Source: Clostridia bacterium
GTDB taxonomy: Bacteria > Bacillota > Clostridia > UMGS1883
Reading direction: 5' to 3'
NCBI GenBank assembly: GCA_045544395.1
Contig: JAZPYX010000064.1
Coordinates: 39,411-103,410 of the forward strand
Length of the DNA stretch: 64,000 nt
The translations under genes and the position numbers were made by a program. Each line of letters begins with the position of its first letter. Position 1 is the stretch's first letter. The notes beneath the pieces were generated by a model that worked only from the letters and a program-made list of their open reading frames with translations, was not told the DNA's origin and made no database searches. Positions 1-64,000 of the stretch are shown piece after piece.

Positions 1-1
1 T

Positions 2-802
2 TTATTTGTTTTCAGCCATATCCCACTGAAGCCCTGTGTTTATTACATAACGAAGGGTTCTCGCATCAAGTCTTTCAGTCCAGGGATAATTTTCGTGGTA
101 TATGTCACAGTAGTCTGTACGATAGAGTTCTAACTTTATCTCCGCAGGCATAGTCGGTTTATATGGGAGAAATTTCTTCCCTTCCTTAAGTGCTTTCACA
201 GTGCGGAAGGATGCATCATAAATTTCCTGCCGTGATTTTTTTGTATCGTAAAGCTGTGCCGTGTTTCTGCCGTTAGCTCCTTTAACGCTGACACACTCAA
301 TATCTCCGAAAAAGCTATGTGCTTCACGGACTGCCGCATCATCTCCCGACATCATGGCAAGAGGTACACCGAAATGACCTGCCACCATTGCCCACTGACC
401 AAGTTCCCCGACTTTTCTGCCGTTTATGTAATAATTAAACCACTCTATACTCGACTGGGTATGGTCAAGGAAAGCATTTTGTGTACCTGCCATAGCGTGA
501 GCACCAATAAAGAAGGTTGCATCAAAGCTTTCGTCAAGGCTCTGCCACCAATGTTTGTGTCCCCCGTCAAGAACGGCACGGCTGTCGATAAGACTCTTAT
601 CAATATTATCCCCGGGGCCGTGGCAGTCAAGAACATACACTTCGTCCGCACCTGCATCAAATGCCCCCTTAATTGCCGCATCGGTATCATAGGCAAGCGC
701 TCGGCACGCCTCTTTATTTTCGGGTGTATAAAAGGGAAAAACCTGCTTTATGGAATTAACCTCTGTTGCACCTTCAAGGTCGGTATGGATATAAATTTTC
801 AT
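2..802 (-). CDS. Peptidase M55 family D-aminopeptidase (DppA-like)
   Basis: ORF 2..847(-). The translation from MKIYIHTDLEGATEV.. resembles the characteristic M55/DppA N-terminus. The ATG at 800-802 follows a GAAAGGA RBS, so the 15 upstream in-frame codons are probably not translated. Confidence 0.65.
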   Translation of the reverse strand: MKIYIHTDLEGATEVNSIKQVFPFYTPENKEACRALAYDTDAAIKGAFDAGADEVYVLDCHGPGDNIDKSLIDSRAVLDGGHKHWWQSLDESFDATFFIGAHAMAGTQNAFLDHTQSSIEWFNYYINGRKVGELGQWAMVAGHFGVPLAMMSGDDAAVREAHSFFGDIECVSVKGANGRNTAQLYDTKKSRQEIYDASFRTVKALKEGKKFLPYKPTMPAEIKLELYRTDYCDIYHENYPWTERLDARTLRYVINTGLQWDMAENK

Positions 803-831
803 AACAAACAATCCTTTCAAAATAAATTTAT

Positions 832-849
832 ATTGCAAAAAGTCCACTG
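832..849. promoter_or_regulatory. 18-nt box ATTGCAAAAAGTCCACTG, copy 1 (candidate regulator site / promoter element)
   Basis: The exact 18-mer recurs at 6090..6107. It lies between the divergent M55 peptidase and AraC genes. Its TTGCAA (833..838) plus a 17-nt spacer plus TACTAT (856..861) could be the promoter of the AraC gene. Confidence 0.4.
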
Positions 850-878
850 TTGTGTTACTATTCTCATAGGGTGATTTT

Positions 879-1685
879 ATGATACGTAATACGATTTCCG
901 AGTTTTATAATGACACATTAAAATACGACCATATCTCCTTTGAGGATATGTCCTGGCCGGGGATTGAAACTCAGTCACATACGGGGTATGAAATGATTTT
1001 TTTGAAATCGGGCGATGCTACCTTCATTGCCGATGAAAAAATTTTCAGTGTAAAACCCGGCAGCATAATCCTTACCCCACCTAATACCCGTCACATCATA
1101 AACTTTAACGAAACGGCGTATTATGACAGATTTGATGTGATTTTTGACCCATCTGTAATTCACCCCGAAGTATATAAAGAAATTCCATCTGGGGCAAATG
1201 TTTTTTGTACGGAAAAGCCTGAATATTTTCTCTCCTTGTTTGAAAAAATTGATTTTTACTGCAGACATTTTTCGGGTGATTCTCTTTGCAAAATCATCTT
1301 GAATGTAGTTGAGGAAATCTTTTACAATATCGCGATAGAAACAAAGGAAACCTCCGGAATTGTGCCGTATGACAACTACATTTCCGATTCAACATTTACG
1401 AAAATCATTGAATTTATAAGTAAAAACATCACTAACCCTTTCACCCTCGAAGATATGTGCGATGAACTTTATATTTCAAAAAGCAATCTTCACAAGCTTT
1501 TTTCAAAACACCTCGGTAAAAGCCCCAAAAAATATATTACCGAAAAACGTCTTGCCATAGCACGCCTTGAAATCCTTTCAGGGTCACTTCCTACAGAGGT
1601 TTTCCGTAAATACGGATTTTCTGACTATTCCTCTTTTTACAGAAGTTATCGGGCGTATTATGGACATTCACCATCCGAAACCTAA
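879..1685 (+). CDS. AraC family transcriptional regulator
   Basis: 268 aa. It has an N-terminal cupin-like part and a C-terminal AraC-type double HTH (..LHKLFSKHLGKSPKKYI.. and ..GFSDYSSFYRSYRAYYGHSP..). An AGGGTGA RBS precedes the ATG. Confidence 0.85.
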   Translation: MIRNTISEFYNDTLKYDHISFEDMSWPGIETQSHTGYEMIFLKSGDATFIADEKIFSVKPGSIILTPPNTRHIINFNETAYYDRFDVIFDPSVIHPEVYKEIPSGANVFCTEKPEYFLSLFEKIDFYCRHFSGDSLCKIILNVVEEIFYNIAIETKETSGIVPYDNYISDSTFTKIIEFISKNITNPFTLEDMCDELYISKSNLHKLFSKHLGKSPKKYITEKRLAIARLEILSGSLPTEVFRKYGFSDYSSFYRSYRAYYGHSPSET

Positions 1686-1734
1686 ATATCCGGGGATAAA
1701 AAAATGCTTCAGAACGGACAAACTAAGCTATTGC

Positions 1735-1996
1735 AAATTCGAAATGTGAAGTTCGAAATTCGAAATTACAGTATACTCCGTGAATGGAGCTGAAAGCGAA
1801 CATAAACGGTAAAGTATACTGCATGGCAGAAAGTCCGCAGAAATGAGTGCCCGTGTTATGGCACGAAATTGATGCGATGACTTTTACGGTGATGGATGAT
1901 TTTCTCTGAATAGAAAATCCTTTTATTAAAATGAAGATTTTTGCTTCAGCAAAAATTCACCTTCACTTCGCACTTCGCACTCCGAATTTCGCATTT
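1735..1996. repeat. Imperfect inverted repeats built from heptamer repeats, flanking ~190 bp (MITE-like or structured-RNA locus)
   Basis: The left arm 1735..1767 (TTCGAAAT-type repeats) and right arm 1958..1996 (TTCGCAC repeats) are reverse-complementary at about 25 of 35 positions by eye. Inside are a 9-bp inverted repeat CAGTATACT (1769..1777) / AGTATACTG (1813..1821) and the hairpin TTTTTGC-TTCA-GCAAAAA. The locus sits in a 360-bp convergent intergenic gap. Confidence 0.45.
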
Positions 1997-2047
1997 AAAA
2001 AGTTACCTTTTTGCTTTCTGGACTTTTTTTACATCTCCTTTATAGCT

Positions 2048-4051
2048 TCATCTGTTTGCGGTGATTTTATAGTACAGAGTTTTAAGTTGTGATCTTGTAA
2101 GTGCATCCTTTAATTGAGTATCAGGCTCATAGTCAAGATAAACTATACCATAAGTGTATTCACTCATACGCTCGGCAAGCGAGGAAATTTCGGAATACAG
2201 TTTTTCTTCATCATCACGTTTTTCGTAAAGACAGTTGTAATAATCAAGGCAAAGCACCATCATCCTGAAAACATCAACACCGTACAAAACTCCGCGGATA
2301 TCTTCGTTGATTTTTGAAAGCAGTGCCTCTCCCTCGGGCTTTTTTCTCATATCATGATGGTTAAGGGCAGTGCTTTCGTCAGTAAAAAGTTCGGGAGAAA
2401 GAGATTCTGTTTCTTCCGTTCTTATTTTCCGAAGCTCCCTCAAAGCTTTTTCAAGCTTTTTTACAGTTTCATAACCGCTTGCTACGGCATTTTCTCCCAG
2501 GTGGGATTCGTTATAAAAAGGCTTTGCGGGGATTTTTCCGTCCCACTCGGAAAGGTGTGTGAGAATACTTGTGTCAAACCAGTTGCGCCATGATCCGCAA
2601 TAGCTCACAGCATCCTCGATAAGTCGGTAAGCCTCTTTTGCACGCTCTGCATATTTTCCGTACATATCGTCAAAATACTTGCCGATAAGCTTGTCAGTAT
2701 CGCAGTTTCTGTCACGGCTGATATTAGCAAGCACATATTGATTAAGACTTCTCACTCCCCAGTCGAGGACGGGGGTGTGCATATACTCAATTTCCGTCAC
2801 ACCGCAGTCTATGTAATACTTAACGTCGTTTATTATCCTCTCCGTGAAAAGAAGCGGCAAATCCTCATATTTTGAAACATTATAATACTCATTCATCGCA
2901 AGCATCATGCCCGTTTTTGTCCAGTCATTGAGAGTACGTTTATATATTCTGTTTTTGCCGCAAGTATCGTCGCTTAAATCGTGTTGGTAGCACCTTAAAA
3001 TCGGGCAAAAAAGCGGATAGTCTCCCGCTTTTATAAGATTTTCGGGAACGGGATTCTCAGGTGCTTCAAGGGTATCTGTACCCTCATAAGCATCGAATGA
3101 AAGTCTTATATTATGGTCAATAATACCATCACGATACGCCTGGTCAATTCTTTTTCTTATATGTGAAAGATAATGCAGAGTTCTGTCAGTTCCGTTTCCG
3201 AGGGCACTGCATTTTTCACAATTACAACTTGCCCCCCAGGTATCAAAGCCTGCAAGTTCAAACACCGATTGGTCTTTCCAGTCGGTCTTTATTTTATCAA
3301 TGACAGTTTCCGCAAGCTTGTCAAGTAATTCTTCATTGGTAACACAGAACTGAACGTTAATGGCATTTTTCTCATTTATTTCGCCTTCACGCTTACCGTA
3401 CCAGTCTTTGTGCACGTCAATATAATATCCGCCGTTCTCATCAACGTTTTTCGGATTAAGAATTTTTGTAAAAACGTGGCCACCTGTTTTAAGAGCGAAG
3501 CACAGCTTCTGCTGAAGTTTTTTCGTATTCGGGAAACAAGCGTGTATGTTCATTCTGTTTCTCGCCATCCATACGGTAAGGCTCATTGATTCTTTGAGAA
3601 GTCCTTCAAAATGAAACCCTCTGCCGTCAGGCATATCGTATTTATAATTTTTACATTCAACGGCAATAAGTTTCTTCAATTCAGGGACAAATTCCTCTGT
3701 AGGAGAATACCAGCGAATTCCCTGTGCTTCAAGGAATTCATACACTGCATAAAGCAGTCCTTTTCTAGAATTGCCTTCCAGAACAGCATCACTGCCGTCA
3801 GTGTATATTCTGAATTCTTCTCCATCTTTGTCAAGACACTTGAGAATAATGTTTCTCTCGCCTTTTTCGTAAGATACAGAGGTCTTTATTCCGCATTTAT
3901 TAAGATAAACACAAAGTTCCTCTGCCGCATAAGAAACCGTACATCTTACGGCAGATTCCTTGTCGTTTTCAAAATCAATTTTATTTTCATCATGTGCCCA
4001 AAGTTCATAATACTTTTCCGCATCAGGATATGGAAGCACTATTGTCAACAA
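2048..4051 (-). CDS. DUF4838-like putative glycoside hydrolase
   Basis: 667 aa with no signal peptide. The segments ..RKGLLYAVYEFLEAQGIRWY.. and the Cys-rich ..WGASCNCEKCSALG.. resemble DUF4838 / GH20b-GH67N-like proteins. The start codon is uncertain (TTG at 4051 or GTG at 4039). Confidence 0.5.
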   Translation of the reverse strand: MLTIVLPYPDAEKYYELWAHDENKIDFENDKESAVRCTVSYAAEELCVYLNKCGIKTSVSYEKGERNIILKCLDKDGEEFRIYTDGSDAVLEGNSRKGLLYAVYEFLEAQGIRWYSPTEEFVPELKKLIAVECKNYKYDMPDGRGFHFEGLLKESMSLTVWMARNRMNIHACFPNTKKLQQKLCFALKTGGHVFTKILNPKNVDENGGYYIDVHKDWYGKREGEINEKNAINVQFCVTNEELLDKLAETVIDKIKTDWKDQSVFELAGFDTWGASCNCEKCSALGNGTDRTLHYLSHIRKRIDQAYRDGIIDHNIRLSFDAYEGTDTLEAPENPVPENLIKAGDYPLFCPILRCYQHDLSDDTCGKNRIYKRTLNDWTKTGMMLAMNEYYNVSKYEDLPLLFTERIINDVKYYIDCGVTEIEYMHTPVLDWGVRSLNQYVLANISRDRNCDTDKLIGKYFDDMYGKYAERAKEAYRLIEDAVSYCGSWRNWFDTSILTHLSEWDGKIPAKPFYNESHLGENAVASGYETVKKLEKALRELRKIRTEETESLSPELFTDESTALNHHDMRKKPEGEALLSKINEDIRGVLYGVDVFRMMVLCLDYYNCLYEKRDDEEKLYSEISSLAERMSEYTYGIVYLDYEPDTQLKDALTRSQLKTLYYKITANR

Positions 4052-4081
4052 TAAAATTCACTACCTTCTCATTCGTTGTTT

Positions 4082-5032
4082 TTATAACAGTTTGCTCCAT
4101 TTATTTTTCGCACTTGAAGCCGTCTGAATTGCCGCAAAAATGCGGAATTTATTTCTTTCTGTTGTACTGCGTCCGGTAACAATAAGAAGTCCCTGTGCTT
4201 TATCCTGAACGGCATTTTCAAGAGTAAATCTTAAATTGTGTTCAAGGTTAAAGGTTGAATCTATGGAGCCGGCAGGAATAATATCGTATCCTGCCTCGGT
4301 AAGCTTTCTGTAGCTTTCACGCTTTTTTATATCGTAAGGGTCATCGGGAAGCGGTGCTGAAACATCCGGGAACATATGACCGAAATACCACGGGCTTACC
4401 ACAACATCCTTTCCGATGTTTTTTTCAAAATTTTCAAAGTCTTTCCAAAAAGCATCTGCCCACATCCAGGGTCTTACCCCTTTATCCCTTACACACTGAA
4501 GCATAAACTTAACATCGTGAAGCAGTAGTTCGTGCTGACGGTAGCACGCATAGGTGAGGTTACGCTGACTGTCCTCCCCTTCTTCATTCATACCGATGTG
4601 GAAAAGTTCGGGAGTTTCAAATATATCGCACACCTCATAAATAAGGTCTTTAACTACTTCATAATAATCAGGGGTGGAAAGCATTCTGCCGTAAATACCG
4701 AGCCAAGCATCGTGTGCCGCGGAAAAATTCAGTTTCGGATAAACCTTGAATCCCATAGAACGGAGCCGTCTTACTTCCTCTGTCATATATTCAGGAGTCC
4801 ATCCCCCTTCAATCCACAGTTCGGGATGGGATTTATAGCAAATTGCATCACCGATATTTATAACAAGAGCTTCTACGCCCTTTTCCTTTGCAAAGTCCAC
4901 AACCTGATCCCAGGCTGCCTTCTCGGTAATTATTCTTGTATTGAACACATTACCTGCATAATCGGCACGGGTGGTTGAATCTATGCCGAAATTATCTCCA
5001 AGAGAGAGCATTAAATAGAGTGTGTCTTTCAT
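4082..5032 (-). CDS. Uncharacterised TIM-barrel glycosidase-like protein (paralog A)
   Basis: The ATG at 5030-5032 (MKDTLYLMLSLGDN..) follows a GGGAGG RBS. It is clearly paralogous to the next gene (..HPE..EG.WTPE(Y/F)M..EV(R/K)RLR.., ..YP(K/R)LNFSA.HDAWL..). It contains FHIGMNEE, reminiscent of the GH20 H-x-G-x-D-E segment. Confidence 0.5.
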   Translation of the reverse strand: MKDTLYLMLSLGDNFGIDSTTRADYAGNVFNTRIITEKAAWDQVVDFAKEKGVEALVINIGDAICYKSHPELWIEGGWTPEYMTEEVRRLRSMGFKVYPKLNFSAAHDAWLGIYGRMLSTPDYYEVVKDLIYEVCDIFETPELFHIGMNEEGEDSQRNLTYACYRQHELLLHDVKFMLQCVRDKGVRPWMWADAFWKDFENFEKNIGKDVVVSPWYFGHMFPDVSAPLPDDPYDIKKRESYRKLTEAGYDIIPAGSIDSTFNLEHNLRFTLENAVQDKAQGLLIVTGRSTTERNKFRIFAAIQTASSAKNKWSKLL

Positions 5033-5033
5033 A

Positions 5034-5996
5034 TTATTTACCTCCCAAAAGCTTTTCCCTTGCGTACTTTGCCTGGTATATGGCATCCATATACCAATAC
5101 TTGCTGTCATCCATAGGCGCAGCCCAGCTTCCGCAGATAATCATACCGCGAATTTTGTCCTGATTAAGGTTTTCAAGAGCGTAGCGTATTGTATGCTCAA
5201 AATTATGAGTGTTTACATTTGCTCCGCCCTGAAGCATAATATCAAAGCCGTTTTCCGTGAGAAGCTTGAAGCTTTTGTAGCGGTTTGTGCTCCATTCGTC
5301 AGTAGGAAGAGGATTCTGTGCATCACCGTAAAAGCTACCGTAAAGCCAGTTACACACAAGTACATCCTTTTTGACATTCTTTATAAACTCTTTGGGATAT
5401 GACCAGCAATAGTCACCGCCAATGGCAGGTCTTACGCCTTTTTCTCGGATGCAGTTACACAGGTATTCCACATCGTGCCACACAAGGTCAAACTGACGAT
5501 AGCAGGCAAAATCGTACCGCTGCTGATTTGTCCAGTTTTCCTCATCAAGGACAAGTGAAAAGAATTCGGGGGTGTCAAAAATGTCGCAAACTTCGTGAAT
5601 AAGCTCCCTCGCCACCTCATAATATCGTTGTGTTGAAACCATTCTGGAATATTCCTCAAGCCACGCATCGTGACCTGCAGAAAAGTTAAGTCGGGGATAC
5701 AGTTTTATCCCCTTTTCGTCACGAAGACGCTTTACCTCTGACCGCATAAATTCAGGTGTCCACGCCCCCTCAACGGCAATTTCGGGGTGGGAATCAAACC
5801 TTATACCGTTTGCAATATCAAGAAGAATACTGTCGCAGCCGTTTTCAGCCGCACAATCAACTATTTCGTTCCATGCCTTTACATCTGCCCTCAGTTTTTT
5901 ATAATAAATCTCTCCCTGACAGTCAGGTCTTGTGGGAGAATCGTTCCAGCAGTTGTCCGCAAGACAAACAAGCAAACACCATTTTTCAGCAATCAT
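5034..5996 (-). CDS. Uncharacterised TIM-barrel glycosidase-like protein (paralog B)
   Basis: The ATG at 5994-5996 (MIAEKWCLLVCLADN..) follows a GGAGGA RBS. The longer ORF extending to 6146 has no RBS and no homology to paralog A. The position equivalent to FHIGMNEE reads FSLVLDEE. Confidence 0.5.
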   Translation of the reverse strand: MIAEKWCLLVCLADNCWNDSPTRPDCQGEIYYKKLRADVKAWNEIVDCAAENGCDSILLDIANGIRFDSHPEIAVEGAWTPEFMRSEVKRLRDEKGIKLYPRLNFSAGHDAWLEEYSRMVSTQRYYEVARELIHEVCDIFDTPEFFSLVLDEENWTNQQRYDFACYRQFDLVWHDVEYLCNCIREKGVRPAIGGDYCWSYPKEFIKNVKKDVLVCNWLYGSFYGDAQNPLPTDEWSTNRYKSFKLLTENGFDIMLQGGANVNTHNFEHTIRYALENLNQDKIRGMIICGSWAAPMDDSKYWYMDAIYQAKYAREKLLGGK

Positions 5997-6089
5997 AGCT
6001 TTTCCTCCATAATAAGATTGAAAAATTTCTCTTACAATCATTTTACCACGATAATTTTTCCTTGTAAATTGCAAAAATAAGAAAAGCAC

Positions 6090-6107
6090 ATTGCAAAAAG
6101 TCCACTG
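6090..6107. promoter_or_regulatory. 18-nt box ATTGCAAAAAGTCCACTG, copy 2
   Basis: It is identical to 832..849 and lies ~95 nt upstream of the paralog B start codon. A partial extra copy ATTGCAAAAA lies 22 bp away (6068..6077). On the minus strand, a TTTACA-N17-TAAAAT promoter-like sequence lies between the box and the gene. Confidence 0.4.
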
Positions 6108-6120
6108 AATTCTATCTCTA

Positions 6121-6220
6121 AAAAAGAAGCGTGCCGCTTCACCCACGTCGCGTCCAAACTTTACTTAAAACCCACAAATATTGCTCGCGATAAAAAACGC
6201 AATTTCCTATACGCTAAAAA
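6121..6220. other. Conserved ~100-nt intergenic element, copy A (candidate small RNA or regulatory module)
   Basis: It shares AAAAAGAAGCGTG.C.CTTCACCC..GTCGCGT.C and GCAATTTCCTATAC.GTAAAAA blocks with 34348..34447. It contains the hairpin GAAGCG-TGC-CGCTTC, which on the minus strand is followed by a T-run. Confidence 0.4.
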
Positions 6221-6259
6221 AATTGTACATTTTGGGGACTGTCCCCAAAATGTACAATT
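6221..6259. terminator. Bidirectional intrinsic terminator downstream of spoVT
   Basis: A near-perfect palindrome AATTGTACATTTTGGGGAC.GTCCCCAAAATGTACAATT is flanked by an A7 run and a T7 run. It ends 4 nt from the spoVT stop codon. Confidence 0.8.
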
Positions 6260-6262
6260 TTT

Positions 6263-6808
6263 TTATTCTTCCATTTGTTTTCCCAAGAACCCTGCCGCAC
6301 TCTGGCAAAGCTTCTTCTCAACTTCACCCACGGGCATTGATTCTTTATCTGACACCATCATAACGCTTCCTATGCTGTCACCTTCACTGATAATGGGTGC
6401 CACAACTCCTGCAAAATACTTTTCAGAACCTTCAACTACGGGAAGTCCTTCCCCGCCTCTTGAATCAATCACAAAGATATTTTTCTTTTCCATGGTTTTT
6501 TCTACATCTTCGCTGATTCGTTTTTCAACAAGTTCCTTTTTAGGTGCACCGGAAACTGCTATAACACTGTCCTTATCAGTTATTACAACCGCTAGTCCGC
6601 TTGTCTTTGAAAGGGTTTCTGCATAGCCTGCAGCAAACTCTCCCAATTCACCAATAGGAGAATATTTTTTGAAAATAACTTCTCCATCACGTTCAGTAAA
6701 AATTTCCAGAGGGTCTCCTTCTCGTATTCTCATTGTTCTTCTTATTTCTTTTGGTATAACTACACGACCAAGGTCGTCTATTCTACGGACTATACCTGTT
6801 GCTTTCAT
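6263..6808 (-). CDS. spoVT: Stage V sporulation protein T (AbrB-family regulator with GAF-like C-terminal domain)
   Basis: 181 aa. The N-terminus MKATGIVRRIDDLGRVVIPKEIRRTMRIREGDPLEIF is a SpoVT/AbrB swapped-hairpin domain. The ~130-aa C-terminal extension is as in SpoVT (AbrB itself is ~95 aa). Confidence 0.85.
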   Translation of the reverse strand: MKATGIVRRIDDLGRVVIPKEIRRTMRIREGDPLEIFTERDGEVIFKKYSPIGELGEFAAGYAETLSKTSGLAVVITDKDSVIAVSGAPKKELVEKRISEDVEKTMEKKNIFVIDSRGGEGLPVVEGSEKYFAGVVAPIISEGDSIGSVMMVSDKESMPVGEVEKKLCQSAAGFLGKQMEE

Positions 6809-7320
6809 ATAATTAATCTCCTTTATTTTTATATTTGAAAAACACCGAAAAAGCCTGATGTATAAGGCTTTTCAGGGGATACCTTATTTTGAAAATTGTT
6901 CTGTTTTACGCTCGATTTTAGCATAGAAATTGCACCAACTTTTTTCTGCATAAAATCAGAATATAAATCAAATAAACCGATATTACGACTCTTTTTGAAA
7001 AAAATCGCAACACGTCCCAAATCCCTGTTCATGTGAATTTCTTATTACTATTATTTCTATTTTTTCAGGGATTATGTGTCAATAAAATATAAATATAAAA
7101 GATTAACCAATTATTATTTCATGAATTTTATTTTTAACAGATGAGCAAAAGCATCATCTAATGTTCTGTCTGTATCTGCATATGATAGATGAATACAACC
7201 GGTTTTTTTCTTGGATTATACATAGTATAAGATTATTCTCCTTAGTATTTAGTATATTTTATAAAATCTATAATTTTTCTACATTGCGGTCAAGCATTAT
7301 ATAATAGGATTTATCAAATA

Positions 7321-8361
7321 TTAAACCCGCTTTACATAAAACGTATTTTTCCCGGCACCGTGCTTTACGATATAGTTATCTGCTGTTAGTTTTTTCAGAT
7401 GCCTTTCAACAGTAGAGGCACTAAGTGACGGACAAAGTTCTGATATTTCTTTTTTTGTGAACTTACCTAATTTATTATCAATTGCATTTTTTACAGTATC
7501 AAGAGAAGTTGAACTTACAATGTTGATTCTGTCATCAAGGTCACGATATGCGGCAATTATAGTACTAAGCAGATATTTTATAAATGCAGTTGCATCATCC
7601 TTGCCTTCGTGCCATCCTTCCTGCGAGTCTTCCAATGCGGCATAATATGCTTCCTTATTGTTTGCAATTTTCGCTTCCAACGAAATATATTTACCAATTT
7701 TATATCCACTTCTATATAACAATAAAGTAGTCAGCAATCTTGACATTCTTCCGTTTCCATCAAGGAATGGATGAATACACAGAAAATCGTGGATAAAAAC
7801 CGGAACTATCAGAAGTGGGTCGATTTTGCCTTCTCCGATTGTACGATTGAATTCGTCACAGATTTCTTTAATAGCATCGGGTGTTTCATAGGGAGCTAAT
7901 GGTGTAAATAAGTTAAAGCGTTTACCCGTTTCATCTGTTGCACTAATATAGTTTTGCACATTCTTAAAAGAACCCCCAAAACCGGAATCCGTGTGACTTA
8001 AAAGTATTTTATGAAGCTGCAAAATATAATTTGGTGTAAGCGGAATATATTCAAAATTCTCATGAACTACATTAAGTGCATCTCGGTATCCGGCAATTTC
8101 TTTTTCATCGCGGTTGCGAGGTGCAGTTTTTTCATTCATCAACTGACGCAAACGAGTTTCAGTAGTTCTAATACCCTCTATTGAGTTAGAAGCTTCTGTA
8201 CTTTGAACTTTTGCTATTTCAACTAATTTATTAAGTTCTAATGTTTTTCGCTGAATATATGAAGTCTGTTTTCCTCTATATTCGTGAATAAGAGATAAGT
8301 AATTAATAACTTCATTATCCCATTTCTTATTAATAAGCTCAGTATAGTCAAAACGACGCAT
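7321..8361 (-). CDS. Fic family protein (class II, N-terminal inhibitory helix, C-terminal winged HTH)
   Basis: It has the Fic motif HPFLDGNGRMSRLL and an upstream SNSIEG that fits the (S/T)xxxE(G/N) auto-inhibition motif. The C-terminal ~70 aa (..FTKKEISELCPSLSASTVERHLKKL..) look like a wHTH. Confidence 0.85.
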   Translation of the reverse strand: MRRFDYTELINKKWDNEVINYLSLIHEYRGKQTSYIQRKTLELNKLVEIAKVQSTEASNSIEGIRTTETRLRQLMNEKTAPRNRDEKEIAGYRDALNVVHENFEYIPLTPNYILQLHKILLSHTDSGFGGSFKNVQNYISATDETGKRFNLFTPLAPYETPDAIKEICDEFNRTIGEGKIDPLLIVPVFIHDFLCIHPFLDGNGRMSRLLTTLLLYRSGYKIGKYISLEAKIANNKEAYYAALEDSQEGWHEGKDDATAFIKYLLSTIIAAYRDLDDRINIVSSTSLDTVKNAIDNKLGKFTKKEISELCPSLSASTVERHLKKLTADNYIVKHGAGKNTFYVKRV

Positions 8362-8381
8362 CTCGCAACCTCCTTTTCTTT

Positions 8382-8417
8382 CTCGTCAATTATATCATAT
8401 TTGACGAGAAAAGTCAA
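8382..8417 (-). promoter_or_regulatory. Promoter of the fic gene with an overlapping inverted-repeat operator
   Basis: On the minus strand: TTGACT (8412..8417), a 17-nt spacer, then TATAAT (8389..8394). The inverted repeat CTCGTCAA (8382..8389) / TTGACGAG (8401..8408) straddles the -10 element. Confidence 0.5.
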
Positions 8418-8562
8418 TATAATGAGGTGAAAAACTATATGTATAAAGTTCAAATAAACCGTACATAATAATAAACGAGATGCAGAGCATCCCGTCTATT
8501 ACATATTAATATTTTAGATTGTGCGGTGTATGTATAATATGTCAATTCACCTCGCTTTCTGT

Positions 8563-8706
8563 CTAATTAAGTCGACAAAATTCAAGGCTTTTAGAAGAAA
8601 TTTTCGGGCAAAAATCATTAAAAAACCCCGTAGTTATGCGGTTTGTCGGCTTTTGTCTTATTATAACACGAGCATCTATTCTTCTTACAATTCCTGTTGC
8701 TTTCAT
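8563..8706 (-). pseudogene. AbrB/SpoVT-like gene stub (only the first 11 codons are recognisable)
   Basis: An AAGGAG RBS and an ATG at 8704-8706 encode MKATGIVRRID, identical to the spoVT N-terminus but with different codons. The remaining 36 codons (ARVIIRQKPTNRITTGFF..) have no AbrB-like sequence. Confidence 0.45.
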
Positions 8707-8788
8707 ATTGTAAATGCTCCTTTTGTTTGAATTTACAGTAGTATTGTGTGCAATCAAGGAATTTTTATGTAAGGATTTTTTTAACCTA

Positions 8789-8818
8789 TTTACATTTTCA
8801 GACAATATATGTTATAAT
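8789..8818 (+). promoter_or_regulatory. Sigma-A-type promoter for the NCS2 permease gene
   Basis: TTTACA (8789..8794), an 18-nt spacer, then TATAAT (8813..8818), ~50 nt upstream of the ATG. Confidence 0.45.
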
Positions 8819-8867
8819 AAAAAAACATTAACATTCAACAAATGAAAAACATATAGGAGGTTTTTTT

Positions 8868-10214
8868 ATGGAAAAGTTTTTCAAATTAAAAGAGCGTGGT
8901 ACAAGTGTCCGCACTGAAATCATCGCAGGAATAACAACATTTCTTGCAATGGCATATATTCTTGCAGTTAACCCCGGATACATGGAAATAGCAGGAATTT
9001 CTAAAGGTGCCGCGTTTTCTGCAACTGCAATATCTGCCGGAATAGCAACCCTTTGTATGGCTTTTTTTGCAAACTACCCTATAGCTCTTGCTTCAGGAAT
9101 GGGCATTAACGCGTTCTTTGCGTATACTGTATGCGGTGCAATGGGATATTCCTATAAAGTAGCACTTGCAGCAGTATTTGTTGAAGGTATTATTTTTATG
9201 CTTCTTTCTTTATTTAAATTCCGCGAAGCACTTGTTAACAAGATACCATCTAATCTTAAGTTTGGAATTACTGCAGGAATAGGCCTTTTTATAACTATCA
9301 TCGCACTTTTAAACGCTAAAATTGTAGTTGCCGACCCTGCAACCACGGTTGCTCTTGGAAGCCTTGCTTCACCACAGGTTGTTCTTTCGTTGGTAGGCCT
9401 TCTTACAATTGGCGTTCTTTCTCATTATAAAATCCCCGGAAACATACTTCTTGGCATTATAATTACTTGGATTCTCGGAATTTTAGCTGAGCTTACAGGC
9501 TGGTACGTTCCAGATATTGAAGCAGGTGTTTTTTCAGTAATTCCAACATTTTCAATGACTTCTTTTGAAGCTCCGTTATTCTTTGATTTTGATTTTAATT
9601 TCGTTGTGAAAAATCTTCCCTCTTTCATTGTCGTTGTATTTACATTTCTTTATACTGATATTTTTGATACAGTAGGAACTCTTATCGGTGTTGCCGCAAA
9701 GGGCAATCTTCTTGATAAAAACGGAGAACTTCCCAACGCCAGTGGTGCTCTTATGGCAGATGCTGTAGGTACTGTTACAGGTGCAATCCTCGGCACATCA
9801 ACAGTAACAAGCTTCGTAGAATCAAACGCCGGGGTTGCTACAGGTGGTCGAACAGGTCTTTCTTCACTGGTAACAGGAATACTGTTTTTTGCATCGCTCA
9901 TCCTTGCTCCTGTTTTCACTTCAATTCCCGGATTTGCAACAACCCCTGCTATGCTTTATGTTGGACTTCTTATGCTTTCTTCAGTCAAAAATATTGATTT
10001 TGAATCAGATGTTGCAGATACTATCGGAGCATTTCTTGCAATTATTATGATGCCACTTACATATTCTGTTTCGAATGGTATTATGTTTGCTATGCTCTCA
10101 TGGGTAATCCTCAAAATTTTATGTGGCAAGGCGAAAGAAATCAGCGGAGTTATGTGGGTTTCTGTTGCTCTCTTTGCACTTTTTATAGCACTTAAAGTTA
10201 TTGGGCTTGCGTAA
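8868..10214 (+). CDS. NCS2 family nucleobase permease (adenine/guanine/hypoxanthine type, AzgA/PbuG-like)
   Basis: 448 aa and polytopic. The N-terminus MEKFFKLKERGTSVRTEIIAGITTFLAMAYILAVNP is the typical signature of this family. It has a strong GGAGG RBS. Confidence 0.85.
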   Translation: MEKFFKLKERGTSVRTEIIAGITTFLAMAYILAVNPGYMEIAGISKGAAFSATAISAGIATLCMAFFANYPIALASGMGINAFFAYTVCGAMGYSYKVALAAVFVEGIIFMLLSLFKFREALVNKIPSNLKFGITAGIGLFITIIALLNAKIVVADPATTVALGSLASPQVVLSLVGLLTIGVLSHYKIPGNILLGIIITWILGILAELTGWYVPDIEAGVFSVIPTFSMTSFEAPLFFDFDFNFVVKNLPSFIVVVFTFLYTDIFDTVGTLIGVAAKGNLLDKNGELPNASGALMADAVGTVTGAILGTSTVTSFVESNAGVATGGRTGLSSLVTGILFFASLILAPVFTSIPGFATTPAMLYVGLLMLSSVKNIDFESDVADTIGAFLAIIMMPLTYSVSNGIMFAMLSWVILKILCGKAKEISGVMWVSVALFALFIALKVIGLA

Positions 10215-10237
10215 TATTTATGTTTAATATAAAAAAA

Positions 10238-10280
10238 GACTGCGAGAAATGTTTGCTACCACATTTCCGCAGCCTTTTTT
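10238..10280. terminator. Bidirectional terminator between convergent permease and HAD genes
   Basis: The stem CTGCG(A)GAAATGT / ACATTTCCGCAG is preceded by an A7 run and followed by a T6 run. Confidence 0.7.
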
Positions 10281-11064
10281 ATATTAAACCGTAATATTCT
10301 ATTGCTTTTGTTATTCCCTCGTTAATGACACTGTCCGTAACATATTCCGCTGCTTCTCTCGCTCCTTGAACACATTCTCCCATAGCAATACCATGACATA
10401 CGGTTTTAATCATTTCAATATCGTTTGTTCCATCCCCAAAGGCATAAGTGTTTTCATACGGTATACCAAGCTTTTTAATAACGTTTTTTACGCCAACACC
10501 TTTATTAACACCAGTTATTGAAATATCTGCAGAATTATAAGTTCTGTGGCGGTCGAAAACTACAGTTCCATCAAACTTTCTTTTTATTTCTTCAAATTCT
10601 TCATCAGAATTAAAGAGAACTATCCCCTTGCACACATTGCTTTTTTTGCTTAGTGGCTTCATTATATTTAAAGGAATATTAAAGGTGTTAAGCATAGTTA
10701 TATATGTTTCTGAATTTATATTTCTTACAAATAGTGATTCCTGGTTTTCAAAAGAATATTCAAGATTGAGCTTTTCAAATTCATTTATAAGTTTTTCCAC
10801 AGTTTTATCATCTATGCTTGTGCTGCTGATGGTTTTTCCATTCAGTTCAGAATATGCACCATTTGCCGCCACATAGCCGTCAAAAAATCCGGGAATATCA
10901 GGAATATAGCATTTTGATCTTCCTGTAGCAAGAAAAACAGCGTAACCTTTTTCTTTAAGCTTATACACAGTATTCTTTGTCGTTTCCGTCGGTAAAAAAA
11001 TATTATTTGCTTCATCTGCAAGAGTTCCGTCATAGTCAAAAAATACTGCTCCATTATAATTCAT
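10279..11064 (-). CDS. Cof-type HAD-IIB family hydrolase (sugar phosphatase-like)
   Basis: It has HAD motif I FFDYDGTL and motif IV FGDGTNDIEM. At 261 aa it has the cap size typical of the Cof subfamily. Confidence 0.8.
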   Translation of the reverse strand: MNYNGAVFFDYDGTLADEANNIFLPTETTKNTVYKLKEKGYAVFLATGRSKCYIPDIPGFFDGYVAANGAYSELNGKTISSTSIDDKTVEKLINEFEKLNLEYSFENQESLFVRNINSETYITMLNTFNIPLNIMKPLSKKSNVCKGIVLFNSDEEFEEIKRKFDGTVVFDRHRTYNSADISITGVNKGVGVKNVIKKLGIPYENTYAFGDGTNDIEMIKTVCHGIAMGECVQGAREAAEYVTDSVINEGITKAIEYYGLI

Positions 11065-11101
11065 TTTAATTACTCCTTATCATTGGTACGCTTATTATAC
11101 C

Positions 11102-12223
11102 TTAACTACCTGTTTTTTCAATAGGAATTAGTTTAAAAACAATTTTTTTAATTTTAAATGCAATTTTTTCCCACAAAGTCATTTCTTTTATATCGCTTTC
11201 TGTAACCAGTTCTCTTTGTGCAATCATTTCACCATTGCAATATACCTTTAAAACTCCGGCACTACCGCCTTTTTCAAGCGGTGCTTTTATGTTTTTCAAT
11301 TCAATCTGAGTAGTAATAATATCCTTATCTCCTACCATTACTGAATAGTCATCTTTATAAATAATCTTTACTTTCCTTTGATGCTTTTTATCATATGTTA
11401 CTTCAGTAACTTTGTCGTCTTGTTTCGCTACAGTCTTTAATTTATAATTAGAAAACCCGTAATCGAGCATATATTTATGGTCATTCCAGTCGTCAGGAGC
11501 ATTCAGCGTCACGCAAATCAATCTCATCCCATCTTGTTCTGCACTTGATACAAGACATCTTCCACATTTCTTTGTAAATCCTGTCTTTATGCCATTGCAC
11601 CCCTCATACTGCCAAAGCAGTTTATTATGATTTTTCAGTGCTCTGTCCCAATTTTCTCCCTGCATAGGGATTGAGTATGTTTTGGTAGACACGATTTCCC
11701 TGAACTTCTCATTTTTCATTGCTTCTCTTGCGATAAGTGCAAGGTCAAATGCCGTTGTATAATGCCCTTCTGCATCAAGTCCGTGGGGATTTTTAAAGTT
11801 TGTGTTTACTGCACCAATTCCCATTGCCTTTTTATTCATTAAAAGTGCAAAGGCATCTGCACTTCCACCTAAATGTTCAGCAATTGCAACAGCAGCATCG
11901 TTGCCACTTTTAAGCATTAAACCATATGTTAATTCTTCAAGCGTCAGTTTCTCCCCTATTTTAAGCCATAATGATGAGCCTTCTGTTCCTGATGCAAAGG
12001 CACTTGCCTTTACAGGTTCACCAAGTTTACCACTCTCACAGGCAAGCAAGCCTGTCATTATTTTCGTAGTACTTGCCATAGGCATTTTTTCGTAGGCGTT
12101 GTGTTCGTAAAGCACTCTGCCGCTTGCTCCGTCAATCAGAACGGCACTTTTTGCACTTATTGCACAAACGGTAATTGCTGATATATTTATAGCTAGCAAA
12201 AAAACAAACAGAACTCTTCGCAT
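11102..12223 (-). CDS. D-alanyl-D-alanine carboxypeptidase (peptidase S11, PBP5-type)
   Basis: It has a signal peptide plus the SxxK (ASTTKIMT), SxN (SGND) and KTG (KTGFT) motifs. Confidence 0.85.
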   Translation of the reverse strand: MRRVLFVFLLAINISAITVCAISAKSAVLIDGASGRVLYEHNAYEKMPMASTTKIMTGLLACESGKLGEPVKASAFASGTEGSSLWLKIGEKLTLEELTYGLMLKSGNDAAVAIAEHLGGSADAFALLMNKKAMGIGAVNTNFKNPHGLDAEGHYTTAFDLALIAREAMKNEKFREIVSTKTYSIPMQGENWDRALKNHNKLLWQYEGCNGIKTGFTKKCGRCLVSSAEQDGMRLICVTLNAPDDWNDHKYMLDYGFSNYKLKTVAKQDDKVTEVTYDKKHQRKVKIIYKDDYSVMVGDKDIITTQIELKNIKAPLEKGGSAGVLKVYCNGEMIAQRELVTESDIKEMTLWEKIAFKIKKIVFKLIPIEKTGS

Positions 12224-12227
12224 AGAA

Positions 12228-12268
12228 AAACCCCTTTCTCCACAATATACTATGAAAAAAAGGGGTTT
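12228..12268 (-). promoter_or_regulatory. Hairpin that pairs the carboxypeptidase RBS (terminator and/or translational control)
   Basis: On the minus strand, AAACCCCTT ..23 nt.. AAGGGGTTT is followed by TTCT and the ATG at 12223. The right arm is the only Shine-Dalgarno-like sequence for this gene. Confidence 0.4.
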
Positions 12269-12287
12269 ATACTTTGTTTAATCCGAA

Positions 12288-12698
12288 TTATTTAACGTAT
12301 TTTTTAATTCCGTCAGCAACAACAGCAGGATCCATACTGAGAATAATCTGAATTTCTGCATTGCTTGCATCTGCAATAGGTGCAATTCTATCGAGGAATT
12401 TTTCAAATGCTGCCATATCATCATTTACAATCTTTGTGATACTGTCAACAAAGATGTGTGCAATATCGTAATTCTGTGAAAGAATACCGCAGATAAATCC
12501 AAAGAATTCTTCATATGAGCTGAGTGCATATTCCTCTGTATCAACAAGTCTTACAGTATGTGAAAGATCAAGCACATGTCTCTTTCCCTTATTAACGAAT
12601 ACAACGCTACCTGTGGCAGACTGTTCAGCAGTATGTACCGCCTCAATAAGTCTGGCAGTTTTACCTGTGCCTTTTTCTCCAATAATAACATTAATCAT
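12288..12698 (-). CDS. Small P-loop NTPase-like protein (136 aa), uncharacterised
   Basis: It has the Walker A motif GEKGTGKT at residues 7-14 and a possible Walker B IFVDS. A GGAGGG RBS precedes the start. Confidence 0.55.
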   Translation of the reverse strand: MINVIIGEKGTGKTARLIEAVHTAEQSATGSVVFVNKGKRHVLDLSHTVRLVDTEEYALSSYEEFFGFICGILSQNYDIAHIFVDSITKIVNDDMAAFEKFLDRIAPIADASNAEIQIILSMDPAVVADGIKKYVK

Positions 12699-12740
12699 AG
12701 TGAGCCCTCCTAATATAAATTTGTTGTCTCTCTGGTTACA

Positions 12741-12762
12741 TTATACAATATATATTGTATAA
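12741..12762. repeat. Perfect 22-bp palindrome TTATACAATATATATTGTATAA
   Basis: I verified it by hand as its own reverse complement. It lies in the 86-bp gap between the fumarate hydratase beta gene and the P-loop gene. Confidence 0.6.
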
Positions 12763-12784
12763 AGGCAAGTAATTTTTAAAAATT

Positions 12785-13336
12785 TTAATTAATAATACAA
12801 TATTTTTTTGCAGCCTCCTCATAAATGTTATTTCCTTTACAGTCAATCGCCACAACACAAGGGAAATCTTCGACAGTATATCGGCATACTGCTTCAGTTC
12901 CAAGATCCTCGTAACACAAAATTTCACTCTTTTTAATAGATTTTGAAATAAGTGCAGCTGCACCGCCAATGGCGGCAAAATATACAGCTTTGTTTTTTAT
13001 CATTGCCTCAATTACCTCTTTACTGCGGATACCTTTCCCTATCATACCTTTTAATCCGTTATCAAGAAGAATCGGTGTATATTTATCCATACGATAGCTT
13101 GATGTAGGACCTGCAGGTCCTACTGCATATCCCTCTTTTGCTGGTGCAGGACCAACATAATAAATTATCTGGCCGGAAACTTCTACAGGTAAAGGCTTTC
13201 TTTCAACAAGCAAATCGTAAAACCGTTTATGTGCCGCATCCCTTCCCGTAATGATTTCACCTGTGAGAAGTACACTGTCTCCCGCCATAAGATTTTCAAT
13301 ATCTTCTTTACTAATCGGAAGAGTTATCTTTTTCAT
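12785..13336 (-). CDS. Fe-S hydro-lyase beta subunit (class I fumarate hydratase / tartrate dehydratase type)
   Basis: 183 aa. The segments ..LLTGEIITGRDAAHKR.. and ..VYFAAIGGAAAL.. are typical of the FumA C-terminal/TtdB family. It follows the alpha subunit gene after a 17-nt gap. Confidence 0.85.
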   Translation of the reverse strand: MKKITLPISKEDIENLMAGDSVLLTGEIITGRDAAHKRFYDLLVERKPLPVEVSGQIIYYVGPAPAKEGYAVGPAGPTSSYRMDKYTPILLDNGLKGMIGKGIRSKEVIEAMIKNKAVYFAAIGGAAALISKSIKKSEILCYEDLGTEAVCRYTVEDFPCVVAIDCKGNNIYEEAAKKYCIIN

Positions 13337-13353
13337 ATATTCCCCCCCTTTTT

Positions 13354-16225
<2,872 letters not shown>

Positions 16226-16270
16226 CGAATTGTTTAACCTGTTTACTGCCAGGACTATTTTATTTCATTA

Positions 16271-17416
16271 TCATCTGGCTGAAGTCCATTTTGTTCCATC
16301 AGAAAACTCAACAAAAGCAACCTTCAGATTCTTTATTGAATGAGAATCTTCTCTGACAAGTTCCCATCCAACTCTCTTTTTCTGATAAGGAGCCATCTCA
16401 AGATTTTTAACTTCGTAAGGTTCTGTGCAAACCTCTATAACATTGCCTTCTTCATCACAAACATCAAATTTAAGTCCGAATTTCTGTATTCTGTTGTTGC
16501 TTACATTTCGGTATTCAAATACAACGCGTCTCTTACCGTCTTTTGTATCAAACCAATAATTAATAAATCCAAGCGGAGAACCTGCAGCTTCTCTCCATGT
16601 ATCAACAATGTTTGAACGCAGATATCTGAGCATCGGTACATAGTCTGATTCTGCATTACCGAGTTTTTCGAGAGCCACGTCTACAGCACCGAACGCTGCT
16701 TCGTATTTTTTATCTTCAAGAAGCTTAACTGCACCTAAAGCACTTTTTCCGTCACCAAATGCTGCATAAGCATATACGGCTTCATCAAAAGCAGGATACC
16801 AATCTTCCGCTTTTGCAGCTTCTACATCCGCAGGAGAAATTTTCTTTTGTTCACCGGTATGTGAGTATACGGTTATGTAATTAGCTTCAGGTTTTGTTTT
16901 CGACCATCCTTCACTTTCATACTTTGCAACTTCGCTTAAAAGAACTGCTTTTTCATTACCGCTTGCATCATACATAATCACAGTTTCAGCGTTTGCACCT
17001 TCAAACTTAATCCAACCTAGTGTCTTATAAGCCTCAAGGTCGGCTACAGGCACATTCACAACTGTACCGTCTTTATACTGCACATTAACAGTTGTTTCAA
17101 CAGGCTGTGTAATTACAGGTTCTTTATTTTTTTCCTGCTCTTTTTTCAAATCATCTTCCAGATACCAGCCCACTGCCTGATATGCTTCCACCCTATCAGC
17201 AGGAACTACAAGGTCTCTTCCATCAAGAGCATACATAGTAACAGGTTTTTCTAAAAACCATCCCATACCATCAGCAATATACAGCTCAACCTCTTCACTT
17301 TCAACCTCAATCGTTCTTCCGTCAAGAGCGTAAAGTTCAGTTGTTTCGGCAAAGGCGGAAGTAGCCATCATAAGAGAAGCCGAAACACAAATCAACGATT
17401 TAAAACATTTTTTCAT
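16271..17416 (-). CDS. Secreted protein with five tandem ~27-aa Y-x-x-DG...V...Y...GW repeats, uncharacterised
   Basis: It has the signal peptide MKKCFKSLICVSASLMMATSAFA. The five repeats are listed in findings. The ~170-aa C-terminal domain is unrecognised. The start could instead be the GTG at 17425. Confidence 0.6.
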   Translation of the reverse strand: MKKCFKSLICVSASLMMATSAFAETTELYALDGRTIEVESEEVELYIADGMGWFLEKPVTMYALDGRDLVVPADRVEAYQAVGWYLEDDLKKEQEKNKEPVITQPVETTVNVQYKDGTVVNVPVADLEAYKTLGWIKFEGANAETVIMYDASGNEKAVLLSEVAKYESEGWSKTKPEANYITVYSHTGEQKKISPADVEAAKAEDWYPAFDEAVYAYAAFGDGKSALGAVKLLEDKKYEAAFGAVDVALEKLGNAESDYVPMLRYLRSNIVDTWREAAGSPLGFINYWFDTKDGKRRVVFEYRNVSNNRIQKFGLKFDVCDEEGNVIEVCTEPYEVKNLEMAPYQKKRVGWELVREDSHSIKNLKVAFVEFSDGTKWTSAR

Positions 17417-17460
17417 ATCTTTCACATTTCCTTTCGTCAGTATTTTACTTTTCTAAGATG

Positions 17461-17489
17461 ATTATACTCCTTTTTAACCCTTAGGTCAA
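17461..17489 (-). promoter_or_regulatory. Sigma-A-type promoter for the repeat-protein gene
   Basis: On the minus strand: TTGACC (17484..17489), a 17-nt spacer, then TATAAT (17461..17466). Confidence 0.5.
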
Positions 17490-17558
17490 CAATTATTTTA
17501 AACAACTTTTTTATTTTACCATTTATTTAAATTTGCGTAAGATTACACCATAACCTTA

Positions 17559-17587
17559 TTGACATTATACAACATTTGAAGTATAAT
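17559..17587 (+). promoter_or_regulatory. Consensus sigma-A promoter for the rhaB-to-SPFH operon
   Basis: TTGACA (17559..17564), a 17-nt spacer, then TATAAT (17582..17587). Confidence 0.6.
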
Positions 17588-17636
17588 TGGTTATAATAAT
17601 TACAATGATAAAATTGTATAAAAAGGAGTGTTTTTA

Positions 17637-18956
17637 ATGTCATATCTTGCAATTGATATTGGTGCTTCAAGCGGCCGACATATGCTTGGAAAAAAAGTTA
17701 ACGGAAAAATAGAATTAACAGAGGTTTATCGTTTTAAAAACGGTCCCAAAATGAAAAACGGTCATTATTGCTGGGATCATGAGCAACTTTTTTCTGACAT
17801 TATTGCCGGCATGAAAAAATGCAGCGAAATGGGTGAAATCCCCGAAAGTGTTGCTATTGACTGTTTCGGCGTCGATTTTGCTCTGCTTGACGAAAACGAT
17901 AATCTTATCGGAGACACGGTTTCTTACCGCGACGAAAGAACAACCGCATCGCGTCAGGAAGTTTTTAAAATCATAAGTGAGGAAGATTTGTTTGAACGTA
18001 CGGGTGTGGCTTCTCAGCCCTTTAACACTATTTATCAGCTCTACGCTGTAAAAATGGAATCTCCCGATGATCTTAAGAAAGCAAAAACTTGTCTTCTTCT
18101 TCCCGAATACTTCAACTTCCTTCTCTCCGGCGTAAAGATGAATGAATTTACAATCGGTTCCACAACACAGCTTCTCAACGCAAAAACAAAAGAATATGAC
18201 AAGGAGCTTCTCGAAATGCTCGGAATTCCTTCGGATATTTTCGGAAAGCTTCATATGCCTTCAACAGTTGTCGGTGAGCTTCTTCCTGAAATCCAGGAAA
18301 AAGTAGGCTATAACTGTAAGGTTGTTCTTGCTGCAGGTCACGATACAGCATCTGCTGTTATGACAGTTCCGAATGAAGATGATGCAATATACATCAGCAG
18401 TGGTACATGGTCACTTATGGGTGTGCTTCTTGAAAATGCAATATGTACAGACCGTGCAAGAGAGGCCGGTCTTACAAACGAAGGAGCGTTCGACGGAAAA
18501 GTGCGTTTTCTTAAAAATATTACCGGTTTCTGGGTTGTTAATCAGCTTCGTGAACAAATCCCGATCCATGAAAGTTTCGGTGAAATGTGTGTAATGGCAG
18601 AAAACACTTCTTACACTACTCCCGTAGATATAAACAGCGACCTGCTCTTTGCTCCTAAAAACATGCAGGAAGCAGTTCTTTTACAGCTTGAAAGACAAGG
18701 TGCTCCCAAACCCAAAAACGTTGCTGAACTCCTTGCTTCTGTATACCACGGTATGGCGAACGGCTATAAGCAGGCAGTGCTTGAACTTGAAGAACTTACG
18801 CAAAGAACTTATAACACAATTTACATTATCGGTGGAGGTAGTCTTAATACACTTGTAAACAGACTTACTGAAGAATACACAGGCAAAAAAGTTGTTGCAT
18901 GGGAAGTTGAAGCTACTGCAATAGGAAATATTATGGCACAGGAATCTGCTAAATAA
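17637..18956 (+). CDS. rhaB: Rhamnulokinase-like FGGY carbohydrate kinase
   Basis: The segments ..AIDIGASSGRHM.., ..IDCFGVDFALLD.., ..SSGTWSLMG.. and ..TNEGAFDGKVRFLKNITGFW.. match the RhaB pattern. The ATG at 17637 follows an AAGGAG RBS. Confidence 0.7.
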   Translation: MSYLAIDIGASSGRHMLGKKVNGKIELTEVYRFKNGPKMKNGHYCWDHEQLFSDIIAGMKKCSEMGEIPESVAIDCFGVDFALLDENDNLIGDTVSYRDERTTASRQEVFKIISEEDLFERTGVASQPFNTIYQLYAVKMESPDDLKKAKTCLLLPEYFNFLLSGVKMNEFTIGSTTQLLNAKTKEYDKELLEMLGIPSDIFGKLHMPSTVVGELLPEIQEKVGYNCKVVLAAGHDTASAVMTVPNEDDAIYISSGTWSLMGVLLENAICTDRAREAGLTNEGAFDGKVRFLKNITGFWVVNQLREQIPIHESFGEMCVMAENTSYTTPVDINSDLLFAPKNMQEAVLLQLERQGAPKPKNVAELLASVYHGMANGYKQAVLELEELTQRTYNTIYIIGGGSLNTLVNRLTEEYTGKKVVAWEVEATAIGNIMAQESAK

Positions 18957-18982
18957 TATTTATCTGTAAGAGGTGTCCGTCA

Positions 18983-21691
18983 ATGGATTTCAAAAATATA
19001 AAAAACAAATATAAACCGCAGCCTCTTTGGTTGTGGAATTCAAAACTTAATATTGACGCCACCGTAAACAGTGTAAAAAATATGCTCGACAGTTCTTTGG
19101 GCGGATTTATAATAAGTCCACATTGCGGGCTCAACAGCACATATTTGTCAGACGAATGGCTGCGTAATGTATCTGCTGCACTTAACTGTGCAGCAGATAC
19201 TTGTGTGCAGTGGTGGTTTTGTAACGAAACATCCGGATATTCCGGAAGCTCCTGTGCTGATGTTTCTTCTATGGGGCTTGAATACCATCAGAAGTTTTTA
19301 CGTTATGAATCAGGGGAAAAAACCAATGAGCGTACCATTATTTTTCACCTCGGCTACCACTTTTTTTATGATGAAAATCCCGTATGCATTGACCCCTTTA
19401 ATGACAATGCTTCACAAATTTATCTAAACGAATCATTTTCTCCGTATGTTGGCGAAAACGGGAATATCTGCGGTTTTGTTTTTGATGTTTCTCCGTTTTT
19501 TACTGAAAATATTCCATGGAGTTTTTCGTTTCCTGAAAAATACAAAAATGAGTATGGCGAGGAATTGCTTGACGTACTTATTGAACTTTTTAAGCCAGTA
19601 GGAACATATACTGATACAAGATTCAAATTCTGGACACTTATATTCAAGCTTCTGTGTAATAATTTTCTTTTACCGATATATAACTGGTGTACGGAAAATG
19701 GTTTGAAATTATCTGTCAAGGTTCCGGAAAATAATTTATACGACCCTATATGCAAGGCCGCATTTATGAAAATATGCAGCTACGCACATATCCCCTGTTT
19801 TGAGGTTTCATCATTAAAAAACATATCCCCCGTTAAGGCTCTTTTGGCGTCATCTCTTTCCCATCAGATGGGAAAAGAACAAACGTGTGCAATGCTCTAT
19901 TCCTCATGCGGTCACAGCCGCAGTTTTGATGAATTAAAGCATATGGCACAGGCCAACATCGTCAGAGGGATAGATAAAATTGTTCCTTGTTCTGTAGCTA
20001 ATTCTCTTGACGGATTCAGGAAGTATACCGTATCAACGCCTATGACTTTCCAGAAATACCGTAACGTGGAAAATAGTATTTTTAACAGTGTAATTGGTCG
20101 CACATGCAATATTCTTGGAGAAGGCAAGGTACGTTTTGATACACTCCTTATCCACAACCTCGCTTCTTCTCTCAGCACTTTTGAGGCAGACGATAAAAAT
20201 TATACAGATGAAAACCTTATTAAATTAGAAAAAGCTATTGACATTCTTGAAAAGAAACATATTCCATTCCATCTTGGAGACGAAATGATTTTAAGGGATT
20301 TCGCACGTGTAGAAGGAAACTCTATAATTATAGGTCAGCAAAAATATCAAACTATCGTTTTGACGGAAACCCCCGTCCTGCTTGAAAGTACAACTGCTCT
20401 TCTTGCAGAATTCGAGAGAAGTGGCGGATTTATTGTTATGGCCAAGTCTTTGAAAAACAATCCTATCTGCGATAATGAAAATCTTCTTTATACAAAAAGG
20501 CAATATTCAGGCTTTAACATACATTATTTTGTGAATAATTCAGAAGAATCTTTCACAGCTGCAATTACATCTGGAAGCAAGCTTATAGACGCTTCTACCG
20601 GGGAGATTCTTCCGTTTTTCGGAATATATAAATTCAGCCCTTACGAATCAATTCTTGTTCTTGACGACGGAACGGCTCAACCTCAAAGGCCGTACCTCAA
20701 GCCATTAAAATCACTTGATATTTCCGGTACATGGCAAGTTGATAGTTATACACCGAACTACTTTCTCATTGACAAATGTAATCTTTATATTAATGGCGAA
20801 CTGCAATATGAAAATATGTCCGCACAGAATACTACAGACGTTATTTCAGTACTTTCGGAGCCATCTGAAATCGAATGTGTTTATAAGTTTGATGTATTAT
20901 CTGAAATTTCTGAACTGTATCTTTCATATGAAAACTATGATACCTTCACACTCAAGTTGAATGGTACTGTAATAAAAAATGAAATTATTAAGCAAACAGA
21001 TTCAGATTTGTTTGCTAAAATCAATATATCAGAATACATTATTAAAGGAACCAATATCCTTTCGCTATCGGCAAAGCATTCTCTTAACAATAAATTTAGA
21101 GCACTCTATGAAAAGGCATCCCTTTACAATTCAGAGCTGAACAGAATTACTTACCCAAAAGAATTTCCGCCTTTATATCTTTCAGGAAACTTTTCCGTTA
21201 TATGTGACGGCACGTTCAGAAAACTGGACAAAAAGGCATGCCGCTATTTAGGCGGTTTCAAGCTGGATAAAACAGTCATCGAAAGCTCTGTTTCAAATTT
21301 AGAAAAAAACGGTTTTCCTTTTTTTGCAGGTCAGATAACACTGAAAAAGACGTTTAACCTTTCTGATACGTCTTACTGTATAAAACTTATGCCAAAAGGA
21401 ATACGAAGTATATCTGTGTATGTAAACGGAAAACCTGTCGATACCATGCTGTACAGTCCTTTTGAATGTGACATATCTAATCATCTTGTTAAAGGTGATA
21501 ACATCATACAGCTTACACTTACTACCAATTTGCGTAATTTATTCGGGCCACACCATCTTCCTTTAGGTGAGCTTTATGAAGTTAGTACAAAAGATTATTA
21601 CGGTGCCCCCTGTATATGGAACGGATATAAAAATTCCCCCTGGGAAGAAAATTATTGTTTTATTGAATTTGGCATTGATTCTGCGGAGTAA
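18983..21691 (+). CDS. Large glycoside-hydrolase-like protein (GH106-like family)
   Basis: 902 aa. The N-terminus ..YKPQPLWLWNSKLNID..LGGFIISPHCGL.. matches the P-x-P-(F/L)-W-x-W-N start of a widespread family of putative rhamnosidase-type hydrolases. The specific activity cannot be verified here. Confidence 0.45.
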   Translation: MDFKNIKNKYKPQPLWLWNSKLNIDATVNSVKNMLDSSLGGFIISPHCGLNSTYLSDEWLRNVSAALNCAADTCVQWWFCNETSGYSGSSCADVSSMGLEYHQKFLRYESGEKTNERTIIFHLGYHFFYDENPVCIDPFNDNASQIYLNESFSPYVGENGNICGFVFDVSPFFTENIPWSFSFPEKYKNEYGEELLDVLIELFKPVGTYTDTRFKFWTLIFKLLCNNFLLPIYNWCTENGLKLSVKVPENNLYDPICKAAFMKICSYAHIPCFEVSSLKNISPVKALLASSLSHQMGKEQTCAMLYSSCGHSRSFDELKHMAQANIVRGIDKIVPCSVANSLDGFRKYTVSTPMTFQKYRNVENSIFNSVIGRTCNILGEGKVRFDTLLIHNLASSLSTFEADDKNYTDENLIKLEKAIDILEKKHIPFHLGDEMILRDFARVEGNSIIIGQQKYQTIVLTETPVLLESTTALLAEFERSGGFIVMAKSLKNNPICDNENLLYTKRQYSGFNIHYFVNNSEESFTAAITSGSKLIDASTGEILPFFGIYKFSPYESILVLDDGTAQPQRPYLKPLKSLDISGTWQVDSYTPNYFLIDKCNLYINGELQYENMSAQNTTDVISVLSEPSEIECVYKFDVLSEISELYLSYENYDTFTLKLNGTVIKNEIIKQTDSDLFAKINISEYIIKGTNILSLSAKHSLNNKFRALYEKASLYNSELNRITYPKEFPPLYLSGNFSVICDGTFRKLDKKACRYLGGFKLDKTVIESSVSNLEKNGFPFFAGQITLKKTFNLSDTSYCIKLMPKGIRSISVYVNGKPVDTMLYSPFECDISNHLVKGDNIIQLTLTTNLRNLFGPHHLPLGELYEVSTKDYYGAPCIWNGYKNSPWEENYCFIEFGIDSAE

Positions 21692-21693
21692 AT

Positions 21694-22869
21694 ATGTATA
21701 CACTTATAGAAATATTTGATTCTAAACAATATGAAAATGTGATAACGCCCTCTACTTTAGATGATATAAGCAAAGTAGTCTATGTAGGAACAAAAAATAT
21801 TATGACATCGCGCAAAAAACAGGCAATCACAGATTTTTTCAAGCGACGCAATATTTCTTTCAAGGTTGAATTTTTCACAATTGAAAGAGATGACTCCGTA
21901 AAAGCGGAAGAAGTCATAGAGTATATATTAAGCCATAATTGCAACTGTATTTTCGATGCAACAGGCGGTGAGGATGTTATCCTTACTATCGTCGGTGCCT
22001 GCGCACAAGCACACTCCGTTCCCATCGTACGGACGAATCCTGTCGACGGAAAAGTCGCACTAATCCGCGGAGAAGTAAATAATCTTAAATACAATAAGGC
22101 TTCACTCACCTTAGATGACATCATATGCTTACAGGGTGGAAATATAATTCATAGCACACAAATAAGCACCCTCTCCATAGAGGAATGTGCCGATATAAAA
22201 AAACTTTTTAAAGTTAACGCCTATGATTGCGAGGCATATAGCTTATTTATCAATTTCATATCAGAATATATGTCTGATGATTTAACCGAAATTGTTATTC
22301 CCTATGAAAAATTTCACTCCTTATCCGTTTACCGCTATAAAAAAGCAAAAAAGATTTTGGATATGCTTTTATCAAACTCTCTCATAAGGAAGTTTAACCC
22401 TCAAAAACAATACTACTCTTTTAAAATAAAGAATAAGCTCATTGCACTATGCCTCAAAAAGTCAGGAAATATTCTTGAGTATTATACAGCAATGGCAGTG
22501 ATGCATTCTCGTAATTTATTTAAAGAAATACGACTTGGTACTACCATAGAATGGAACAGTTCTTCTAATTCTTTTGACACACAAAACGAAATAGATGTTA
22601 TGACTGTATCAGATAATTTTCCCGTTTTTATCTCGTGCAAAAACGGAAGTATTAAAAAAGATGCACTTTATGAGCTTGATGCTGTATCAAGAGCTCTTGG
22701 CGGTGCGTATACAAAAAAAGTACTTGTTTGCACATACATATCTGAAAACGCATCCTCACGAGAGCACTTTATAAAGCGTGCGAAGGATATGAATATACAA
22801 ATCATTTACGACGTTCACAAAATGACCTACGAACAATTTCTCAATTATCTAAAAATTTCAGTGTATTGA
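21694..22869 (+). CDS. CARF domain + PD-(D/E)xK nuclease-fold protein (Card1/Can2-like, DUF1887-type)
   Basis: 391 aa. The N-terminal half has a CARF-like pattern (..KVVYVGTKNIM.., ..IFDATGGEDVILTIVG..). The C-terminal half has ..GNILEYY.., ..NEIDVM.., ..VFISCKNG.. and ..LYELDAVSRALGGAYTKKVLV... It starts 2 nt after the preceding stop codon. Confidence 0.6.
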   Translation: MYTLIEIFDSKQYENVITPSTLDDISKVVYVGTKNIMTSRKKQAITDFFKRRNISFKVEFFTIERDDSVKAEEVIEYILSHNCNCIFDATGGEDVILTIVGACAQAHSVPIVRTNPVDGKVALIRGEVNNLKYNKASLTLDDIICLQGGNIIHSTQISTLSIEECADIKKLFKVNAYDCEAYSLFINFISEYMSDDLTEIVIPYEKFHSLSVYRYKKAKKILDMLLSNSLIRKFNPQKQYYSFKIKNKLIALCLKKSGNILEYYTAMAVMHSRNLFKEIRLGTTIEWNSSSNSFDTQNEIDVMTVSDNFPVFISCKNGSIKKDALYELDAVSRALGGAYTKKVLVCTYISENASSREHFIKRAKDMNIQIIYDVHKMTYEQFLNYLKISVY

Positions 22870-22882
22870 AAGGAAAATATAT

Positions 22883-24571
22883 ATGAAAAGATTACTTTGT
22901 ATATTACTTTTGTTTTTACTTTGTTTTTGCATATCAACCTACTCTTATGCGGCTGAATTGTTAAGCAGAAATGAAGTATCATCCGAAAATCTTACTCCAC
23001 CCATATGGATGCAGGCAGATATTCTTATTGACAATGAGAATATTCCTGTTGCGACAAGCAGCATCATGCTTAGCAAGCAAGAAATGGGGTTTTCAACACC
23101 ATATGGAAATGCACAGAAATTTACTAATCTCGTGGACGGATACAGTATCGTAATTCCATCTGATATGAATGTTGATATGTCTCTTTCAGACGTATGTGCA
23201 ACTTTCAGCAATCAGACAAGGACGCTAAGAGTTTTCAAAGAAACATTTATTACTGCATCCGACAGGCTTTCTTATCTTACTTATTCAAATCTTTTCATCG
23301 AGAATACAACAGAACATACCAAAGAAGTTGATACTTCGTTTAATCTTGACGGAGTCGATTACCATATACTTCAGTGGTCAAGACGCGCATTAAAAAATGT
23401 AGCTAACGATAAAAATTTCTACGCCTGTATAGACGTATGTATAGGGGCCAGAGTTTATACATTTTTCTTTACATCCAGTACCCCGTTTGCTTCACAGGAC
23501 GATTATATGAATATTGTAAAATCACTGGTTACATCTGACCCGGTAGTTCCAAAAGAAAACGCCTATAATCATGGCTATAAAATGAGTGATTTATCACACC
23601 TGAACCCTACTACCAAGGCAACGTATGACAAATTATTTTCAGAGTCTTCCGAATTCAAAATGGGTATTTTTTCTCCGGAAGTATACGGTGGTTACAACAA
23701 AATGTACAATATAGAAAATTATATTGGATATGACTTTTGTACATTTTTGCAATATACAGAGTGTACGGACAGTTACGGTATGTCAAACAATGAATATCAG
23801 GCTAAAGTTTCAAACTATATAAATAATATCCAGTTAGACTTTGAATTTGCAAGGAACAAAAACAAACACATAGAACTGACACTTCAGCCCCCGCTGAATC
23901 GTGCTACCGGTGCCAATATGGTGTATGAAATACTAGACGGTAATTACGACTATTTTATTTCACAGTATATTACGCTTATACAAAAAAATGCCGATGTTAC
24001 AGTTCTTTTCAGACCTTTTAATGAAATGAACGGTGACTGGTGCTCTTACAGTGCTTACCATACATCGAGAGATCCGCAGATTTATATTGAGCTCTACAAA
24101 TACCTTTATAAGAAGTTTGAAAAAGCCGGTTGTAAAAATGTGATATGGGTATGGAATCCTAACGAAAAAAGTTATCCTGATTTTAAATGGAATAATGAAG
24201 CACTTTATTATCCCGGAGATGAATATGTTGATGTTTACGGTATAACAGGTTACAATAACGGAACATATTACAAGGGAGAAACCTGGCGCTCTTTTGATGA
24301 AATTTATGAGCCAATTTATAAAAGAGCACTAAAAATCAATGAAAAGCCAATAATGATTACAGAATTTTCGTGTTCTGCAATCGGTGGGGATAAAATAGCA
24401 TGGATAGAAGATATGTTTAACGCTCTTCCCAAGTATGATAAAATCAAGCTTGCTATATGGTGGCATCACGCTGACTATGACGGAGAAAAGCTTTCTCGTC
24501 CTTATTTCATAGACACCCCTGAAGGAACGCTTGATGTATTCAAAAAATACTTAGGGAAAGGAGGAATTTAA
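22883..24571 (+). CDS. GH26-like glycoside hydrolase with an unknown ~250-aa N-terminal domain
   Basis: It has a signal/anchor sequence MKRLLCILLLFLLCF... The GH26-type blocks are VLFRPFNEMNGDW, VIWVWNPNE, YYPGDEYVDVYGITGYN and IMITEFS. Confidence 0.7.
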   Translation: MKRLLCILLLFLLCFCISTYSYAAELLSRNEVSSENLTPPIWMQADILIDNENIPVATSSIMLSKQEMGFSTPYGNAQKFTNLVDGYSIVIPSDMNVDMSLSDVCATFSNQTRTLRVFKETFITASDRLSYLTYSNLFIENTTEHTKEVDTSFNLDGVDYHILQWSRRALKNVANDKNFYACIDVCIGARVYTFFFTSSTPFASQDDYMNIVKSLVTSDPVVPKENAYNHGYKMSDLSHLNPTTKATYDKLFSESSEFKMGIFSPEVYGGYNKMYNIENYIGYDFCTFLQYTECTDSYGMSNNEYQAKVSNYINNIQLDFEFARNKNKHIELTLQPPLNRATGANMVYEILDGNYDYFISQYITLIQKNADVTVLFRPFNEMNGDWCSYSAYHTSRDPQIYIELYKYLYKKFEKAGCKNVIWVWNPNEKSYPDFKWNNEALYYPGDEYVDVYGITGYNNGTYYKGETWRSFDEIYEPIYKRALKINEKPIMITEFSCSAIGGDKIAWIEDMFNALPKYDKIKLAIWWHHADYDGEKLSRPYFIDTPEGTLDVFKKYLGKGGI

Positions 24572-25003
24572 TTGAGTATACTATGGACATTAGCTATCGT
24601 TGTTTTCTTAATTTTTGAAGCATCCACATTTCAGTTTGTCTGTATATGGTTTGCAGGCGGAGCACTTGGTGCTTTAATTTGTTCCTTGTTTAATCTTAAC
24701 ATCTGGATTCAGCTTTCCGTATTTTTTGCTATCACTATCATACTCCTTCTGTGCACAAAAAAAGTAGTTCGTAAGTTAAAAGAAGGTTCAGGCGAAAAAA
24801 CAAATGCCGAGGCTTTGATTGGTCAGGCAGCAATTATAACTCAATCTATTTCAGACAACAACTCTTCCGGAGAAGCAAAAATCCAGGGACAGATGTGGAG
24901 TGCAAGAAGTCTTGACGGAAATGATATTCCTGAAGGAAGCATTGTCACGGTAGAAAAAATCAGTGGAGTTAAATTAATTGTAAAAAATAAAGAGGAGGAC
25001 TAA
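24572..25003 (+). CDS. NfeD family membrane protein
   Basis: The TTG start is 6 nt after AAAGGAGGA. It has three TM helices and then an OB-fold tail ..GEAKIQGQMWSARS..GSIVTVEKISGVKLIV... Confidence 0.8.
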   Translation: MSILWTLAIVVFLIFEASTFQFVCIWFAGGALGALICSLFNLNIWIQLSVFFAITIILLLCTKKVVRKLKEGSGEKTNAEALIGQAAIITQSISDNNSSGEAKIQGQMWSARSLDGNDIPEGSIVTVEKISGVKLIVKNKEED

Positions 25004-25005
25004 AG

Positions 25006-25887
25006 ATGGGCATTATTTTTGTATTATTTCTCATAGCAATCATAGTTGCGATTGCTAACATCAAAATCGTTCCGCAGGCATACGCATACGTTATTGAAAG
25101 ACTTGGTGCGTATCAGGCAACATGGTCAGTGGGTCTTCACATCAAGGTTCCTTTTATTGACCGCATAACAAAAAAGGTTAACCTTAAAGAACAGGTTGTG
25201 GACTTTCCTCCCCAGCCGGTTATTACTAAAGATAACGTATCTATGCAAATTGATACTGTAATTTATTTTCAGATTACGGACCCAAAGCTTTATACCTATG
25301 GTGTTGAGCGTCCCATGATGGCTATTGAAAACCTTACGGCTACAACTCTTCGAAATATTATCGGTGACCTTGACCTTGACGGAACACTTACTTCAAGAGA
25401 TACTGTAAACACAAAGATGCGTGCTATTCTTGATGAAGCAACAGATCCTTGGGGAATAAAAATCAACCGTGTTGAGCTTAAAAATATTATCCCACCTAAG
25501 GAAATTCAGAATGCTATGGAAAAGCAGATGAAAGCTGAGCGTGAACGCCGTGAAGCAATCCTTCGTGCAGAGGGTGAAAAGAAGTCAGCAATTCTTCTTG
25601 CAGAAGGTGAAAAGGAATCTGCAATTCTTCGTGCGGAAGCTAAGAAGCAAGCTGCCATTAAAGAAGCAGAAGGTGAAGCTGATGCTATTATCGCAGTGCA
25701 GACTGCTATTGCAGAAGGTATCCGCAAAATTAACGAGGCAAATCCTTCAAAAGAATATGTTGCAATAAAGTCACTTGAAAGCATGGAAAAAGTTGCAAAC
25801 GGTCAGGCTACAAAGATTATTATTCCATCAGAAATGCAGTCACTGGCAGGACTTGCAGCATCTTGCAAAGAATTATTTAAAGACTGA
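25006..25887 (+). CDS. SPFH/band 7 (stomatin-like) protein
   Basis: It has an N-terminal anchor, an SPFH core (..VIERLGAY.., ..TKDNV.., ..YFQI.DP..) and an Ala/Glu-rich coiled-coil tail. It forms the classical pair with the preceding NfeD gene. Confidence 0.9.
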   Translation: MGIIFVLFLIAIIVAIANIKIVPQAYAYVIERLGAYQATWSVGLHIKVPFIDRITKKVNLKEQVVDFPPQPVITKDNVSMQIDTVIYFQITDPKLYTYGVERPMMAIENLTATTLRNIIGDLDLDGTLTSRDTVNTKMRAILDEATDPWGIKINRVELKNIIPPKEIQNAMEKQMKAERERREAILRAEGEKKSAILLAEGEKESAILRAEAKKQAAIKEAEGEADAIIAVQTAIAEGIRKINEANPSKEYVAIKSLESMEKVANGQATKIIIPSEMQSLAGLAASCKELFKD

Positions 25888-25921
25888 TAATATAGAAAGC
25901 GAATATAAAACAACTTTCTGC

Positions 25922-25963
25922 ATAATAAAACAAAGACCTCTAATGAGGTCTTTGTTTTATTAT
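25922..25963. terminator. Bidirectional terminator (19-bp stem)
   Basis: ATAATAAAACAAAGACCTC-TAAT-GAGGTCTTTGTTTTATTAT lies between the convergent SPFH and MFS genes. Confidence 0.8.
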
Positions 25964-27249
25964 GCATATTCTTTTTTCTTAAGTGCATTAACAACAAATA
26001 TATGAAACAGAGCTATCGTTAAAATTCTTACCAGTACTGCTATTACCGCAAGCACCTGTTGCCCGTAGATGTGTATTCCGAAAACCATATTGCCGCCGGC
26101 TTGTATACTACTTAATATGAAGCCACCAATCAGTGCACCCAAAAAAGAAAAACCACCCGAAAACACACTTTTGATTGCCATTGCCTGAGTTATGTAATTA
26201 TTCGGAAGCATCTGATAAGATATATTGAAGCCATTCTGATACGAGCCTGCATTTGATGCTACAAGAAGCATTGTATATACAGTTACCAGATACCATGTTT
26301 TAGGAGTAGTAAATATAATTGAAGTAAACGCAAGTATACTAAGCATACTTGCAAGCTCTATTCCCTTTGCAAATCCGTATTTGTCGGAAAATTTACCAAA
26401 AGGCTTGGAAACTATCAGTCTGAGAAAATCTGCAAGAATATTAATAAGCTGAATTGTAAAAATCGGCATAAGCAAATCGTTTATTTTATACACACCGATA
26501 AATCCGTTCAGAAGTCCGTTTGCAAAATTCGATCCACTGCTTATAGCCACATAAGCTATAAAAGTGCTGTTCGTTTTTATGTAGCCGAGCACTTCCCCAA
26601 ACGACATACGCATTGCTTCCTGCTCTTTTTTATCCTCTTCCCGTATCATTTTAAGGCAAATATAATTAATCAGGTTAATCACAAGCATTGTAATAGCAAT
26701 TACTAAAAATCCGCCTTCAAGATTTTTCTGTTTGTCAAATGCATCTATTACGTACCCCATAACCGTTGCAAATACTATCCCGCAAATCAGCGATATGCAT
26801 TCTTTATTTGCTGAAAAAACACCGCGTTTTTCAGGATGGACATATTCATTTGCCCATTTAAAATACAATGTAATTACCAGATATTTGCCACCATAGGCTA
26901 AGACAATGGAAAGAATTGCAAGAATCCTTTTTGCAATATCCGGAATTGGCAAAAACGGAATAAAATACAAAAGCATAAAACAGAACTGACTTAAACAATC
27001 CGAAATCATTACACTTTTTTTAGTTGAGAGTTTTGATTTCACTAAGAATACAGACAGTATCTGAAAAACAAATGCAATCGAAACAAAGGACGCTATAACA
27101 CCTATCGCTGCATCACTTAGTCCAATATATGTTAGAAGCTTTGCAAGGTATGCATCTACTACAAAAAGTCCGAGAAGATGCTCTATCGTGCACTGCGTAA
27201 CATAAGCTTTTCTGCTGCGTTTATAATCCGGTGATTCAAATTCATTCAT
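25960..27249 (-). CDS. MFS transporter
   Basis: 429 aa with ~12 hydrophobic segments. A GGGGGT RBS precedes it. It lies 5 nt downstream of the 620-aa gene. Confidence 0.7.
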   Translation of the reverse strand: MNEFESPDYKRSRKAYVTQCTIEHLLGLFVVDAYLAKLLTYIGLSDAAIGVIASFVSIAFVFQILSVFLVKSKLSTKKSVMISDCLSQFCFMLLYFIPFLPIPDIAKRILAILSIVLAYGGKYLVITLYFKWANEYVHPEKRGVFSANKECISLICGIVFATVMGYVIDAFDKQKNLEGGFLVIAITMLVINLINYICLKMIREEDKKEQEAMRMSFGEVLGYIKTNSTFIAYVAISSGSNFANGLLNGFIGVYKINDLLMPIFTIQLINILADFLRLIVSKPFGKFSDKYGFAKGIELASMLSILAFTSIIFTTPKTWYLVTVYTMLLVASNAGSYQNGFNISYQMLPNNYITQAMAIKSVFSGGFSFLGALIGGFILSSIQAGGNMVFGIHIYGQQVLAVIAVLVRILTIALFHIFVVNALKKKEYA

Positions 27250-27254
27250 TTAAA

Positions 27255-29117
27255 TTACCCCCAATTACTTGTAATAAGCACATAGTCCCATCTTTCAATG
27301 TTATTGATTTTTACAAAAGTTCTGCCGTTTTCGTGACGCTGCGGCATAAGTGTAAGACTTCCATCCTTATTTATAATGCAGAAATCTTTATCACTGATAA
27401 TCTCAACCTCAAATTCTTCCGTGGGATCAAAATGCGCATTACAAAGCATAACTGTCTGCACTTCCCCGTTTTTGCCCTTTGCGTATGGAACAACCTTGAT
27501 TGATTTTTCAATCACCACGGGAAGTGTATTGCCCGAAAGCCAGCTGAAAATATTCATCATCTGTGTACGCTTTGACGCGGTCTGTGCCTGACCCGGCATC
27601 ATATAGCCATCAGCAATAAACTTTCTGCCGTCAGGGAATTCCTTTTTAATCATTGCTGCGCCGTGAACGGTCTGACCGGTTTTAAGGCTTGTCACAACCT
27701 CTGCCCCGTCGTCAGGTTTAAGAAGATATGCATCACCTTCATAATAAATATCCATTGAGGCATATCTTGTTTTTCCGCAAAATTCACCGTTAAGAGGATT
27801 GTCGTGGAAATATTCAATAACACCATTGGGGAATGCTTTTTCAACTTCACCGCAGGTTTTATCCCTGAAACCTCTTTCATTAAGAACGTCAAGTCCTTTA
27901 CCGTCTGTAATTACATTCTTTGCAAGTATTTTTAAGACCATGTCATCAGTGTACTGATTCCACTCTTCACCAAGCACGATTGCACTTGTTGCCGCATCAA
28001 GATTTGCAGTAACAGGGATGCTGATTTCACTCATATATCTTGCTGTAACAGCATCTGCACAGAATACACCCATATTTACGCAATCTTTGTTTACATCGGC
28101 AAGGACATCCCACTTATCCTTTGATTTACGAAGCATTTCAAAAAACTTCGGTTCATTAATCATTGTGGATCGATTATAAAGGACACCGTTACAGCCTACC
28201 ATTATTGCGATAGAGGTTTCCATTTCCGAAGTGTGGAAGGATTTTTCAAGAGTTCTTCCATTATAGGATTCGTATTCATACTGAACGTCTGTAACTCTGT
28301 CTGGATATTCTGCAAGTTCTTTCTGAATCCAGAAGCTTTTTTCAAAAAGTTCAAGGGTAAATCTGTCGTTAAAGTAACCGCCACCGGGTCTTCCCTTTGT
28401 GGCTTTACTTGCATCAATCCACTCATACACGTAATTGCATCCGCCCGACATATAGCCGATTTCAATTTTCGGGTCAATTGCCTTGATTGCATCGTGAATT
28501 TCATTAACCATATTACAAAGGGAGTCATAAGCACTTTCTTTCCATGTATCACGAAGTTCCTTGTCAGAATCCCACTTTGCCTGAATATCTGAAAGAGTAT
28601 AGTTTTTACTGTATGTTTTGTTATACTTTTTAACACATACAGGACAATAGCAGAACCCCTGGACAATTCCGTGATTTCCTACACGGACATCATCGTCAAG
28701 CCATATATAATCTGTACCTGTTTTCGCATACAATGTATATTTATCCTTTATATATTCAATGAATCTTTCATCAGCAGGGCAAAGACAGCTTCCTGACTCT
28801 ACGCCATCAAAGTTCACCATATACTGCATCTGTGCCTTTTCATGAAGTCCGCCACCGTCTTCTGTATGACCAAGTGTTGCAAGTACGTTTACACCAACCT
28901 TTTTAGCACCTAATTCCTTATATTTTTTTATTGCGGGGACAAGTAATTCTGCCTCTTTAATCGTATCCTCACGAGGGGTGTATCCGTGATGTGAACCACC
29001 TGCAAAAAGCGTTACTTCATCAACAACGTCAAGGTTTTTCTTAACCATATCAAGATACTTGTTAAGTGTTTCTTCACTTGTATAACTGTTTCTTCCTATT
29101 CTGAGTGCTATAAGCAT
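27255..29117 (-). CDS. Uncharacterised 620-aa cytoplasmic protein, probable carbohydrate-active enzyme
   Basis: A clean ORF with a GGAGAG RBS, co-oriented with the MFS gene and divergent from an AraC gene. It has a Cys cluster ..GFCYCPVCVKKY... I recognise no family. Confidence 0.5.
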   Translation of the reverse strand: MLIALRIGRNSYTSEETLNKYLDMVKKNLDVVDEVTLFAGGSHHGYTPREDTIKEAELLVPAIKKYKELGAKKVGVNVLATLGHTEDGGGLHEKAQMQYMVNFDGVESGSCLCPADERFIEYIKDKYTLYAKTGTDYIWLDDDVRVGNHGIVQGFCYCPVCVKKYNKTYSKNYTLSDIQAKWDSDKELRDTWKESAYDSLCNMVNEIHDAIKAIDPKIEIGYMSGGCNYVYEWIDASKATKGRPGGGYFNDRFTLELFEKSFWIQKELAEYPDRVTDVQYEYESYNGRTLEKSFHTSEMETSIAIMVGCNGVLYNRSTMINEPKFFEMLRKSKDKWDVLADVNKDCVNMGVFCADAVTARYMSEISIPVTANLDAATSAIVLGEEWNQYTDDMVLKILAKNVITDGKGLDVLNERGFRDKTCGEVEKAFPNGVIEYFHDNPLNGEFCGKTRYASMDIYYEGDAYLLKPDDGAEVVTSLKTGQTVHGAAMIKKEFPDGRKFIADGYMMPGQAQTASKRTQMMNIFSWLSGNTLPVVIEKSIKVVPYAKGKNGEVQTVMLCNAHFDPTEEFEVEIISDKDFCIINKDGSLTLMPQRHENGRTFVKINNIERWDYVLITSNWG

Positions 29118-29177
29118 ACCTTATCTCTCCTTTTATTGTTATGTTTAAAGCATAGCACCGCTTACACAGTATTTCAA

Positions 29178-29212
29178 TGTAAAATTGTTGTATATTTTTG
29201 TAAAATTGTTGT
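29178..29212. promoter_or_regulatory. Direct repeat TGTAAAATTGTTGT x2 with 21-bp period (candidate AraC-type operator)
   Basis: The exact 14-mers are at 29178..29191 and 29199..29212. They lie in the divergent region between the 620-aa/MFS operon and the AraC gene. Confidence 0.5.
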
Positions 29213-29258
29213 TTTTTATAATTTTTTATGCTATAGTAAACCCAAAGGAAGTGCTTAT

Positions 29259-30074
29259 ATGAAAGATAATTTCTTTGTAAATCCATTTTGCAATAATGAT
29301 GACTATATAAGTCTTTTTGCCTGCGGTTACGGACCGGGTTCGAAAAACAATGCAAAAAGAACAGAAATCAGGAATGAATATATTCTCCACTATGTTGAAA
29401 AAGGAAAAGGCTATTTTGAAACAGGCGGAAAAACATATGCTGTTTCCGAAGGCGACATCTTCACAATTTTCCCCGGAGAAAGAATCTGCTACTATTCTGA
29501 CACCGAAACTCCGTGGACTAACTGCTGGATAAATTTCGTAGGCAAAGGTGCAAAAGAAATGCTTTCACGGTCAGAAATCACAAAGACTTCCCCTGTTATC
29601 TCTGTTAAAAATGGCAGTTTCACAGATACAGTAAAGCATTGCCTTAAATATGTAAATTCCGGTTATTATACGCAGACACGCCTCAGTGCTTATGTTCTTG
29701 AATTTTTGTCTTTGACAGAAAACAAAAAAGCTGACATACTTACAAAGAAAGAAAAGTACATAAGCTCCGCAATATCATATATGGAGTACAACTTTTCAGA
29801 TGGTATTTCCTCATCGGATGTCAGCAATTACCTAGGTCTTGAACGCTCATATTTTTACAGAATATTTAAAAGGGAAACAGGCATTTCCCCTACGGATTAT
29901 CTTGCAGACCTCCGTATAGAAAAAGCAAAACAGTTGATTGCGTCGGGGGAAAGTATCACTCTTACTTCATCCGCTGTCGGCATAAATGATATTTACTATT
30001 TCAGCAAACTCTTCACAAAGAAAGTCAAAATGACGCCTACTGCATACAGAAAAGCCGTTAAATATAACAGATAA
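29259..30074 (+). CDS. AraC family transcriptional regulator
   Basis: The ATG at 29259 (MKDNFFVNPF..) follows AAAGGAAG. It has an N-terminal cupin and a C-terminal HTH (..YFYRIFKRETGISPTDY.., ..NDIYYFSKLFTKKVKMTPTAYR..). Confidence 0.85.
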   Translation: MKDNFFVNPFCNNDDYISLFACGYGPGSKNNAKRTEIRNEYILHYVEKGKGYFETGGKTYAVSEGDIFTIFPGERICYYSDTETPWTNCWINFVGKGAKEMLSRSEITKTSPVISVKNGSFTDTVKHCLKYVNSGYYTQTRLSAYVLEFLSLTENKKADILTKKEKYISSAISYMEYNFSDGISSSDVSNYLGLERSYFYRIFKRETGISPTDYLADLRIEKAKQLIASGESITLTSSAVGINDIYYFSKLFTKKVKMTPTAYRKAVKYNR

Positions 30075-30078
30075 ATAA

Positions 30079-30107
30079 TTGACAAGACTATCAATTCGTT
30101 ATATAAT
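30079..30107 (+). promoter_or_regulatory. Consensus sigma-A promoter for the creatininase-family gene
   Basis: TTGACA (30079..30084), a 17-nt spacer, then TATAAT (30102..30107). Confidence 0.55.
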
Positions 30108-30166
30108 AACGTTAATTAGGTTGCTATTAATCTAAACTATTATTAAATTTTTAAGGGGGCCATATT

Positions 30167-30904
30167 ATGCAACTGATTAATATGTTTCACGACCAGGTTG
30201 AAGACGCTGTAAAAAGAAAAGTACCGTTTATCATCCCGATTGGTACTATCGAATACCATGCATGTCACGCTTCTTGCGGAACAGATACTATGGTAATCAA
30301 CGGATGCCTTCGTGAACTTGAAAAAGAAAAGGAAATTGTTATTTGTCCGCCTATCTGGTATGGTGTTGCTTCTTACGCTGTATGCACACCCAGACCTGAC
30401 CATGTACACGTTGACGAGGATGCTTACGCACAGTATTTGTACTGCATTCTTAAGTCAATGATTACCGGTGGTATCAAGAACATCTATCTTGTTCCCCATC
30501 ATCAGACAGAGGGCGCAGGTCTTATGCCTATGACAATCGCTTGCCACAAAGCAGCAAAGAAAGTTACTATGGAATATATGGAAGAAACTCTCGGCAAAGG
30601 CTGGTGGGGCAGCGATTCTTACGCAAGCTACTACGAAAACCTCGGTGGCGGAGAAGATCCATTCTCATACATTAAAGTTATTCCTCTTATCGGTGCTGAT
30701 GCACAGATTAAATGCGGTGGTTTCGACCATGCCGGAAAATGGGAAACAAGCCTTATGATGGGTACATATCCCGAAAACGTTGATTTAAGCCGTTGTGCAC
30801 AGAATACAGAATGGTTTGCAGAAAGCGCAAAGGAAGCTTCTGAAGAAACAGGTAAACATATGGTTGAATGTACACTTGAATGGCTTCGTGAAGCAATAAA
30901 CTAA
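30167..30904 (+). CDS. Creatininase family amidohydrolase
   Basis: 245 aa. The segment ..IIPIGTIEYHACHASCGTDT.. fits the P-x-G-x-x-E-x-H-x-x-H..TD metal-binding N-terminal pattern of the family. Confidence 0.6.
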   Translation: MQLINMFHDQVEDAVKRKVPFIIPIGTIEYHACHASCGTDTMVINGCLRELEKEKEIVICPPIWYGVASYAVCTPRPDHVHVDEDAYAQYLYCILKSMITGGIKNIYLVPHHQTEGAGLMPMTIACHKAAKKVTMEYMEETLGKGWWGSDSYASYYENLGGGEDPFSYIKVIPLIGADAQIKCGGFDHAGKWETSLMMGTYPENVDLSRCAQNTEWFAESAKEASEETGKHMVECTLEWLREAIN

Positions 30905-30960
30905 AAATTAAAGGAAATATATAAAAGCAATATTATTAAGTTAAGAAAAATACGATATTC

Positions 30961-31008
30961 AAAAATACACTTAACAAAGCCAAATAGCTTGAAGTTAAGT
31001 GTATTTTT
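30961..31008. terminator. Bidirectional terminator (15-bp stem)
   Basis: AAAAATACACTTAAC ..18 nt.. GTTAAGTGTATTTTT lies between convergent genes. Confidence 0.7.
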
Positions 31009-31043
31009 TGTAATAGTGATTATTTACATCACTTTATATTTAA

Positions 31044-32327
31044 TTAATTCTCCTTACAGAATTTCACCATATTTCTGAATGCCGCATCGGCAATCTGCAT
31101 ATACCCTTCTTCAATGGGGTGAAGTCCGTTCACACTCATCATTTCCGTCTTTTTACTTCTTGAATTAACGGGTTTTTCCACTTCTGGAAAGTTATTGTCA
31201 CAGTCAAACTGTCCTGAAGTATTGATATACTCAACAAAGTCGCTGTATTCAGGCTCGTTTGCCCACGTCTGATAAAGCTCATTAAGACGAAGAACAAATC
31301 TGCGCAAGTTATATCCGTCACAATAGGGCATGACTGCACCGTAGTTCCAGCCAACACCGCCAGTGGTTGCAGGCATTATAATTCCCATAACCTTAAGCTT
31401 TGCATTGGGATAATCCTTATGCAAGAGGTCTGCAATAACTTTTGCCTGACGGACAACGTCGGGACAGTAATCGAGAATGTCACCTTTAACATCAAGCAGA
31501 CCGTTCATTCCCAGCATAACATACATTGCATCAATTCTCTCAAATCCGTTTCTTTCGCAATATTTTGTAAAGCTGATGGAATCTGATTCTTCATCATAAA
31601 AAGGACTGCATTTTTCGTATACAGACGATGTAAAAATAATGTCATCTGTATGTATAGCATTTGCAACGTGGGTAAGCTTTCCGCTTTCAGGTCTGACACC
31701 GTTATTATTACCGTATGGAAGGAATTTAAGCCTTCTTATGTCAAGGGTTTCAAGTTTCCACTCGTTTCCGTTTTCATCTTTCCATATAGAATGTTGATCT
31801 TCTGCATCCATATTATAGTCTGTGTGAACCCACATATTTGTATTTCCGGTTTCGGTAAAGGTTTTCCAAAGCCATCCACCATAGCCTTCGTACCCCGTGT
31901 TTTCCTTTTTACAAGTACCTACAAAGTTGATATTTTCAAATCCAAGACCTGTCGGCTCTCCGTCCTTTGCGGTAAGACGGCGGTTTGCCTCATTCGCCCA
32001 CTGACCGCCTGCAGTTGTGGATGAACCCATACAAAGGATATTAAGAGGTCTTGTATTTGCCTTGGGTGCATTTGCAACAAGGCGTGTTTTTTTGCTTCCG
32101 AGAAGATTTTTCTTTGCATCAAACACAGAAATTGTAAGCTCATATTCCCCTTCTTCTTCCGGAATGAATTCGTAATATCTGGGGAAACCCTTACCCTTCT
32201 GACAAGTTGCAAGAATGTCATATACAAAAGGATTAGGTGCTTCAATTATACCTCTGTAAAAAAGCTGAAAGGTATCGCCCACCACAAGGTCATATTTATC
32301 TGCTAAAACCACTTTAATTTCTTCCAT
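31044..32327 (-). CDS. SGNH/GDSL family hydrolase (probable carbohydrate esterase) with an N-terminal beta-sandwich domain
   Basis: Block I is ILCMGSSTTAGG and block V is ..NGLHPIEEGY... The ATG at 32325-32327 follows GGAGTG. The upstream gene's stop codon lies between the RBS and the ATG. Confidence 0.7.
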   Translation of the reverse strand: MEEIKVVLADKYDLVVGDTFQLFYRGIIEAPNPFVYDILATCQKGKGFPRYYEFIPEEEGEYELTISVFDAKKNLLGSKKTRLVANAPKANTRPLNILCMGSSTTAGGQWANEANRRLTAKDGEPTGLGFENINFVGTCKKENTGYEGYGGWLWKTFTETGNTNMWVHTDYNMDAEDQHSIWKDENGNEWKLETLDIRRLKFLPYGNNNGVRPESGKLTHVANAIHTDDIIFTSSVYEKCSPFYDEESDSISFTKYCERNGFERIDAMYVMLGMNGLLDVKGDILDYCPDVVRQAKVIADLLHKDYPNAKLKVMGIIMPATTGGVGWNYGAVMPYCDGYNLRRFVLRLNELYQTWANEPEYSDFVEYINTSGQFDCDNNFPEVEKPVNSRSKKTEMMSVNGLHPIEEGYMQIADAAFRNMVKFCKEN

Positions 32328-32329
32328 TT

Positions 32330-34234
32330 TTAACACTCCTTTTTTGTATCAAATACTATTACAGCACCGTCATTTGCACCAATTCTGATGCCGTCAGCAA
32401 GAACTTCTGCTTTACCGATAATTTCCTTTATTTTAAGGTCTGAATTAAGTTTTACAACCTCTTCATCAGGTCTGTAATTTACAAGGACAGCTTTAACAAA
32501 TCCTTTTTCAGGATGCTCTGTAACACCAACATAAGGATTGTCGCTGAACACGCGTTTTTCAGGGTTACGAAGCTTTGGCATAAGTGAGTAAATCTTCTCA
32601 TAACTGATAGCTTTTTCACCGCTACAACTGCCGGGAGTACCTGCGGCAAAGTCTTCAATAGGATATGCAAGAAAGTAAATTGTACCCTTGCCGTATGATT
32701 TTTCTGTAAGAACAGGCTTTCCGTTTTCGTCACGGAGAAGGACTTTACAGTCAAGCTCTTTATATGTAGTGCTGTATTTTCCCTGAAGCGGAATTTTTTT
32801 GCCGTCAATTTCTGCATAAACAGGCTCTGTCATAGCATTTCTGTACTGTACCTGCATACCTGCAAGGTTATCTATAGGCTCACAAAGAAGTGCATCGTCA
32901 ACAGACATATAAAGTGTTGCACCATTTTCAACCTTTTCAAGTATTTCGTCAAGCTGATGCTTGAAAACTGCAACCGAACCTTTAAGCGACGGCAACATAT
33001 ATGCCTTTGCTTCGGGGATTTTATCGTCAACATAACAGTATTCAATGTCAAGCTGTGCTTTCTTGGCTGTAAGGAATGTACCGAAAGTAGTTTTCCACGG
33101 GTCGGGAATATTTGCAATAATACATACTGCATCTACAATTCTGTCGGAGAGCTTTCCAGCCTTTTCCTGCACAGCAGTAAAATCTGCCATTGCCTTTACA
33201 ATAGGCTTTGGAGACATATCTTTACGGAAAAATCCAAGGTATCTTTCAATGCCCGACCAATCATAAGGCGTATTTGTAAGATGTCCCTGATCAAATGCAC
33301 ACCACCACATAGAGCCGAGGCAGTTATGTGCCCATCCTGAATAAAGGACAGACCTGTAAAAATCTGCCGCAACTTCATCCGATGCAATGGAAGGTCCGAG
33401 AGCGCCTACTTCCTCAATAAATGCAGGTTTTCCCGAAAGTCCTCTGTAATAAAGAGTTTGTGCTGACGAATGCAGAATTGTCTTCATTTCATTAAGAGGA
33501 TCACTGTCACAACAAGGGGTATAAAGTGTATAGGGATGTGTACACACTACATCAAGAATTTCGCCCTGATCACGAAATCTCCAGTTGTTATTTGGCTGCA
33601 TACCGTGCATACCCGATACAACAGGACGTGTATTATCACAGGACAAAATTGCGTTTGTGATAGTTGACATCCATACGTAAGACTGTTCGCTGTTTGTTAC
33701 TTCACCCATACAGTTACATTCGTTACCTAAATCCCATGCAGAAATTGCACTGTGCTCTTTAAAACGGTTAACCATATATTTTACAAACTTAATCTGCCAT
33801 TTTATTGAACGCGGGTCCGTAATGGGATTGAAGTTGAGAAGTGCTTCGGGCATATAAAGTCTGCCACTCATCCATCCTGTGACAAGACCTACAATAAATT
33901 TAATACCGTTCTCTTTACCTATGTCAAGAAATGTCTGAAATCTTTCTATCATTACAGTGTCAACGCCTGCCACACCCTCGGGAGTATGCTCGAAAGGGTT
34001 TTCCCCGAGACGCATTTCTTTGGGCAACACATTATAGTCAAGGTGAAGCCTTATAGGCTGAAAATCAGACCACAGTGGGAAAATACGAAGAACCTTGATT
34101 CCGTTTTTGGAAAGAAGCTTAAGGTCACGCCTTACAACATCCTCGTCCCAGTTTTTCCACATATCTATACCTGCGTGAGATGCCCAGTAGTTACATCCGA
34201 GAAAAAATTCGTTATTTATAAAAATGTTATTCAT
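32330..34234 (-). CDS. Clan GH-A (GH5-like) glycoside hydrolase
   Basis: 634 aa and cytoplasmic. The acid/base segment is WDLGNECN and the candidate nucleophile segment is FIEEVG. The N-terminal TIM-barrel pattern is ..GIKVLRIFPLWSDFQP... Confidence 0.6.
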   Translation of the reverse strand: MNNIFINNEFFLGCNYWASHAGIDMWKNWDEDVVRRDLKLLSKNGIKVLRIFPLWSDFQPIRLHLDYNVLPKEMRLGENPFEHTPEGVAGVDTVMIERFQTFLDIGKENGIKFIVGLVTGWMSGRLYMPEALLNFNPITDPRSIKWQIKFVKYMVNRFKEHSAISAWDLGNECNCMGEVTNSEQSYVWMSTITNAILSCDNTRPVVSGMHGMQPNNNWRFRDQGEILDVVCTHPYTLYTPCCDSDPLNEMKTILHSSAQTLYYRGLSGKPAFIEEVGALGPSIASDEVAADFYRSVLYSGWAHNCLGSMWWCAFDQGHLTNTPYDWSGIERYLGFFRKDMSPKPIVKAMADFTAVQEKAGKLSDRIVDAVCIIANIPDPWKTTFGTFLTAKKAQLDIEYCYVDDKIPEAKAYMLPSLKGSVAVFKHQLDEILEKVENGATLYMSVDDALLCEPIDNLAGMQVQYRNAMTEPVYAEIDGKKIPLQGKYSTTYKELDCKVLLRDENGKPVLTEKSYGKGTIYFLAYPIEDFAAGTPGSCSGEKAISYEKIYSLMPKLRNPEKRVFSDNPYVGVTEHPEKGFVKAVLVNYRPDEEVVKLNSDLKIKEIIGKAEVLADGIRIGANDGAVIVFDTKKEC

Positions 34235-34294
34235 AATATTTCCTCCATATTCAAACTACCATAATTATACTATATCACACATATTATTCAAGAT

Positions 34295-34330
34295 ACAAGA
34301 GACAAAATCTAATATTAGTAGACAAAATCT
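34295..34330 (-). promoter_or_regulatory. Direct repeat (AGA)TTTTGTC x2 with 20-bp period, upstream of the GH5-like operon
   Basis: The minus strand reads AGATTTTGTCTACTAATATTAGATTTTGTCTCTTGT. Nearly the same 33-nt motif is at 45070..45102, upstream of the GH20 gene in the same orientation. Confidence 0.5.
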
Positions 34331-34347
34331 GACATTCAGGTAACTTT

Positions 34348-34447
34348 AAAAAGAAGCGTGTCACTTCACCCTTGTCGCGTACGTATAAAGTGCGAATATA
34401 ATTTCACGCATATTAATTCATGCAATTTCCTATACAGTAAAAAGAAA
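34348..34447. other. Conserved ~100-nt intergenic element, copy B
   Basis: It shares sequence blocks with 6121..6220. The equivalent hairpin is GAAGCG-TGT-CACTTC, which on the minus strand reads GAAGTG..CGCTTC with a U-G pair, followed by a T-run. Confidence 0.4.
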
Positions 34448-34448
34448 G

Positions 34449-34483
34449 GGGAATGTAAAGAAATTCGATTTCTTTACATTCCC
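34449..34483. terminator. Intrinsic terminator of the kdgK-eda operon (16-bp stem)
   Basis: GGGAATGTAAAGAAAT-TCG-ATTTCTTTACATTCCC, with a T-rich tract on the minus strand. Confidence 0.8.
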
Positions 34484-34498
34484 ACTTTAATTTTAAAA

Positions 34499-35464
34499 TT
34501 ACTTTTTCTGAATAAGGTGAATACCAAATCCGCCAAATTCTTCTGCAAGATATATAAACTTTCTTGTGCCGTCGTCATTGTATGTAGCACTTTCTTCGTT
34601 AAACTTGATACCCTTTGCACCAAGATGATAGATAGCTCTTTCAACATTATTTGTAAGAATTGCAATATGTCCGCATCTTCCTGGACCGTTTGACTTCATA
34701 ATTTCAAACTGGCTGCCTACAAACATACCCTTTGCACTTTCTCTTTCAACGGGTTTACCAAGGAACATAGAAAGCATTTCTGCTGTTTTCTTAGCTTCTT
34801 CTTCGTTATCATGGTTGATTCCGATATGCCCGATTTCAAGACCAAGCATTGTATCAACAGACTTCTTTGTAAGAGCTGTGATTTCATCCCACTGGTCATT
34901 ATCAATGTAACTTTCCTTAACCATGAAACTGCCACCGCAAGCAACAATCTTGTTATTTGCAAGATATTCGTTTACGTTGTCAAGGCTTACACCACCTGTA
35001 GGCATAAACTTAACATTGCCGTAAGGAGCTGACATAGCTTTGATTTTAGCAAGGCCACCACTTTGTTCTGCAGGGAAGAACTTAACTACCTTAAGACCAA
35101 GTTCAAGAGCACCTTCAATTTCAGAAGGTGTAGTACATCCTGGAAGGGGTGTTACTCCCTTTTCAAGGCACCAAGAAACAACCTTGGGGTTGAAACCAGG
35201 GCTAACGATAAATTTAGCACCTGCATCAAGTGCACGCTGTGCCTGTTCAATAGTAAGAACAGTACCTGCACCAACAATCATATCAGGATAAGCCTGTGTA
35301 ATCGCACGGATAGCATCTTCTGCTGCATCTGTTCTGAAAGTAACCTCTGCTGCTGCAAGGCCGCCATCAATAAGAGCCTTTGCCAGCGGAACTGCCTTTG
35401 ATGCATCATTAATTTTAATTACCGGAATAATACCTATATTATAAATCTGCTTTAACATATCCAT
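34499..35464 (-). CDS. eda: KDPG/KHG aldolase fused to a C-terminal VOC (glyoxalase-fold) domain
   Basis: Residues 1-~212 look like Eda (..IIPVIKI.., ..AAEVTFRT.., ..VKFFPAE.., ..MPTGGV..). Residues ~213-321 have paired VOC-like modules (..IGHIGINHDNEEEAKKTAEMLSMFLG.., ..GHIAILTNNVERAIYHLGAKGIKF..). Confidence 0.7.
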   Translation of the reverse strand: MDMLKQIYNIGIIPVIKINDASKAVPLAKALIDGGLAAAEVTFRTDAAEDAIRAITQAYPDMIVGAGTVLTIEQAQRALDAGAKFIVSPGFNPKVVSWCLEKGVTPLPGCTTPSEIEGALELGLKVVKFFPAEQSGGLAKIKAMSAPYGNVKFMPTGGVSLDNVNEYLANNKIVACGGSFMVKESYIDNDQWDEITALTKKSVDTMLGLEIGHIGINHDNEEEAKKTAEMLSMFLGKPVERESAKGMFVGSQFEIMKSNGPGRCGHIAILTNNVERAIYHLGAKGIKFNEESATYNDDGTRKFIYLAEEFGGFGIHLIQKK

Positions 35465-35482
35465 TGTAATCTTCCTTTCAAT

Positions 35483-36514
35483 TTATCTCTGAACACGTCC
35501 GCTGCCGTCTCCACCAACAAGGTTATCAACCTCAGCACGTGTAACAATATTCATATCTCCGGGGATTGTGTGCTTAAGAGCAGAAGCTGCAACACCGAAC
35601 TCAAGAGCATCCTTGAAGTTCTTTCCGTCAAGGAAGCCGCATATTGTACCGCCTGCAAAGCTGTCACCGCCACCTACACGGTCAACGATGGGACAAATTC
35701 TATATTCTCTTGAATGATAAAATTCCTTTGTATCTCTTGAGTATATACAAGCTGACCAGCCGTTATCAGAAGCACTGTGTGATACACGCAGCGAAGAAAT
35801 AACGTACTCAAAATCAAACTTTTCAACCATCTGCTCAAAAATACTCTTGTAACCTGCAAGCTCAAGTTCACCGCTTGTAACATCTGTTTCACCGGGCTTG
35901 AAGCCGAGAACCTTTTCAGCATCCTCTTCATTACCGATACAAACGTCAACATACTGCATAAGGTTTGACATAACCTTCTGAGCTTTTTCACTTGACCAGA
36001 GTTTCTTACGGAAATTAAGGTCACAAGAAACCTTAACACCCTTAGCTTTTGCAGCCTTAAGAGCGATTTCTGTAAGTTCAGCAGCCGCGTCTGATACAGC
36101 AGGTGTAATACCTGTAAAGTGGAACCAGTCACAACCGTCAAAAATCTTATCAAAATCAAAATCTTCAGCTACAGCTGTAGAAATTGAAGAATGTGCTCTG
36201 TCATATACAACATTAGAAGCACGCATTGCAGCACCTGTTTCAAGGAAATAGATACCAAGTCTTTCACCACCGCGAGCAATGTTATCTGTCTTAACATTCA
36301 TTTTACGAAGAGCAGCTACTGCACATTCTCCAATCGGATTTTCGGGAACCTTTGTCACGAATTCAGCATCGTGACCGTAGTTTGCGAGAGAAACTGCCAC
36401 ATTAGCCTCTCCACCGCCATAACATACATCGAATTCATCTGCCTGAAGAAATCTTTCATTGTTGGGTGTTGATAAGCGAAGCATAATTTCGCCCATAGTT
36501 ACAACTTTTGCCAT
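35483..36514 (-). CDS. kdgK: 2-dehydro-3-deoxygluconokinase (PfkB family)
   Basis: 343 aa. It has the PfkB signatures (..GGGEANVAV.. and ..DRVGGGDSFAGG..) and lies directly upstream of eda. Confidence 0.8.
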   Translation of the reverse strand: MAKVVTMGEIMLRLSTPNNERFLQADEFDVCYGGGEANVAVSLANYGHDAEFVTKVPENPIGECAVAALRKMNVKTDNIARGGERLGIYFLETGAAMRASNVVYDRAHSSISTAVAEDFDFDKIFDGCDWFHFTGITPAVSDAAAELTEIALKAAKAKGVKVSCDLNFRKKLWSSEKAQKVMSNLMQYVDVCIGNEEDAEKVLGFKPGETDVTSGELELAGYKSIFEQMVEKFDFEYVISSLRVSHSASDNGWSACIYSRDTKEFYHSREYRICPIVDRVGGGDSFAGGTICGFLDGKNFKDALEFGVAASALKHTIPGDMNIVTRAEVDNLVGGDGSGRVQR

Positions 36515-36543
36515 AAATAACCTCTCCTTTTATCATAATATAT

Positions 36544-36572
36544 TTGACATTTTATATGCTTAATTATATAAT
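36544..36572 (+). promoter_or_regulatory. Consensus sigma-A promoter for the AraC gene at 36651
   Basis: TTGACA (36544..36549), a 17-nt spacer, then TATAAT (36567..36572). Confidence 0.55.
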
Positions 36573-36650
36573 AGCACTGTAACAGGTAATATTCGTCAAT
36601 TATCTTATGAAATCTATCAAATATATTACGATTTTTACAAAGGAGAAATT

Positions 36651-37499
36651 ATGGCTGACATTCAACGAAAACTTTCTGATACTCCACTGCTTACAGTATT
36701 CAGGTCTTCTCTTTCTCCTAAAGATGAAGACTTTTATGAACATCATCATACTGCATTTGAAATAACAATGGTTCTTGACGGAAAAGGGATATACGCTACC
36801 ACTGCTACGGAATTTCATTTTGAAAAAGGTGACATATTCTTTTTCAGCACAGATGAATTTCATTGGATTAAAAAGCTTGAAAAAAACACCGAATTTATAA
36901 ACATTCATTTTGAACCAAGATTTGTCTGGTCTGATAATTTTGGAATATCAGAAACGGAACTGATAAAAATTTTTCTTAACAGAAAGAAAAGACCACATAA
37001 CAAACTAAGAGATCACGATGGTTCACTGGAATCCGTAAGAATACTTATACATAAAATAGAAAAAGAGCTTACTGAAAAAAAGCAGGAATACCAGACAATG
37101 ATAAAAATTCATCTTGTAAATATACTGGTAGAAATGGTAAGGTCTTATTCCGAAAAGCTTTCTGAAAATGAAATTTCATACAGTTCAGACTCTCTTAAAT
37201 ACATGGAAAGAGCACTCAAATTTATTGACGAAAACCTGGATACTGATTTAAAGCTTGAAACGCTTTCAGATGTGGCTCATATGAGTAAAACTTACTTCTG
37301 CGGTCAGTTTAAGAAGCTTAACGGTATATCTCCATGGGATTATATAACAATTAAAAGGATAGAAAAAGCCATCACTTACCTTGAATCAACGAATCTTACA
37401 CGCCTTGAAATTGCACTTAAATGCGGTTTCAATAACACATCAAATTTTTATCACGCTTTTAAAAAAATCACAGGAAAAACTCCCGCTGACTATAAATAG
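36651..37499 (+). CDS. AraC family transcriptional regulator
   Basis: 282 aa with a cupin N-terminus and a C-terminal HTH (..MSKTYFCGQFKKLNGISPWDY.. and ..GFNNTSNFYHAFKKITGKTPADY..). It is divergent from kdgK-eda. Confidence 0.85.
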   Translation: MADIQRKLSDTPLLTVFRSSLSPKDEDFYEHHHTAFEITMVLDGKGIYATTATEFHFEKGDIFFFSTDEFHWIKKLEKNTEFINIHFEPRFVWSDNFGISETELIKIFLNRKKRPHNKLRDHDGSLESVRILIHKIEKELTEKKQEYQTMIKIHLVNILVEMVRSYSEKLSENEISYSSDSLKYMERALKFIDENLDTDLKLETLSDVAHMSKTYFCGQFKKLNGISPWDYITIKRIEKAITYLESTNLTRLEIALKCGFNNTSNFYHAFKKITGKTPADYK

Positions 37500-37551
37500 A
37501 TACAGCACTGAAAGCATCAGTATTGAATTCTTTCTGTTCCTTTAATTTCGG

Positions 37552-38271
37552 CTAGCCTATATTCTGACGTAAAACTCCAAGCAGTTTCTTCTCTATTCTC
37601 GAAATCTGTACCTGACTTACACCCATGATTTTTGCAACTTCACTTTGTGTTTTCTCTTTATAGTATCTGAGCATTAAAATCTGCCTTTCTTTCGAAGGCA
37701 GATTTTTTATCGCCTCGCTTAGTGCAACACTCGTAATAATGTTGTCTTCATTGTTAGTCTGCAAATGAATCTTGTCTATTAAAAGCACAGGTGTATGATC
37801 TCCTTCGTGTATTGTTTTGTAAATAGATTCAGTTGGTTGAGTAGCTTCCAGCGAAAGAGCAACATCTGATACACTGCAATTTATCATCTTTGCAATTTCA
37901 CTAAGATTAGCCTCTCTTCCCTTTTCTCTGTATATTTTTTCAGCAGCACTCCTCGCGTGTAATGCCGTCTCTTTAAGGCTTCTGCTTACTTTAATAATTC
38001 CGTCATCACGCAGAAATCGCCTTATTTCGCCAAAAATCATAGGAACAGCATATGTTGAAAATTCCACGTCAAACGTTATGTCAAATTTATTTATTGCTTT
38101 TATTAATCCTATCGCTCCTATCTGATATAAATCCTCTGCCTCAATTCCTCTTCCTGAAAATTTTCTTACAGCACTCCATATAAGCCCGCTATTACTTACA
38201 GTAAGTTTTTCAAGTGCATCTTTGTCTCCGTTTTGTGCCATTTGTATCAAACGGTAATTCTCATGTTTCAT
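37552..38271 (-). CDS. sigF: Sporulation sigma factor sigma-F
   Basis: It is a sigma-70 family protein with regions 2-4 (..DLYQIGAIGLIKAINKFD.., ..TQSEVAKIMGVSQVQISRIEKK..). It is the third gene after spoIIAA-spoIIAB. Confidence 0.9.
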   Translation of the reverse strand: MKHENYRLIQMAQNGDKDALEKLTVSNSGLIWSAVRKFSGRGIEAEDLYQIGAIGLIKAINKFDITFDVEFSTYAVPMIFGEIRRFLRDDGIIKVSRSLKETALHARSAAEKIYREKGREANLSEIAKMINCSVSDVALSLEATQPTESIYKTIHEGDHTPVLLIDKIHLQTNNEDNIITSVALSEAIKNLPSKERQILMLRYYKEKTQSEVAKIMGVSQVQISRIEKKLLGVLRQNIG

Positions 38272-38283
38272 AGACGCACTCCT

Positions 38284-38697
38284 TTATAACTGTTTTGTCA
38301 TAACAACAGTTGTTCCAACTCCGGGAATACTTTCAATATGTAATGAATCCATAAAGCTTTCCATAACAGTAAAGCCCATCCCACTTCTATCACATTCAGG
38401 TTTTGACGTATAAAGCGGTTCCCGTGCTTTTTTCACATCGTCTATACCCACACCGTTATCTTTTATTTTTACAGTGAGAAGTCTGTTATCAATTTCAAGT
38501 TCCATAAATACATGGCCGTCAACATCTTCATATCCATGTATAATAGAATTTGTCACTGCTTCTGAAACTGCTGTCTTTATATCCGCCATTTGTTCGATAG
38601 TTGGGTCTAATGGCATAACGAATCCTGCTACAATCACTCTTGCAATACTTTCATTGATACTTTTTGCTTCAAATTCTGTTTTCAGATAATTATTCAT
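38284..38697 (-). CDS. spoIIAB: Anti-sigma F factor (serine kinase)
   Basis: It has HATPase_c motifs (..AVSEAVTNSIIHGY.., ..DNGVGI.., ..GMGFTVM..). The ATG at 38695-38697 (MNNYLKTEF) follows GAAAGGAAA. Confidence 0.9.
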   Translation of the reverse strand: MNNYLKTEFEAKSINESIARVIVAGFVMPLDPTIEQMADIKTAVSEAVTNSIIHGYEDVDGHVFMELEIDNRLLTVKIKDNGVGIDDVKKAREPLYTSKPECDRSGMGFTVMESFMDSLHIESIPGVGTTVVMTKQL

Positions 38698-38722
38698 TAC
38701 TATTTTCCTTTCTTTCTTCAGT

Positions 38723-39061
38723 TTAACAAAGAGCGTTATCCGCATCTTTAATGCTTGGGTAATGCATTATTATTTTGCTTATTCCGCTTAATTCAATCAT
38801 TTTCGATACAGTAGAATCAGCGCAACAAATCACTGTTTTTCCACCAAATGCAAGTGCTGTTTTATATCTTCCAACTATAAGTCCTATTCCTGATGAATCC
38901 ATTAAAGTAACATCTTTAAGGTCAATTATCAGATTTTTCTTTGGCGAATTGACAATTTCAATATCCATTAATTCTCTGATTTCAGATGCTGCACATTGAT
39001 CTATCTCTCCTTTAAGATGCACAACTATTGCGTTTTTTGTTTTTTCAAACTGTTTTGACAT
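38723..39061 (-). CDS. spoIIAA: Anti-sigma F factor antagonist (STAS domain)
   Basis: 112 aa, with the phosphorylatable-Ser motif ..LMDSSGIGLIVGRYK... Confidence 0.9.
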   Translation of the reverse strand: MSKQFEKTKNAIVVHLKGEIDQCAASEIRELMDIEIVNSPKKNLIIDLKDVTLMDSSGIGLIVGRYKTALAFGGKTVICCADSTVSKMIELSGISKIIMHYPSIKDADNALC

Positions 39062-39155
39062 TCGTAATCATCCCTTTCTTGATGCTTATATTTTACCATA
39101 TATTCACATCAAAAAGGATGACAACCTTTGTAATAAAAGCTGTTTATTTGCAGAA

Positions 39156-39193
39156 AAAAGGCAGTGCACTTTGAAAATGATGCACTGCCTTTT
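39156..39193 (-). terminator. Second of two tandem terminators after the oxidoreductase operon
   Basis: The stem is AAAAGGCAGTGCA / TGCACTGCCTTTT with a 12-nt loop. A T-run follows on the minus strand. Confidence 0.7.
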
Positions 39194-39206
39194 ATATTAT
39201 TAAACT

Positions 39207-39235
39207 AAAACGCAGTAGATTTTTTACTGCGTTTT
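39207..39235 (-). terminator. First terminator after the oxidoreductase operon
   Basis: The stem is AAAACGCAGTA / TACTGCGTTTT. It lies 6 nt after the stop codon at 39241. Confidence 0.7.
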
Positions 39236-39240
39236 TCTGA

Positions 39241-40068
39241 TTAAAGCCAACTTTTAACATTATCAAATATTTCTTTTATGAGCGGATTATCGTCTTCTGC
39301 TACTGAATATTCAACACCGTAATATCCGTCATAGCCATACGACCGAAGAAGCTCAATTACCCCTTTTATATCAATCTGTCCGTGCCCTATTGCAACGTAA
39401 TCTACAAACTTTCCTCCAAGGGCGGGATATGAAGAAGAATTTCTTTCATCTGACACTATAACATCCTTGATATGTGCATGAACAAATCTGTCGTGAAAAG
39501 CATTGACAAAATCCTCAATACTGTCCCCTGACTGAAAAACATTTCCGAAGTCTGCCACTACGCCTACATTACGATTCACTTTACTGAGAAACTCTCCAAA
39601 CCCATCTACACCGTTAAATATAAATCCCTGGTCTTCGTAAATTGATTTTACGCCCCTTTGTTCTGCGTAATCGTAAACTTCTCTTACAAACTGTACGCCT
39701 TTATTCATAAGCTCATCACGTAAACCAATTACTTTTGAAGGTTCTTTAAACTCACCCACAATGGTGTGATGAATAAACGGTGAACCAAGAATTGCTGCTA
39801 CATCAGCATAACCCTTGAGCATTTCAAGCTGACTTTCCGTATCACTCTCAAACACATTTGCATAAATAGAAACACACGGAAAAACAATTCCTTTTTCGTC
39901 TGCGTACTCTTTCACCTTCTTAGCTTTTTCCCTGTCAGGAATTTCAAAATCAAGCATAGAAAAAGGTTCAACGGCACTAACACCGTACTCACAGGCAAGG
40001 TCTATTACTTCCTTATATGATTTAAGCCTTGGGAAAGGCGGTGAATACATTGCAATTTTTTTATTCAT
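39241..40068 (-). CDS. Sugar phosphate isomerase/epimerase family protein (xylose isomerase-like TIM barrel)
   Basis: 275 aa. It shows the typical pattern ..AVEPFS.., ..HHTIVG.., ..YEDQGF.., ..HAHIKD.., ..YYGVEY... Confidence 0.7.
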   Translation of the reverse strand: MNKKIAMYSPPFPRLKSYKEVIDLACEYGVSAVEPFSMLDFEIPDREKAKKVKEYADEKGIVFPCVSIYANVFESDTESQLEMLKGYADVAAILGSPFIHHTIVGEFKEPSKVIGLRDELMNKGVQFVREVYDYAEQRGVKSIYEDQGFIFNGVDGFGEFLSKVNRNVGVVADFGNVFQSGDSIEDFVNAFHDRFVHAHIKDVIVSDERNSSSYPALGGKFVDYVAIGHGQIDIKGVIELLRSYGYDGYYGVEYSVAEDDNPLIKEIFDNVKSWL

Positions 40069-40105
40069 ATAAAATAACTCCTTAAATGAATTATACTGTA
40101 AAAAA

Positions 40106-40954
40106 TCAAAGAACCGCTATTTTATTTTTAAGGAATTCAACCGCCATCGAAATATCTGCTGCAGGATTTTCGCCCACTTCTCTTTCTATTGTAAGAAATC
40201 CTTTATATCCTATTTCTTCAAGAGCCTTAAGGTAGTTATCAAAATCAACATTTCCCTCACCCAACGGCATTTCAATATAAGCATTACCCTGATTTGTTTC
40301 TTCGTCGATTATACGGTATACAACTTCAGGATTACATGGGCGAAGGTTTTTTCCGTCCTTCGCATGGGTGTGAACAATATAGTCCTTAAGTGTATGTACA
40401 CCTTTTACAGGGTCGTCGCCTGTTACCATAACAAAGTTTGCAGGGTCAAAGTTAACTGCAACTCCCTTTGAACCAAGGGAATCAAGAAAACCCTTAAGAG
40501 TTACCGCAATTTCAGGACCTGTTTCAATAGCAAAATGCGAATCTAAACTATCTGCATAACGCGCAAGCTCAAAACAAGCTTCCTGCATTATTTTATAACG
40601 GTCGTGACCGGGATCTGATGGCACAACACCGATATGTGTTGTAACAATATCCGTTTCAAGCTCTTTTGCAAGGTCAAGAATTCTTTTTGACTTCTCGATA
40701 AGTCCGGGATTAAGCTCTTTATTACCAAATCCCATACCAAGATCACCGCAAAGTGCAGAAAAGACAAGTCCGTTTGATTTTACCATATCAAGAAGCTCTC
40801 TTCGCTTACTACCCGTAAGGTTTTCAGGTGAATTTTCGCCGTTGGTAGAATACATCTGAAGTCCTTTTGCTCCAAGCTGTGCAGCTTTTTCAATTGCTTC
40901 TTTCGTTCCGAGTTTAAAAGAGTCAAGCATTACTCCGATAGGAAACTGATACAT
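40106..40954 (-). CDS. Sugar phosphate isomerase/epimerase family protein (xylose isomerase-like TIM barrel)
   Basis: The ATG at 40952-40954 (MYQFPIGVMLDSF) follows AGGAGG. The pattern is ..THIGVVP.., ..FAIETGPE.., ..HTHAKDG.., ..FLTIEREV... Confidence 0.7.
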   Translation of the reverse strand: MYQFPIGVMLDSFKLGTKEAIEKAAQLGAKGLQMYSTNGENSPENLTGSKRRELLDMVKSNGLVFSALCGDLGMGFGNKELNPGLIEKSKRILDLAKELETDIVTTHIGVVPSDPGHDRYKIMQEACFELARYADSLDSHFAIETGPEIAVTLKGFLDSLGSKGVAVNFDPANFVMVTGDDPVKGVHTLKDYIVHTHAKDGKNLRPCNPEVVYRIIDEETNQGNAYIEMPLGEGNVDFDNYLKALEEIGYKGFLTIEREVGENPAADISMAVEFLKNKIAVL

Positions 40955-40964
40955 AATATTCCTC

Positions 40965-41777
40965 CTAAATTTCAATTGTAAGTCCATCATAAGAAACTAT
41001 GTAGCCGTAGTCTTTTACACGTTCTTCAAGCTCTCTATGAATCGGACGGGCATTATGTGAAAAATGATTTATAACTTTAATTGTTTTTTCGTCTATAACA
41101 CCGATACTTATAAGTTTCTGTACAAGCCTGTTAACATTATCAATACCCATGTGCGGGTGTTTATCCTCAATGGGTATATCTATGTTTGTGCAATCCATAC
41201 TGATTAAATCAAGCTTTATATTATTTTTTTTAAGATAATCAAATACTTCCGGATAGAAAAAACCTGTATCATGGGCATAAAGAACTGTTTTCTCCCCATT
41301 TATCAGATAAAAACGTGCATCATCACCGTAAAAATGGTTCGCCGGAAAAGATGTTACACGGTATTTTCCAATCTTTACCGGGGTAAAGGTCTCCATTTTA
41401 TTAACCGCTATATTTACAGGTGTTTCTTTAGAAAGTCTGTTATACACACCCTGACCGCAATATACATTAAGAGTTGGCACTCGCATATTCTTAGCAAAAG
41501 CACCGCTACGCATTGAAAGTTCTTTCATATAAAAATGATCACTGTGAGAATGTGTAACTAATAGGTTTTCGATTAAATCCCCCTGAATTCCGTTATTAAG
41601 AAAATGGCTGTATGTATCAGCAGGAATATCAAGAAGAAGGTCGTTATTTATAATTGCCTGAGACCTTGTACGGATATTCTTCCCGCCAAGGTTTCGTGCA
41701 TCAATGCAGTGTTTGCAATTACAGAATACTGCCGGAAATCCTTCTGCTGCAGCGGTCCCAAGAAATGTTATTTTCAT
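40965..41777 (-). CDS. MBL-fold metallo-hydrolase
   Basis: It has the HxHxDH motif VTHSHSDH. The N-terminus MKITFLGTAAAEGFP is typical of the fold. Confidence 0.75.
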   Translation of the reverse strand: MKITFLGTAAAEGFPAVFCNCKHCIDARNLGGKNIRTRSQAIINNDLLLDIPADTYSHFLNNGIQGDLIENLLVTHSHSDHFYMKELSMRSGAFAKNMRVPTLNVYCGQGVYNRLSKETPVNIAVNKMETFTPVKIGKYRVTSFPANHFYGDDARFYLINGEKTVLYAHDTGFFYPEVFDYLKKNNIKLDLISMDCTNIDIPIEDKHPHMGIDNVNRLVQKLISIGVIDEKTIKVINHFSHNARPIHRELEERVKDYGYIVSYDGLTIEI

Positions 41778-41791
41778 ATTACATCCTCATT

Positions 41792-42805
41792 TCAGCTAAG
41801 TTTACTTTTAATAATACTATCTGCTTTACAAGCCCACTTAAAACTTTCCCACATATTCTCAATTGAAGGGTTCGCTTCACCCTTACCCTCAATCATATTA
41901 ATAAGTGTCTGAAGCTGTTCTCCGGTAGGTTTGCGTTTGCAATTAACATTTATCATTTCGTAATGCTTTTCAGGATAAGTATAATACTCGATAAGGTCTC
42001 CCTCTTCCTGATTTTCCGTACGGTTCATCTGTAGCACAATGCGAATTCTTCCCTTAGGCCCTACGAATTCTTTTGTGTTTTCTGCTGATATAGTATTGCT
42101 CCACCCTGCTTCATAATATGCAACAGACCCACCGGAAAGTTCAACTGTCATAAGACCGTAGTTATAGGTATTATCCGGAACATCTGCCTCCGTACGTGCA
42201 CCTATACCCGAAACCTCTGTAAGCTCCTCACCTGTGAACCATCGCATAACATCAATATAATGAACGCCGCAATCAAGAATTGGTGAAGTATCTTTTATAA
42301 GATGAAGATATTTATCCCAGTTCATTGTATGATGATTCTGGGTCATCCGCATAACCACAGGCCTACCTATAGCACCATTTTGAATCATTTCCGCAACTTT
42401 GTTATAAGTGTCATTATGCCTTAATATATACCCGATAAGCACCTTGCACTGTGGATTATCACGGATAAGCTTGACTGCTTCTTCTCCGCTTTCAAGATTA
42501 TCAGTAATAGGTTTTTCACAGACAACGTGTTTATTGTTTTTAATACATTCACGGAGTATTTCAAGGTGAGTTGATGGGTATGTACATATAATCACTATAT
42601 CCACATCTTCTCTTGCCACACTGACGCGAAAGTCCGTATCTGCATAATCTGCACAGTAAGTCTTTTTAAAACGCTGTGCATTTTCAATATTTAAATCGCA
42701 TACACACTTGATAACTGCATTTTCCATAAATCTTATGTCATCAAGGTGTGCAGCACCCATTGAGCCACAGCCGATAAGTGCTACATTATAAATTTTCTGT
42801 GCCAT
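41792..42805 (-). CDS. Gfo/Idh/MocA family oxidoreductase
   Basis: It has the Rossmann start ..VALIGCGSMGAAH.. and the EKP motif (..VVCEKPIT..). Confidence 0.8.
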   Translation of the reverse strand: MAQKIYNVALIGCGSMGAAHLDDIRFMENAVIKCVCDLNIENAQRFKKTYCADYADTDFRVSVAREDVDIVIICTYPSTHLEILRECIKNNKHVVCEKPITDNLESGEEAVKLIRDNPQCKVLIGYILRHNDTYNKVAEMIQNGAIGRPVVMRMTQNHHTMNWDKYLHLIKDTSPILDCGVHYIDVMRWFTGEELTEVSGIGARTEADVPDNTYNYGLMTVELSGGSVAYYEAGWSNTISAENTKEFVGPKGRIRIVLQMNRTENQEEGDLIEYYTYPEKHYEMINVNCKRKPTGEQLQTLINMIEGKGEANPSIENMWESFKWACKADSIIKSKLS

Positions 42806-42875
42806 TTTCTGCCCTTCTTTTTTGTGTTTGCACTACATTATACTTTAGATAAGAAACAAAGTCAAGAAAAAAACA

Positions 42876-43709
42876 TTAAAGTTCAATCCATTCAAAAGGT
42901 TTCTTAAGAGCTCTCTGTCCTGCTTCACGGATAGCAATTACGTCAATTGTCTGACTATGTTCTACAGGGATTTTCCCTGTCTTAAAAAACTCAACAAGTG
43001 CTTCCATAAAGAGATTGAAATATTTTGAAAGTATAGTGTAATCTGTAGGATTATTATCTTTGTCAACGGTTCTGATTTTAAATTTAATCTCGTTCGAATG
43101 ATGCATCTGTGCAAGTCTGCCGTCTTCAAATTCAATTAAGAGCGAAGGATGTTCTATGTCACCAAGACCCATAACTCTCTTTGCACGACAGTTCATAAGC
43201 ATAACAATCGGCTCAATCTGATGGATTGAATACATATCATATGTACCGGGACCCTCAGAATGAATCTTAAAGATTTTGTCCTTGTCAACTTCTTTAAGCT
43301 CCGTTACGAAACGAAGTGCCGAGCTTGAAAAGCAGGTTGTACCGTGCTTTTCTGCAATTTCAAAAATACGGATAGCCGTTTCCTTATCAGGTGCAAATGT
43401 CTTGTCAACGTAAACAAGCTTGCCTGATTTAAGGGGAAGTTCACAAAGCTCCTCATGCATTTCGGGGTTGTCGGGAGAAAGAACGATTAGAACGTCACTC
43501 TTCGCAATAACTTCTTCGATAGAGCTGAGAAGTTCCACGCCCTGTTGTTCTGCCCACTGGGCATTTGTGATACCACCGATAGGACTGTCAATCTTGCCGT
43601 AAGCATACTTTACCTGAAATTCACCCTCTGTAAGTTCGTTAATGATGCGAGGGTAGTTATTTGCATGCCATTCATCAAGGTAGTAATCAATAAAACCTAC
43701 TATTTTCAT
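42876..43709 (-). CDS. Gfo/Idh/MocA-like protein with a degenerate dinucleotide-binding motif
   Basis: The overall layout resembles the family (..SDVLIVLSPDNPEMHEEL.., ..VYVDKTFA..), but the N-terminus reads MKIVGFIDYYLDEWHANNY instead of GxGxxG. Its start overlaps the upstream stop (ATGA). Confidence 0.5.
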   Translation of the reverse strand: MKIVGFIDYYLDEWHANNYPRIINELTEGEFQVKYAYGKIDSPIGGITNAQWAEQQGVELLSSIEEVIAKSDVLIVLSPDNPEMHEELCELPLKSGKLVYVDKTFAPDKETAIRIFEIAEKHGTTCFSSSALRFVTELKEVDKDKIFKIHSEGPGTYDMYSIHQIEPIVMLMNCRAKRVMGLGDIEHPSLLIEFEDGRLAQMHHSNEIKFKIRTVDKDNNPTDYTILSKYFNLFMEALVEFFKTGKIPVEHSQTIDVIAIREAGQRALKKPFEWIEL

Positions 43710-44755
43710 AAGGTTACCTCCTTATGCTGTTCTGCACTGCGGTAAATTGCATCCATCATCTTTGCAGTTACAATATTTGTATCAATATGTGCTTTAAGCT
43801 TTTCACCGTTTTCAATACAGTCAAGGAAAGCCGCAATTTCAGCCTTATACATGCTGGGCATATCATACTTGAATGTAGTTGTTGAAAGCATACCGTTCTT
43901 TGTTGAGTAGAAGGTGAAGTCCTTGCCGTATCTGAGACGAACACCGCCTTTTGTTCCCATGAAGTCAACAAACATTTCATCTTCACCGATGTTCTGTGCC
44001 CATGCACCGTTAAATGTAATGATAGGTCCTTCAGTACGAACCATACCTGTTACGCCTTCTTCAACATCATAGATACCGTCTTTAACGGGAGGGCCGGCCC
44101 ACATATACTCATATGTATAATCTTCAATGGGAGAGCCGAGTTTTGAAAATGTTTCACCCGTTACTGTAAGAGGCTGAGGATCACCGCAGCAGTACATAAC
44201 AAGGTCAAAGAAATGTACACCCCAGTCAATCATAACTCCGCCGCCTGCAATTTCATTAGTTGTGAAAGCACCGCCAAGACCGGGGATACTTCTGTGACTG
44301 CGGAAGCTGATATATACGTGATAAACCTCACCAAGCTCACCCTGGTCTATTAATTCTTTTATTTTATTAACACTTGCATTGAAACGGTTACATACACCGA
44401 TGTTAAGAACCTTACCTGTTTCATGCTGTGCCTTCTGCATTTCAAGAGCTTCTGAATAAATACGTGCTGCAGGCTTTTCGCAGAGAACGTGCTTCCCTGC
44501 CTTTAAAGCTTCAATAGTAATAGTTGAGTGCATCTTGTTGGGAGTACAAACAGAAATAGCATCAACTTCAGGATCGTTGATAACTTCCTTATAGTCTGTT
44601 ACTGCAATACCGCAGCCGTTTTTCTCTACAGCTGCCTGCGCTCTTTCAGGAATGATATCGCAGAAATACTTGATTTCTGCCTTAGGATTCTCCATATAAG
44701 CCGGAATGTGCTGATTATTTGCGATTGTACCGCAACCAATAATACCTATTTTCAT
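43706..44755 (-). CDS. Gfo/Idh/MocA family oxidoreductase
   Basis: It has MKIGIIGCGTIANNQHIPAY and the ..HVLCEKPAA.. motif. It is the first gene of the six-gene operon. Confidence 0.8.
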   Translation of the reverse strand: MKIGIIGCGTIANNQHIPAYMENPKAEIKYFCDIIPERAQAAVEKNGCGIAVTDYKEVINDPEVDAISVCTPNKMHSTITIEALKAGKHVLCEKPAARIYSEALEMQKAQHETGKVLNIGVCNRFNASVNKIKELIDQGELGEVYHVYISFRSHRSIPGLGGAFTTNEIAGGGVMIDWGVHFFDLVMYCCGDPQPLTVTGETFSKLGSPIEDYTYEYMWAGPPVKDGIYDVEEGVTGMVRTEGPIITFNGAWAQNIGEDEMFVDFMGTKGGVRLRYGKDFTFYSTKNGMLSTTTFKYDMPSMYKAEIAAFLDCIENGEKLKAHIDTNIVTAKMMDAIYRSAEQHKEVTL

Positions 44756-44826
44756 AATAAAAACCCCCTAAGTTTTTAATTTATTTTATAATAACATTTT
44801 AAATTAATTTCAACAAGACCATATTA

Positions 44827-44851
44827 TGCTTTTCTAGAGTACATTTTTTGC
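44827..44851. repeat. 25-nt direct repeat, copy 1 (TGCTTTTCTAGAGTACATTTTTTGC)
   Basis: It matches 45025..45049 at 22 of 25 positions by eye. Both copies lie in the 394-bp divergent intergenic region. Confidence 0.5.
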
Positions 44852-45024
44852 TATCATTTTACATATTTTACCAAATCGATAGAAAGGGATTCAGGATAAG
44901 GTGCTGAACAATTGCAACCACAACAGAATTTACACCGTCAATAATTTTTCTGAAAATTCATAAAAAAGCTCACTTTTGTCGATTCTATTTTAACACATTA
45001 AAATCTTTTTACAAGTCCAAAAAT

Positions 45025-45049
45025 TGCTATTTTAGGGTACATTTTTTGC
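45025..45049. repeat. 25-nt direct repeat, copy 2 (TGCTATTTTAGGGTACATTTTTTGC)
   Basis: See copy 1. The copies are 198 bp apart. Confidence 0.5.
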
Positions 45050-45069
45050 GGTCTTTTTTTGCTTGCACT

Positions 45070-45102
45070 TTTTGTCGCCTGATATTAGTTTTTGTCTCTT
45101 GT
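45070..45102 (+). promoter_or_regulatory. Direct repeat TTTTGTC x2 with 20-bp period, upstream of the GH20 gene
   Basis: TTTTGTCGCCTGATATTAGTTTTTGTCTCTTGT. The second half overlaps a -35-like TTGTGT (45099..45104), which is 17 nt from TATAAT (45122..45127). It matches the motif at 34295..34330. Confidence 0.5.
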
Positions 45103-45149
45103 GTTTATAGTAGTCAGATGATATAATTTTTATAAAGGAGATGTTAGGT

Positions 45150-47036
45150 ATGCTCACAGACAGATATTCATCATTAGACAACAAAAAGAATTATATAAAC
45201 AGTAACGTAACTTTAAAAAACTTAACCGATGTTTGCAGGGTGTTATCGGTTGTTGCGGTTGATAACGGAAATATAACTGAAATAGAATATGTATCAACCG
45301 TTACAGATGATATAAAAACAAAAATAAAGGATTGTTTCGGAATTTCATATACATCAGTTGAAGACGGATACATTCTTGAAATATCCGATACAAAAATCAC
45401 AATATTTGCCGAAAATGAGCATGGTGCATTTTACGGCTTATTAAGTCTTCGCGACCGCGGTTTAAACGGAATTGGGAACGGTATTATATACAGCTATCCC
45501 CGACTTCCTTTCAGGATGATTAAGCTATATCTGCCTTCACACGAAAATATACCTTTTTTCAAAAGGTTCATTGATATGTGTGCTTTCTATGGCTATAATG
45601 CAATAATGCTTGAAGTCGGCGGTGCTATGGAATATAAATCCCATCCCGAGGTAAACGAAGGATGGATTGAATACAGCCGTGAAGCGTCAGAAGGTATCAA
45701 TAATCCCGATAAATACCCATACTTTCCTTTTAAGGATAAAAGGTCAAAAGAAACTCACTTCAAAAATTCTATCCACTGCGAAAATGGTGGCGGAGAAGTT
45801 CTTACTCAGGATGAAATGCGTAACCTTATAGATTACTGTGAAAAACGCTATCTTGAAGTAATTCCCGAAATGCCTTCATTTTCACATAGTGACTATCTTT
45901 TAACACGTCACAGAGAGCTTGCTGAATGGCAAGACGACCTTTACCCCGATACATACTGTCCGTCAAATCCCGATACTTATAAGTTACTTTTTGATTTATT
46001 GACAGAAATAATTGATGTATTTAAACCAAAGCGTTTAAATATCGGTCACGACGAAGTTATGGCTCTTTCCTGCAAGCTTTGCGACAACTGTAAAGAAAAA
46101 GCCCTTGACGAGCTTTATTATAACGACATTATGGAAATTTACACTTTCCTTAGAGAAAAAAATGTAAAAACAATGATGTGGTGTGAGCAGCTTATGGACT
46201 GTGTTTTCAAAAACGGAGAGCTTTCAGGCGGCGCGGCACACGATATAATAAGCTACTGGACAAAAGAGAAGCTTGGTTACAAGGAAGCAATATATTCTTT
46301 ACGGGATAAGCTTCCCAAAGACATTGAGATGCTGAACTGGTACTGGAGCATTAATGAAATATATGATAAAGATTTCCTTGAACGTGGTTTCAAGATGTCT
46401 TTCTGTAATTTTGAACCTTTGAGAGTAAAAAACATCGCAAAACGTCTTGACGCAGGTGTACACGGAATAGGTCTTTCCAACTGGAGTAAAGTTGATGAGC
46501 TTCACATTCACCGAAACGGTGTATATCTTGAAATGGCACTTTCAGCTATGATTATGTGGAATAACGATTATGATGAATTTGCCGTTGACAAAAATCTTGC
46601 AAAAGCATCGGAAAGTCTTTTAAGTTACCGCATTGCAAATTCCCCTCACAAGGCCGAAATCATACACACATTTACAAAGGATATACCTTTCAAATGGTAT
46701 GTTGACGGACTTGAGGTTGACAAGGATGAAAATATCATCGGCTGTTACAATGTTTTCTATGATGACGGCACAAAGATTTCTATACCTATGGAATACAGTA
46801 AAACAGTCGGTTTTGACCGCATAAGCCGCACTTATGAAGAACAAGACTGGTGTTACAGTAATAAAACAGACCGCAGAATACTTGACACCGGATACAGTTC
46901 AAGTCTTATTTTCCGTGGCGAAAGGGTTCTTTATAAGTATGTAATTCCGTCTGAAAAAGCTATTTCAAAAGTTGAGATAGACGTAAAAGATGAATTTAAA
47001 GAATATGTAGAAATTGAGGAAATTACCTATGCTTAA
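45150..47036 (+). CDS. GH20 family glycoside hydrolase (beta-N-acetylhexosaminidase-like)
   Basis: It has the GH20b-like segment ..HGAFYGLLSLRD.. and the catalytic-type segment ..LNIGHDEV.. (the H-x-G-x-D-E region). The ATG at 45150 is 9 nt after AAGGAG, whereas the ATG at 45141 abuts the RBS. Confidence 0.7.
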   Translation: MLTDRYSSLDNKKNYINSNVTLKNLTDVCRVLSVVAVDNGNITEIEYVSTVTDDIKTKIKDCFGISYTSVEDGYILEISDTKITIFAENEHGAFYGLLSLRDRGLNGIGNGIIYSYPRLPFRMIKLYLPSHENIPFFKRFIDMCAFYGYNAIMLEVGGAMEYKSHPEVNEGWIEYSREASEGINNPDKYPYFPFKDKRSKETHFKNSIHCENGGGEVLTQDEMRNLIDYCEKRYLEVIPEMPSFSHSDYLLTRHRELAEWQDDLYPDTYCPSNPDTYKLLFDLLTEIIDVFKPKRLNIGHDEVMALSCKLCDNCKEKALDELYYNDIMEIYTFLREKNVKTMMWCEQLMDCVFKNGELSGGAAHDIISYWTKEKLGYKEAIYSLRDKLPKDIEMLNWYWSINEIYDKDFLERGFKMSFCNFEPLRVKNIAKRLDAGVHGIGLSNWSKVDELHIHRNGVYLEMALSAMIMWNNDYDEFAVDKNLAKASESLLSYRIANSPHKAEIIHTFTKDIPFKWYVDGLEVDKDENIIGCYNVFYDDGTKISIPMEYSKTVGFDRISRTYEEQDWCYSNKTDRRILDTGYSSSLIFRGERVLYKYVIPSEKAISKVEIDVKDEFKEYVEIEEITYA

Positions 47037-47163
47037 ATTTCTTGCTTTTGCAGATTTTCATTATGAAAAAATGACATTCTGCACTTCTGTTGAAGACCTT
47101 GAAAATGGGAACTCACTTGAAATTGTCAAGAATAATCTTAATAACAGAGATGTGCAGAAATAA
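47029..47163 (+). pseudogene. 44-codon stub resembling a metallophosphoesterase N-terminus
   Basis: It encodes MLKFLAFADFHYEK.., which is like the calcineurin-type (hydrophobic)x(S/A)DxH motif I, then stops after 44 codons. It overlaps the GH20 stop by 8 nt. Confidence 0.3.
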
Positions 47164-47257
47164 GTTTTTAAAAGGAAGTTTACTGCATAATCTTATTTGC
47201 CTCCGGAATCCATAAAAATCTTTTCAAAAAAATACACGTAAATTACTATACAGAAAA

Positions 47258-47294
47258 AAGAAACGCAAGTGGAATACTATCACTTACGTTTCTT
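47258..47294. terminator. Bidirectional terminator
   Basis: The stem AAGAAACGCAAGTG / CACTTACGTTTCTT has one mismatch and is flanked by A and T runs. Confidence 0.65.
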
Positions 47295-47308
47295 TCTTTT
47301 ATTTATCT

Positions 47309-47689
47309 TTATTCTTCATCTTTTTTCTTTTTTATCATAGAATTAACTTTTTCAAAAGCTACGGGAATATAGTCAACAAGCTTATCAAGAGGGGTATTAT
47401 TTGAAGAAACAGGAATCAATTTTATCTGATCAGGTGCCACTATCAGAAAACCGATAGGAGAAATTGAAACACCTGCACCGCTTCCCCCACCAAAAGCTTC
47501 ATTTCCGGGGTTTTTTGCAGGAATATCACTTCCACCTGCCGCAAAACCAAACCCAACCTTTGATATAGGTATAATCATTGTTCCGTTGCTTGTTTCAACA
47601 GGATCGCCAATTATGGTATTTACATCAATCATTCCCTTGATATTTTCCATAACTGTACTCATTAAATTATTAATAGGATGCTCGCCCAT
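47309..47689 (-). CDS. ytfJ: Sporulation protein YtfJ (GerW family)
   Basis: 126 aa. The segment ..IIGDPVETSNGTMIIPISKVGFGFAAGGSD.. is the characteristic YtfJ/GerW core. Confidence 0.85.
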   Translation of the reverse strand: MGEHPINNLMSTVMENIKGMIDVNTIIGDPVETSNGTMIIPISKVGFGFAAGGSDIPAKNPGNEAFGGGSGAGVSISPIGFLIVAPDQIKLIPVSSNNTPLDKLVDYIPVAFEKVNSMIKKKKDEE

Positions 47690-47691
47690 TT

Positions 47692-48234
47692 TTACTCCTC
47701 CTTACCCTTTTTGGGATTTTTATTAAAAAAATTACAAGCAATAATTATAATATAGACAAAGCGGCTCTTAATTATACATTCTCCGTCTGCCTGAAAAACA
47801 GTATTGACATAATCCGGATTTACCGTAACTTTATGCTCATCAATAAAAATAATTTTTCCGATTATTCCAACAAGTGCATATATTGTCGCCCATAAAGAGC
47901 CAGCACTTATTGCGGTTGTAGCTGCATCACCTGTCCCTACAACTACATCAAGTCTGATAATTTCTATTTTTGTATATTTTTTTAGTAGTGCAGTAATTTT
48001 AGAATAGCTCTTTTTAAAGTTCTTCAGCTTTTCTGTAAGGGAAAGTGTATCCTTTTCAAACCCTGCCACGTCCGATGTGTTTTTATCGCCTTTCTTTTTT
48101 CCTTTATACACTTTAAAGCCGTATAAATAAACATCAAAATATAGCTTTTTTTGTTTATAACGGATAATTGCTTTCACAGGTGCTGACAATATAAAGACAG
48201 CTAAAACAAGAAAAACCACTACGATTGTAATCAT
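47692..48234 (-). CDS. DUF2953-like membrane protein (YtfI-like)
   Basis: It has an N-terminal TM helix and lies immediately upstream of ytfJ, as ytfI does in Bacillus. The family assignment is from memory only. Confidence 0.5.
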   Translation of the reverse strand: MITIVVVFLVLAVFILSAPVKAIIRYKQKKLYFDVYLYGFKVYKGKKKGDKNTSDVAGFEKDTLSLTEKLKNFKKSYSKITALLKKYTKIEIIRLDVVVGTGDAATTAISAGSLWATIYALVGIIGKIIFIDEHKVTVNPDYVNTVFQADGECIIKSRFVYIIIIACNFFNKNPKKGKEE

Positions 48235-48237
48235 AAA

Positions 48238-48888
48238 TTATTCTTCTTCCTCCGCAATTACTATGTCAAATTCATCCTGTACATAATCTTTAGATTGCTC
48301 TTCATTTTCGTTTGCAACCTTTTCTATAATATCTGTCGGTTTATTATCTTCTTCTATGATTTCTCTCTCAGGAAGAGGTGGTAATTCTTCAAGAGACTTC
48401 AATCCGAAACATCTTAAAAATTCCGTAGTGGTACCGTAAAGAATAGGTCTTCCCGGAGTCTCTGCCCGTCCGAGTTCATCAATAAATCCTCTTTCAAGAA
48501 GCCTTGCAACAGAATAGGTGCAATCAACCCCACGAATGAAATCCATTGTGCCCTTTGTCACCGGCTGATTGTATGCAATAATAGAAAGTGTTTCAAGAGC
48601 TGCAGAAGAAAGTCCTGCCTGTCTTTTTATCTGAGTAACACGCTGAATACATTCATAATAATCCGGGTTTGAACACATCTGTATGGAATTTTCAATTTCA
48701 ATAAGCTTTATTCCGCGATTTTCACTCTCGTACTTTTTTTTAAGCTTCTTAAAAGCCTCTTTAACTTCTTCCTCTCTTATTTCCAGAGCTTCAGCTAATT
48801 TTTCCGTTTCTACCGCTTCACCAAGTGAAAAAAGGACCGCTTCAAGTGCACACTCAATATTCTTCCCAATTGTCAAGTTCCACATCAT
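48238..48888 (-). CDS. scpB: Segregation and condensation protein B
   Basis: The segments ..ALEAVLFSLGEAVETEKLAEAL.., ..ALETLSIIAYNQPVTKGTMDFIRGVD.. and ..GRPILYGTT.EFL..FGL are typical of ScpB. The start is ambiguous (ATG 48888/48885 after GAGGTG, or GTG 48903). Confidence 0.85.
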   Translation of the reverse strand: MMWNLTIGKNIECALEAVLFSLGEAVETEKLAEALEIREEEVKEAFKKLKKKYESENRGIKLIEIENSIQMCSNPDYYECIQRVTQIKRQAGLSSAALETLSIIAYNQPVTKGTMDFIRGVDCTYSVARLLERGFIDELGRAETPGRPILYGTTTEFLRCFGLKSLEELPPLPEREIIEEDNKPTDIIEKVANENEEQSKDYVQDEFDIVIAEEEE

Positions 48889-49603
48889 TTTCACCTCGTT
48901 CACAATACAAACTGTTTCCTTTTTCTATCACCAAAACGACATTTTCCTTTATCAGTTCAAGCAATGCAAGAAATGTAGCAACATATTCCCCGCGGACTCT
49001 AAGCCCTTGAAACAAAGATTCAAAAGCAGCCTGTTCACCTTTTTTAAGCTTTCCCAGAACTGATTTTGACGCACTTCTTACCGAATAATTTGTCCTGCCG
49101 ATAACCCGTTTAAATGTTTTCGGGTCTATGGGTTTTCTGCTTGCACTTCTGTCAATAATGGCAAAAAAAGCTTCAAAAAGCTTCTCTATCGGTATTTCCT
49201 TGTTTTCAGTCTTGACCTTTGGTAAATCGAGCTTTTCAGCACCCTTAAAAACAACATTATCCATACTATGACTAAGCTTGTCCATTTCACCTGAAATTTC
49301 CTTGTAACGCTTATACTCTATAAGTCTGTCCTGAAGTTCTGCCCTTGGGTCTTCCTCTTCTTCCTCTTCCACAGGGAGAAGCATTTTCGACTTAATGTAC
49401 AAAAGCTGCGATGCCATGACAAGAAATTCACCGCCCAGCTCCATATCAAGCTCCTGCATAAGTGCAATATACTCAAAATACTGGTCGGTAATGAGCGATA
49501 TCGGAATATCGCAAATGCTGACTTTATTTTTACTTATAAGGTGTAAAAGCAGGTCAAGCGGCCCTTCAAACACCTCTGTTTTAAAAGAAAGTTCACTCAT
49601 CAT
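48854..49603 (-). CDS. scpA: Segregation and condensation protein A
   Basis: It has the N-terminal kleisin signature ..FEGPLDLLLHLISKNKVSICDIPISLITDQY... Confidence 0.9.
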   Translation of the reverse strand: MMSELSFKTEVFEGPLDLLLHLISKNKVSICDIPISLITDQYFEYIALMQELDMELGGEFLVMASQLLYIKSKMLLPVEEEEEEDPRAELQDRLIEYKRYKEISGEMDKLSHSMDNVVFKGAEKLDLPKVKTENKEIPIEKLFEAFFAIIDRSASRKPIDPKTFKRVIGRTNYSVRSASKSVLGKLKKGEQAAFESLFQGLRVRGEYVATFLALLELIKENVVLVIEKGNSLYCERGENDVELDNWEEY

Positions 49604-49612
49604 CTTTCCGCC

Positions 49613-50302
49613 TTACATAAATATTGTTATAAGCCACGAAAATAGCTTAAACCATAAACTGTATAAAGGACTTATAAAAAGAGACAGAACTCTTCCAAGA
49701 ATACCTGTTAAAGAAAGCAACATCAATACAGGGAAACCGAATCTCTCGTACATTAACAGTTTATTGTATTTATCATTCGGCAAAATTGCACCCAGAATTT
49801 TGCTTCCATCAAGAGGCGGAAACGGTATAAGATTGAATACGGCAAAGCTTATATTTACAAATGCAAGCTGTAAAAATACGTTGTAAATAAATTCAGTAAT
49901 AAAGTTAGGAAATTTTGTTAAAACAAAAGAAAAGTATATAGCTGCGAATATTGTAGAAACAAATGCAAGCACAATGTTTGACAAAGGCCCTGCAAGTGCT
50001 GTTATCGCACTACCCTTCTTTCTGTCACGGAAATACATAGGGTTTATCGGCACAGGCTTAGCCCATCCAAAGCCGAAAAGCACCATACATACAGCACCCC
50101 ATATATCCAGATGACTCATAGGATTAAGTGACAGCCTTCCGCTGTATTTTGCCGTAGGGTCTCGTAATTTATATGCAACAAATCCATGAGCACACTCATG
50201 AACGGTTATTGCTGTGAAAAGAACAATTAATCTTGCAAGAAGATCTGAAAGTGAACTAGAAAAAATACCCAAAACTACACCACCATAAAAATATATTATC
50301 AA
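49613..50302 (-). CDS. Site-2 protease family (M50) membrane metalloprotease
   Basis: It has the HExxH motif (VHECAHG) in a TM helix and several further TM segments. The start is uncertain (TTG at 50302 with a weak RBS). Confidence 0.75.
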   Translation of the reverse strand: MIIYFYGGVVLGIFSSSLSDLLARLIVLFTAITVHECAHGFVAYKLRDPTAKYSGRLSLNPMSHLDIWGAVCMVLFGFGWAKPVPINPMYFRDRKKGSAITALAGPLSNIVLAFVSTIFAAIYFSFVLTKFPNFITEFIYNVFLQLAFVNISFAVFNLIPFPPLDGSKILGAILPNDKYNKLLMYERFGFPVLMLLSLTGILGRVLSLFISPLYSLWFKLFSWLITIFM

Positions 50303-50450
50303 TTACATTTTACCACAATTATCCTTCAATTGTCAACCAAGCACCTTCACCTTAATATATTTTTTACAAAAATGCCACAGAACAACCAAAATTTACATAA
50401 ATGATTTTTGATATTTACGCAGAATATTAATAGCGAAGGAGTGATTAACT

Positions 50451-51662
50451 ATGAAACACAAAAAAATTATTTCAGGACTTGCAGCACTTGCAATGCTGCA
50501 AGCATCTGCATTTGCAGACGTAAACTATACCGTTCAGAAAGGAGACAGTTACTGGAAAATATCGCAAAAATTCAACACCTCGCTTACAAAAGTTCTTGAT
50601 GCGAATAATGCTTCATCAAATTCCGCACTTGCAGTTGGTCAGGTAATTAAAATTCCGTCTGACACATATACAGTACAAAAAGGCGACTCGTTTTTTCTGA
50701 TTGCTGAACGCTGTAACGTCAGCATGTATGAACTAATGAAAGTTAACGGAGCAACACAAAGCAGTGTTCTTTATGAAGGAAAGAAGATTAAATTACCCTC
50801 AACACAATCCGGTTACACTACGTACACAGTACAGAAGGGCGATACATACTGGACAATTTCACAAAAATACGGAATAAGCCTTAACGAGCTATTGACAGCT
50901 AATAATGCTACCAATAATTCTTACCTCAATATCGGTGATAGCGTTGTCATTCCACAAAGTGTATCGTCAGGCGGTAGTTCTTCAGGTTCGGGAACTTCTT
51001 CATCCCCTTCCGTAACATATAAAACCTATACAGTAAAAAGCGGTGACACGTTGTGGAATATAGCTATTTCGCAGGGTATTCCTTATCAGGAACTGCTTGA
51101 AACCAACAATCTTACCCAATCAAGCTATATTTATACAGGGATGAAGCTGACAATTCCTGTTCATAACATACCCGTAAAGTATGCACCTTCCGGTTATGGC
51201 GAGCTTCTGGACTGGTTCACCGAAGCACAGTATGTAATACCCATAAACACAAACTTTACGATAGTTGACCTTGCTACAAAGAAAAGCTTTAATGCCCGCA
51301 GGACTGTAGGTTCCGGGCACGCTGACTGCGAACCGCTTACTGCAAATGACACTGCGATTATGAAGGAAATCTGGGGAGGCACTTTTAACTGGAATAAGCG
51401 AAGTGTGCTTGTAAAATATAACGGCAGAACAATTGCCGCAAGCATGGCAGGAATGCTTCACGCCGGCAATGAAAACGCCCCCGGTGGCGCGTGGACAAGT
51501 TGGCGAAGCGACAACTACGGTGCAGGTGAAAACTATGATTATGTAAAAGGCAACAATGCTCATGGACATTTTGATTTATATTTTTATAATTCAATCGGAC
51601 ATAGTTCTCCCACGACAAACAAAACACATCAGGCAAATATATTAAAAAGTGCAGGAAAATAA
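50451..51662 (+). CDS. Secreted protein with four LysM domains and an unassigned ~170-aa C-terminal domain
   Basis: It has a signal peptide and four copies of YTVQKGD(S/T)(Y/F/L)W.I(S/A).. modules. The C-terminal region (..GHADCEPLTAND..) is unrecognised. Confidence 0.8.
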   Translation: MKHKKIISGLAALAMLQASAFADVNYTVQKGDSYWKISQKFNTSLTKVLDANNASSNSALAVGQVIKIPSDTYTVQKGDSFFLIAERCNVSMYELMKVNGATQSSVLYEGKKIKLPSTQSGYTTYTVQKGDTYWTISQKYGISLNELLTANNATNNSYLNIGDSVVIPQSVSSGGSSSGSGTSSSPSVTYKTYTVKSGDTLWNIAISQGIPYQELLETNNLTQSSYIYTGMKLTIPVHNIPVKYAPSGYGELLDWFTEAQYVIPINTNFTIVDLATKKSFNARRTVGSGHADCEPLTANDTAIMKEIWGGTFNWNKRSVLVKYNGRTIAASMAGMLHAGNENAPGGAWTSWRSDNYGAGENYDYVKGNNAHGHFDLYFYNSIGHSSPTTNKTHQANILKSAGK

Positions 51663-51703
51663 ATTCCGTACTTTTTCTATGAAAGTCGGGTAAATTCATG
51701 AGA

Positions 51704-51755
51704 AATAACGGCACAGAGAGCGTAAACCAAAGCTTACCCCCTCTGTGCCGTTATT
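51704..51755. terminator. Bidirectional terminator (15-bp stem, 22-nt loop)
   Basis: AATAACGGCACAGAG ... CTCTGTGCCGTTATT lies between convergent genes. Confidence 0.65.
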
Positions 51756-51770
51756 AACTTGCTTATACGA

Positions 51771-52060
51771 TTATTTTGTCCCTGAAAAGTTAAATGAATT
51801 AAAATCAATCGGTTTACACCATGGAGAAACACTCTTCAGGCCTTTCCAGATGTAAATAGATTCTCCTTCATTTTTTTCAACATTTGTATATGTAATTCCC
51901 GGCTCAGCTTTATATGAAACCGCTTTTTTGAATTGATTATCGTTATTCTCACTAATGACAAAACCATTTTCTGCATGAACATAAAACACATTTGTGTTCA
52001 AAGCAAAAACTATTGATATTGCAGTAATAACAGCAACGATAATCTGTTTTGTTTTTTCAT
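51771..52060 (-). pseudogene. Small membrane-anchored/secreted protein gene with an apparent frameshift in an A6 run
   Basis: A strong RBS (GAGGGGGG) and an ATG at 52058-52060 open a 16-codon frame. The 76-codon ORF 51771..52001 is in a different frame. One extra A in the A6 run (52052..52057) would give MKKTKQIIVAVITAISIVFALNTNVFYVH... Confidence 0.45.
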
Positions 52061-52114
52061 AATACCCCCCCTCGTAGACAAGCCTTATACGCTCCGACTT
52101 GCTAAGTGTTATAT

Positions 52115-52699
52115 TTAATCAGTTCCCGTAAGAATTTCAGAAATTAAATTTCCTTCATAAAACATGGACGCAAAATATGATTTTTCAATACTGTTTATTT
52201 CTGCATCCGGATTATTGCTGTCATCGTAATAGTTTACCGTTGCTATAATACCGATAACAAGGTATGAAATAATAAGTCCGCTTAAAATACCAACTGCTAT
52301 GCCAAGTACAGAGTTAATCTGCTTAATTACGGGAATTTTAGCAACAAGATTAATTGAATGTGCTAAAATTGCCACAATAAATTTCACCACAACACTAAGT
52401 AAGACAAAGCTTATTACAGAAGATGCAATCATTGAAAAAGTCTGTGCTGCTCCCTCTGAAAGAGCTTCAGTTACAACTGAATTTCCGTATGTAGCAACAA
52501 ATTTTTCTATAGCAAATTCCCGTAGACTGTCACCCATAACACTGTCGTTTATTATAACAGCTATGGGTCTGTACAGAAGCATACTTAAAAGCATAGAAAT
52601 AAGAGTTGTAGACATTCCCACAAGACTTCGTATGAAACCTCTTTTATACCCGGCATATGCAAATAATATAATTGCGATAATCAAAATTAAATCAGCCAC
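52115..52699 (-). CDS. cvpA: CvpA family membrane protein
   Basis: It has a GTG start after AAAGGAAAG. The N-terminus MADLILIIAIILFAYAGYKRGFIRSL and four TM helices are typical of CvpA. Confidence 0.75.
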   Translation of the reverse strand: MADLILIIAIILFAYAGYKRGFIRSLVGMSTTLISMLLSMLLYRPIAVIINDSVMGDSLREFAIEKFVATYGNSVVTEALSEGAAQTFSMIASSVISFVLLSVVVKFIVAILAHSINLVAKIPVIKQINSVLGIAVGILSGLIISYLVIGIIATVNYYDDSNNPDAEINSIEKSYFASMFYEGNLISEILTGTD

Positions 52700-52713
52700 G
52701 GTAACTTTCCTTT

Positions 52714-53844
52714 CTATTCAAGTATTTTACTTTCTGAGCTACTGATAACAAATACGTGTTTATTATCGGCAAATAAAGCCATTTTTTCAATATTTGAATC
52801 CGAAACTACAGTTTCTTTTTCCTTTAATCTACCATCTGTTATAATTACTTTTTTACCGTATGCCATGGAAACCGCGCTGTCAGTAACACTTAAAGCATCA
52901 ATCTTAGCATCAAAAGTCTTTTCTGCCACAACTTTTCCAAGTCTGTTAAATATTTTAACATCCGTAGCACTTGTATGCATTATTCCATTTTCAGATGAAA
53001 ACGCCAACACAAGCATATCCGCTTCTGATATGTCAGCCTTCAGGATTTTTTTATCTTTATAGGTGTAATCCCATTTTTGGGTACCGTCTGAATTAAATCC
53101 GATAAGGCTATTATTTCCAAATGCTACAGCATTATCGTTTTTATATATTTCAACCTCAAAGAATAGTTCGGATTCATAAACATGCTTTTGAATAACTTTA
53201 GCATCTTTTATATTAATAAGTGAAATTTCACCGCAAAGCTTATCATTATCCGCAGCTGCTGTGCTGATAATAATAGCATTATTTGAATGATTAATAACAC
53301 CGTCCAGATACTCACTTTCACTTATATCCCACTTGAAAATTGCTTCACCGTTTCTGTTAAAAACAAGACATTCGCAATTATATCCTTCCTTTTCTGTAGC
53401 AACAAGCAGATATCCGTTAGAATTAATTTTTGCCTTGACTATTTTATTTTCTAAAGCTACAGAATATGCTTTCCTGTCATTTTTATATACTTCGGCATTC
53501 ATAGAGTCTTTATCAAAAACAACCGAATAATCTCCCGATGAATGTAAGTAAGGCTCAGAATAAGTTAAATCAATTTTTGTGCCTTCAGCTTTTTTATTAA
53601 GAACACTGAATGTAGATGGAGTTACGTAAACAATTTTATCGCCTATACGTCTTACATCACTTTTCAGATACATGTCGTTTCTGATGTTCTCTCCTTCATC
53701 GCTTACGATTTTACTGCTTTCATCCTTGCCGAATTTAAAAACATCACGGTCACGGTTCTGATAGTATACAATAACAAGTAACGCTGCAACAACAAGAAGT
53801 GCCGATATATTTTTTAGCAATGAAATTAATTTATTTTTATTCAT
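52714..53844 (-). CDS. Membrane-anchored protein with repetitive beta-rich ectodomain, uncharacterised (possibly DUF5711-like)
   Basis: The ATG at 53842-53844 (MNKNKLISLLKNISALLVVAALLVIV) follows GGAGG. It has a single N-terminal TM helix. I recognise no catalytic motif. Confidence 0.5.
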   Translation of the reverse strand: MNKNKLISLLKNISALLVVAALLVIVYYQNRDRDVFKFGKDESSKIVSDEGENIRNDMYLKSDVRRIGDKIVYVTPSTFSVLNKKAEGTKIDLTYSEPYLHSSGDYSVVFDKDSMNAEVYKNDRKAYSVALENKIVKAKINSNGYLLVATEKEGYNCECLVFNRNGEAIFKWDISESEYLDGVINHSNNAIIISTAAADNDKLCGEISLINIKDAKVIQKHVYESELFFEVEIYKNDNAVAFGNNSLIGFNSDGTQKWDYTYKDKKILKADISEADMLVLAFSSENGIMHTSATDVKIFNRLGKVVAEKTFDAKIDALSVTDSAVSMAYGKKVIITDGRLKEKETVVSDSNIEKMALFADNKHVFVISSSESKILE

Positions 53845-54571
53845 AATTAACCTCCACAAGAGAAAGTCCCTGAGGCGGAGCTGTTATTCCCAAAAGCCGC
53901 CTGTCTTTCTTTTTTATAAGTTCACTTATATCTTCTGCACAAAGCTTTCCGTTACCTACGTAAACTAACGTTCCGGTTATTATACGCACCATATTATACA
54001 AAAACCCGTCTGCTTTTGCACGGATAGTTACTACATCGTTTTCTTTATAAACTGTAAGCTCCATAAGATTTCTGACCGTCGTTTTAACAGAACTTCCTGC
54101 AGCACAGAATGATGCAAAATCGTGTTTCCCCCGGATTATTTCTGCTGCAATCTGCATTTTATCAACATCGAGCTTTATAGGATAATGCCACACATAGTTT
54201 CTGAGAAGAGGATCGTTAAAACATCTGTTAAGTATTTTATATTCATATGCTTTTGAAACAGTTCTGAAGCGTGCATTAAAATCGTCATCAACACATTCAC
54301 ACTTGTACGCACGAATATCATCCGGAAGCATCGTATTAAGGACAAACGGAATTTTCTCGCAGGGAATTGTCGTTTCTCCGCTGAAGCTGCAAACATAACT
54401 TTTTGCATGAACTCCTGCATCTGTTCTTGAACATCCCGTTACTGCAGTCGGCTTACCAAAAACCTTTTCAAGCAAGCCTTCAAGAACCTCCTGAACAGTT
54501 ATTCCGTTTTTTTGAACTTGCCACCCATGATAGTTCGTACCGTCATAAGCCATTGTAAGTTTATATGTCAT
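53837..54571 (-). CDS. truA: tRNA pseudouridine(38-40) synthase
   Basis: It has ..MAYDGTNYHGWQVQ.. and the catalytic-Asp motif ..CSRTDAGVHA... It follows ecfT, as in many Firmicutes. Confidence 0.9.
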   Translation of the reverse strand: MTYKLTMAYDGTNYHGWQVQKNGITVQEVLEGLLEKVFGKPTAVTGCSRTDAGVHAKSYVCSFSGETTIPCEKIPFVLNTMLPDDIRAYKCECVDDDFNARFRTVSKAYEYKILNRCFNDPLLRNYVWHYPIKLDVDKMQIAAEIIRGKHDFASFCAAGSSVKTTVRNLMELTVYKENDVVTIRAKADGFLYNMVRIITGTLVYVGNGKLCAEDISELIKKKDRRLLGITAPPQGLSLVEVNYE

Positions 54572-55372
54572 TTAAATTACCTTCAAACAAATAAGAATAA
54601 TACAAAGTCCCGCTGCCCATAGCAGAGCATAAAGGTCATATTTTCCAAAAGAGAATCTTCTGTAGCTTGTTCTTTCACCATCTGAATTATAACATCTACA
54701 TTCCATAGCTACCGCAAGATCATCAGCACGTCTGAATGCACTGACAAAAAGCGGTATTAATATGGGAAGCATCGCCTTAATTCTTTTTACAGGATTTCCG
54801 TGTTCAAAATCCGCACCGCGTGACATTTGTGCTTTAATTATTTTATCAGTCTCATCAAGAAGTGTCGGTATGAACCTCAGTGCTATACTCATCATCATAA
54901 CAAATACAGATACGGGAACACCTATCTTTTTAAGAGGCTTTAGCATAACCTCGAGTCCACCTGTAAGAACAGTCGGAGTGGTTGTAAATGTAAGAAGTGA
55001 AGTTCCCATGATAAGAAGGATAATCCTTACAGCCATCTTTGTAGCCATATATATTCCTTCCCGGGTAACAGTAATTATTCCTTTTGAAAAAAGAACTGTT
55101 TCGCCTTTTGTCATAAAAAGATTGAGAATTGCTGTAAACACAATAATTACAACTATCGGTTTAAGACCGCGTAAAATAAAACTTATCGGAACATTGGAAA
55201 CCTTTATAATAGCTGCAGTAACTGCAATTACAGCAAGATATGACCAGAAGCCGTCAATGACAAAAAGTGCAATCATATAAAATATTACCCAGAGGATTTT
55301 TGTTCTTGGGTCCATTTTATGAACAGGTGAGTCACAGTTGTAATACTGACCTATAGTGATATCCCTTATCAT
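54572..55372 (-). CDS. ecfT: Energy-coupling factor transporter transmembrane component
   Basis: 266 aa and polytopic. It has Arg-containing coupling-helix motifs (..ALRFIP.. and ..VSAFRRADDLAVAMECR..). It lies downstream of two EcfA ATPase genes. Confidence 0.85.
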   Translation of the reverse strand: MIRDITIGQYYNCDSPVHKMDPRTKILWVIFYMIALFVIDGFWSYLAVIAVTAAIIKVSNVPISFILRGLKPIVVIIVFTAILNLFMTKGETVLFSKGIITVTREGIYMATKMAVRIILLIMGTSLLTFTTTPTVLTGGLEVMLKPLKKIGVPVSVFVMMMSIALRFIPTLLDETDKIIKAQMSRGADFEHGNPVKRIKAMLPILIPLFVSAFRRADDLAVAMECRCYNSDGERTSYRRFSFGKYDLYALLWAAGLCIILICLKVI

Positions 55373-56220
55373 TCACTCACCCCCATATAATTGCAAATTG
55401 CATTTAATACTTCATCTACGGAAAAGAGGTTTTCTTCAACACTCATTCCGCCTTCGTTAAGAAGTTTTAGAAGCCGTGTAATTTCAGGAACCTCAAGTCC
55501 GCATTTTTCAAGAAGCTCAGCATTTGTAAAAACAGCTTTAGCCGTATTATCATTGTATAACTCTCCCTTATTAAGCAGAATTATACGTTCAGCATTCTGG
55601 GCAAGGTCTTCCATACTGTGAGAAATAAGAATGATTGTAGTTCCGTTTTCTTTTCTTATTCTGTGAAGCTCGCGTAAAAGCTTTTCTCTTCCTGCCGGGT
55701 CAAGACCTGCTGCAGGCTCATCAAGTATGAGAACTTCCGGATTTGCAGCAATTACACCAGCAATTGCTACACGCCTCTTTTGTCCACCTGAAAGCTCAAA
55801 CGGAGACTTATCAAAATACTCCTCTTTCAAATGAACAAGACGTGCACTGTTTCTGACACATTCATCAATTTCTTCTGCTGAAAGTCCCTTATTTTTAGGT
55901 CCGAAAGCAATGTCTTTATATACGGTTTCTTCAAAAAGCTGATGTTCTGGATACTGAAACACTATACCTACCATTTTTCTGAGTATACGTGCAGCTTCTT
56001 TATAATCCGTAATTTCTTCACCGTTTATAACCAAACTTCCGTCTGTAGGATTAATAAGCCCTGCAAGAATCTGTGCAATAGTTGTTTTTCCACTGCCTGT
56101 ATGACCTGCAATGCCTATAAATTCACCTTTATTTATTCTGAAACTGACATTATCCAGTGCTGCTGACCTGTCAGTTCCGCTATCGTTGTAGTAATATGAA
56201 ACATTTTTTAGCTCAATCAT
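55369..56220 (-). CDS. ecfA2: Energy-coupling factor transporter ATPase (second)
   Basis: It has Walker A GHTGSGKTT, the signature LSGGQKRRVAIA and Walker B ILILDEP. Confidence 0.85.
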   Translation of the reverse strand: MIELKNVSYYYNDSGTDRSAALDNVSFRINKGEFIGIAGHTGSGKTTIAQILAGLINPTDGSLVINGEEITDYKEAARILRKMVGIVFQYPEHQLFEETVYKDIAFGPKNKGLSAEEIDECVRNSARLVHLKEEYFDKSPFELSGGQKRRVAIAGVIAANPEVLILDEPAAGLDPAGREKLLRELHRIRKENGTTIILISHSMEDLAQNAERIILLNKGELYNDNTAKAVFTNAELLEKCGLEVPEITRLLKLLNEGGMSVEENLFSVDEVLNAICNYMGVSE

Positions 56221-57064
56221 CTTTTTTTCCTTTTACAAGTTTTAAAATTTCCGCCGCACATTCCTCAGGAGTAAGAATTCCGTCAGGTAAATTAATCCCC
56301 CTCTCCCTCAGTCGGTGTGCGAGAGCCGTTGACTGAGGCACATCAAGGCCAAGTTCTGTAAGCTTCTTTTCACAGTCATATACTTTTTTCGGACAATCAT
56401 CAAGAACAATTTGTCCTCTATCTAAAACAACAACCCTGTCAGCACGTGCCGCTTCATCCATATAATGGGTTATCATCACAATAGTGATTCCTTTTTCTTT
56501 GTTAAGAGATACTATTGTATCCATAACCTCGCGTCTTCCTGCAGGATCAAGCATCGCTGTAGGCTCATCAAGAATAATGCACTGAGGCTCCATAGCAAGC
56601 ACTCCCGCTATAGCAACCCTTTGTTTCTGTCCGCCCGATAATAAATGGGGGGCACGCTTTCTGTATTCATACATACCAACCGCCTTAAGTGCATCTTTAA
56701 CGCGTCTGTGCATTTCCTCCCATTCTATCCCGATATTTTCAAGTCCAAAAGCAACATCTTCTTCAACAACCGTTGCCACAATCTGATTATCAGGATTCTG
56801 AAATACCATACCAGCATTTTTCCGAAGCTCGTAAAGATTTTTTTCATCAGATGTATTCATTCCGCACACACTGATACTTCCGCCGCTTGGAAGAAGAATC
56901 GCGTTTATATGTTTTGCAAAGGTGCTTTTACCACTTCCGTTATGCCCAATAATTGCAGTAAAGCTTCCTTTTTCAATTTCAAGATTAATATCATTAAGGA
57001 CAACTTTCTCCTTATCTTCGCTTTTATAAGAAAAGGTTAAGTTTTTTGCCTCAATTATGTTCAT
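56213..57064 (-). CDS. ecfA1: Energy-coupling factor transporter ATPase (first)
   Basis: It has Walker A GHNGSGKST, the signature LSGGQKQRVAIA and Walker B CIILDEP. Confidence 0.85.
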   Translation of the reverse strand: MNIIEAKNLTFSYKSEDKEKVVLNDINLEIEKGSFTAIIGHNGSGKSTFAKHINAILLPSGGSISVCGMNTSDEKNLYELRKNAGMVFQNPDNQIVATVVEEDVAFGLENIGIEWEEMHRRVKDALKAVGMYEYRKRAPHLLSGGQKQRVAIAGVLAMEPQCIILDEPTAMLDPAGRREVMDTIVSLNKEKGITIVMITHYMDEAARADRVVVLDRGQIVLDDCPKKVYDCEKKLTELGLDVPQSTALAHRLRERGINLPDGILTPEECAAEILKLVKGKKDD

Positions 57065-57068
57065 AATA

Positions 57069-57923
57069 TCATTCCTTTTCCCATCTGCCTGTAGCGCCGC
57101 ACGGAAGCACCATTGAGGAAGCCGTTATATTAACTCCGATTTCACTGGATTCAACTTTTCCTTCAGGAAGACAAATTTTCATCAGATTTGTAAGAACAGT
57201 GGGTGCAAGACCTGTAGTGTATGAATTAATTATAAAAAATAACGGGTCATCACTAAGAAGAAGAGCACATCTGCGAACAAAGTTGCAAATCGACTCTTCT
57301 ATTTTCCACACTTCACCACCGGGGCCACGCCCATATGACGGGGGGTCCATAACAATAGCGTCATAATGGTTTCCGCGCCTGATTTCGCGTTCAACAAATT
57401 TCATACAGTCATCTACAAGATAACGTATTGGCGCATTTTCAAGGCCACTTGATTTCGCATTTTCTTTTGCCCACTGAACCATACCTTTTGAAGCATCCAC
57501 ATGGGTTACACTTGCACCTGCCTTTGCACAGGCTACGGTTGCTCCCCCTGTATATGCAAAAAGGTTAAGTACCTTTGCCCCGCCACGCTCAGTAATTTTT
57601 TTCATCATATAATCCCAGTTAACAGCCTGCTCCGGAAAAAGTCCTGTATGTTTGAATCCCATTGGCTTAATATTAAATGTAAGGCTCTTGTACTTTACAG
57701 TCCACTGCTCGGGAATTTCTTTTTTATATTCCCATTTACCTCCACCGCTTGATGAACGGTGGTAATGTGCATCTGCCTTTTTCCACACAGAAGGCAATGC
57801 TTTTTCATCCCAAATAACCTGCGGGTCAGGACGGCAAAGCATTATATTTCCCCATTTTTCAAGCTTTTCACCATTTGCGGTATCTATACATTCATAATCT
57901 TTCCATTCATCTGCAATCCACAT
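57069..57923 (-). CDS. Class I SAM-dependent methyltransferase (RlmI/RlmK-like rRNA methyltransferase type)
   Basis: It has the SAM motif ..VLNLFAYTGGATVACAKAGA.VTHVDAS.. and the ..IVMDPPSYGRG.. motif. Confidence 0.7.
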   Translation of the reverse strand: MWIADEWKDYECIDTANGEKLEKWGNIMLCRPDPQVIWDEKALPSVWKKADAHYHRSSSGGGKWEYKKEIPEQWTVKYKSLTFNIKPMGFKHTGLFPEQAVNWDYMMKKITERGGAKVLNLFAYTGGATVACAKAGASVTHVDASKGMVQWAKENAKSSGLENAPIRYLVDDCMKFVEREIRRGNHYDAIVMDPPSYGRGPGGEVWKIEESICNFVRRCALLLSDDPLFFIINSYTTGLAPTVLTNLMKICLPEGKVESSEIGVNITASSMVLPCGATGRWEKE

Positions 57924-57926
57924 AAA

Positions 57927-58811
57927 TTAATCCTCATAATCCAAGAAATCGTATTTTTCAGAAAAAACAAATCCGGTAAGTCCGGGACCACCGTGACAAC
58001 CTATGACAGCACCTAGTTGATAGTTAAAAATCTTTGCATTATCAAAATTGTCACTAAAAACATCTGCTAGCTCATTTGCTCTTTCTTTATTACCTGAAAA
58101 CGGAACCATAACTGTTTTTCCTTCAAAACTGTAACCGTCATCCTCAGCATTTTCAACAAGCTTTTTAAACACCTTTTTATTTCCGCGAAGCTTATCCTTC
58201 TGCACTACAAGACCATCCTTTATTGCCAGGATAGGTTTTATATCAAGCATATTGGCAATTACAAGTGTAGCTGCATTGATTCTTCCGCCTTTTTTCAGAT
58301 GAAGAAGATCATCAACAAGGAAGTATGCTTTCATTGTTGGCAATACGTCTTCAAGATAAGAAACTATGTCGTCTTTAGTTTTACCCTCTTTAAGCATATG
58401 TGCTGCATGAACAACCGGAGCGCCATACATACAGGAATATCCCATAGAATCAATAACGGTGATTTCTCCGCCACGTTCTCCCATAACCTCGGATGCTGCC
58501 ATCCGTGCGTTCTGATTCATGCCGCTGCCGGCTGATGAAATAGTTACAACAATCAGATTATCATTACCATTATCATATTCTTCGTTAAATACCTCTGTAA
58601 ATCCAATCGGAGTGACCTGCGTTGTTTTTGGAGTAGTTTCAGAATTTTTCAATCTGTCATAAAACTCATCAACGCCCATTTCCATTCCTTCTTTATAATA
58701 GGTCTCCCCGTCAAAAGTAAAAGAAATGGGAATAACTCTTATTCCAAGCTCTGCAGCTCTTTCCTGTGTTATATCACTACCACTGTCCGTTATAATTTTT
58801 ACTTTACTCAT
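57927..58811 (-). CDS. degV: DegV family fatty-acid-binding protein
   Basis: The N-terminus is MSKVKIITDSGSDITQE and the internal segment ..TISSAGSGMNQNA.. is typical of DegV. Confidence 0.85.
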   Translation of the reverse strand: MSKVKIITDSGSDITQERAAELGIRVIPISFTFDGETYYKEGMEMGVDEFYDRLKNSETTPKTTQVTPIGFTEVFNEEYDNGNDNLIVVTISSAGSGMNQNARMAASEVMGERGGEITVIDSMGYSCMYGAPVVHAAHMLKEGKTKDDIVSYLEDVLPTMKAYFLVDDLLHLKKGGRINAATLVIANMLDIKPILAIKDGLVVQKDKLRGNKKVFKKLVENAEDDGYSFEGKTVMVPFSGNKERANELADVFSDNFDNAKIFNYQLGAVIGCHGGPGLTGFVFSEKYDFLDYED

Positions 58812-61041
58812 AGTTTTCTACCTCTTTTCCTTTCTCATTTTCAATATTATCAATCGTAACACTTTTTGATGCCATTTCCTGCTGAGCACGCAAAAGCGAT
58901 GCATATATACCATTTTTTTCGACAAGTTCTTTGTGTGTACCTGTTTCTGCAATTCTTCCTTCTTCAAGCACAAACAATCTGTCCGCGTTTTTTAGTGTAG
59001 ACAGCCTGTGTGCTATTGCAAAAACAGTTTTTCCTGCTGTTACGTTAGAAAGGGCTTCCTGGATTTTAACCTCTGTATCAGTGTCTACAGACGCAGTGGC
59101 TTCATCAAGTATAAGAATTTTCGGATTTGCAAGAATAGCTCTTGCAATGGAAATACGTTGTCTTTCGCCACCGGAAAGCTTGTGTCCTTTTTCCCCTACA
59201 TAAGTGTTGTAACCGTCCGGAAGCTGCATAATAAAATCATGGGCATTTGCTTTTTTTGCAGCCATTACACAATTTTCAAGGGATGCATTTTTATTTGAAT
59301 ATCGTATATTCTCAAGAATCGTACCGCTGAAAAGATAGCTTTCCTGAAGCACCACCCCCAATATCCCCTTATAATCGTGAAGATTATACTCTTCAACATC
59401 AGTTGAGTCAAGTAGGATTTTACCGTTATCCGGATTGTAAAGACGCATTATAAGGTTAATAAGAGTGCTTTTTCCTGCACCGCTATGTCCGACAAGTCCT
59501 ATCATCTCACCTTTTTCTACAGATTCATTAATATTTCTCAAAACTTTTCTGTAGCTTTTGTAGCCGAAAGTCACATTATCAAACTCAAACGCACCTTTAA
59601 CATTACATATATCTTTACAGTCAGTTTTTTCATCAATTATTTCTTCATCAAGGATTTCGAATACTCTTTGCGAGCTTACCATTGCCATTGTAAAATGCCT
59701 GGGAAGCATTCCAAACCACTCAAGTTTACTGTAAAGAAGACTTCCATAGGAAGAAAACTGAACAAGTTCACCCAATGTCATATTTCCCTTAAGAACCATA
59801 TTTCCACCATAAAGCAAAACAAAATAGCTACCAAACCCCATTATAAATTTTATTATGGGAAATATCGTGTATACATATTTTTCATTTTTACAGGTAAGCT
59901 CTCTTACTATTCCGGCTGTCTCGCTAAAGCGTTTTATTTCATCATCTTCTCTTCCAAAAACCTTTACTACCTTTATACCGTTTATAACTTCTGTAAGCCT
60001 TGTAGTAAGCTTGTCCATTTTTCGCCACTGTTTACGATAGCGACGCTGTATGCTTCGTCTGATTCTGTTTATAAGAATTATCGCAGGTGGCATCGGAATA
60101 AAGATAAGAAGTGCCATATTTACATTCAGTGAAAAAGTTACAATCGCAACTGCAATAAATAAAAAGACCTCATTGATTGCCATAATACCTATATCCTGTA
60201 CAAAGGTCTGTATACGCTGCGTATCATTATTAATTCTTTGCATAAGGTCGCCGGTTTTTCTTGTTTCAATATAAGAAATCGGCATTTTCTGTAGTTTTTC
60301 ATATATGTGATTTCTAAGATCCATTACAAGACGGTTACTTGCTTTTGATGCAATAATACTATGAAACACTGAAATTAGCAGCCCTATAATACTAACAGAA
60401 AACATAACGCCTACTATTAACAAAAGTGGCTTTACAGAAACATCCCCTGATGTAAGAACGTCATTTACAAGCAATTTTGAAAGATGGGGATTTAAAATTG
60501 CAGCAATACTCGATATCCAGAACATAACCATAAGTATCAGATACATTTTTCTGCAAGGTTTTGAAAGATTCCATATTCTTTTTAATATTCCGATTTTGTC
60601 CGAACAATGCCGGCATGTTTTTGCACCTCGTAGTAGCGGTCTCTTGCATTTAGGACAAATTTTTTGCGGTTCATCATCTTTAATTACAGGCTCATTACCC
60701 TCTGAAATGTCATTAACGATTTCACAAAGGCTATTGAAATTTTCAATATAATTCATAGAGAAGCGGACAATGCTTTTTCTGCCTTCCTCTGAAAATTCCT
60801 CGACCATTCCACCGCCAATGTATTCTCCGCAGCAAAGTCTTTTTATTTCCTTAATATTTCGTACATAGGCTATCTGCCCATTTTCAACAACACACAGTTT
60901 AGTTCTGCTTACAGCTACTACGCCTTCCGTGTACATGTCTTTTAAAGACAAGTCAAAACAGGAAGCATAAAGTATTTCGTCGCCGCAAAGAGCACGGTCA
61001 ATAATTTCACTATATTGAGTTATCAGCGCTCCTTTTAGCAT
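58804..61041 (-). CDS. ABC exporter half-transporter (TMD-NBD) with ~150-aa N-terminal extension containing a CxxC..CxxC zinc ribbon
   Basis: It has six TM helices, Walker A GHSGAGKST, the signature LSGGERQRISIA and Walker B ILILDEA. The extension includes CPKCKRPLLRGAKTCRHC (60604..60657). The start is ambiguous (ATG 61041 after AAAGGA, ATG 61050, or TTG 61071). Confidence 0.8.
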   Translation of the reverse strand: MLKGALITQYSEIIDRALCGDEILYASCFDLSLKDMYTEGVVAVSRTKLCVVENGQIAYVRNIKEIKRLCCGEYIGGGMVEEFSEEGRKSIVRFSMNYIENFNSLCEIVNDISEGNEPVIKDDEPQKICPKCKRPLLRGAKTCRHCSDKIGILKRIWNLSKPCRKMYLILMVMFWISSIAAILNPHLSKLLVNDVLTSGDVSVKPLLLIVGVMFSVSIIGLLISVFHSIIASKASNRLVMDLRNHIYEKLQKMPISYIETRKTGDLMQRINNDTQRIQTFVQDIGIMAINEVFLFIAVAIVTFSLNVNMALLIFIPMPPAIILINRIRRSIQRRYRKQWRKMDKLTTRLTEVINGIKVVKVFGREDDEIKRFSETAGIVRELTCKNEKYVYTIFPIIKFIMGFGSYFVLLYGGNMVLKGNMTLGELVQFSSYGSLLYSKLEWFGMLPRHFTMAMVSSQRVFEILDEEIIDEKTDCKDICNVKGAFEFDNVTFGYKSYRKVLRNINESVEKGEMIGLVGHSGAGKSTLINLIMRLYNPDNGKILLDSTDVEEYNLHDYKGILGVVLQESYLFSGTILENIRYSNKNASLENCVMAAKKANAHDFIMQLPDGYNTYVGEKGHKLSGGERQRISIARAILANPKILILDEATASVDTDTEVKIQEALSNVTAGKTVFAIAHRLSTLKNADRLFVLEEGRIAETGTHKELVEKNGIYASLLRAQQEMASKSVTIDNIENEKGKEVENYE

Positions 61042-61054
61042 TTTAATCATTCCT

Positions 61055-61564
61055 TTATATCCAGATTTCAAGAATTTTCATAGTTTTATCATCTGCTTTT
61101 GTAATATCGGGAATATAATATCTGTTCCCGTAAACATCCGTAAGCATTATGCGATTATTACCAAGATTAAGAACGTTAGTGCTCATTTCTGTAACTGTAA
61201 ATTCTTTCTTGCCTGCAGTTGTTTCTGTATTCCACATCGTATGCCCGAATTCATCTTTCACTTCGTTAACTTTTATTATTTCAGGAATAAAGTATCTTTT
61301 TTTCAATTCATCGCGTACTATATTAATCTGATCTTCCGGAAAGTCAGAGAGAAAACGTATAATTCCAATTTCATTTTCCTTGTCACTGCGGCTGTAATTC
61401 TCGCATCTTATACAAAGATACTCTTCCTCATATTCAAAAGGAAACATTCTCAAAACTGCAACCCTACCGAAATCTGTTCCCTTTGCCTTTGCCATAATAA
61501 GCCCTGAATCATTCTGATAAAACAAGATTTCCCCGGGAGTTATATATTCAATTTTATCACTCAT
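61055..61564 (-). CDS. DUF1854-like protein encoded between the two ABC genes
   Basis: 169 aa and soluble. It overlaps both neighbours by 8 and 17 nt (17 nt only if the downstream ABC gene uses the TTG at 61071). The segments ..RVAVLRMFPFEYEEEYLCIR..ENEIGIIRFLSDFPEDQ..ELKKRYFIPEI.. fit my memory of the DUF1854 family, which is typically ABC-linked. Confidence 0.5.
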   Translation of the reverse strand: MSDKIEYITPGEILFYQNDSGLIMAKAKGTDFGRVAVLRMFPFEYEEEYLCIRCENYSRSDKENEIGIIRFLSDFPEDQINIVRDELKKRYFIPEIIKVNEVKDEFGHTMWNTETTAGKKEFTVTEMSTNVLNLGNNRIMLTDVYGNRYYIPDITKADDKTMKILEIWI

Positions 61565-63752
61565 TGTCCAAAGCTCCTTTTTTGAAATTTATCGCATCTA
61601 TCTGTTTCCTTGCCATTGAAGCGTATATCCCGTTTTCAATCTGAAACAGTTGTTCATGGGTACCCGACTCAACAATACAGCCATTTTCAACAACTACAAG
61701 CTTGTCTGCATTTTTCAAAGTAGAAAATCTATGTGCAATAGCAATTGTAGTACGACCCTTTATCAAAGCCTGCATAGCTTCCTGAATATGCTGTTCTGTC
61801 TTGGTATCAAGTGACGATGTAGCCTCATCAAATATAAGAATCGCCGGATCCATAAGTATTGCCCTAGCAATACTCAGTCTTTGCTTTTCACCGCCTGAAA
61901 GATTCATACCGTGTTCACCGATTTCCGTCTGATATCCATCCGGCAAATTTATAATAAACTCGTGTGCATGAGCTTTTTTTGCGGCATCAATAATCATATC
62001 AACTGTTGCTTCCGGATTTCCGTAAGCAATATTTTCAGCTACCGTTCCGGTAAATAAAAATGTTTCCTGAAGAACCATACCTATATTTGACCGCAATGTA
62101 TCAAAGCTTAAATCTTTTACATTAATGCCGTCTATAAGTACTTCACCGTCATTAACATCATAAAGTCTTGTCAGAAGGTTTGTAATTGTACTTTTCCCTG
62201 CACCGCTATGTCCCACAAGACCTGTCATCTTACCGTTTTCAGCTTTAAACGATACGTTTTTAAGCACTGTTCTGTTAGGTTCATAGGAAAAAGTTACATT
62301 GCGAAACTCTACTTCTCCTGTAAGCTTGTCTTTTCTTACAGGATTTTCCGCCTCGACAATATCAGGTTTTCGGTCAATAACTTCAAAAATTCTTTGTGCA
62401 CTATTCATACAGCTTGTAAACCACTCGAAGGTCTTTACCATGAAATTTACAGGTCCGTATAAAAGTGAAAGATATCCCACAAAGGTCATAAGTTCACCAA
62501 AAGTAAGCTTTCCTGCAATCACCTGACTTCCTCCAAGTCCCCATACCATAAGACCACCGACAGTCATTATCCAGCTCAGAAGAGGAAAAACTTTAGCAGA
62601 TGCTACACCCTCACGAACCTGGTTTTCATAAAGAAGCCTGCTTTTTTCTTGAAATCTTTCAATTTCACGGCTTTCCTTACCAAAAGCTTTAACCACTCTT
62701 ACACCCATTAATGTATCATTTATAACAGAATTCATGGATGAAGACCTTCGCCATGTATGCCACTTAAGCTTTTTAAATATACGTGCTGATTTTTTAATTA
62801 TAAAGGCTATAAGCGGAATTGGTATTAATACAGTAACAGACAGTAACGGATTAACACAAAACAAAAACAATCCTACAGTGCAAATTGTTGCTGCATTAAT
62901 GATAAAATTCGGTAAACCATCATTAAGAAAGTACTGAATATCAAGAGCATCACTGTTTACACGGTTAAGAAGATTTCCCGTTCTTTTTGAAGAAAAAAAG
63001 CTCATTCCCAGTTTTTGCATAGAAGAAAAAACTTCTGTTTTTATGTCATATATTATCTTTCCTGACATATCAGCACCTATTCTCCCCTGTAAAATGCCAA
63101 GAAAAACACCTACTGCTGAAATAAAAGCAAGCACAATGACTAATTCAACAATCCTGCCACTGTATTTTCCTGTACTGCTTAAAACTTCATCGTAAAGAAG
63201 GGTTCCCGTTATGTAAGGTCGAACAAGATTAACAAGGGTTGCCAGTATAATTAAAATTATCATCCATGCAAGATGCTTTTTATACCTTGGCACATATGAC
63301 ATAACCCGCAGAAACAATTTTTTTCTTCCCCTGTTAATATAAGAAAATTTATCGTCTTCTGCCGGTGGAATATTATCTTCCTCTACCTTTTCCCCATTAA
63401 TATATTTTTGAACAACTCGTATTATCCGTTCTACCTGTCCCGAAAGGGTAAGCGTAAACTGAGAAAGCGAAATTTCATCACCAGAGGCTTTAACAATTAT
63501 TTCACCTGAAGATACATAATTCAGCACATAAATATCTGCTATTTCAGAATATTTTTTTCTCCAAAAATCCCCGTTTTCTCCAAGGACACACAAACTGTCT
63601 GAAAGAACACATACGAGTGTTTTACCATACGTTCCGAAAGAAAGGTCACATTCGCAAAAAGCAACTATATTTTCATTCTTGCCAATATATTTCTCAATTT
63701 CTTTTAAAAGAAAACTTTCTTCTGTTTCAGGTGCAATTTGCTTTTTTTTCAT
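61557..63752 (-). CDS. ABC exporter half-transporter (TMD-NBD) with ~143-aa N-terminal extension
   Basis: It has a strong AAGGAGG RBS, six TM helices, Walker A GHSGAGKST, the signature LSGGEKQRLSIA and Walker B ILIFDEA. Its N-terminal extension is homologous to that of the partner protein. Confidence 0.85.
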   Translation of the reverse strand: MKKKQIAPETEESFLLKEIEKYIGKNENIVAFCECDLSFGTYGKTLVCVLSDSLCVLGENGDFWRKKYSEIADIYVLNYVSSGEIIVKASGDEISLSQFTLTLSGQVERIIRVVQKYINGEKVEEDNIPPAEDDKFSYINRGRKKLFLRVMSYVPRYKKHLAWMIILIILATLVNLVRPYITGTLLYDEVLSSTGKYSGRIVELVIVLAFISAVGVFLGILQGRIGADMSGKIIYDIKTEVFSSMQKLGMSFFSSKRTGNLLNRVNSDALDIQYFLNDGLPNFIINAATICTVGLFLFCVNPLLSVTVLIPIPLIAFIIKKSARIFKKLKWHTWRRSSSMNSVINDTLMGVRVVKAFGKESREIERFQEKSRLLYENQVREGVASAKVFPLLSWIMTVGGLMVWGLGGSQVIAGKLTFGELMTFVGYLSLLYGPVNFMVKTFEWFTSCMNSAQRIFEVIDRKPDIVEAENPVRKDKLTGEVEFRNVTFSYEPNRTVLKNVSFKAENGKMTGLVGHSGAGKSTITNLLTRLYDVNDGEVLIDGINVKDLSFDTLRSNIGMVLQETFLFTGTVAENIAYGNPEATVDMIIDAAKKAHAHEFIINLPDGYQTEIGEHGMNLSGGEKQRLSIARAILMDPAILIFDEATSSLDTKTEQHIQEAMQALIKGRTTIAIAHRFSTLKNADKLVVVENGCIVESGTHEQLFQIENGIYASMARKQIDAINFKKGALDNE

Positions 63753-63882
63753 AGTGAACCTCCTTTCCGCATACTAAACCTTTCTAATTATATACTTTTT
63801 AGCGTTTAAATGCAATATGTAAAGACAAAAAATCTTAAACCTTTCGCCCCATTAAGTATATAATGAATATTGGAGGTGTTAT

Positions 63883-64000
63883 ATGGATAATTATGTCTTA
63901 ATGGCACTTATAGCAACACTGGGTACGTGGTTTATAACAGCACTTGGTGCTGCAACAGTTGCTTTTTTTAAATCTCCGGATGAAAAACTTATGAATTTAA
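63883..64000 (+). CDS. ZIP family metal transporter (ZupT-like), 5' part only; continues beyond the window
   Basis: A GGAGGTG RBS precedes MDNYVLMALIATLGTWFITALGAATVAFFKSPDEKLMNL, which resembles ZupT N-termini. Only 39 codons are visible. Confidence 0.5.
   Translation, partial: MDNYVLMALIATLGTWFITALGAATVAFFKSPDEKLMNL

Follow-up and report, generated by a model that had tools for sequence, protein, structure and literature searches.

A stand-alone Can2/Card1-like CARF and PD-(D/E)xK protein with an S-C-K motif from a Clostridia bacterium

Gene content of the locus

The ORF 21694..22869 (+) lies within a 64-kb stretch of Clostridia DNA (64,000 nucleotides, hereafter the window). An earlier note, made from the letters alone, had drawn attention to it as an orphan CARF protein with a modified nuclease motif. 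The ORF proved to be real, and all the quoted peptides, namely KVVYVGTKNIM, IFDATGGEDVILTIVG, GNILEYY, NEIDVM (with D301), VFISCKNG and LYELDAVSRALGGAYTKKVLV, are present in its product. The features of the locus are collected in Table 1.

Table 1. Genes, domains, motifs and signals at the S-C-K locus (positions in the window).
Feature	Position	Strand	Basis
Sigma-70 consensus matched at 12/12 positions, upstream of the rhamnulokinase gene	17559..17587	+	pattern match only
FGGY kinase, rhamnulokinase-like; opens the predicted unit	17628..18956	+	TIGR02627, E 2.4e-132, below the equivalog cut-off
902-aa protein, weak alpha-L-rhamnosidase/GH2 jelly-roll similarity	18983..21691	+	profile scores below cut-offs
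Can2/Card1/VC1899-like (DUF1887, CARF4) protein, S-C-K subfamily, complete, 391 aa	21694..22869	+	profiles, AF2, Foldseek
N-terminal CARF (Rossmann-like) domain, ~aa 1-130	21694..22083	+	AF2 secondary structure, PADLOC CARF4, Foldseek
Pocket motif 1, E6-x-x-D9...N15 (LIEIFDSKQYEN)	21709..21738	+	alignment, residue roles from PMC7969007
Pocket motif 2, D88-A-T-G91-G92-E93-D94...G101	21955..21996	+	alignment, family frequencies
Helix-rich middle region, ~aa 131-250, linking the CARF domain to the nuclease core	22084..22443	+	AF2 secondary structure
PD-(D/E)xK nuclease core, Pfam Card1_endonuc, aa 257-373	22462..22812	+	Pfam match
E262, acidic residue of the first core helix, invariant	22477..22479	+	family alignment
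N298-E299-I-D301, core strand 2	22585..22596	+	alignment; N298, E299 and D301 each invariant
S314-C315-K316 (TCG TGC AAA), core strand 3, replaces E-C-K	22633..22641	+	alignments; invariant in 269 sequences
GH26-family protein, hydrophobic N-terminus	22883..24571	+	E 5.7e-17
NfeD-family membrane protein	24572..25003	+	PF01957, E 4.4e-16
SPFH/Band-7 protein	25006..25887	+	PF01145, E 2.1e-42
Strong intrinsic-terminator-like hairpin, 20 pairs then a T run	25919..25966	+	pattern match

Judging from sequence patterns, the transcription unit to which the ORF belongs likely begins with the sigma-70 match and likely ends with the hairpin downstream of the SPFH gene. The unit is bracketed by these single promoter-like and terminator-like sites, and its intergenic gaps are of 0–13 nt. 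The proposed translational coupling of the ORF to its neighbours is plausible: the stop codon of the 902-aa gene is separated from the ATG of the ORF by 2 nt, with GGAG inside the 3′ end of the upstream gene, and the gap to the GH26 start is 13 nt. Both flanking genes had been described as glycosidase-like, which is borne out for the downstream GH26 gene, whereas the upstream 902-aa product shows only weak similarity.

The order CARF-nuclease gene, GH26, NfeD, SPFH was found in all 13 loci of the near clade, where the upstream genes differ; in one of them (L014) the SPFH gene falls beyond the contig end and NfeD is also missing. GH26, NfeD and SPFH were absent beside the S-C-K gene in all the other ~70 family loci. 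The GH26-like family itself is far broader (1334 matches), and in three distant genomes its members occur alone among envelope genes. An NfeD-SPFH pair is commonly a stand-alone operon, SPFH being the usual partner of NfeD. The GH26, NfeD and SPFH proteins had no PADLOC match.

The absence of CRISPR-Cas and cyclase genes from the window, also claimed in the earlier note, was upheld. No CRISPR arrays were detected in the 64 kb by TRF and a k-mer scan, and no Cas, CD-NTase or ring-nuclease families were found by PADLOC among the 52 ORFs of at least 150 aa (E<=1e-8); small ring nucleases could lie among shorter ORFs. The same PADLOC scan of ORFs >=150 aa found neither corA nor a CorA-type Cas10b next to the ORF. 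The Rfam scan of the window gave no matches. A phage or mobile origin was considered and rejected: no relatives of the ORF were found on IMG/VR viral contigs, no tRNA was found in the window and no compositional island was seen around the ORF region.

Fold, catalytic site and ligand pocket

The product of the ORF matched Pfam Card1_endonuc (PF09002) with E 1.1e-8 and 35.2 bits (cut-off 26.4) and the PADLOC model CARF4--CARF_PDDEXK over its full length with E 3.9e-32, while no NCBIfam model matched it. A profile of the S-C-K family gave full-length matches to VC1899 (the best, E 2.9e-12) and to Can2 (E 2.8e-9). The AF2 model had a pLDDT of 92.8 and a pTM of 0.89. Foldseek placed it closest to the orphan protein VC1899 (1xmx; E 1.5e-24, TM 0.75-0.77), followed by Cdn1, Can2 and Card1, and the top matches (1xmx, 9u49, 7bdv, 8bao and 6xl1) ranged from E 1e-24 to 1e-17 with TM 0.64-0.77. 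Thus, the original reading of the ORF as a Card1/Can2-like CARF and PD-(D/E)xK protein with S-x-K is backed by significant matches of both profile and structure.

In the model, beta and alpha elements of the CARF domain alternate from E2-7 through E121-125, and the domain-level Foldseek matches of this part include the CARF domains of Csa3, Crn1/Sso2081 and Cam1. The middle region has its counterpart in the helical/beta addition reported for Can2 and VC1899 (PMC7969007). The Can2 architecture is complete in the ORF product, with a CARF sensor and a C-terminal PD-(D/E)xK phosphodiesterase domain. No HTH family was found in the Pfam scan of the protein. One source labels a homologue as a "predicted transcriptional regulator".

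By textbook description, effectors of the Can2/Card1 type are nucleases switched on by cA4 that have a D...ExK site. In the ORF product, D301 and K316 of this triad are present and the Glu is replaced by Ser314, whose TCG codon lies at 22633..22635 as had been reported. In the alignments, the place of Ser314 is taken by the Glu of IECK in VC1899 and Can2, of VECK in 8bao and of MECK in Cdn1; all residue mapping onto Can2 and VC1899 here is based on profile alignments at 13-18% identity. The replacement had first been taken as a peculiarity of one gene, and it turned out instead to be the defining signature of a large family. Ser occupies this position in 269/269 relatives, and the same 269 sequences show 100% conservation of E262, N298, E299, D301, S314, C315, K316 and G318. 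The motif F[IV]SCK is kept in 120/120 homologues and in 145/146 further representatives of 50%-identity clusters. Although family members diverge down to 25% identity, the active-site residues are still invariant. The codon for Ser314 is TCN in all 86 loci, with four synonymous variants. Since S-C-K is invariant while its Ser codon varies synonymously, S314 appears to be selected rather than a product of decay, and a one-off mutation or pseudogene was ruled out on the same grounds.

Replacement of the Glu in ExK by Ala has been used to obtain dead mutants of Can2-type enzymes (PMC7969007; structure entry titles). As replacement of this residue normally kills such enzymes, Ser314 may mean low or altered activity. 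There are precedents for a relocated Glu in this fold, such as PD-xxK-E in Cfr10I and EPD-xxK in EcoO109I (PMC3424549). Compensation of the Cfr10I type, by E327 on the following helix, was discarded because just 49% of the family have Glu at position 327, the others having Lys. As in the E-P-D...x-x-K variants, E299, two residues before D301, probably supplies the carboxylate missing at position 314. In the profile alignment, E299 and D301 correspond to E276 and D278 of Can2, and the double mutant E276A/D278A is the nuclease-dead variant of that enzyme (PMC7969007). Because the Glu of E-x-D and ExK coexist in Can2 relatives, compensation by E299 is a role that we infer.

The two pocket loops are the best-conserved stretches of the N-terminal domain. 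Among the 269 sequences, E6 is kept in 98%, D9 in 90% and N15 in 98%; G91 and G92 are present in 100%, and an acidic residue stands at position 93 in 86% and at position 94 in 95%. In SthCan2, cA4 is contacted by S19, T42, K99 and Y118 (PMC7969007), which in a profile alignment made without superposition become D9, T33, D94 and R113 of the ORF product. Hence, the acidic D9 and D94 stand where Can2 has S19 and K99. The D9 position equals Ser19 of Can2 and Asp9 of VC1899, and the acidic pocket of VC1899 has been judged unsuited to cA4 (PMC7969007). Position 113 is basic (R/K) in 82% of the family. Given that this basic residue is kept and that T33 matches T42 of Can2, binding of a cOA in another pose is possible.

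Family distribution and genomic neighbourhoods

The family comprises 879 clusters at 50% identity with E<=1e-30 and 3295 with E<=1e-3. A motif scan found it in 259 species, and all 80 loci listed carried Clostridia labels. The protein tree tracks the taxon labels. Judged by its sequences, the S-C-K family is a large gut-Clostridia branch of Can2/Card1/VC1899 (DUF1887, CARF4/Crf4) that was not previously characterised. The species distribution obtained from the motif scan is patchy.

CRISPR-Cas genes were found within 10 kb of the S-C-K gene in only 2/83 distinct genome loci and were lacking in 81/83. Altogether, four distinct members (L058, L024, L097 and L112/L113) lie inside type III-B loci, as against ~80 orphans. 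Each of these loci has the gene set cmr1-6, cas10b and corA with the S-C-K gene inside, so that the partner of every CRISPR-linked member is a CorA-bearing type III-B system. Pairwise identity among the linked members is 34-42%; L024, L058 and L112 resemble orphans (45-56%) more closely than they resemble one another, and L097 is at most 34% identical to any other member. They share the same pocket and active-site residues as the rest of the family.

Type III-B systems with CorA signal by SAM-AMP, and in the Cas10 proteins that make it basic residues are swapped for acidic ones, fitting the cationic methionine moiety (PMC10600005). The Cas10b proteins of the S-C-K-linked loci have two invariant acidic residues, D79 and E146, which are candidate equivalents of D70 and E151 in Cas10 of B. 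fragilis. For Actinomyces loci with CorA and Csm6-2, the pairing of CorA and a CARF protein has been interpreted as a sign that CorA is activated by cOA (PMC11229360). In L024, L058 and L097 the S-C-K gene is the only accessory besides corA, whereas L112 carries a DEDD-like gene in addition; the DEDD call, for L112 as for L105, is based on motifs read by eye and on 49% mutual identity. The small proteins encoded next to CorA in L093, L094 and L105 had no Pfam match. The idea that the S-C-K protein is the sole SAM-AMP degrader in place of NrN, DEDD or lyase is weakened by L112, which has both genes, and the S-C-K gene is thus not a simple replacement of DEDD.

The neighbours of the other S-C-K genes are heterogeneous housekeeping genes, including smc, secA, rplA, trmD, a deoD-type PNP gene and clp/ftsH. 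Within lineages the position is stable: for example, four loci have the gene immediately behind smc, and five have it after a PNP_UDP_1 gene. Neither all-against-all clustering of neighbours nor Pfam analysis of the immediate flanking genes revealed a partner conserved across the family; the flanking genes (ABC exporters, smc, PNP_UDP_1, YbjN-like) are lineage-specific only.

Interpretation and comparison with known systems

We tentatively favour the reading that the ORF encodes a stand-alone member of the S-x-K subfamily acting as an active ligand-gated phosphodiesterase or nuclease, with a ligand that is probably not cA4. The protein would then not be dead, and its ligand would more likely be a less anionic adenylate, for example SAM-AMP, or an unknown small molecule. 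It may respond in trans to a signal whose source lies beyond the 64-kb window, or it may sense a ligand of endogenous or phage origin. The placing of its gene in the unit with rhaB, the 902-aa gene, GH26, NfeD and SPFH would reflect lineage-specific operon packing rather than a functional module. An effector displaced from its locus and answering a distant signal had been one of the readings offered at the outset. The four relatives with the same motifs in type III-B/CorA loci lend it support, but the cA4 logic behind it is doubtful, since two of the four Can2 contacts are acidic and the CRISPR partners found are only of the reported SAM-AMP class.

A bolder proposal, unlikely but worth stating, is that type III signals of the SAM-AMP class have their first CARF-type receptors in the S-C-K Can2-like (Crf4) proteins. 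The cationic SAM moiety would be bound in the acidic pocket, paralleling the basic-to-acidic swap in the SAM-AMP-synthesising Cas10s, and binding would switch on the E-x-D...S-x-K phosphodiesterase site or feed substrate to it. The hundreds of orphans in gut Clostridia, this ORF included, would be trans-acting effectors or sentinels that sense SAM-AMP-like molecules coming from elsewhere in the cell or from invaders. Binding or cleavage of SAM-AMP by S-C-K proteins we infer from two observations only, the acidity of the pocket and the linkage to CorA. Because no report of a CARF receptor for SAM-AMP was found in the literature searched and because placement in CorA type III-B loci is recurrent, the S-C-K proteins are a concrete, testable candidate for such a receptor.

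Several other explanations have to be weighed against our favoured reading. The ORF could be a conventional Can2/Card1 nuclease, activated by cA4 (or cA6) and merely moved away from a type III locus at another place in the genome. Its fold and architecture are the same, T33 and the basic position 113 fit part of the Can2 pocket, relatives are present in type III-B loci, and a cOA-driven mode has been proposed for CorA loci with CARF partners (PMC11229360). Nevertheless, we regard relocation as quite improbable: the ExK Glu is replaced in every member, acidic residues take the places of S19 and K99, and VC1899, the closest structure, neither binds nor responds to cA4 (PMC7969007). Moreover, the linked locus L112 has a DEDD-type enzyme, a class typical of SAM-AMP systems, and only ~2% of the S-C-K loci are CRISPR-linked, while Can2 is described as typically linked (PMC7969007). 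An attenuated nuclease recruited as a CARF sensor was also among the early readings. With its nuclease activity abolished by the S314 change, such a protein would work through binding, for instance in transcription regulation or as a nucleotide-signal sponge. Loss of the ExK Glu is the classical inactivation of the PD-(D/E)xK fold, VC1899 has only residual activity (PMC7969007), and the regulator label given to one homologue points the same way. Such a catalytically dead protein is disfavoured, and we hold it to be rather unlikely, by the invariance of Ser314 and of E262, N298, E299, D301 and K316 in a family this divergent and by the lack of an HTH family in Pfam.

A role outside defence is unlikely too, though it deserves more weight than the relocated or the dead protein. 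The S-C-K protein would be a vertically inherited housekeeping phosphodiesterase or nuclease with a CARF pocket that, like the CARF domain of RtcR, takes up an endogenous metabolite or an RNA end. The gene would be a resident one, recruited only secondarily in the few copies linked to CRISPR. The housekeeping role agrees with the 81/83 loci lacking CRISPR-Cas, with the housekeeping neighbours and their stable positions after smc and PNP_UDP_1, with a tree that tracks taxonomy, and with the absence of a compositional island and of viral-contig relatives. An older survey noted the co-occurrence of DUF1887 with PNP_UDP_1, and recruitment has a precedent in the SAM-AMP degraders NrN and DEDD, which are homologues of housekeeping nanoRNases (PMC10600005). 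Against the housekeeping role stand the patchy distribution over 259 species, the presence of four separate family branches in the same kind of CRISPR locus, and the lack of any one housekeeping partner or pathway shared between clades. Finally, as the earlier note had suggested, the CARF-nuclease, the secreted GH26-like protein, NfeD and SPFH could form a module; these four genes would then couple a cytoplasmic sensor to envelope or membrane remodelling. The kept gene order and the tight, singly bracketed unit argue for it, and a lineage-specific operon does stand in the 13 near-clade loci. Beyond these loci a functional module is unsupported: the other ~70 loci lack the three genes, GH26-like homologues occur elsewhere alone, NfeD and SPFH commonly pair by themselves, and none of the three proteins is matched by PADLOC. 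We therefore consider it very improbable.

The S-C-K branch breaks two features that define Can2/Card1, the Glu of ExK and the cA4 contacts, and usually lies outside CRISPR loci. If its orphans are housekeeping proteins, this would be the second well-supported role of CARF outside CRISPR immunity, after RtcR. It should be noted that current pipelines would call the ORF a "CARF4 nuclease", which may mislead the annotation of defence systems in gut Clostridia.

Among known systems, Can2/Card1 (SthCan2 7BDV, TresuCard1 6WXW/6XL1, Can2 8BAO/8Q3Y) and Cdn1 (9U49) are cA4- or cA6-activated type III nucleases that share with the S-C-K proteins the CARF domain, the helical insert and the PD-(D/E)xK domain, the N-E-x-D and x-C-K strands and the Glu of the core helix; some S-C-K members are likewise encoded in type III-B loci. 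They differ in that the ExK Glu is Ser in every S-C-K member, S19 and K99 become Asp/Glu, ~98% of S-C-K loci have no CRISPR linkage, and the linked ones are CorA loci of the SAM-AMP class rather than the usual cOA loci. The accessories of CorA systems, NrN, DEDD and SAM-AMP lyase, usually fill the slot taken by the S-C-K gene in L024, L058 and L097. The S-C-K protein is also of a phosphodiesterase fold, but one unrelated to theirs, and the ORF has no corA nearby. The restriction enzymes Cfr10I and NgoMIV (PD-xxK-E) and EcoO109I (E-P-D...x-x-K) also have a non-acidic residue ahead of x-K on the third strand and make up for it by a carboxylate elsewhere, whose counterpart in the S-C-K proteins may be E299; unlike these, they have no CARF domain. 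The closest relative, by both structure and sequence profile, is VC1899 of Vibrio cholerae (PDB 1XMX), the founding member of DUF1887. VC1899 is gammaproteobacterial, whereas the S-C-K loci listed are all Clostridia-labelled; it has the canonical E-C-K in place of S-C-K, and its identity to the ORF product is ~16%. Like VC1899, which is an orphan not beside CRISPR-Cas, with Asp at the Ser19 position of Can2 and a pocket judged unsuited to cA4 (PMC7969007), the ORF is a stand-alone DUF1887 gene whose pocket departs from the Can2 cA4 contacts.

Position of the protein within the Can2/Card1-like family

The ORF is intact and encodes 391 aa, and all peptides cited in the earlier note were found in its translation. 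That note had described the product as Can2/Card1-like with S-C-K in place of E-x-K, which is correct: Pfam, PADLOC, AlphaFold2/Foldseek, and phmmer and profile alignments agree. Card1_endonuc (PF09002) matched aa 257-373 above the gathering score (E 1.1e-8), and the PADLOC CARF4--CARF_PDDEXK profiles matched over the full length (E 3.9e-32). The AlphaFold2 model, based on an input alignment of 54 sequences, was confident (pLDDT 92.8, pTM 0.89); its top Foldseek match in the PDB was VC1899 (1XMX, E 1.5e-24, TM 0.75-0.77), followed by Cdn1, Can2 (three organisms), Card1, Can1 and then isolated CARF domains. The S-C-K assignment follows from the phmmer and profile alignments, where Ser314 falls under the Glu of IECK (VC1899, Can2), VECK (8BAO) and MECK (Cdn1), and NEIDV under NELDV/NEIDV. 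The protein has the DUF1887/CARF4 family fold. Two features that define Can2/Card1 in the strict sense are missing: the Glu of ExK and the cA4 contacts.

Each of the 120 listed homologues, whose identity ranges from 100% to 25%, has F[IV]SCK, NE[IV]D, the GG pocket motif and a Glu on the first helix of the core. When one genome per species was scanned, the S-C-K motif turned up in 259 species. The taxon labels of the 80 listed loci are all Clostridia (Oscillospiraceae, Acutalibacteraceae, Lachnospiraceae, Ruminococcus, Congzhengia and others), and the protein tree of the family tracks taxon labels. When 1.84 billion cluster representatives were searched exhaustively with a profile, 879 clusters reached E<=1e-30 and 3295 reached E<=1e-3; [FYL][IVL]SCK was present in 145 of the 146 new top representatives. 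Ten residues (E262, N298, E299, D301, S314, C315, K316, G318, G91 and G92) are invariant among 269 aligned sequences. The Ser codon is TCN throughout, in all four synonymous forms, which indicates purifying selection on the Ser itself. Within the Can2/Card1/VC1899-like proteins, the product of the window gene is a genuine member, maintained by selection, of a separate S-x-K subfamily.

PF09002 misses a sizeable share of this family (many listed homologues have no Pfam assignment, and the L097 protein has no Pfam match at E<=0.01), so domain-based surveys of Can2-like proteins will undercount the S-C-K branch. One member from the exhaustive search, P0295 (833 aa), has some 400 aa of TPR/Sel1-like repeats fused to its C-terminus.

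Active site and sensor pocket

In the PD-(D/E)xK superfamily, active members exist without the third-strand Glu, the carboxylate being supplied elsewhere, as in Cfr10I (PD-xxK-E) and EcoO109I (E-P-D...x-x-K) (PMC3424549). The S-C-K family likewise has no third-strand Glu, and its candidate carboxylate is E299, two residues ahead of D301; the SthCan2 counterparts of this pair, E276/D278, were mutated to obtain the nuclease-dead variant (PMC7969007). The Cfr10I-type route through a helix carboxylate (E327) was excluded, since this position is Glu in just 49% of the family. A decayed nuclease domain is unlikely, since the remaining catalytic residues are invariant across wide divergence. The metal site is probably active in a variant form, although E-to-A at ExK is a standard dead mutant of Can2. 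The protein most likely acts as a ligand-gated phosphodiesterase or nuclease, with a ligand other than cA4.

Conservation in the N-terminal domain is highest in its two CARF pocket loops, E6-x-x-D9...N15 and D88-x-T-G-G-E/D-D/E...G101. In the profile alignment, S19, T42, K99 and Y118, which are reported to be conserved and to contact cA4 in Can1 and Can2 (PMC7969007), correspond to D9, T33, D94 and R113; across the 269 aligned sequences, D9 is found in 90% and an acidic residue at position 94 in 95%. VC1899 has D9, D34, R96 and V115 at these positions, and it was judged unable to bind anionic cA4, its RNase activity being weak and cA4-independent (PMC7969007). Because the pocket is conserved, it likely has a ligand, and by its aligned residues its chemistry differs from that of a cA4 pocket.

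Genomic setting of the gene and its orphan relatives

The ORF lies in a predicted six-gene unit (see the table). The earlier note had it coupled between two glycosidase-like genes; the tight spacing and the downstream GH26 gene stand, but the similarity of the upstream protein to rhamnosidase or GH2 jelly-roll is weak. Its statement that no CRISPR-Cas or cyclase lies nearby held up within the reach of the scans: TRF and a k-mer spacing scan found no CRISPR-like array in the 64 kb, and PADLOC (E<=1e-8) found no Cas, CD-NTase or ring-nuclease family among the 52 ORFs with a length of 150 aa or more. The window gene is unlinked to any signal generator within 64 kb. PADLOC returned generic ATPase-type families, PDC candidate families and one Fic-type match (SoFic, E 8.9e-42, one ORF); the mad3, mad8 and AriA matches of several ABC-type ATPases probably reflect generic ATPase similarity. 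The window has no Rfam match and no tRNA, and its GC content is 34-41% throughout, without an island. The AILRAEGEKxS segment repeated in the coiled-coil tail of the SPFH protein is encoded by a tandem repeat within its gene. Neither protein flanking the unit has an above-threshold family match in Pfam or NCBIfam; the smaller, of 384 aa, has an N-terminus like a signal peptide as well as internal repeats.

The earlier note also considered a module with the GH26, NfeD and SPFH genes. Their order is kept throughout the near clade (13 loci, 43-55% identity; at L014 the contig stops before NfeD and SPFH), where upstream genes differ, but they do not adjoin the ORF homologue at the other ~70 loci, and the GH26-like protein, from a wider family (1334 hits), stands alone among envelope-related genes in three distant genomes. 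At best, then, the supposed module amounts to operon packing specific to one lineage. Co-transcription of the ORF with sugar-utilisation, GH26 and NfeD/SPFH genes would appear to have lineage-specific reasons.

Neighbour clustering and Pfam scans of immediate neighbours gave no common partner gene across loci; smc, secA, rplA, trmD, fba, pfl, clp/ftsH, ABC exporters and a DeoD-type phosphorylase were among those seen. Viral contigs yielded no relatives. In one subclade (L043, L056, L061, L076) smc lies directly upstream, with gaps of -40 to +13 nt, which suggests co-transcription with this chromosome-maintenance gene. A DeoD-type purine nucleoside phosphorylase gene (PNP_UDP_1) is immediately upstream at at least five Ruminococcus-clade loci; co-occurrence of DUF1887 and PNP_UDP_1 was already in a 2012 survey. 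YbjN-like proteins (~160 aa, one or two in tandem) were near the S-C-K gene at six loci examined, and also at the edges of two CRISPR-linked loci, including the ends of L112.

Features of the window and of related loci (L numbers, own coordinates)
Sequence	Position	Feature	Remark
Window	16271-17425 (-)	384-aa protein	flanks unit
Window	17559-17587	sigma-70 consensus, 12/12	start of predicted unit
Window		rhamnulokinase-like gene	first gene of predicted unit
Window		902-aa protein gene	directly upstream of ORF
Window	21694..22869 (+)	ORF	ATG 2 nt past preceding stop; GGAG within end of upstream gene
Window	22633..22635	Ser314 codon	TCG
Window		GH26-family gene	13 nt downstream of ORF
Window		NfeD, then SPFH genes	after GH26 gene
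Window	25553-25634	33-bp tandem repeat	2.5 copies, inside SPFH gene
Window	25919-25966	strong terminator-like hairpin	after SPFH
Window	27255-29117 (-)	620-aa protein	flanks unit
L058	1830-13080	cas6b-cmr1-cas10b-cmr3-4-5-6-corA-[S-C-K]	then reverse-strand cas6, 9-repeat array
L024	1485-11202	[S-C-K]-cmr1-cas10b-cmr3-4-5-6-corA-cas6b	unrelated genes either side
L097	2543-13557	[S-C-K]-cmr1...corA	then array, cas6b
L097	2543-3946	S-C-K protein	
L112 (= L113)	6609-16593	[S-C-K]-cas6b-cmr1...corA-DEDD-like	
L112	15994-16593	DEDD-like protein	after corA/cmr6
L105	13149-13703	DEDD-like protein	after corA/cmr6
L109 (also L110)	16405-17121	Zn-dependent phospholipase C gene (PF00882)	directly after corA
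L035-L038, L046, L054, L077, L081, L082	e.g. L077:6955-7671	PNP_UDP_1 region	
L039, L071, L079, L049, L072, L058	L039:2482-3453; L058:1108-1599	YbjN-like proteins	

Type III-B CorA loci and the candidate signal

At 2 of 83 distinct genome loci (L058 and L024), the S-C-K gene is part of a complete type III-B locus that also has a CorA-like gene. Searches started with CorA and Cas10b gave L097 and L112, the latter through a Cas10 cluster of 2396 member sequences. The S-C-K gene is present in 4 of about 11 informative CorA loci; of the others, L105 has a DEDD-like gene and L109/L110 a phospholipase-C-like gene, and the rest have nothing that could be recognised. The four CRISPR-linked proteins share just 34-42% identity. 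Those of L024, L058 and L112 are each nearer to orphans (45-56%), which lie away from CRISPR-Cas, than to one another, and that of L097 is at most 34% identical to any other member; the pocket and active-site residues of all four are those of the window protein. The DEDD-like proteins of L112 and L105 (~180 aa, 49% mutual identity) have FIDAETDG / HNALNDA-type motifs resembling DEDD exonucleases and no match in Pfam or NCBIfam. The PF00882 gene of the Ruminococcus type III-B loci L109/L110 may be another accessory gene.

CorA-type III-B systems signal through SAM-AMP, not a cyclic oligoadenylate (cOA), and need a degrading enzyme, NrN, DEDD or lyase (PMC10600005, PMC12255297); the 2025 classification regards the pathway as poorly characterised. 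No NrN, DEDD or SAM-AMP lyase gene was recognisable in L024, L058 or L097. Since L112 has both a DEDD-like and an S-C-K gene, the product of the latter is more probably a second, signal-gated effector than the only SAM-AMP degrader. The pairing of CorA with a CARF partner might instead point to a cOA-activated CorA, as proposed for Actinomyces CorA + Csm6-2 loci (PMC11229360). As for the window gene, its product may act in trans, together with a CorA/Cas10b system encoded in another part of the genome, or may sense another ligand; a housekeeping role seems rather unlikely.

The literature searched held no description of a CARF receptor for SAM-AMP or of the S-x-K subfamily. At two positions that are Asn and Arg in cOA synthases, SAM-AMP Cas10s have conserved acidic residues (PMC10600005, PMC12255297), because the methionine moiety makes SAM-AMP locally cationic. 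The Cas10b proteins of these loci have two invariant acidic residues, D79 and E146 (L058 numbering), which may be the counterparts of D70/E151 in B. fragilis Cas10. The charge argument made for the SAM-AMP Cas10s would also suit the acidic replacements in the CARF pocket of S-C-K proteins.
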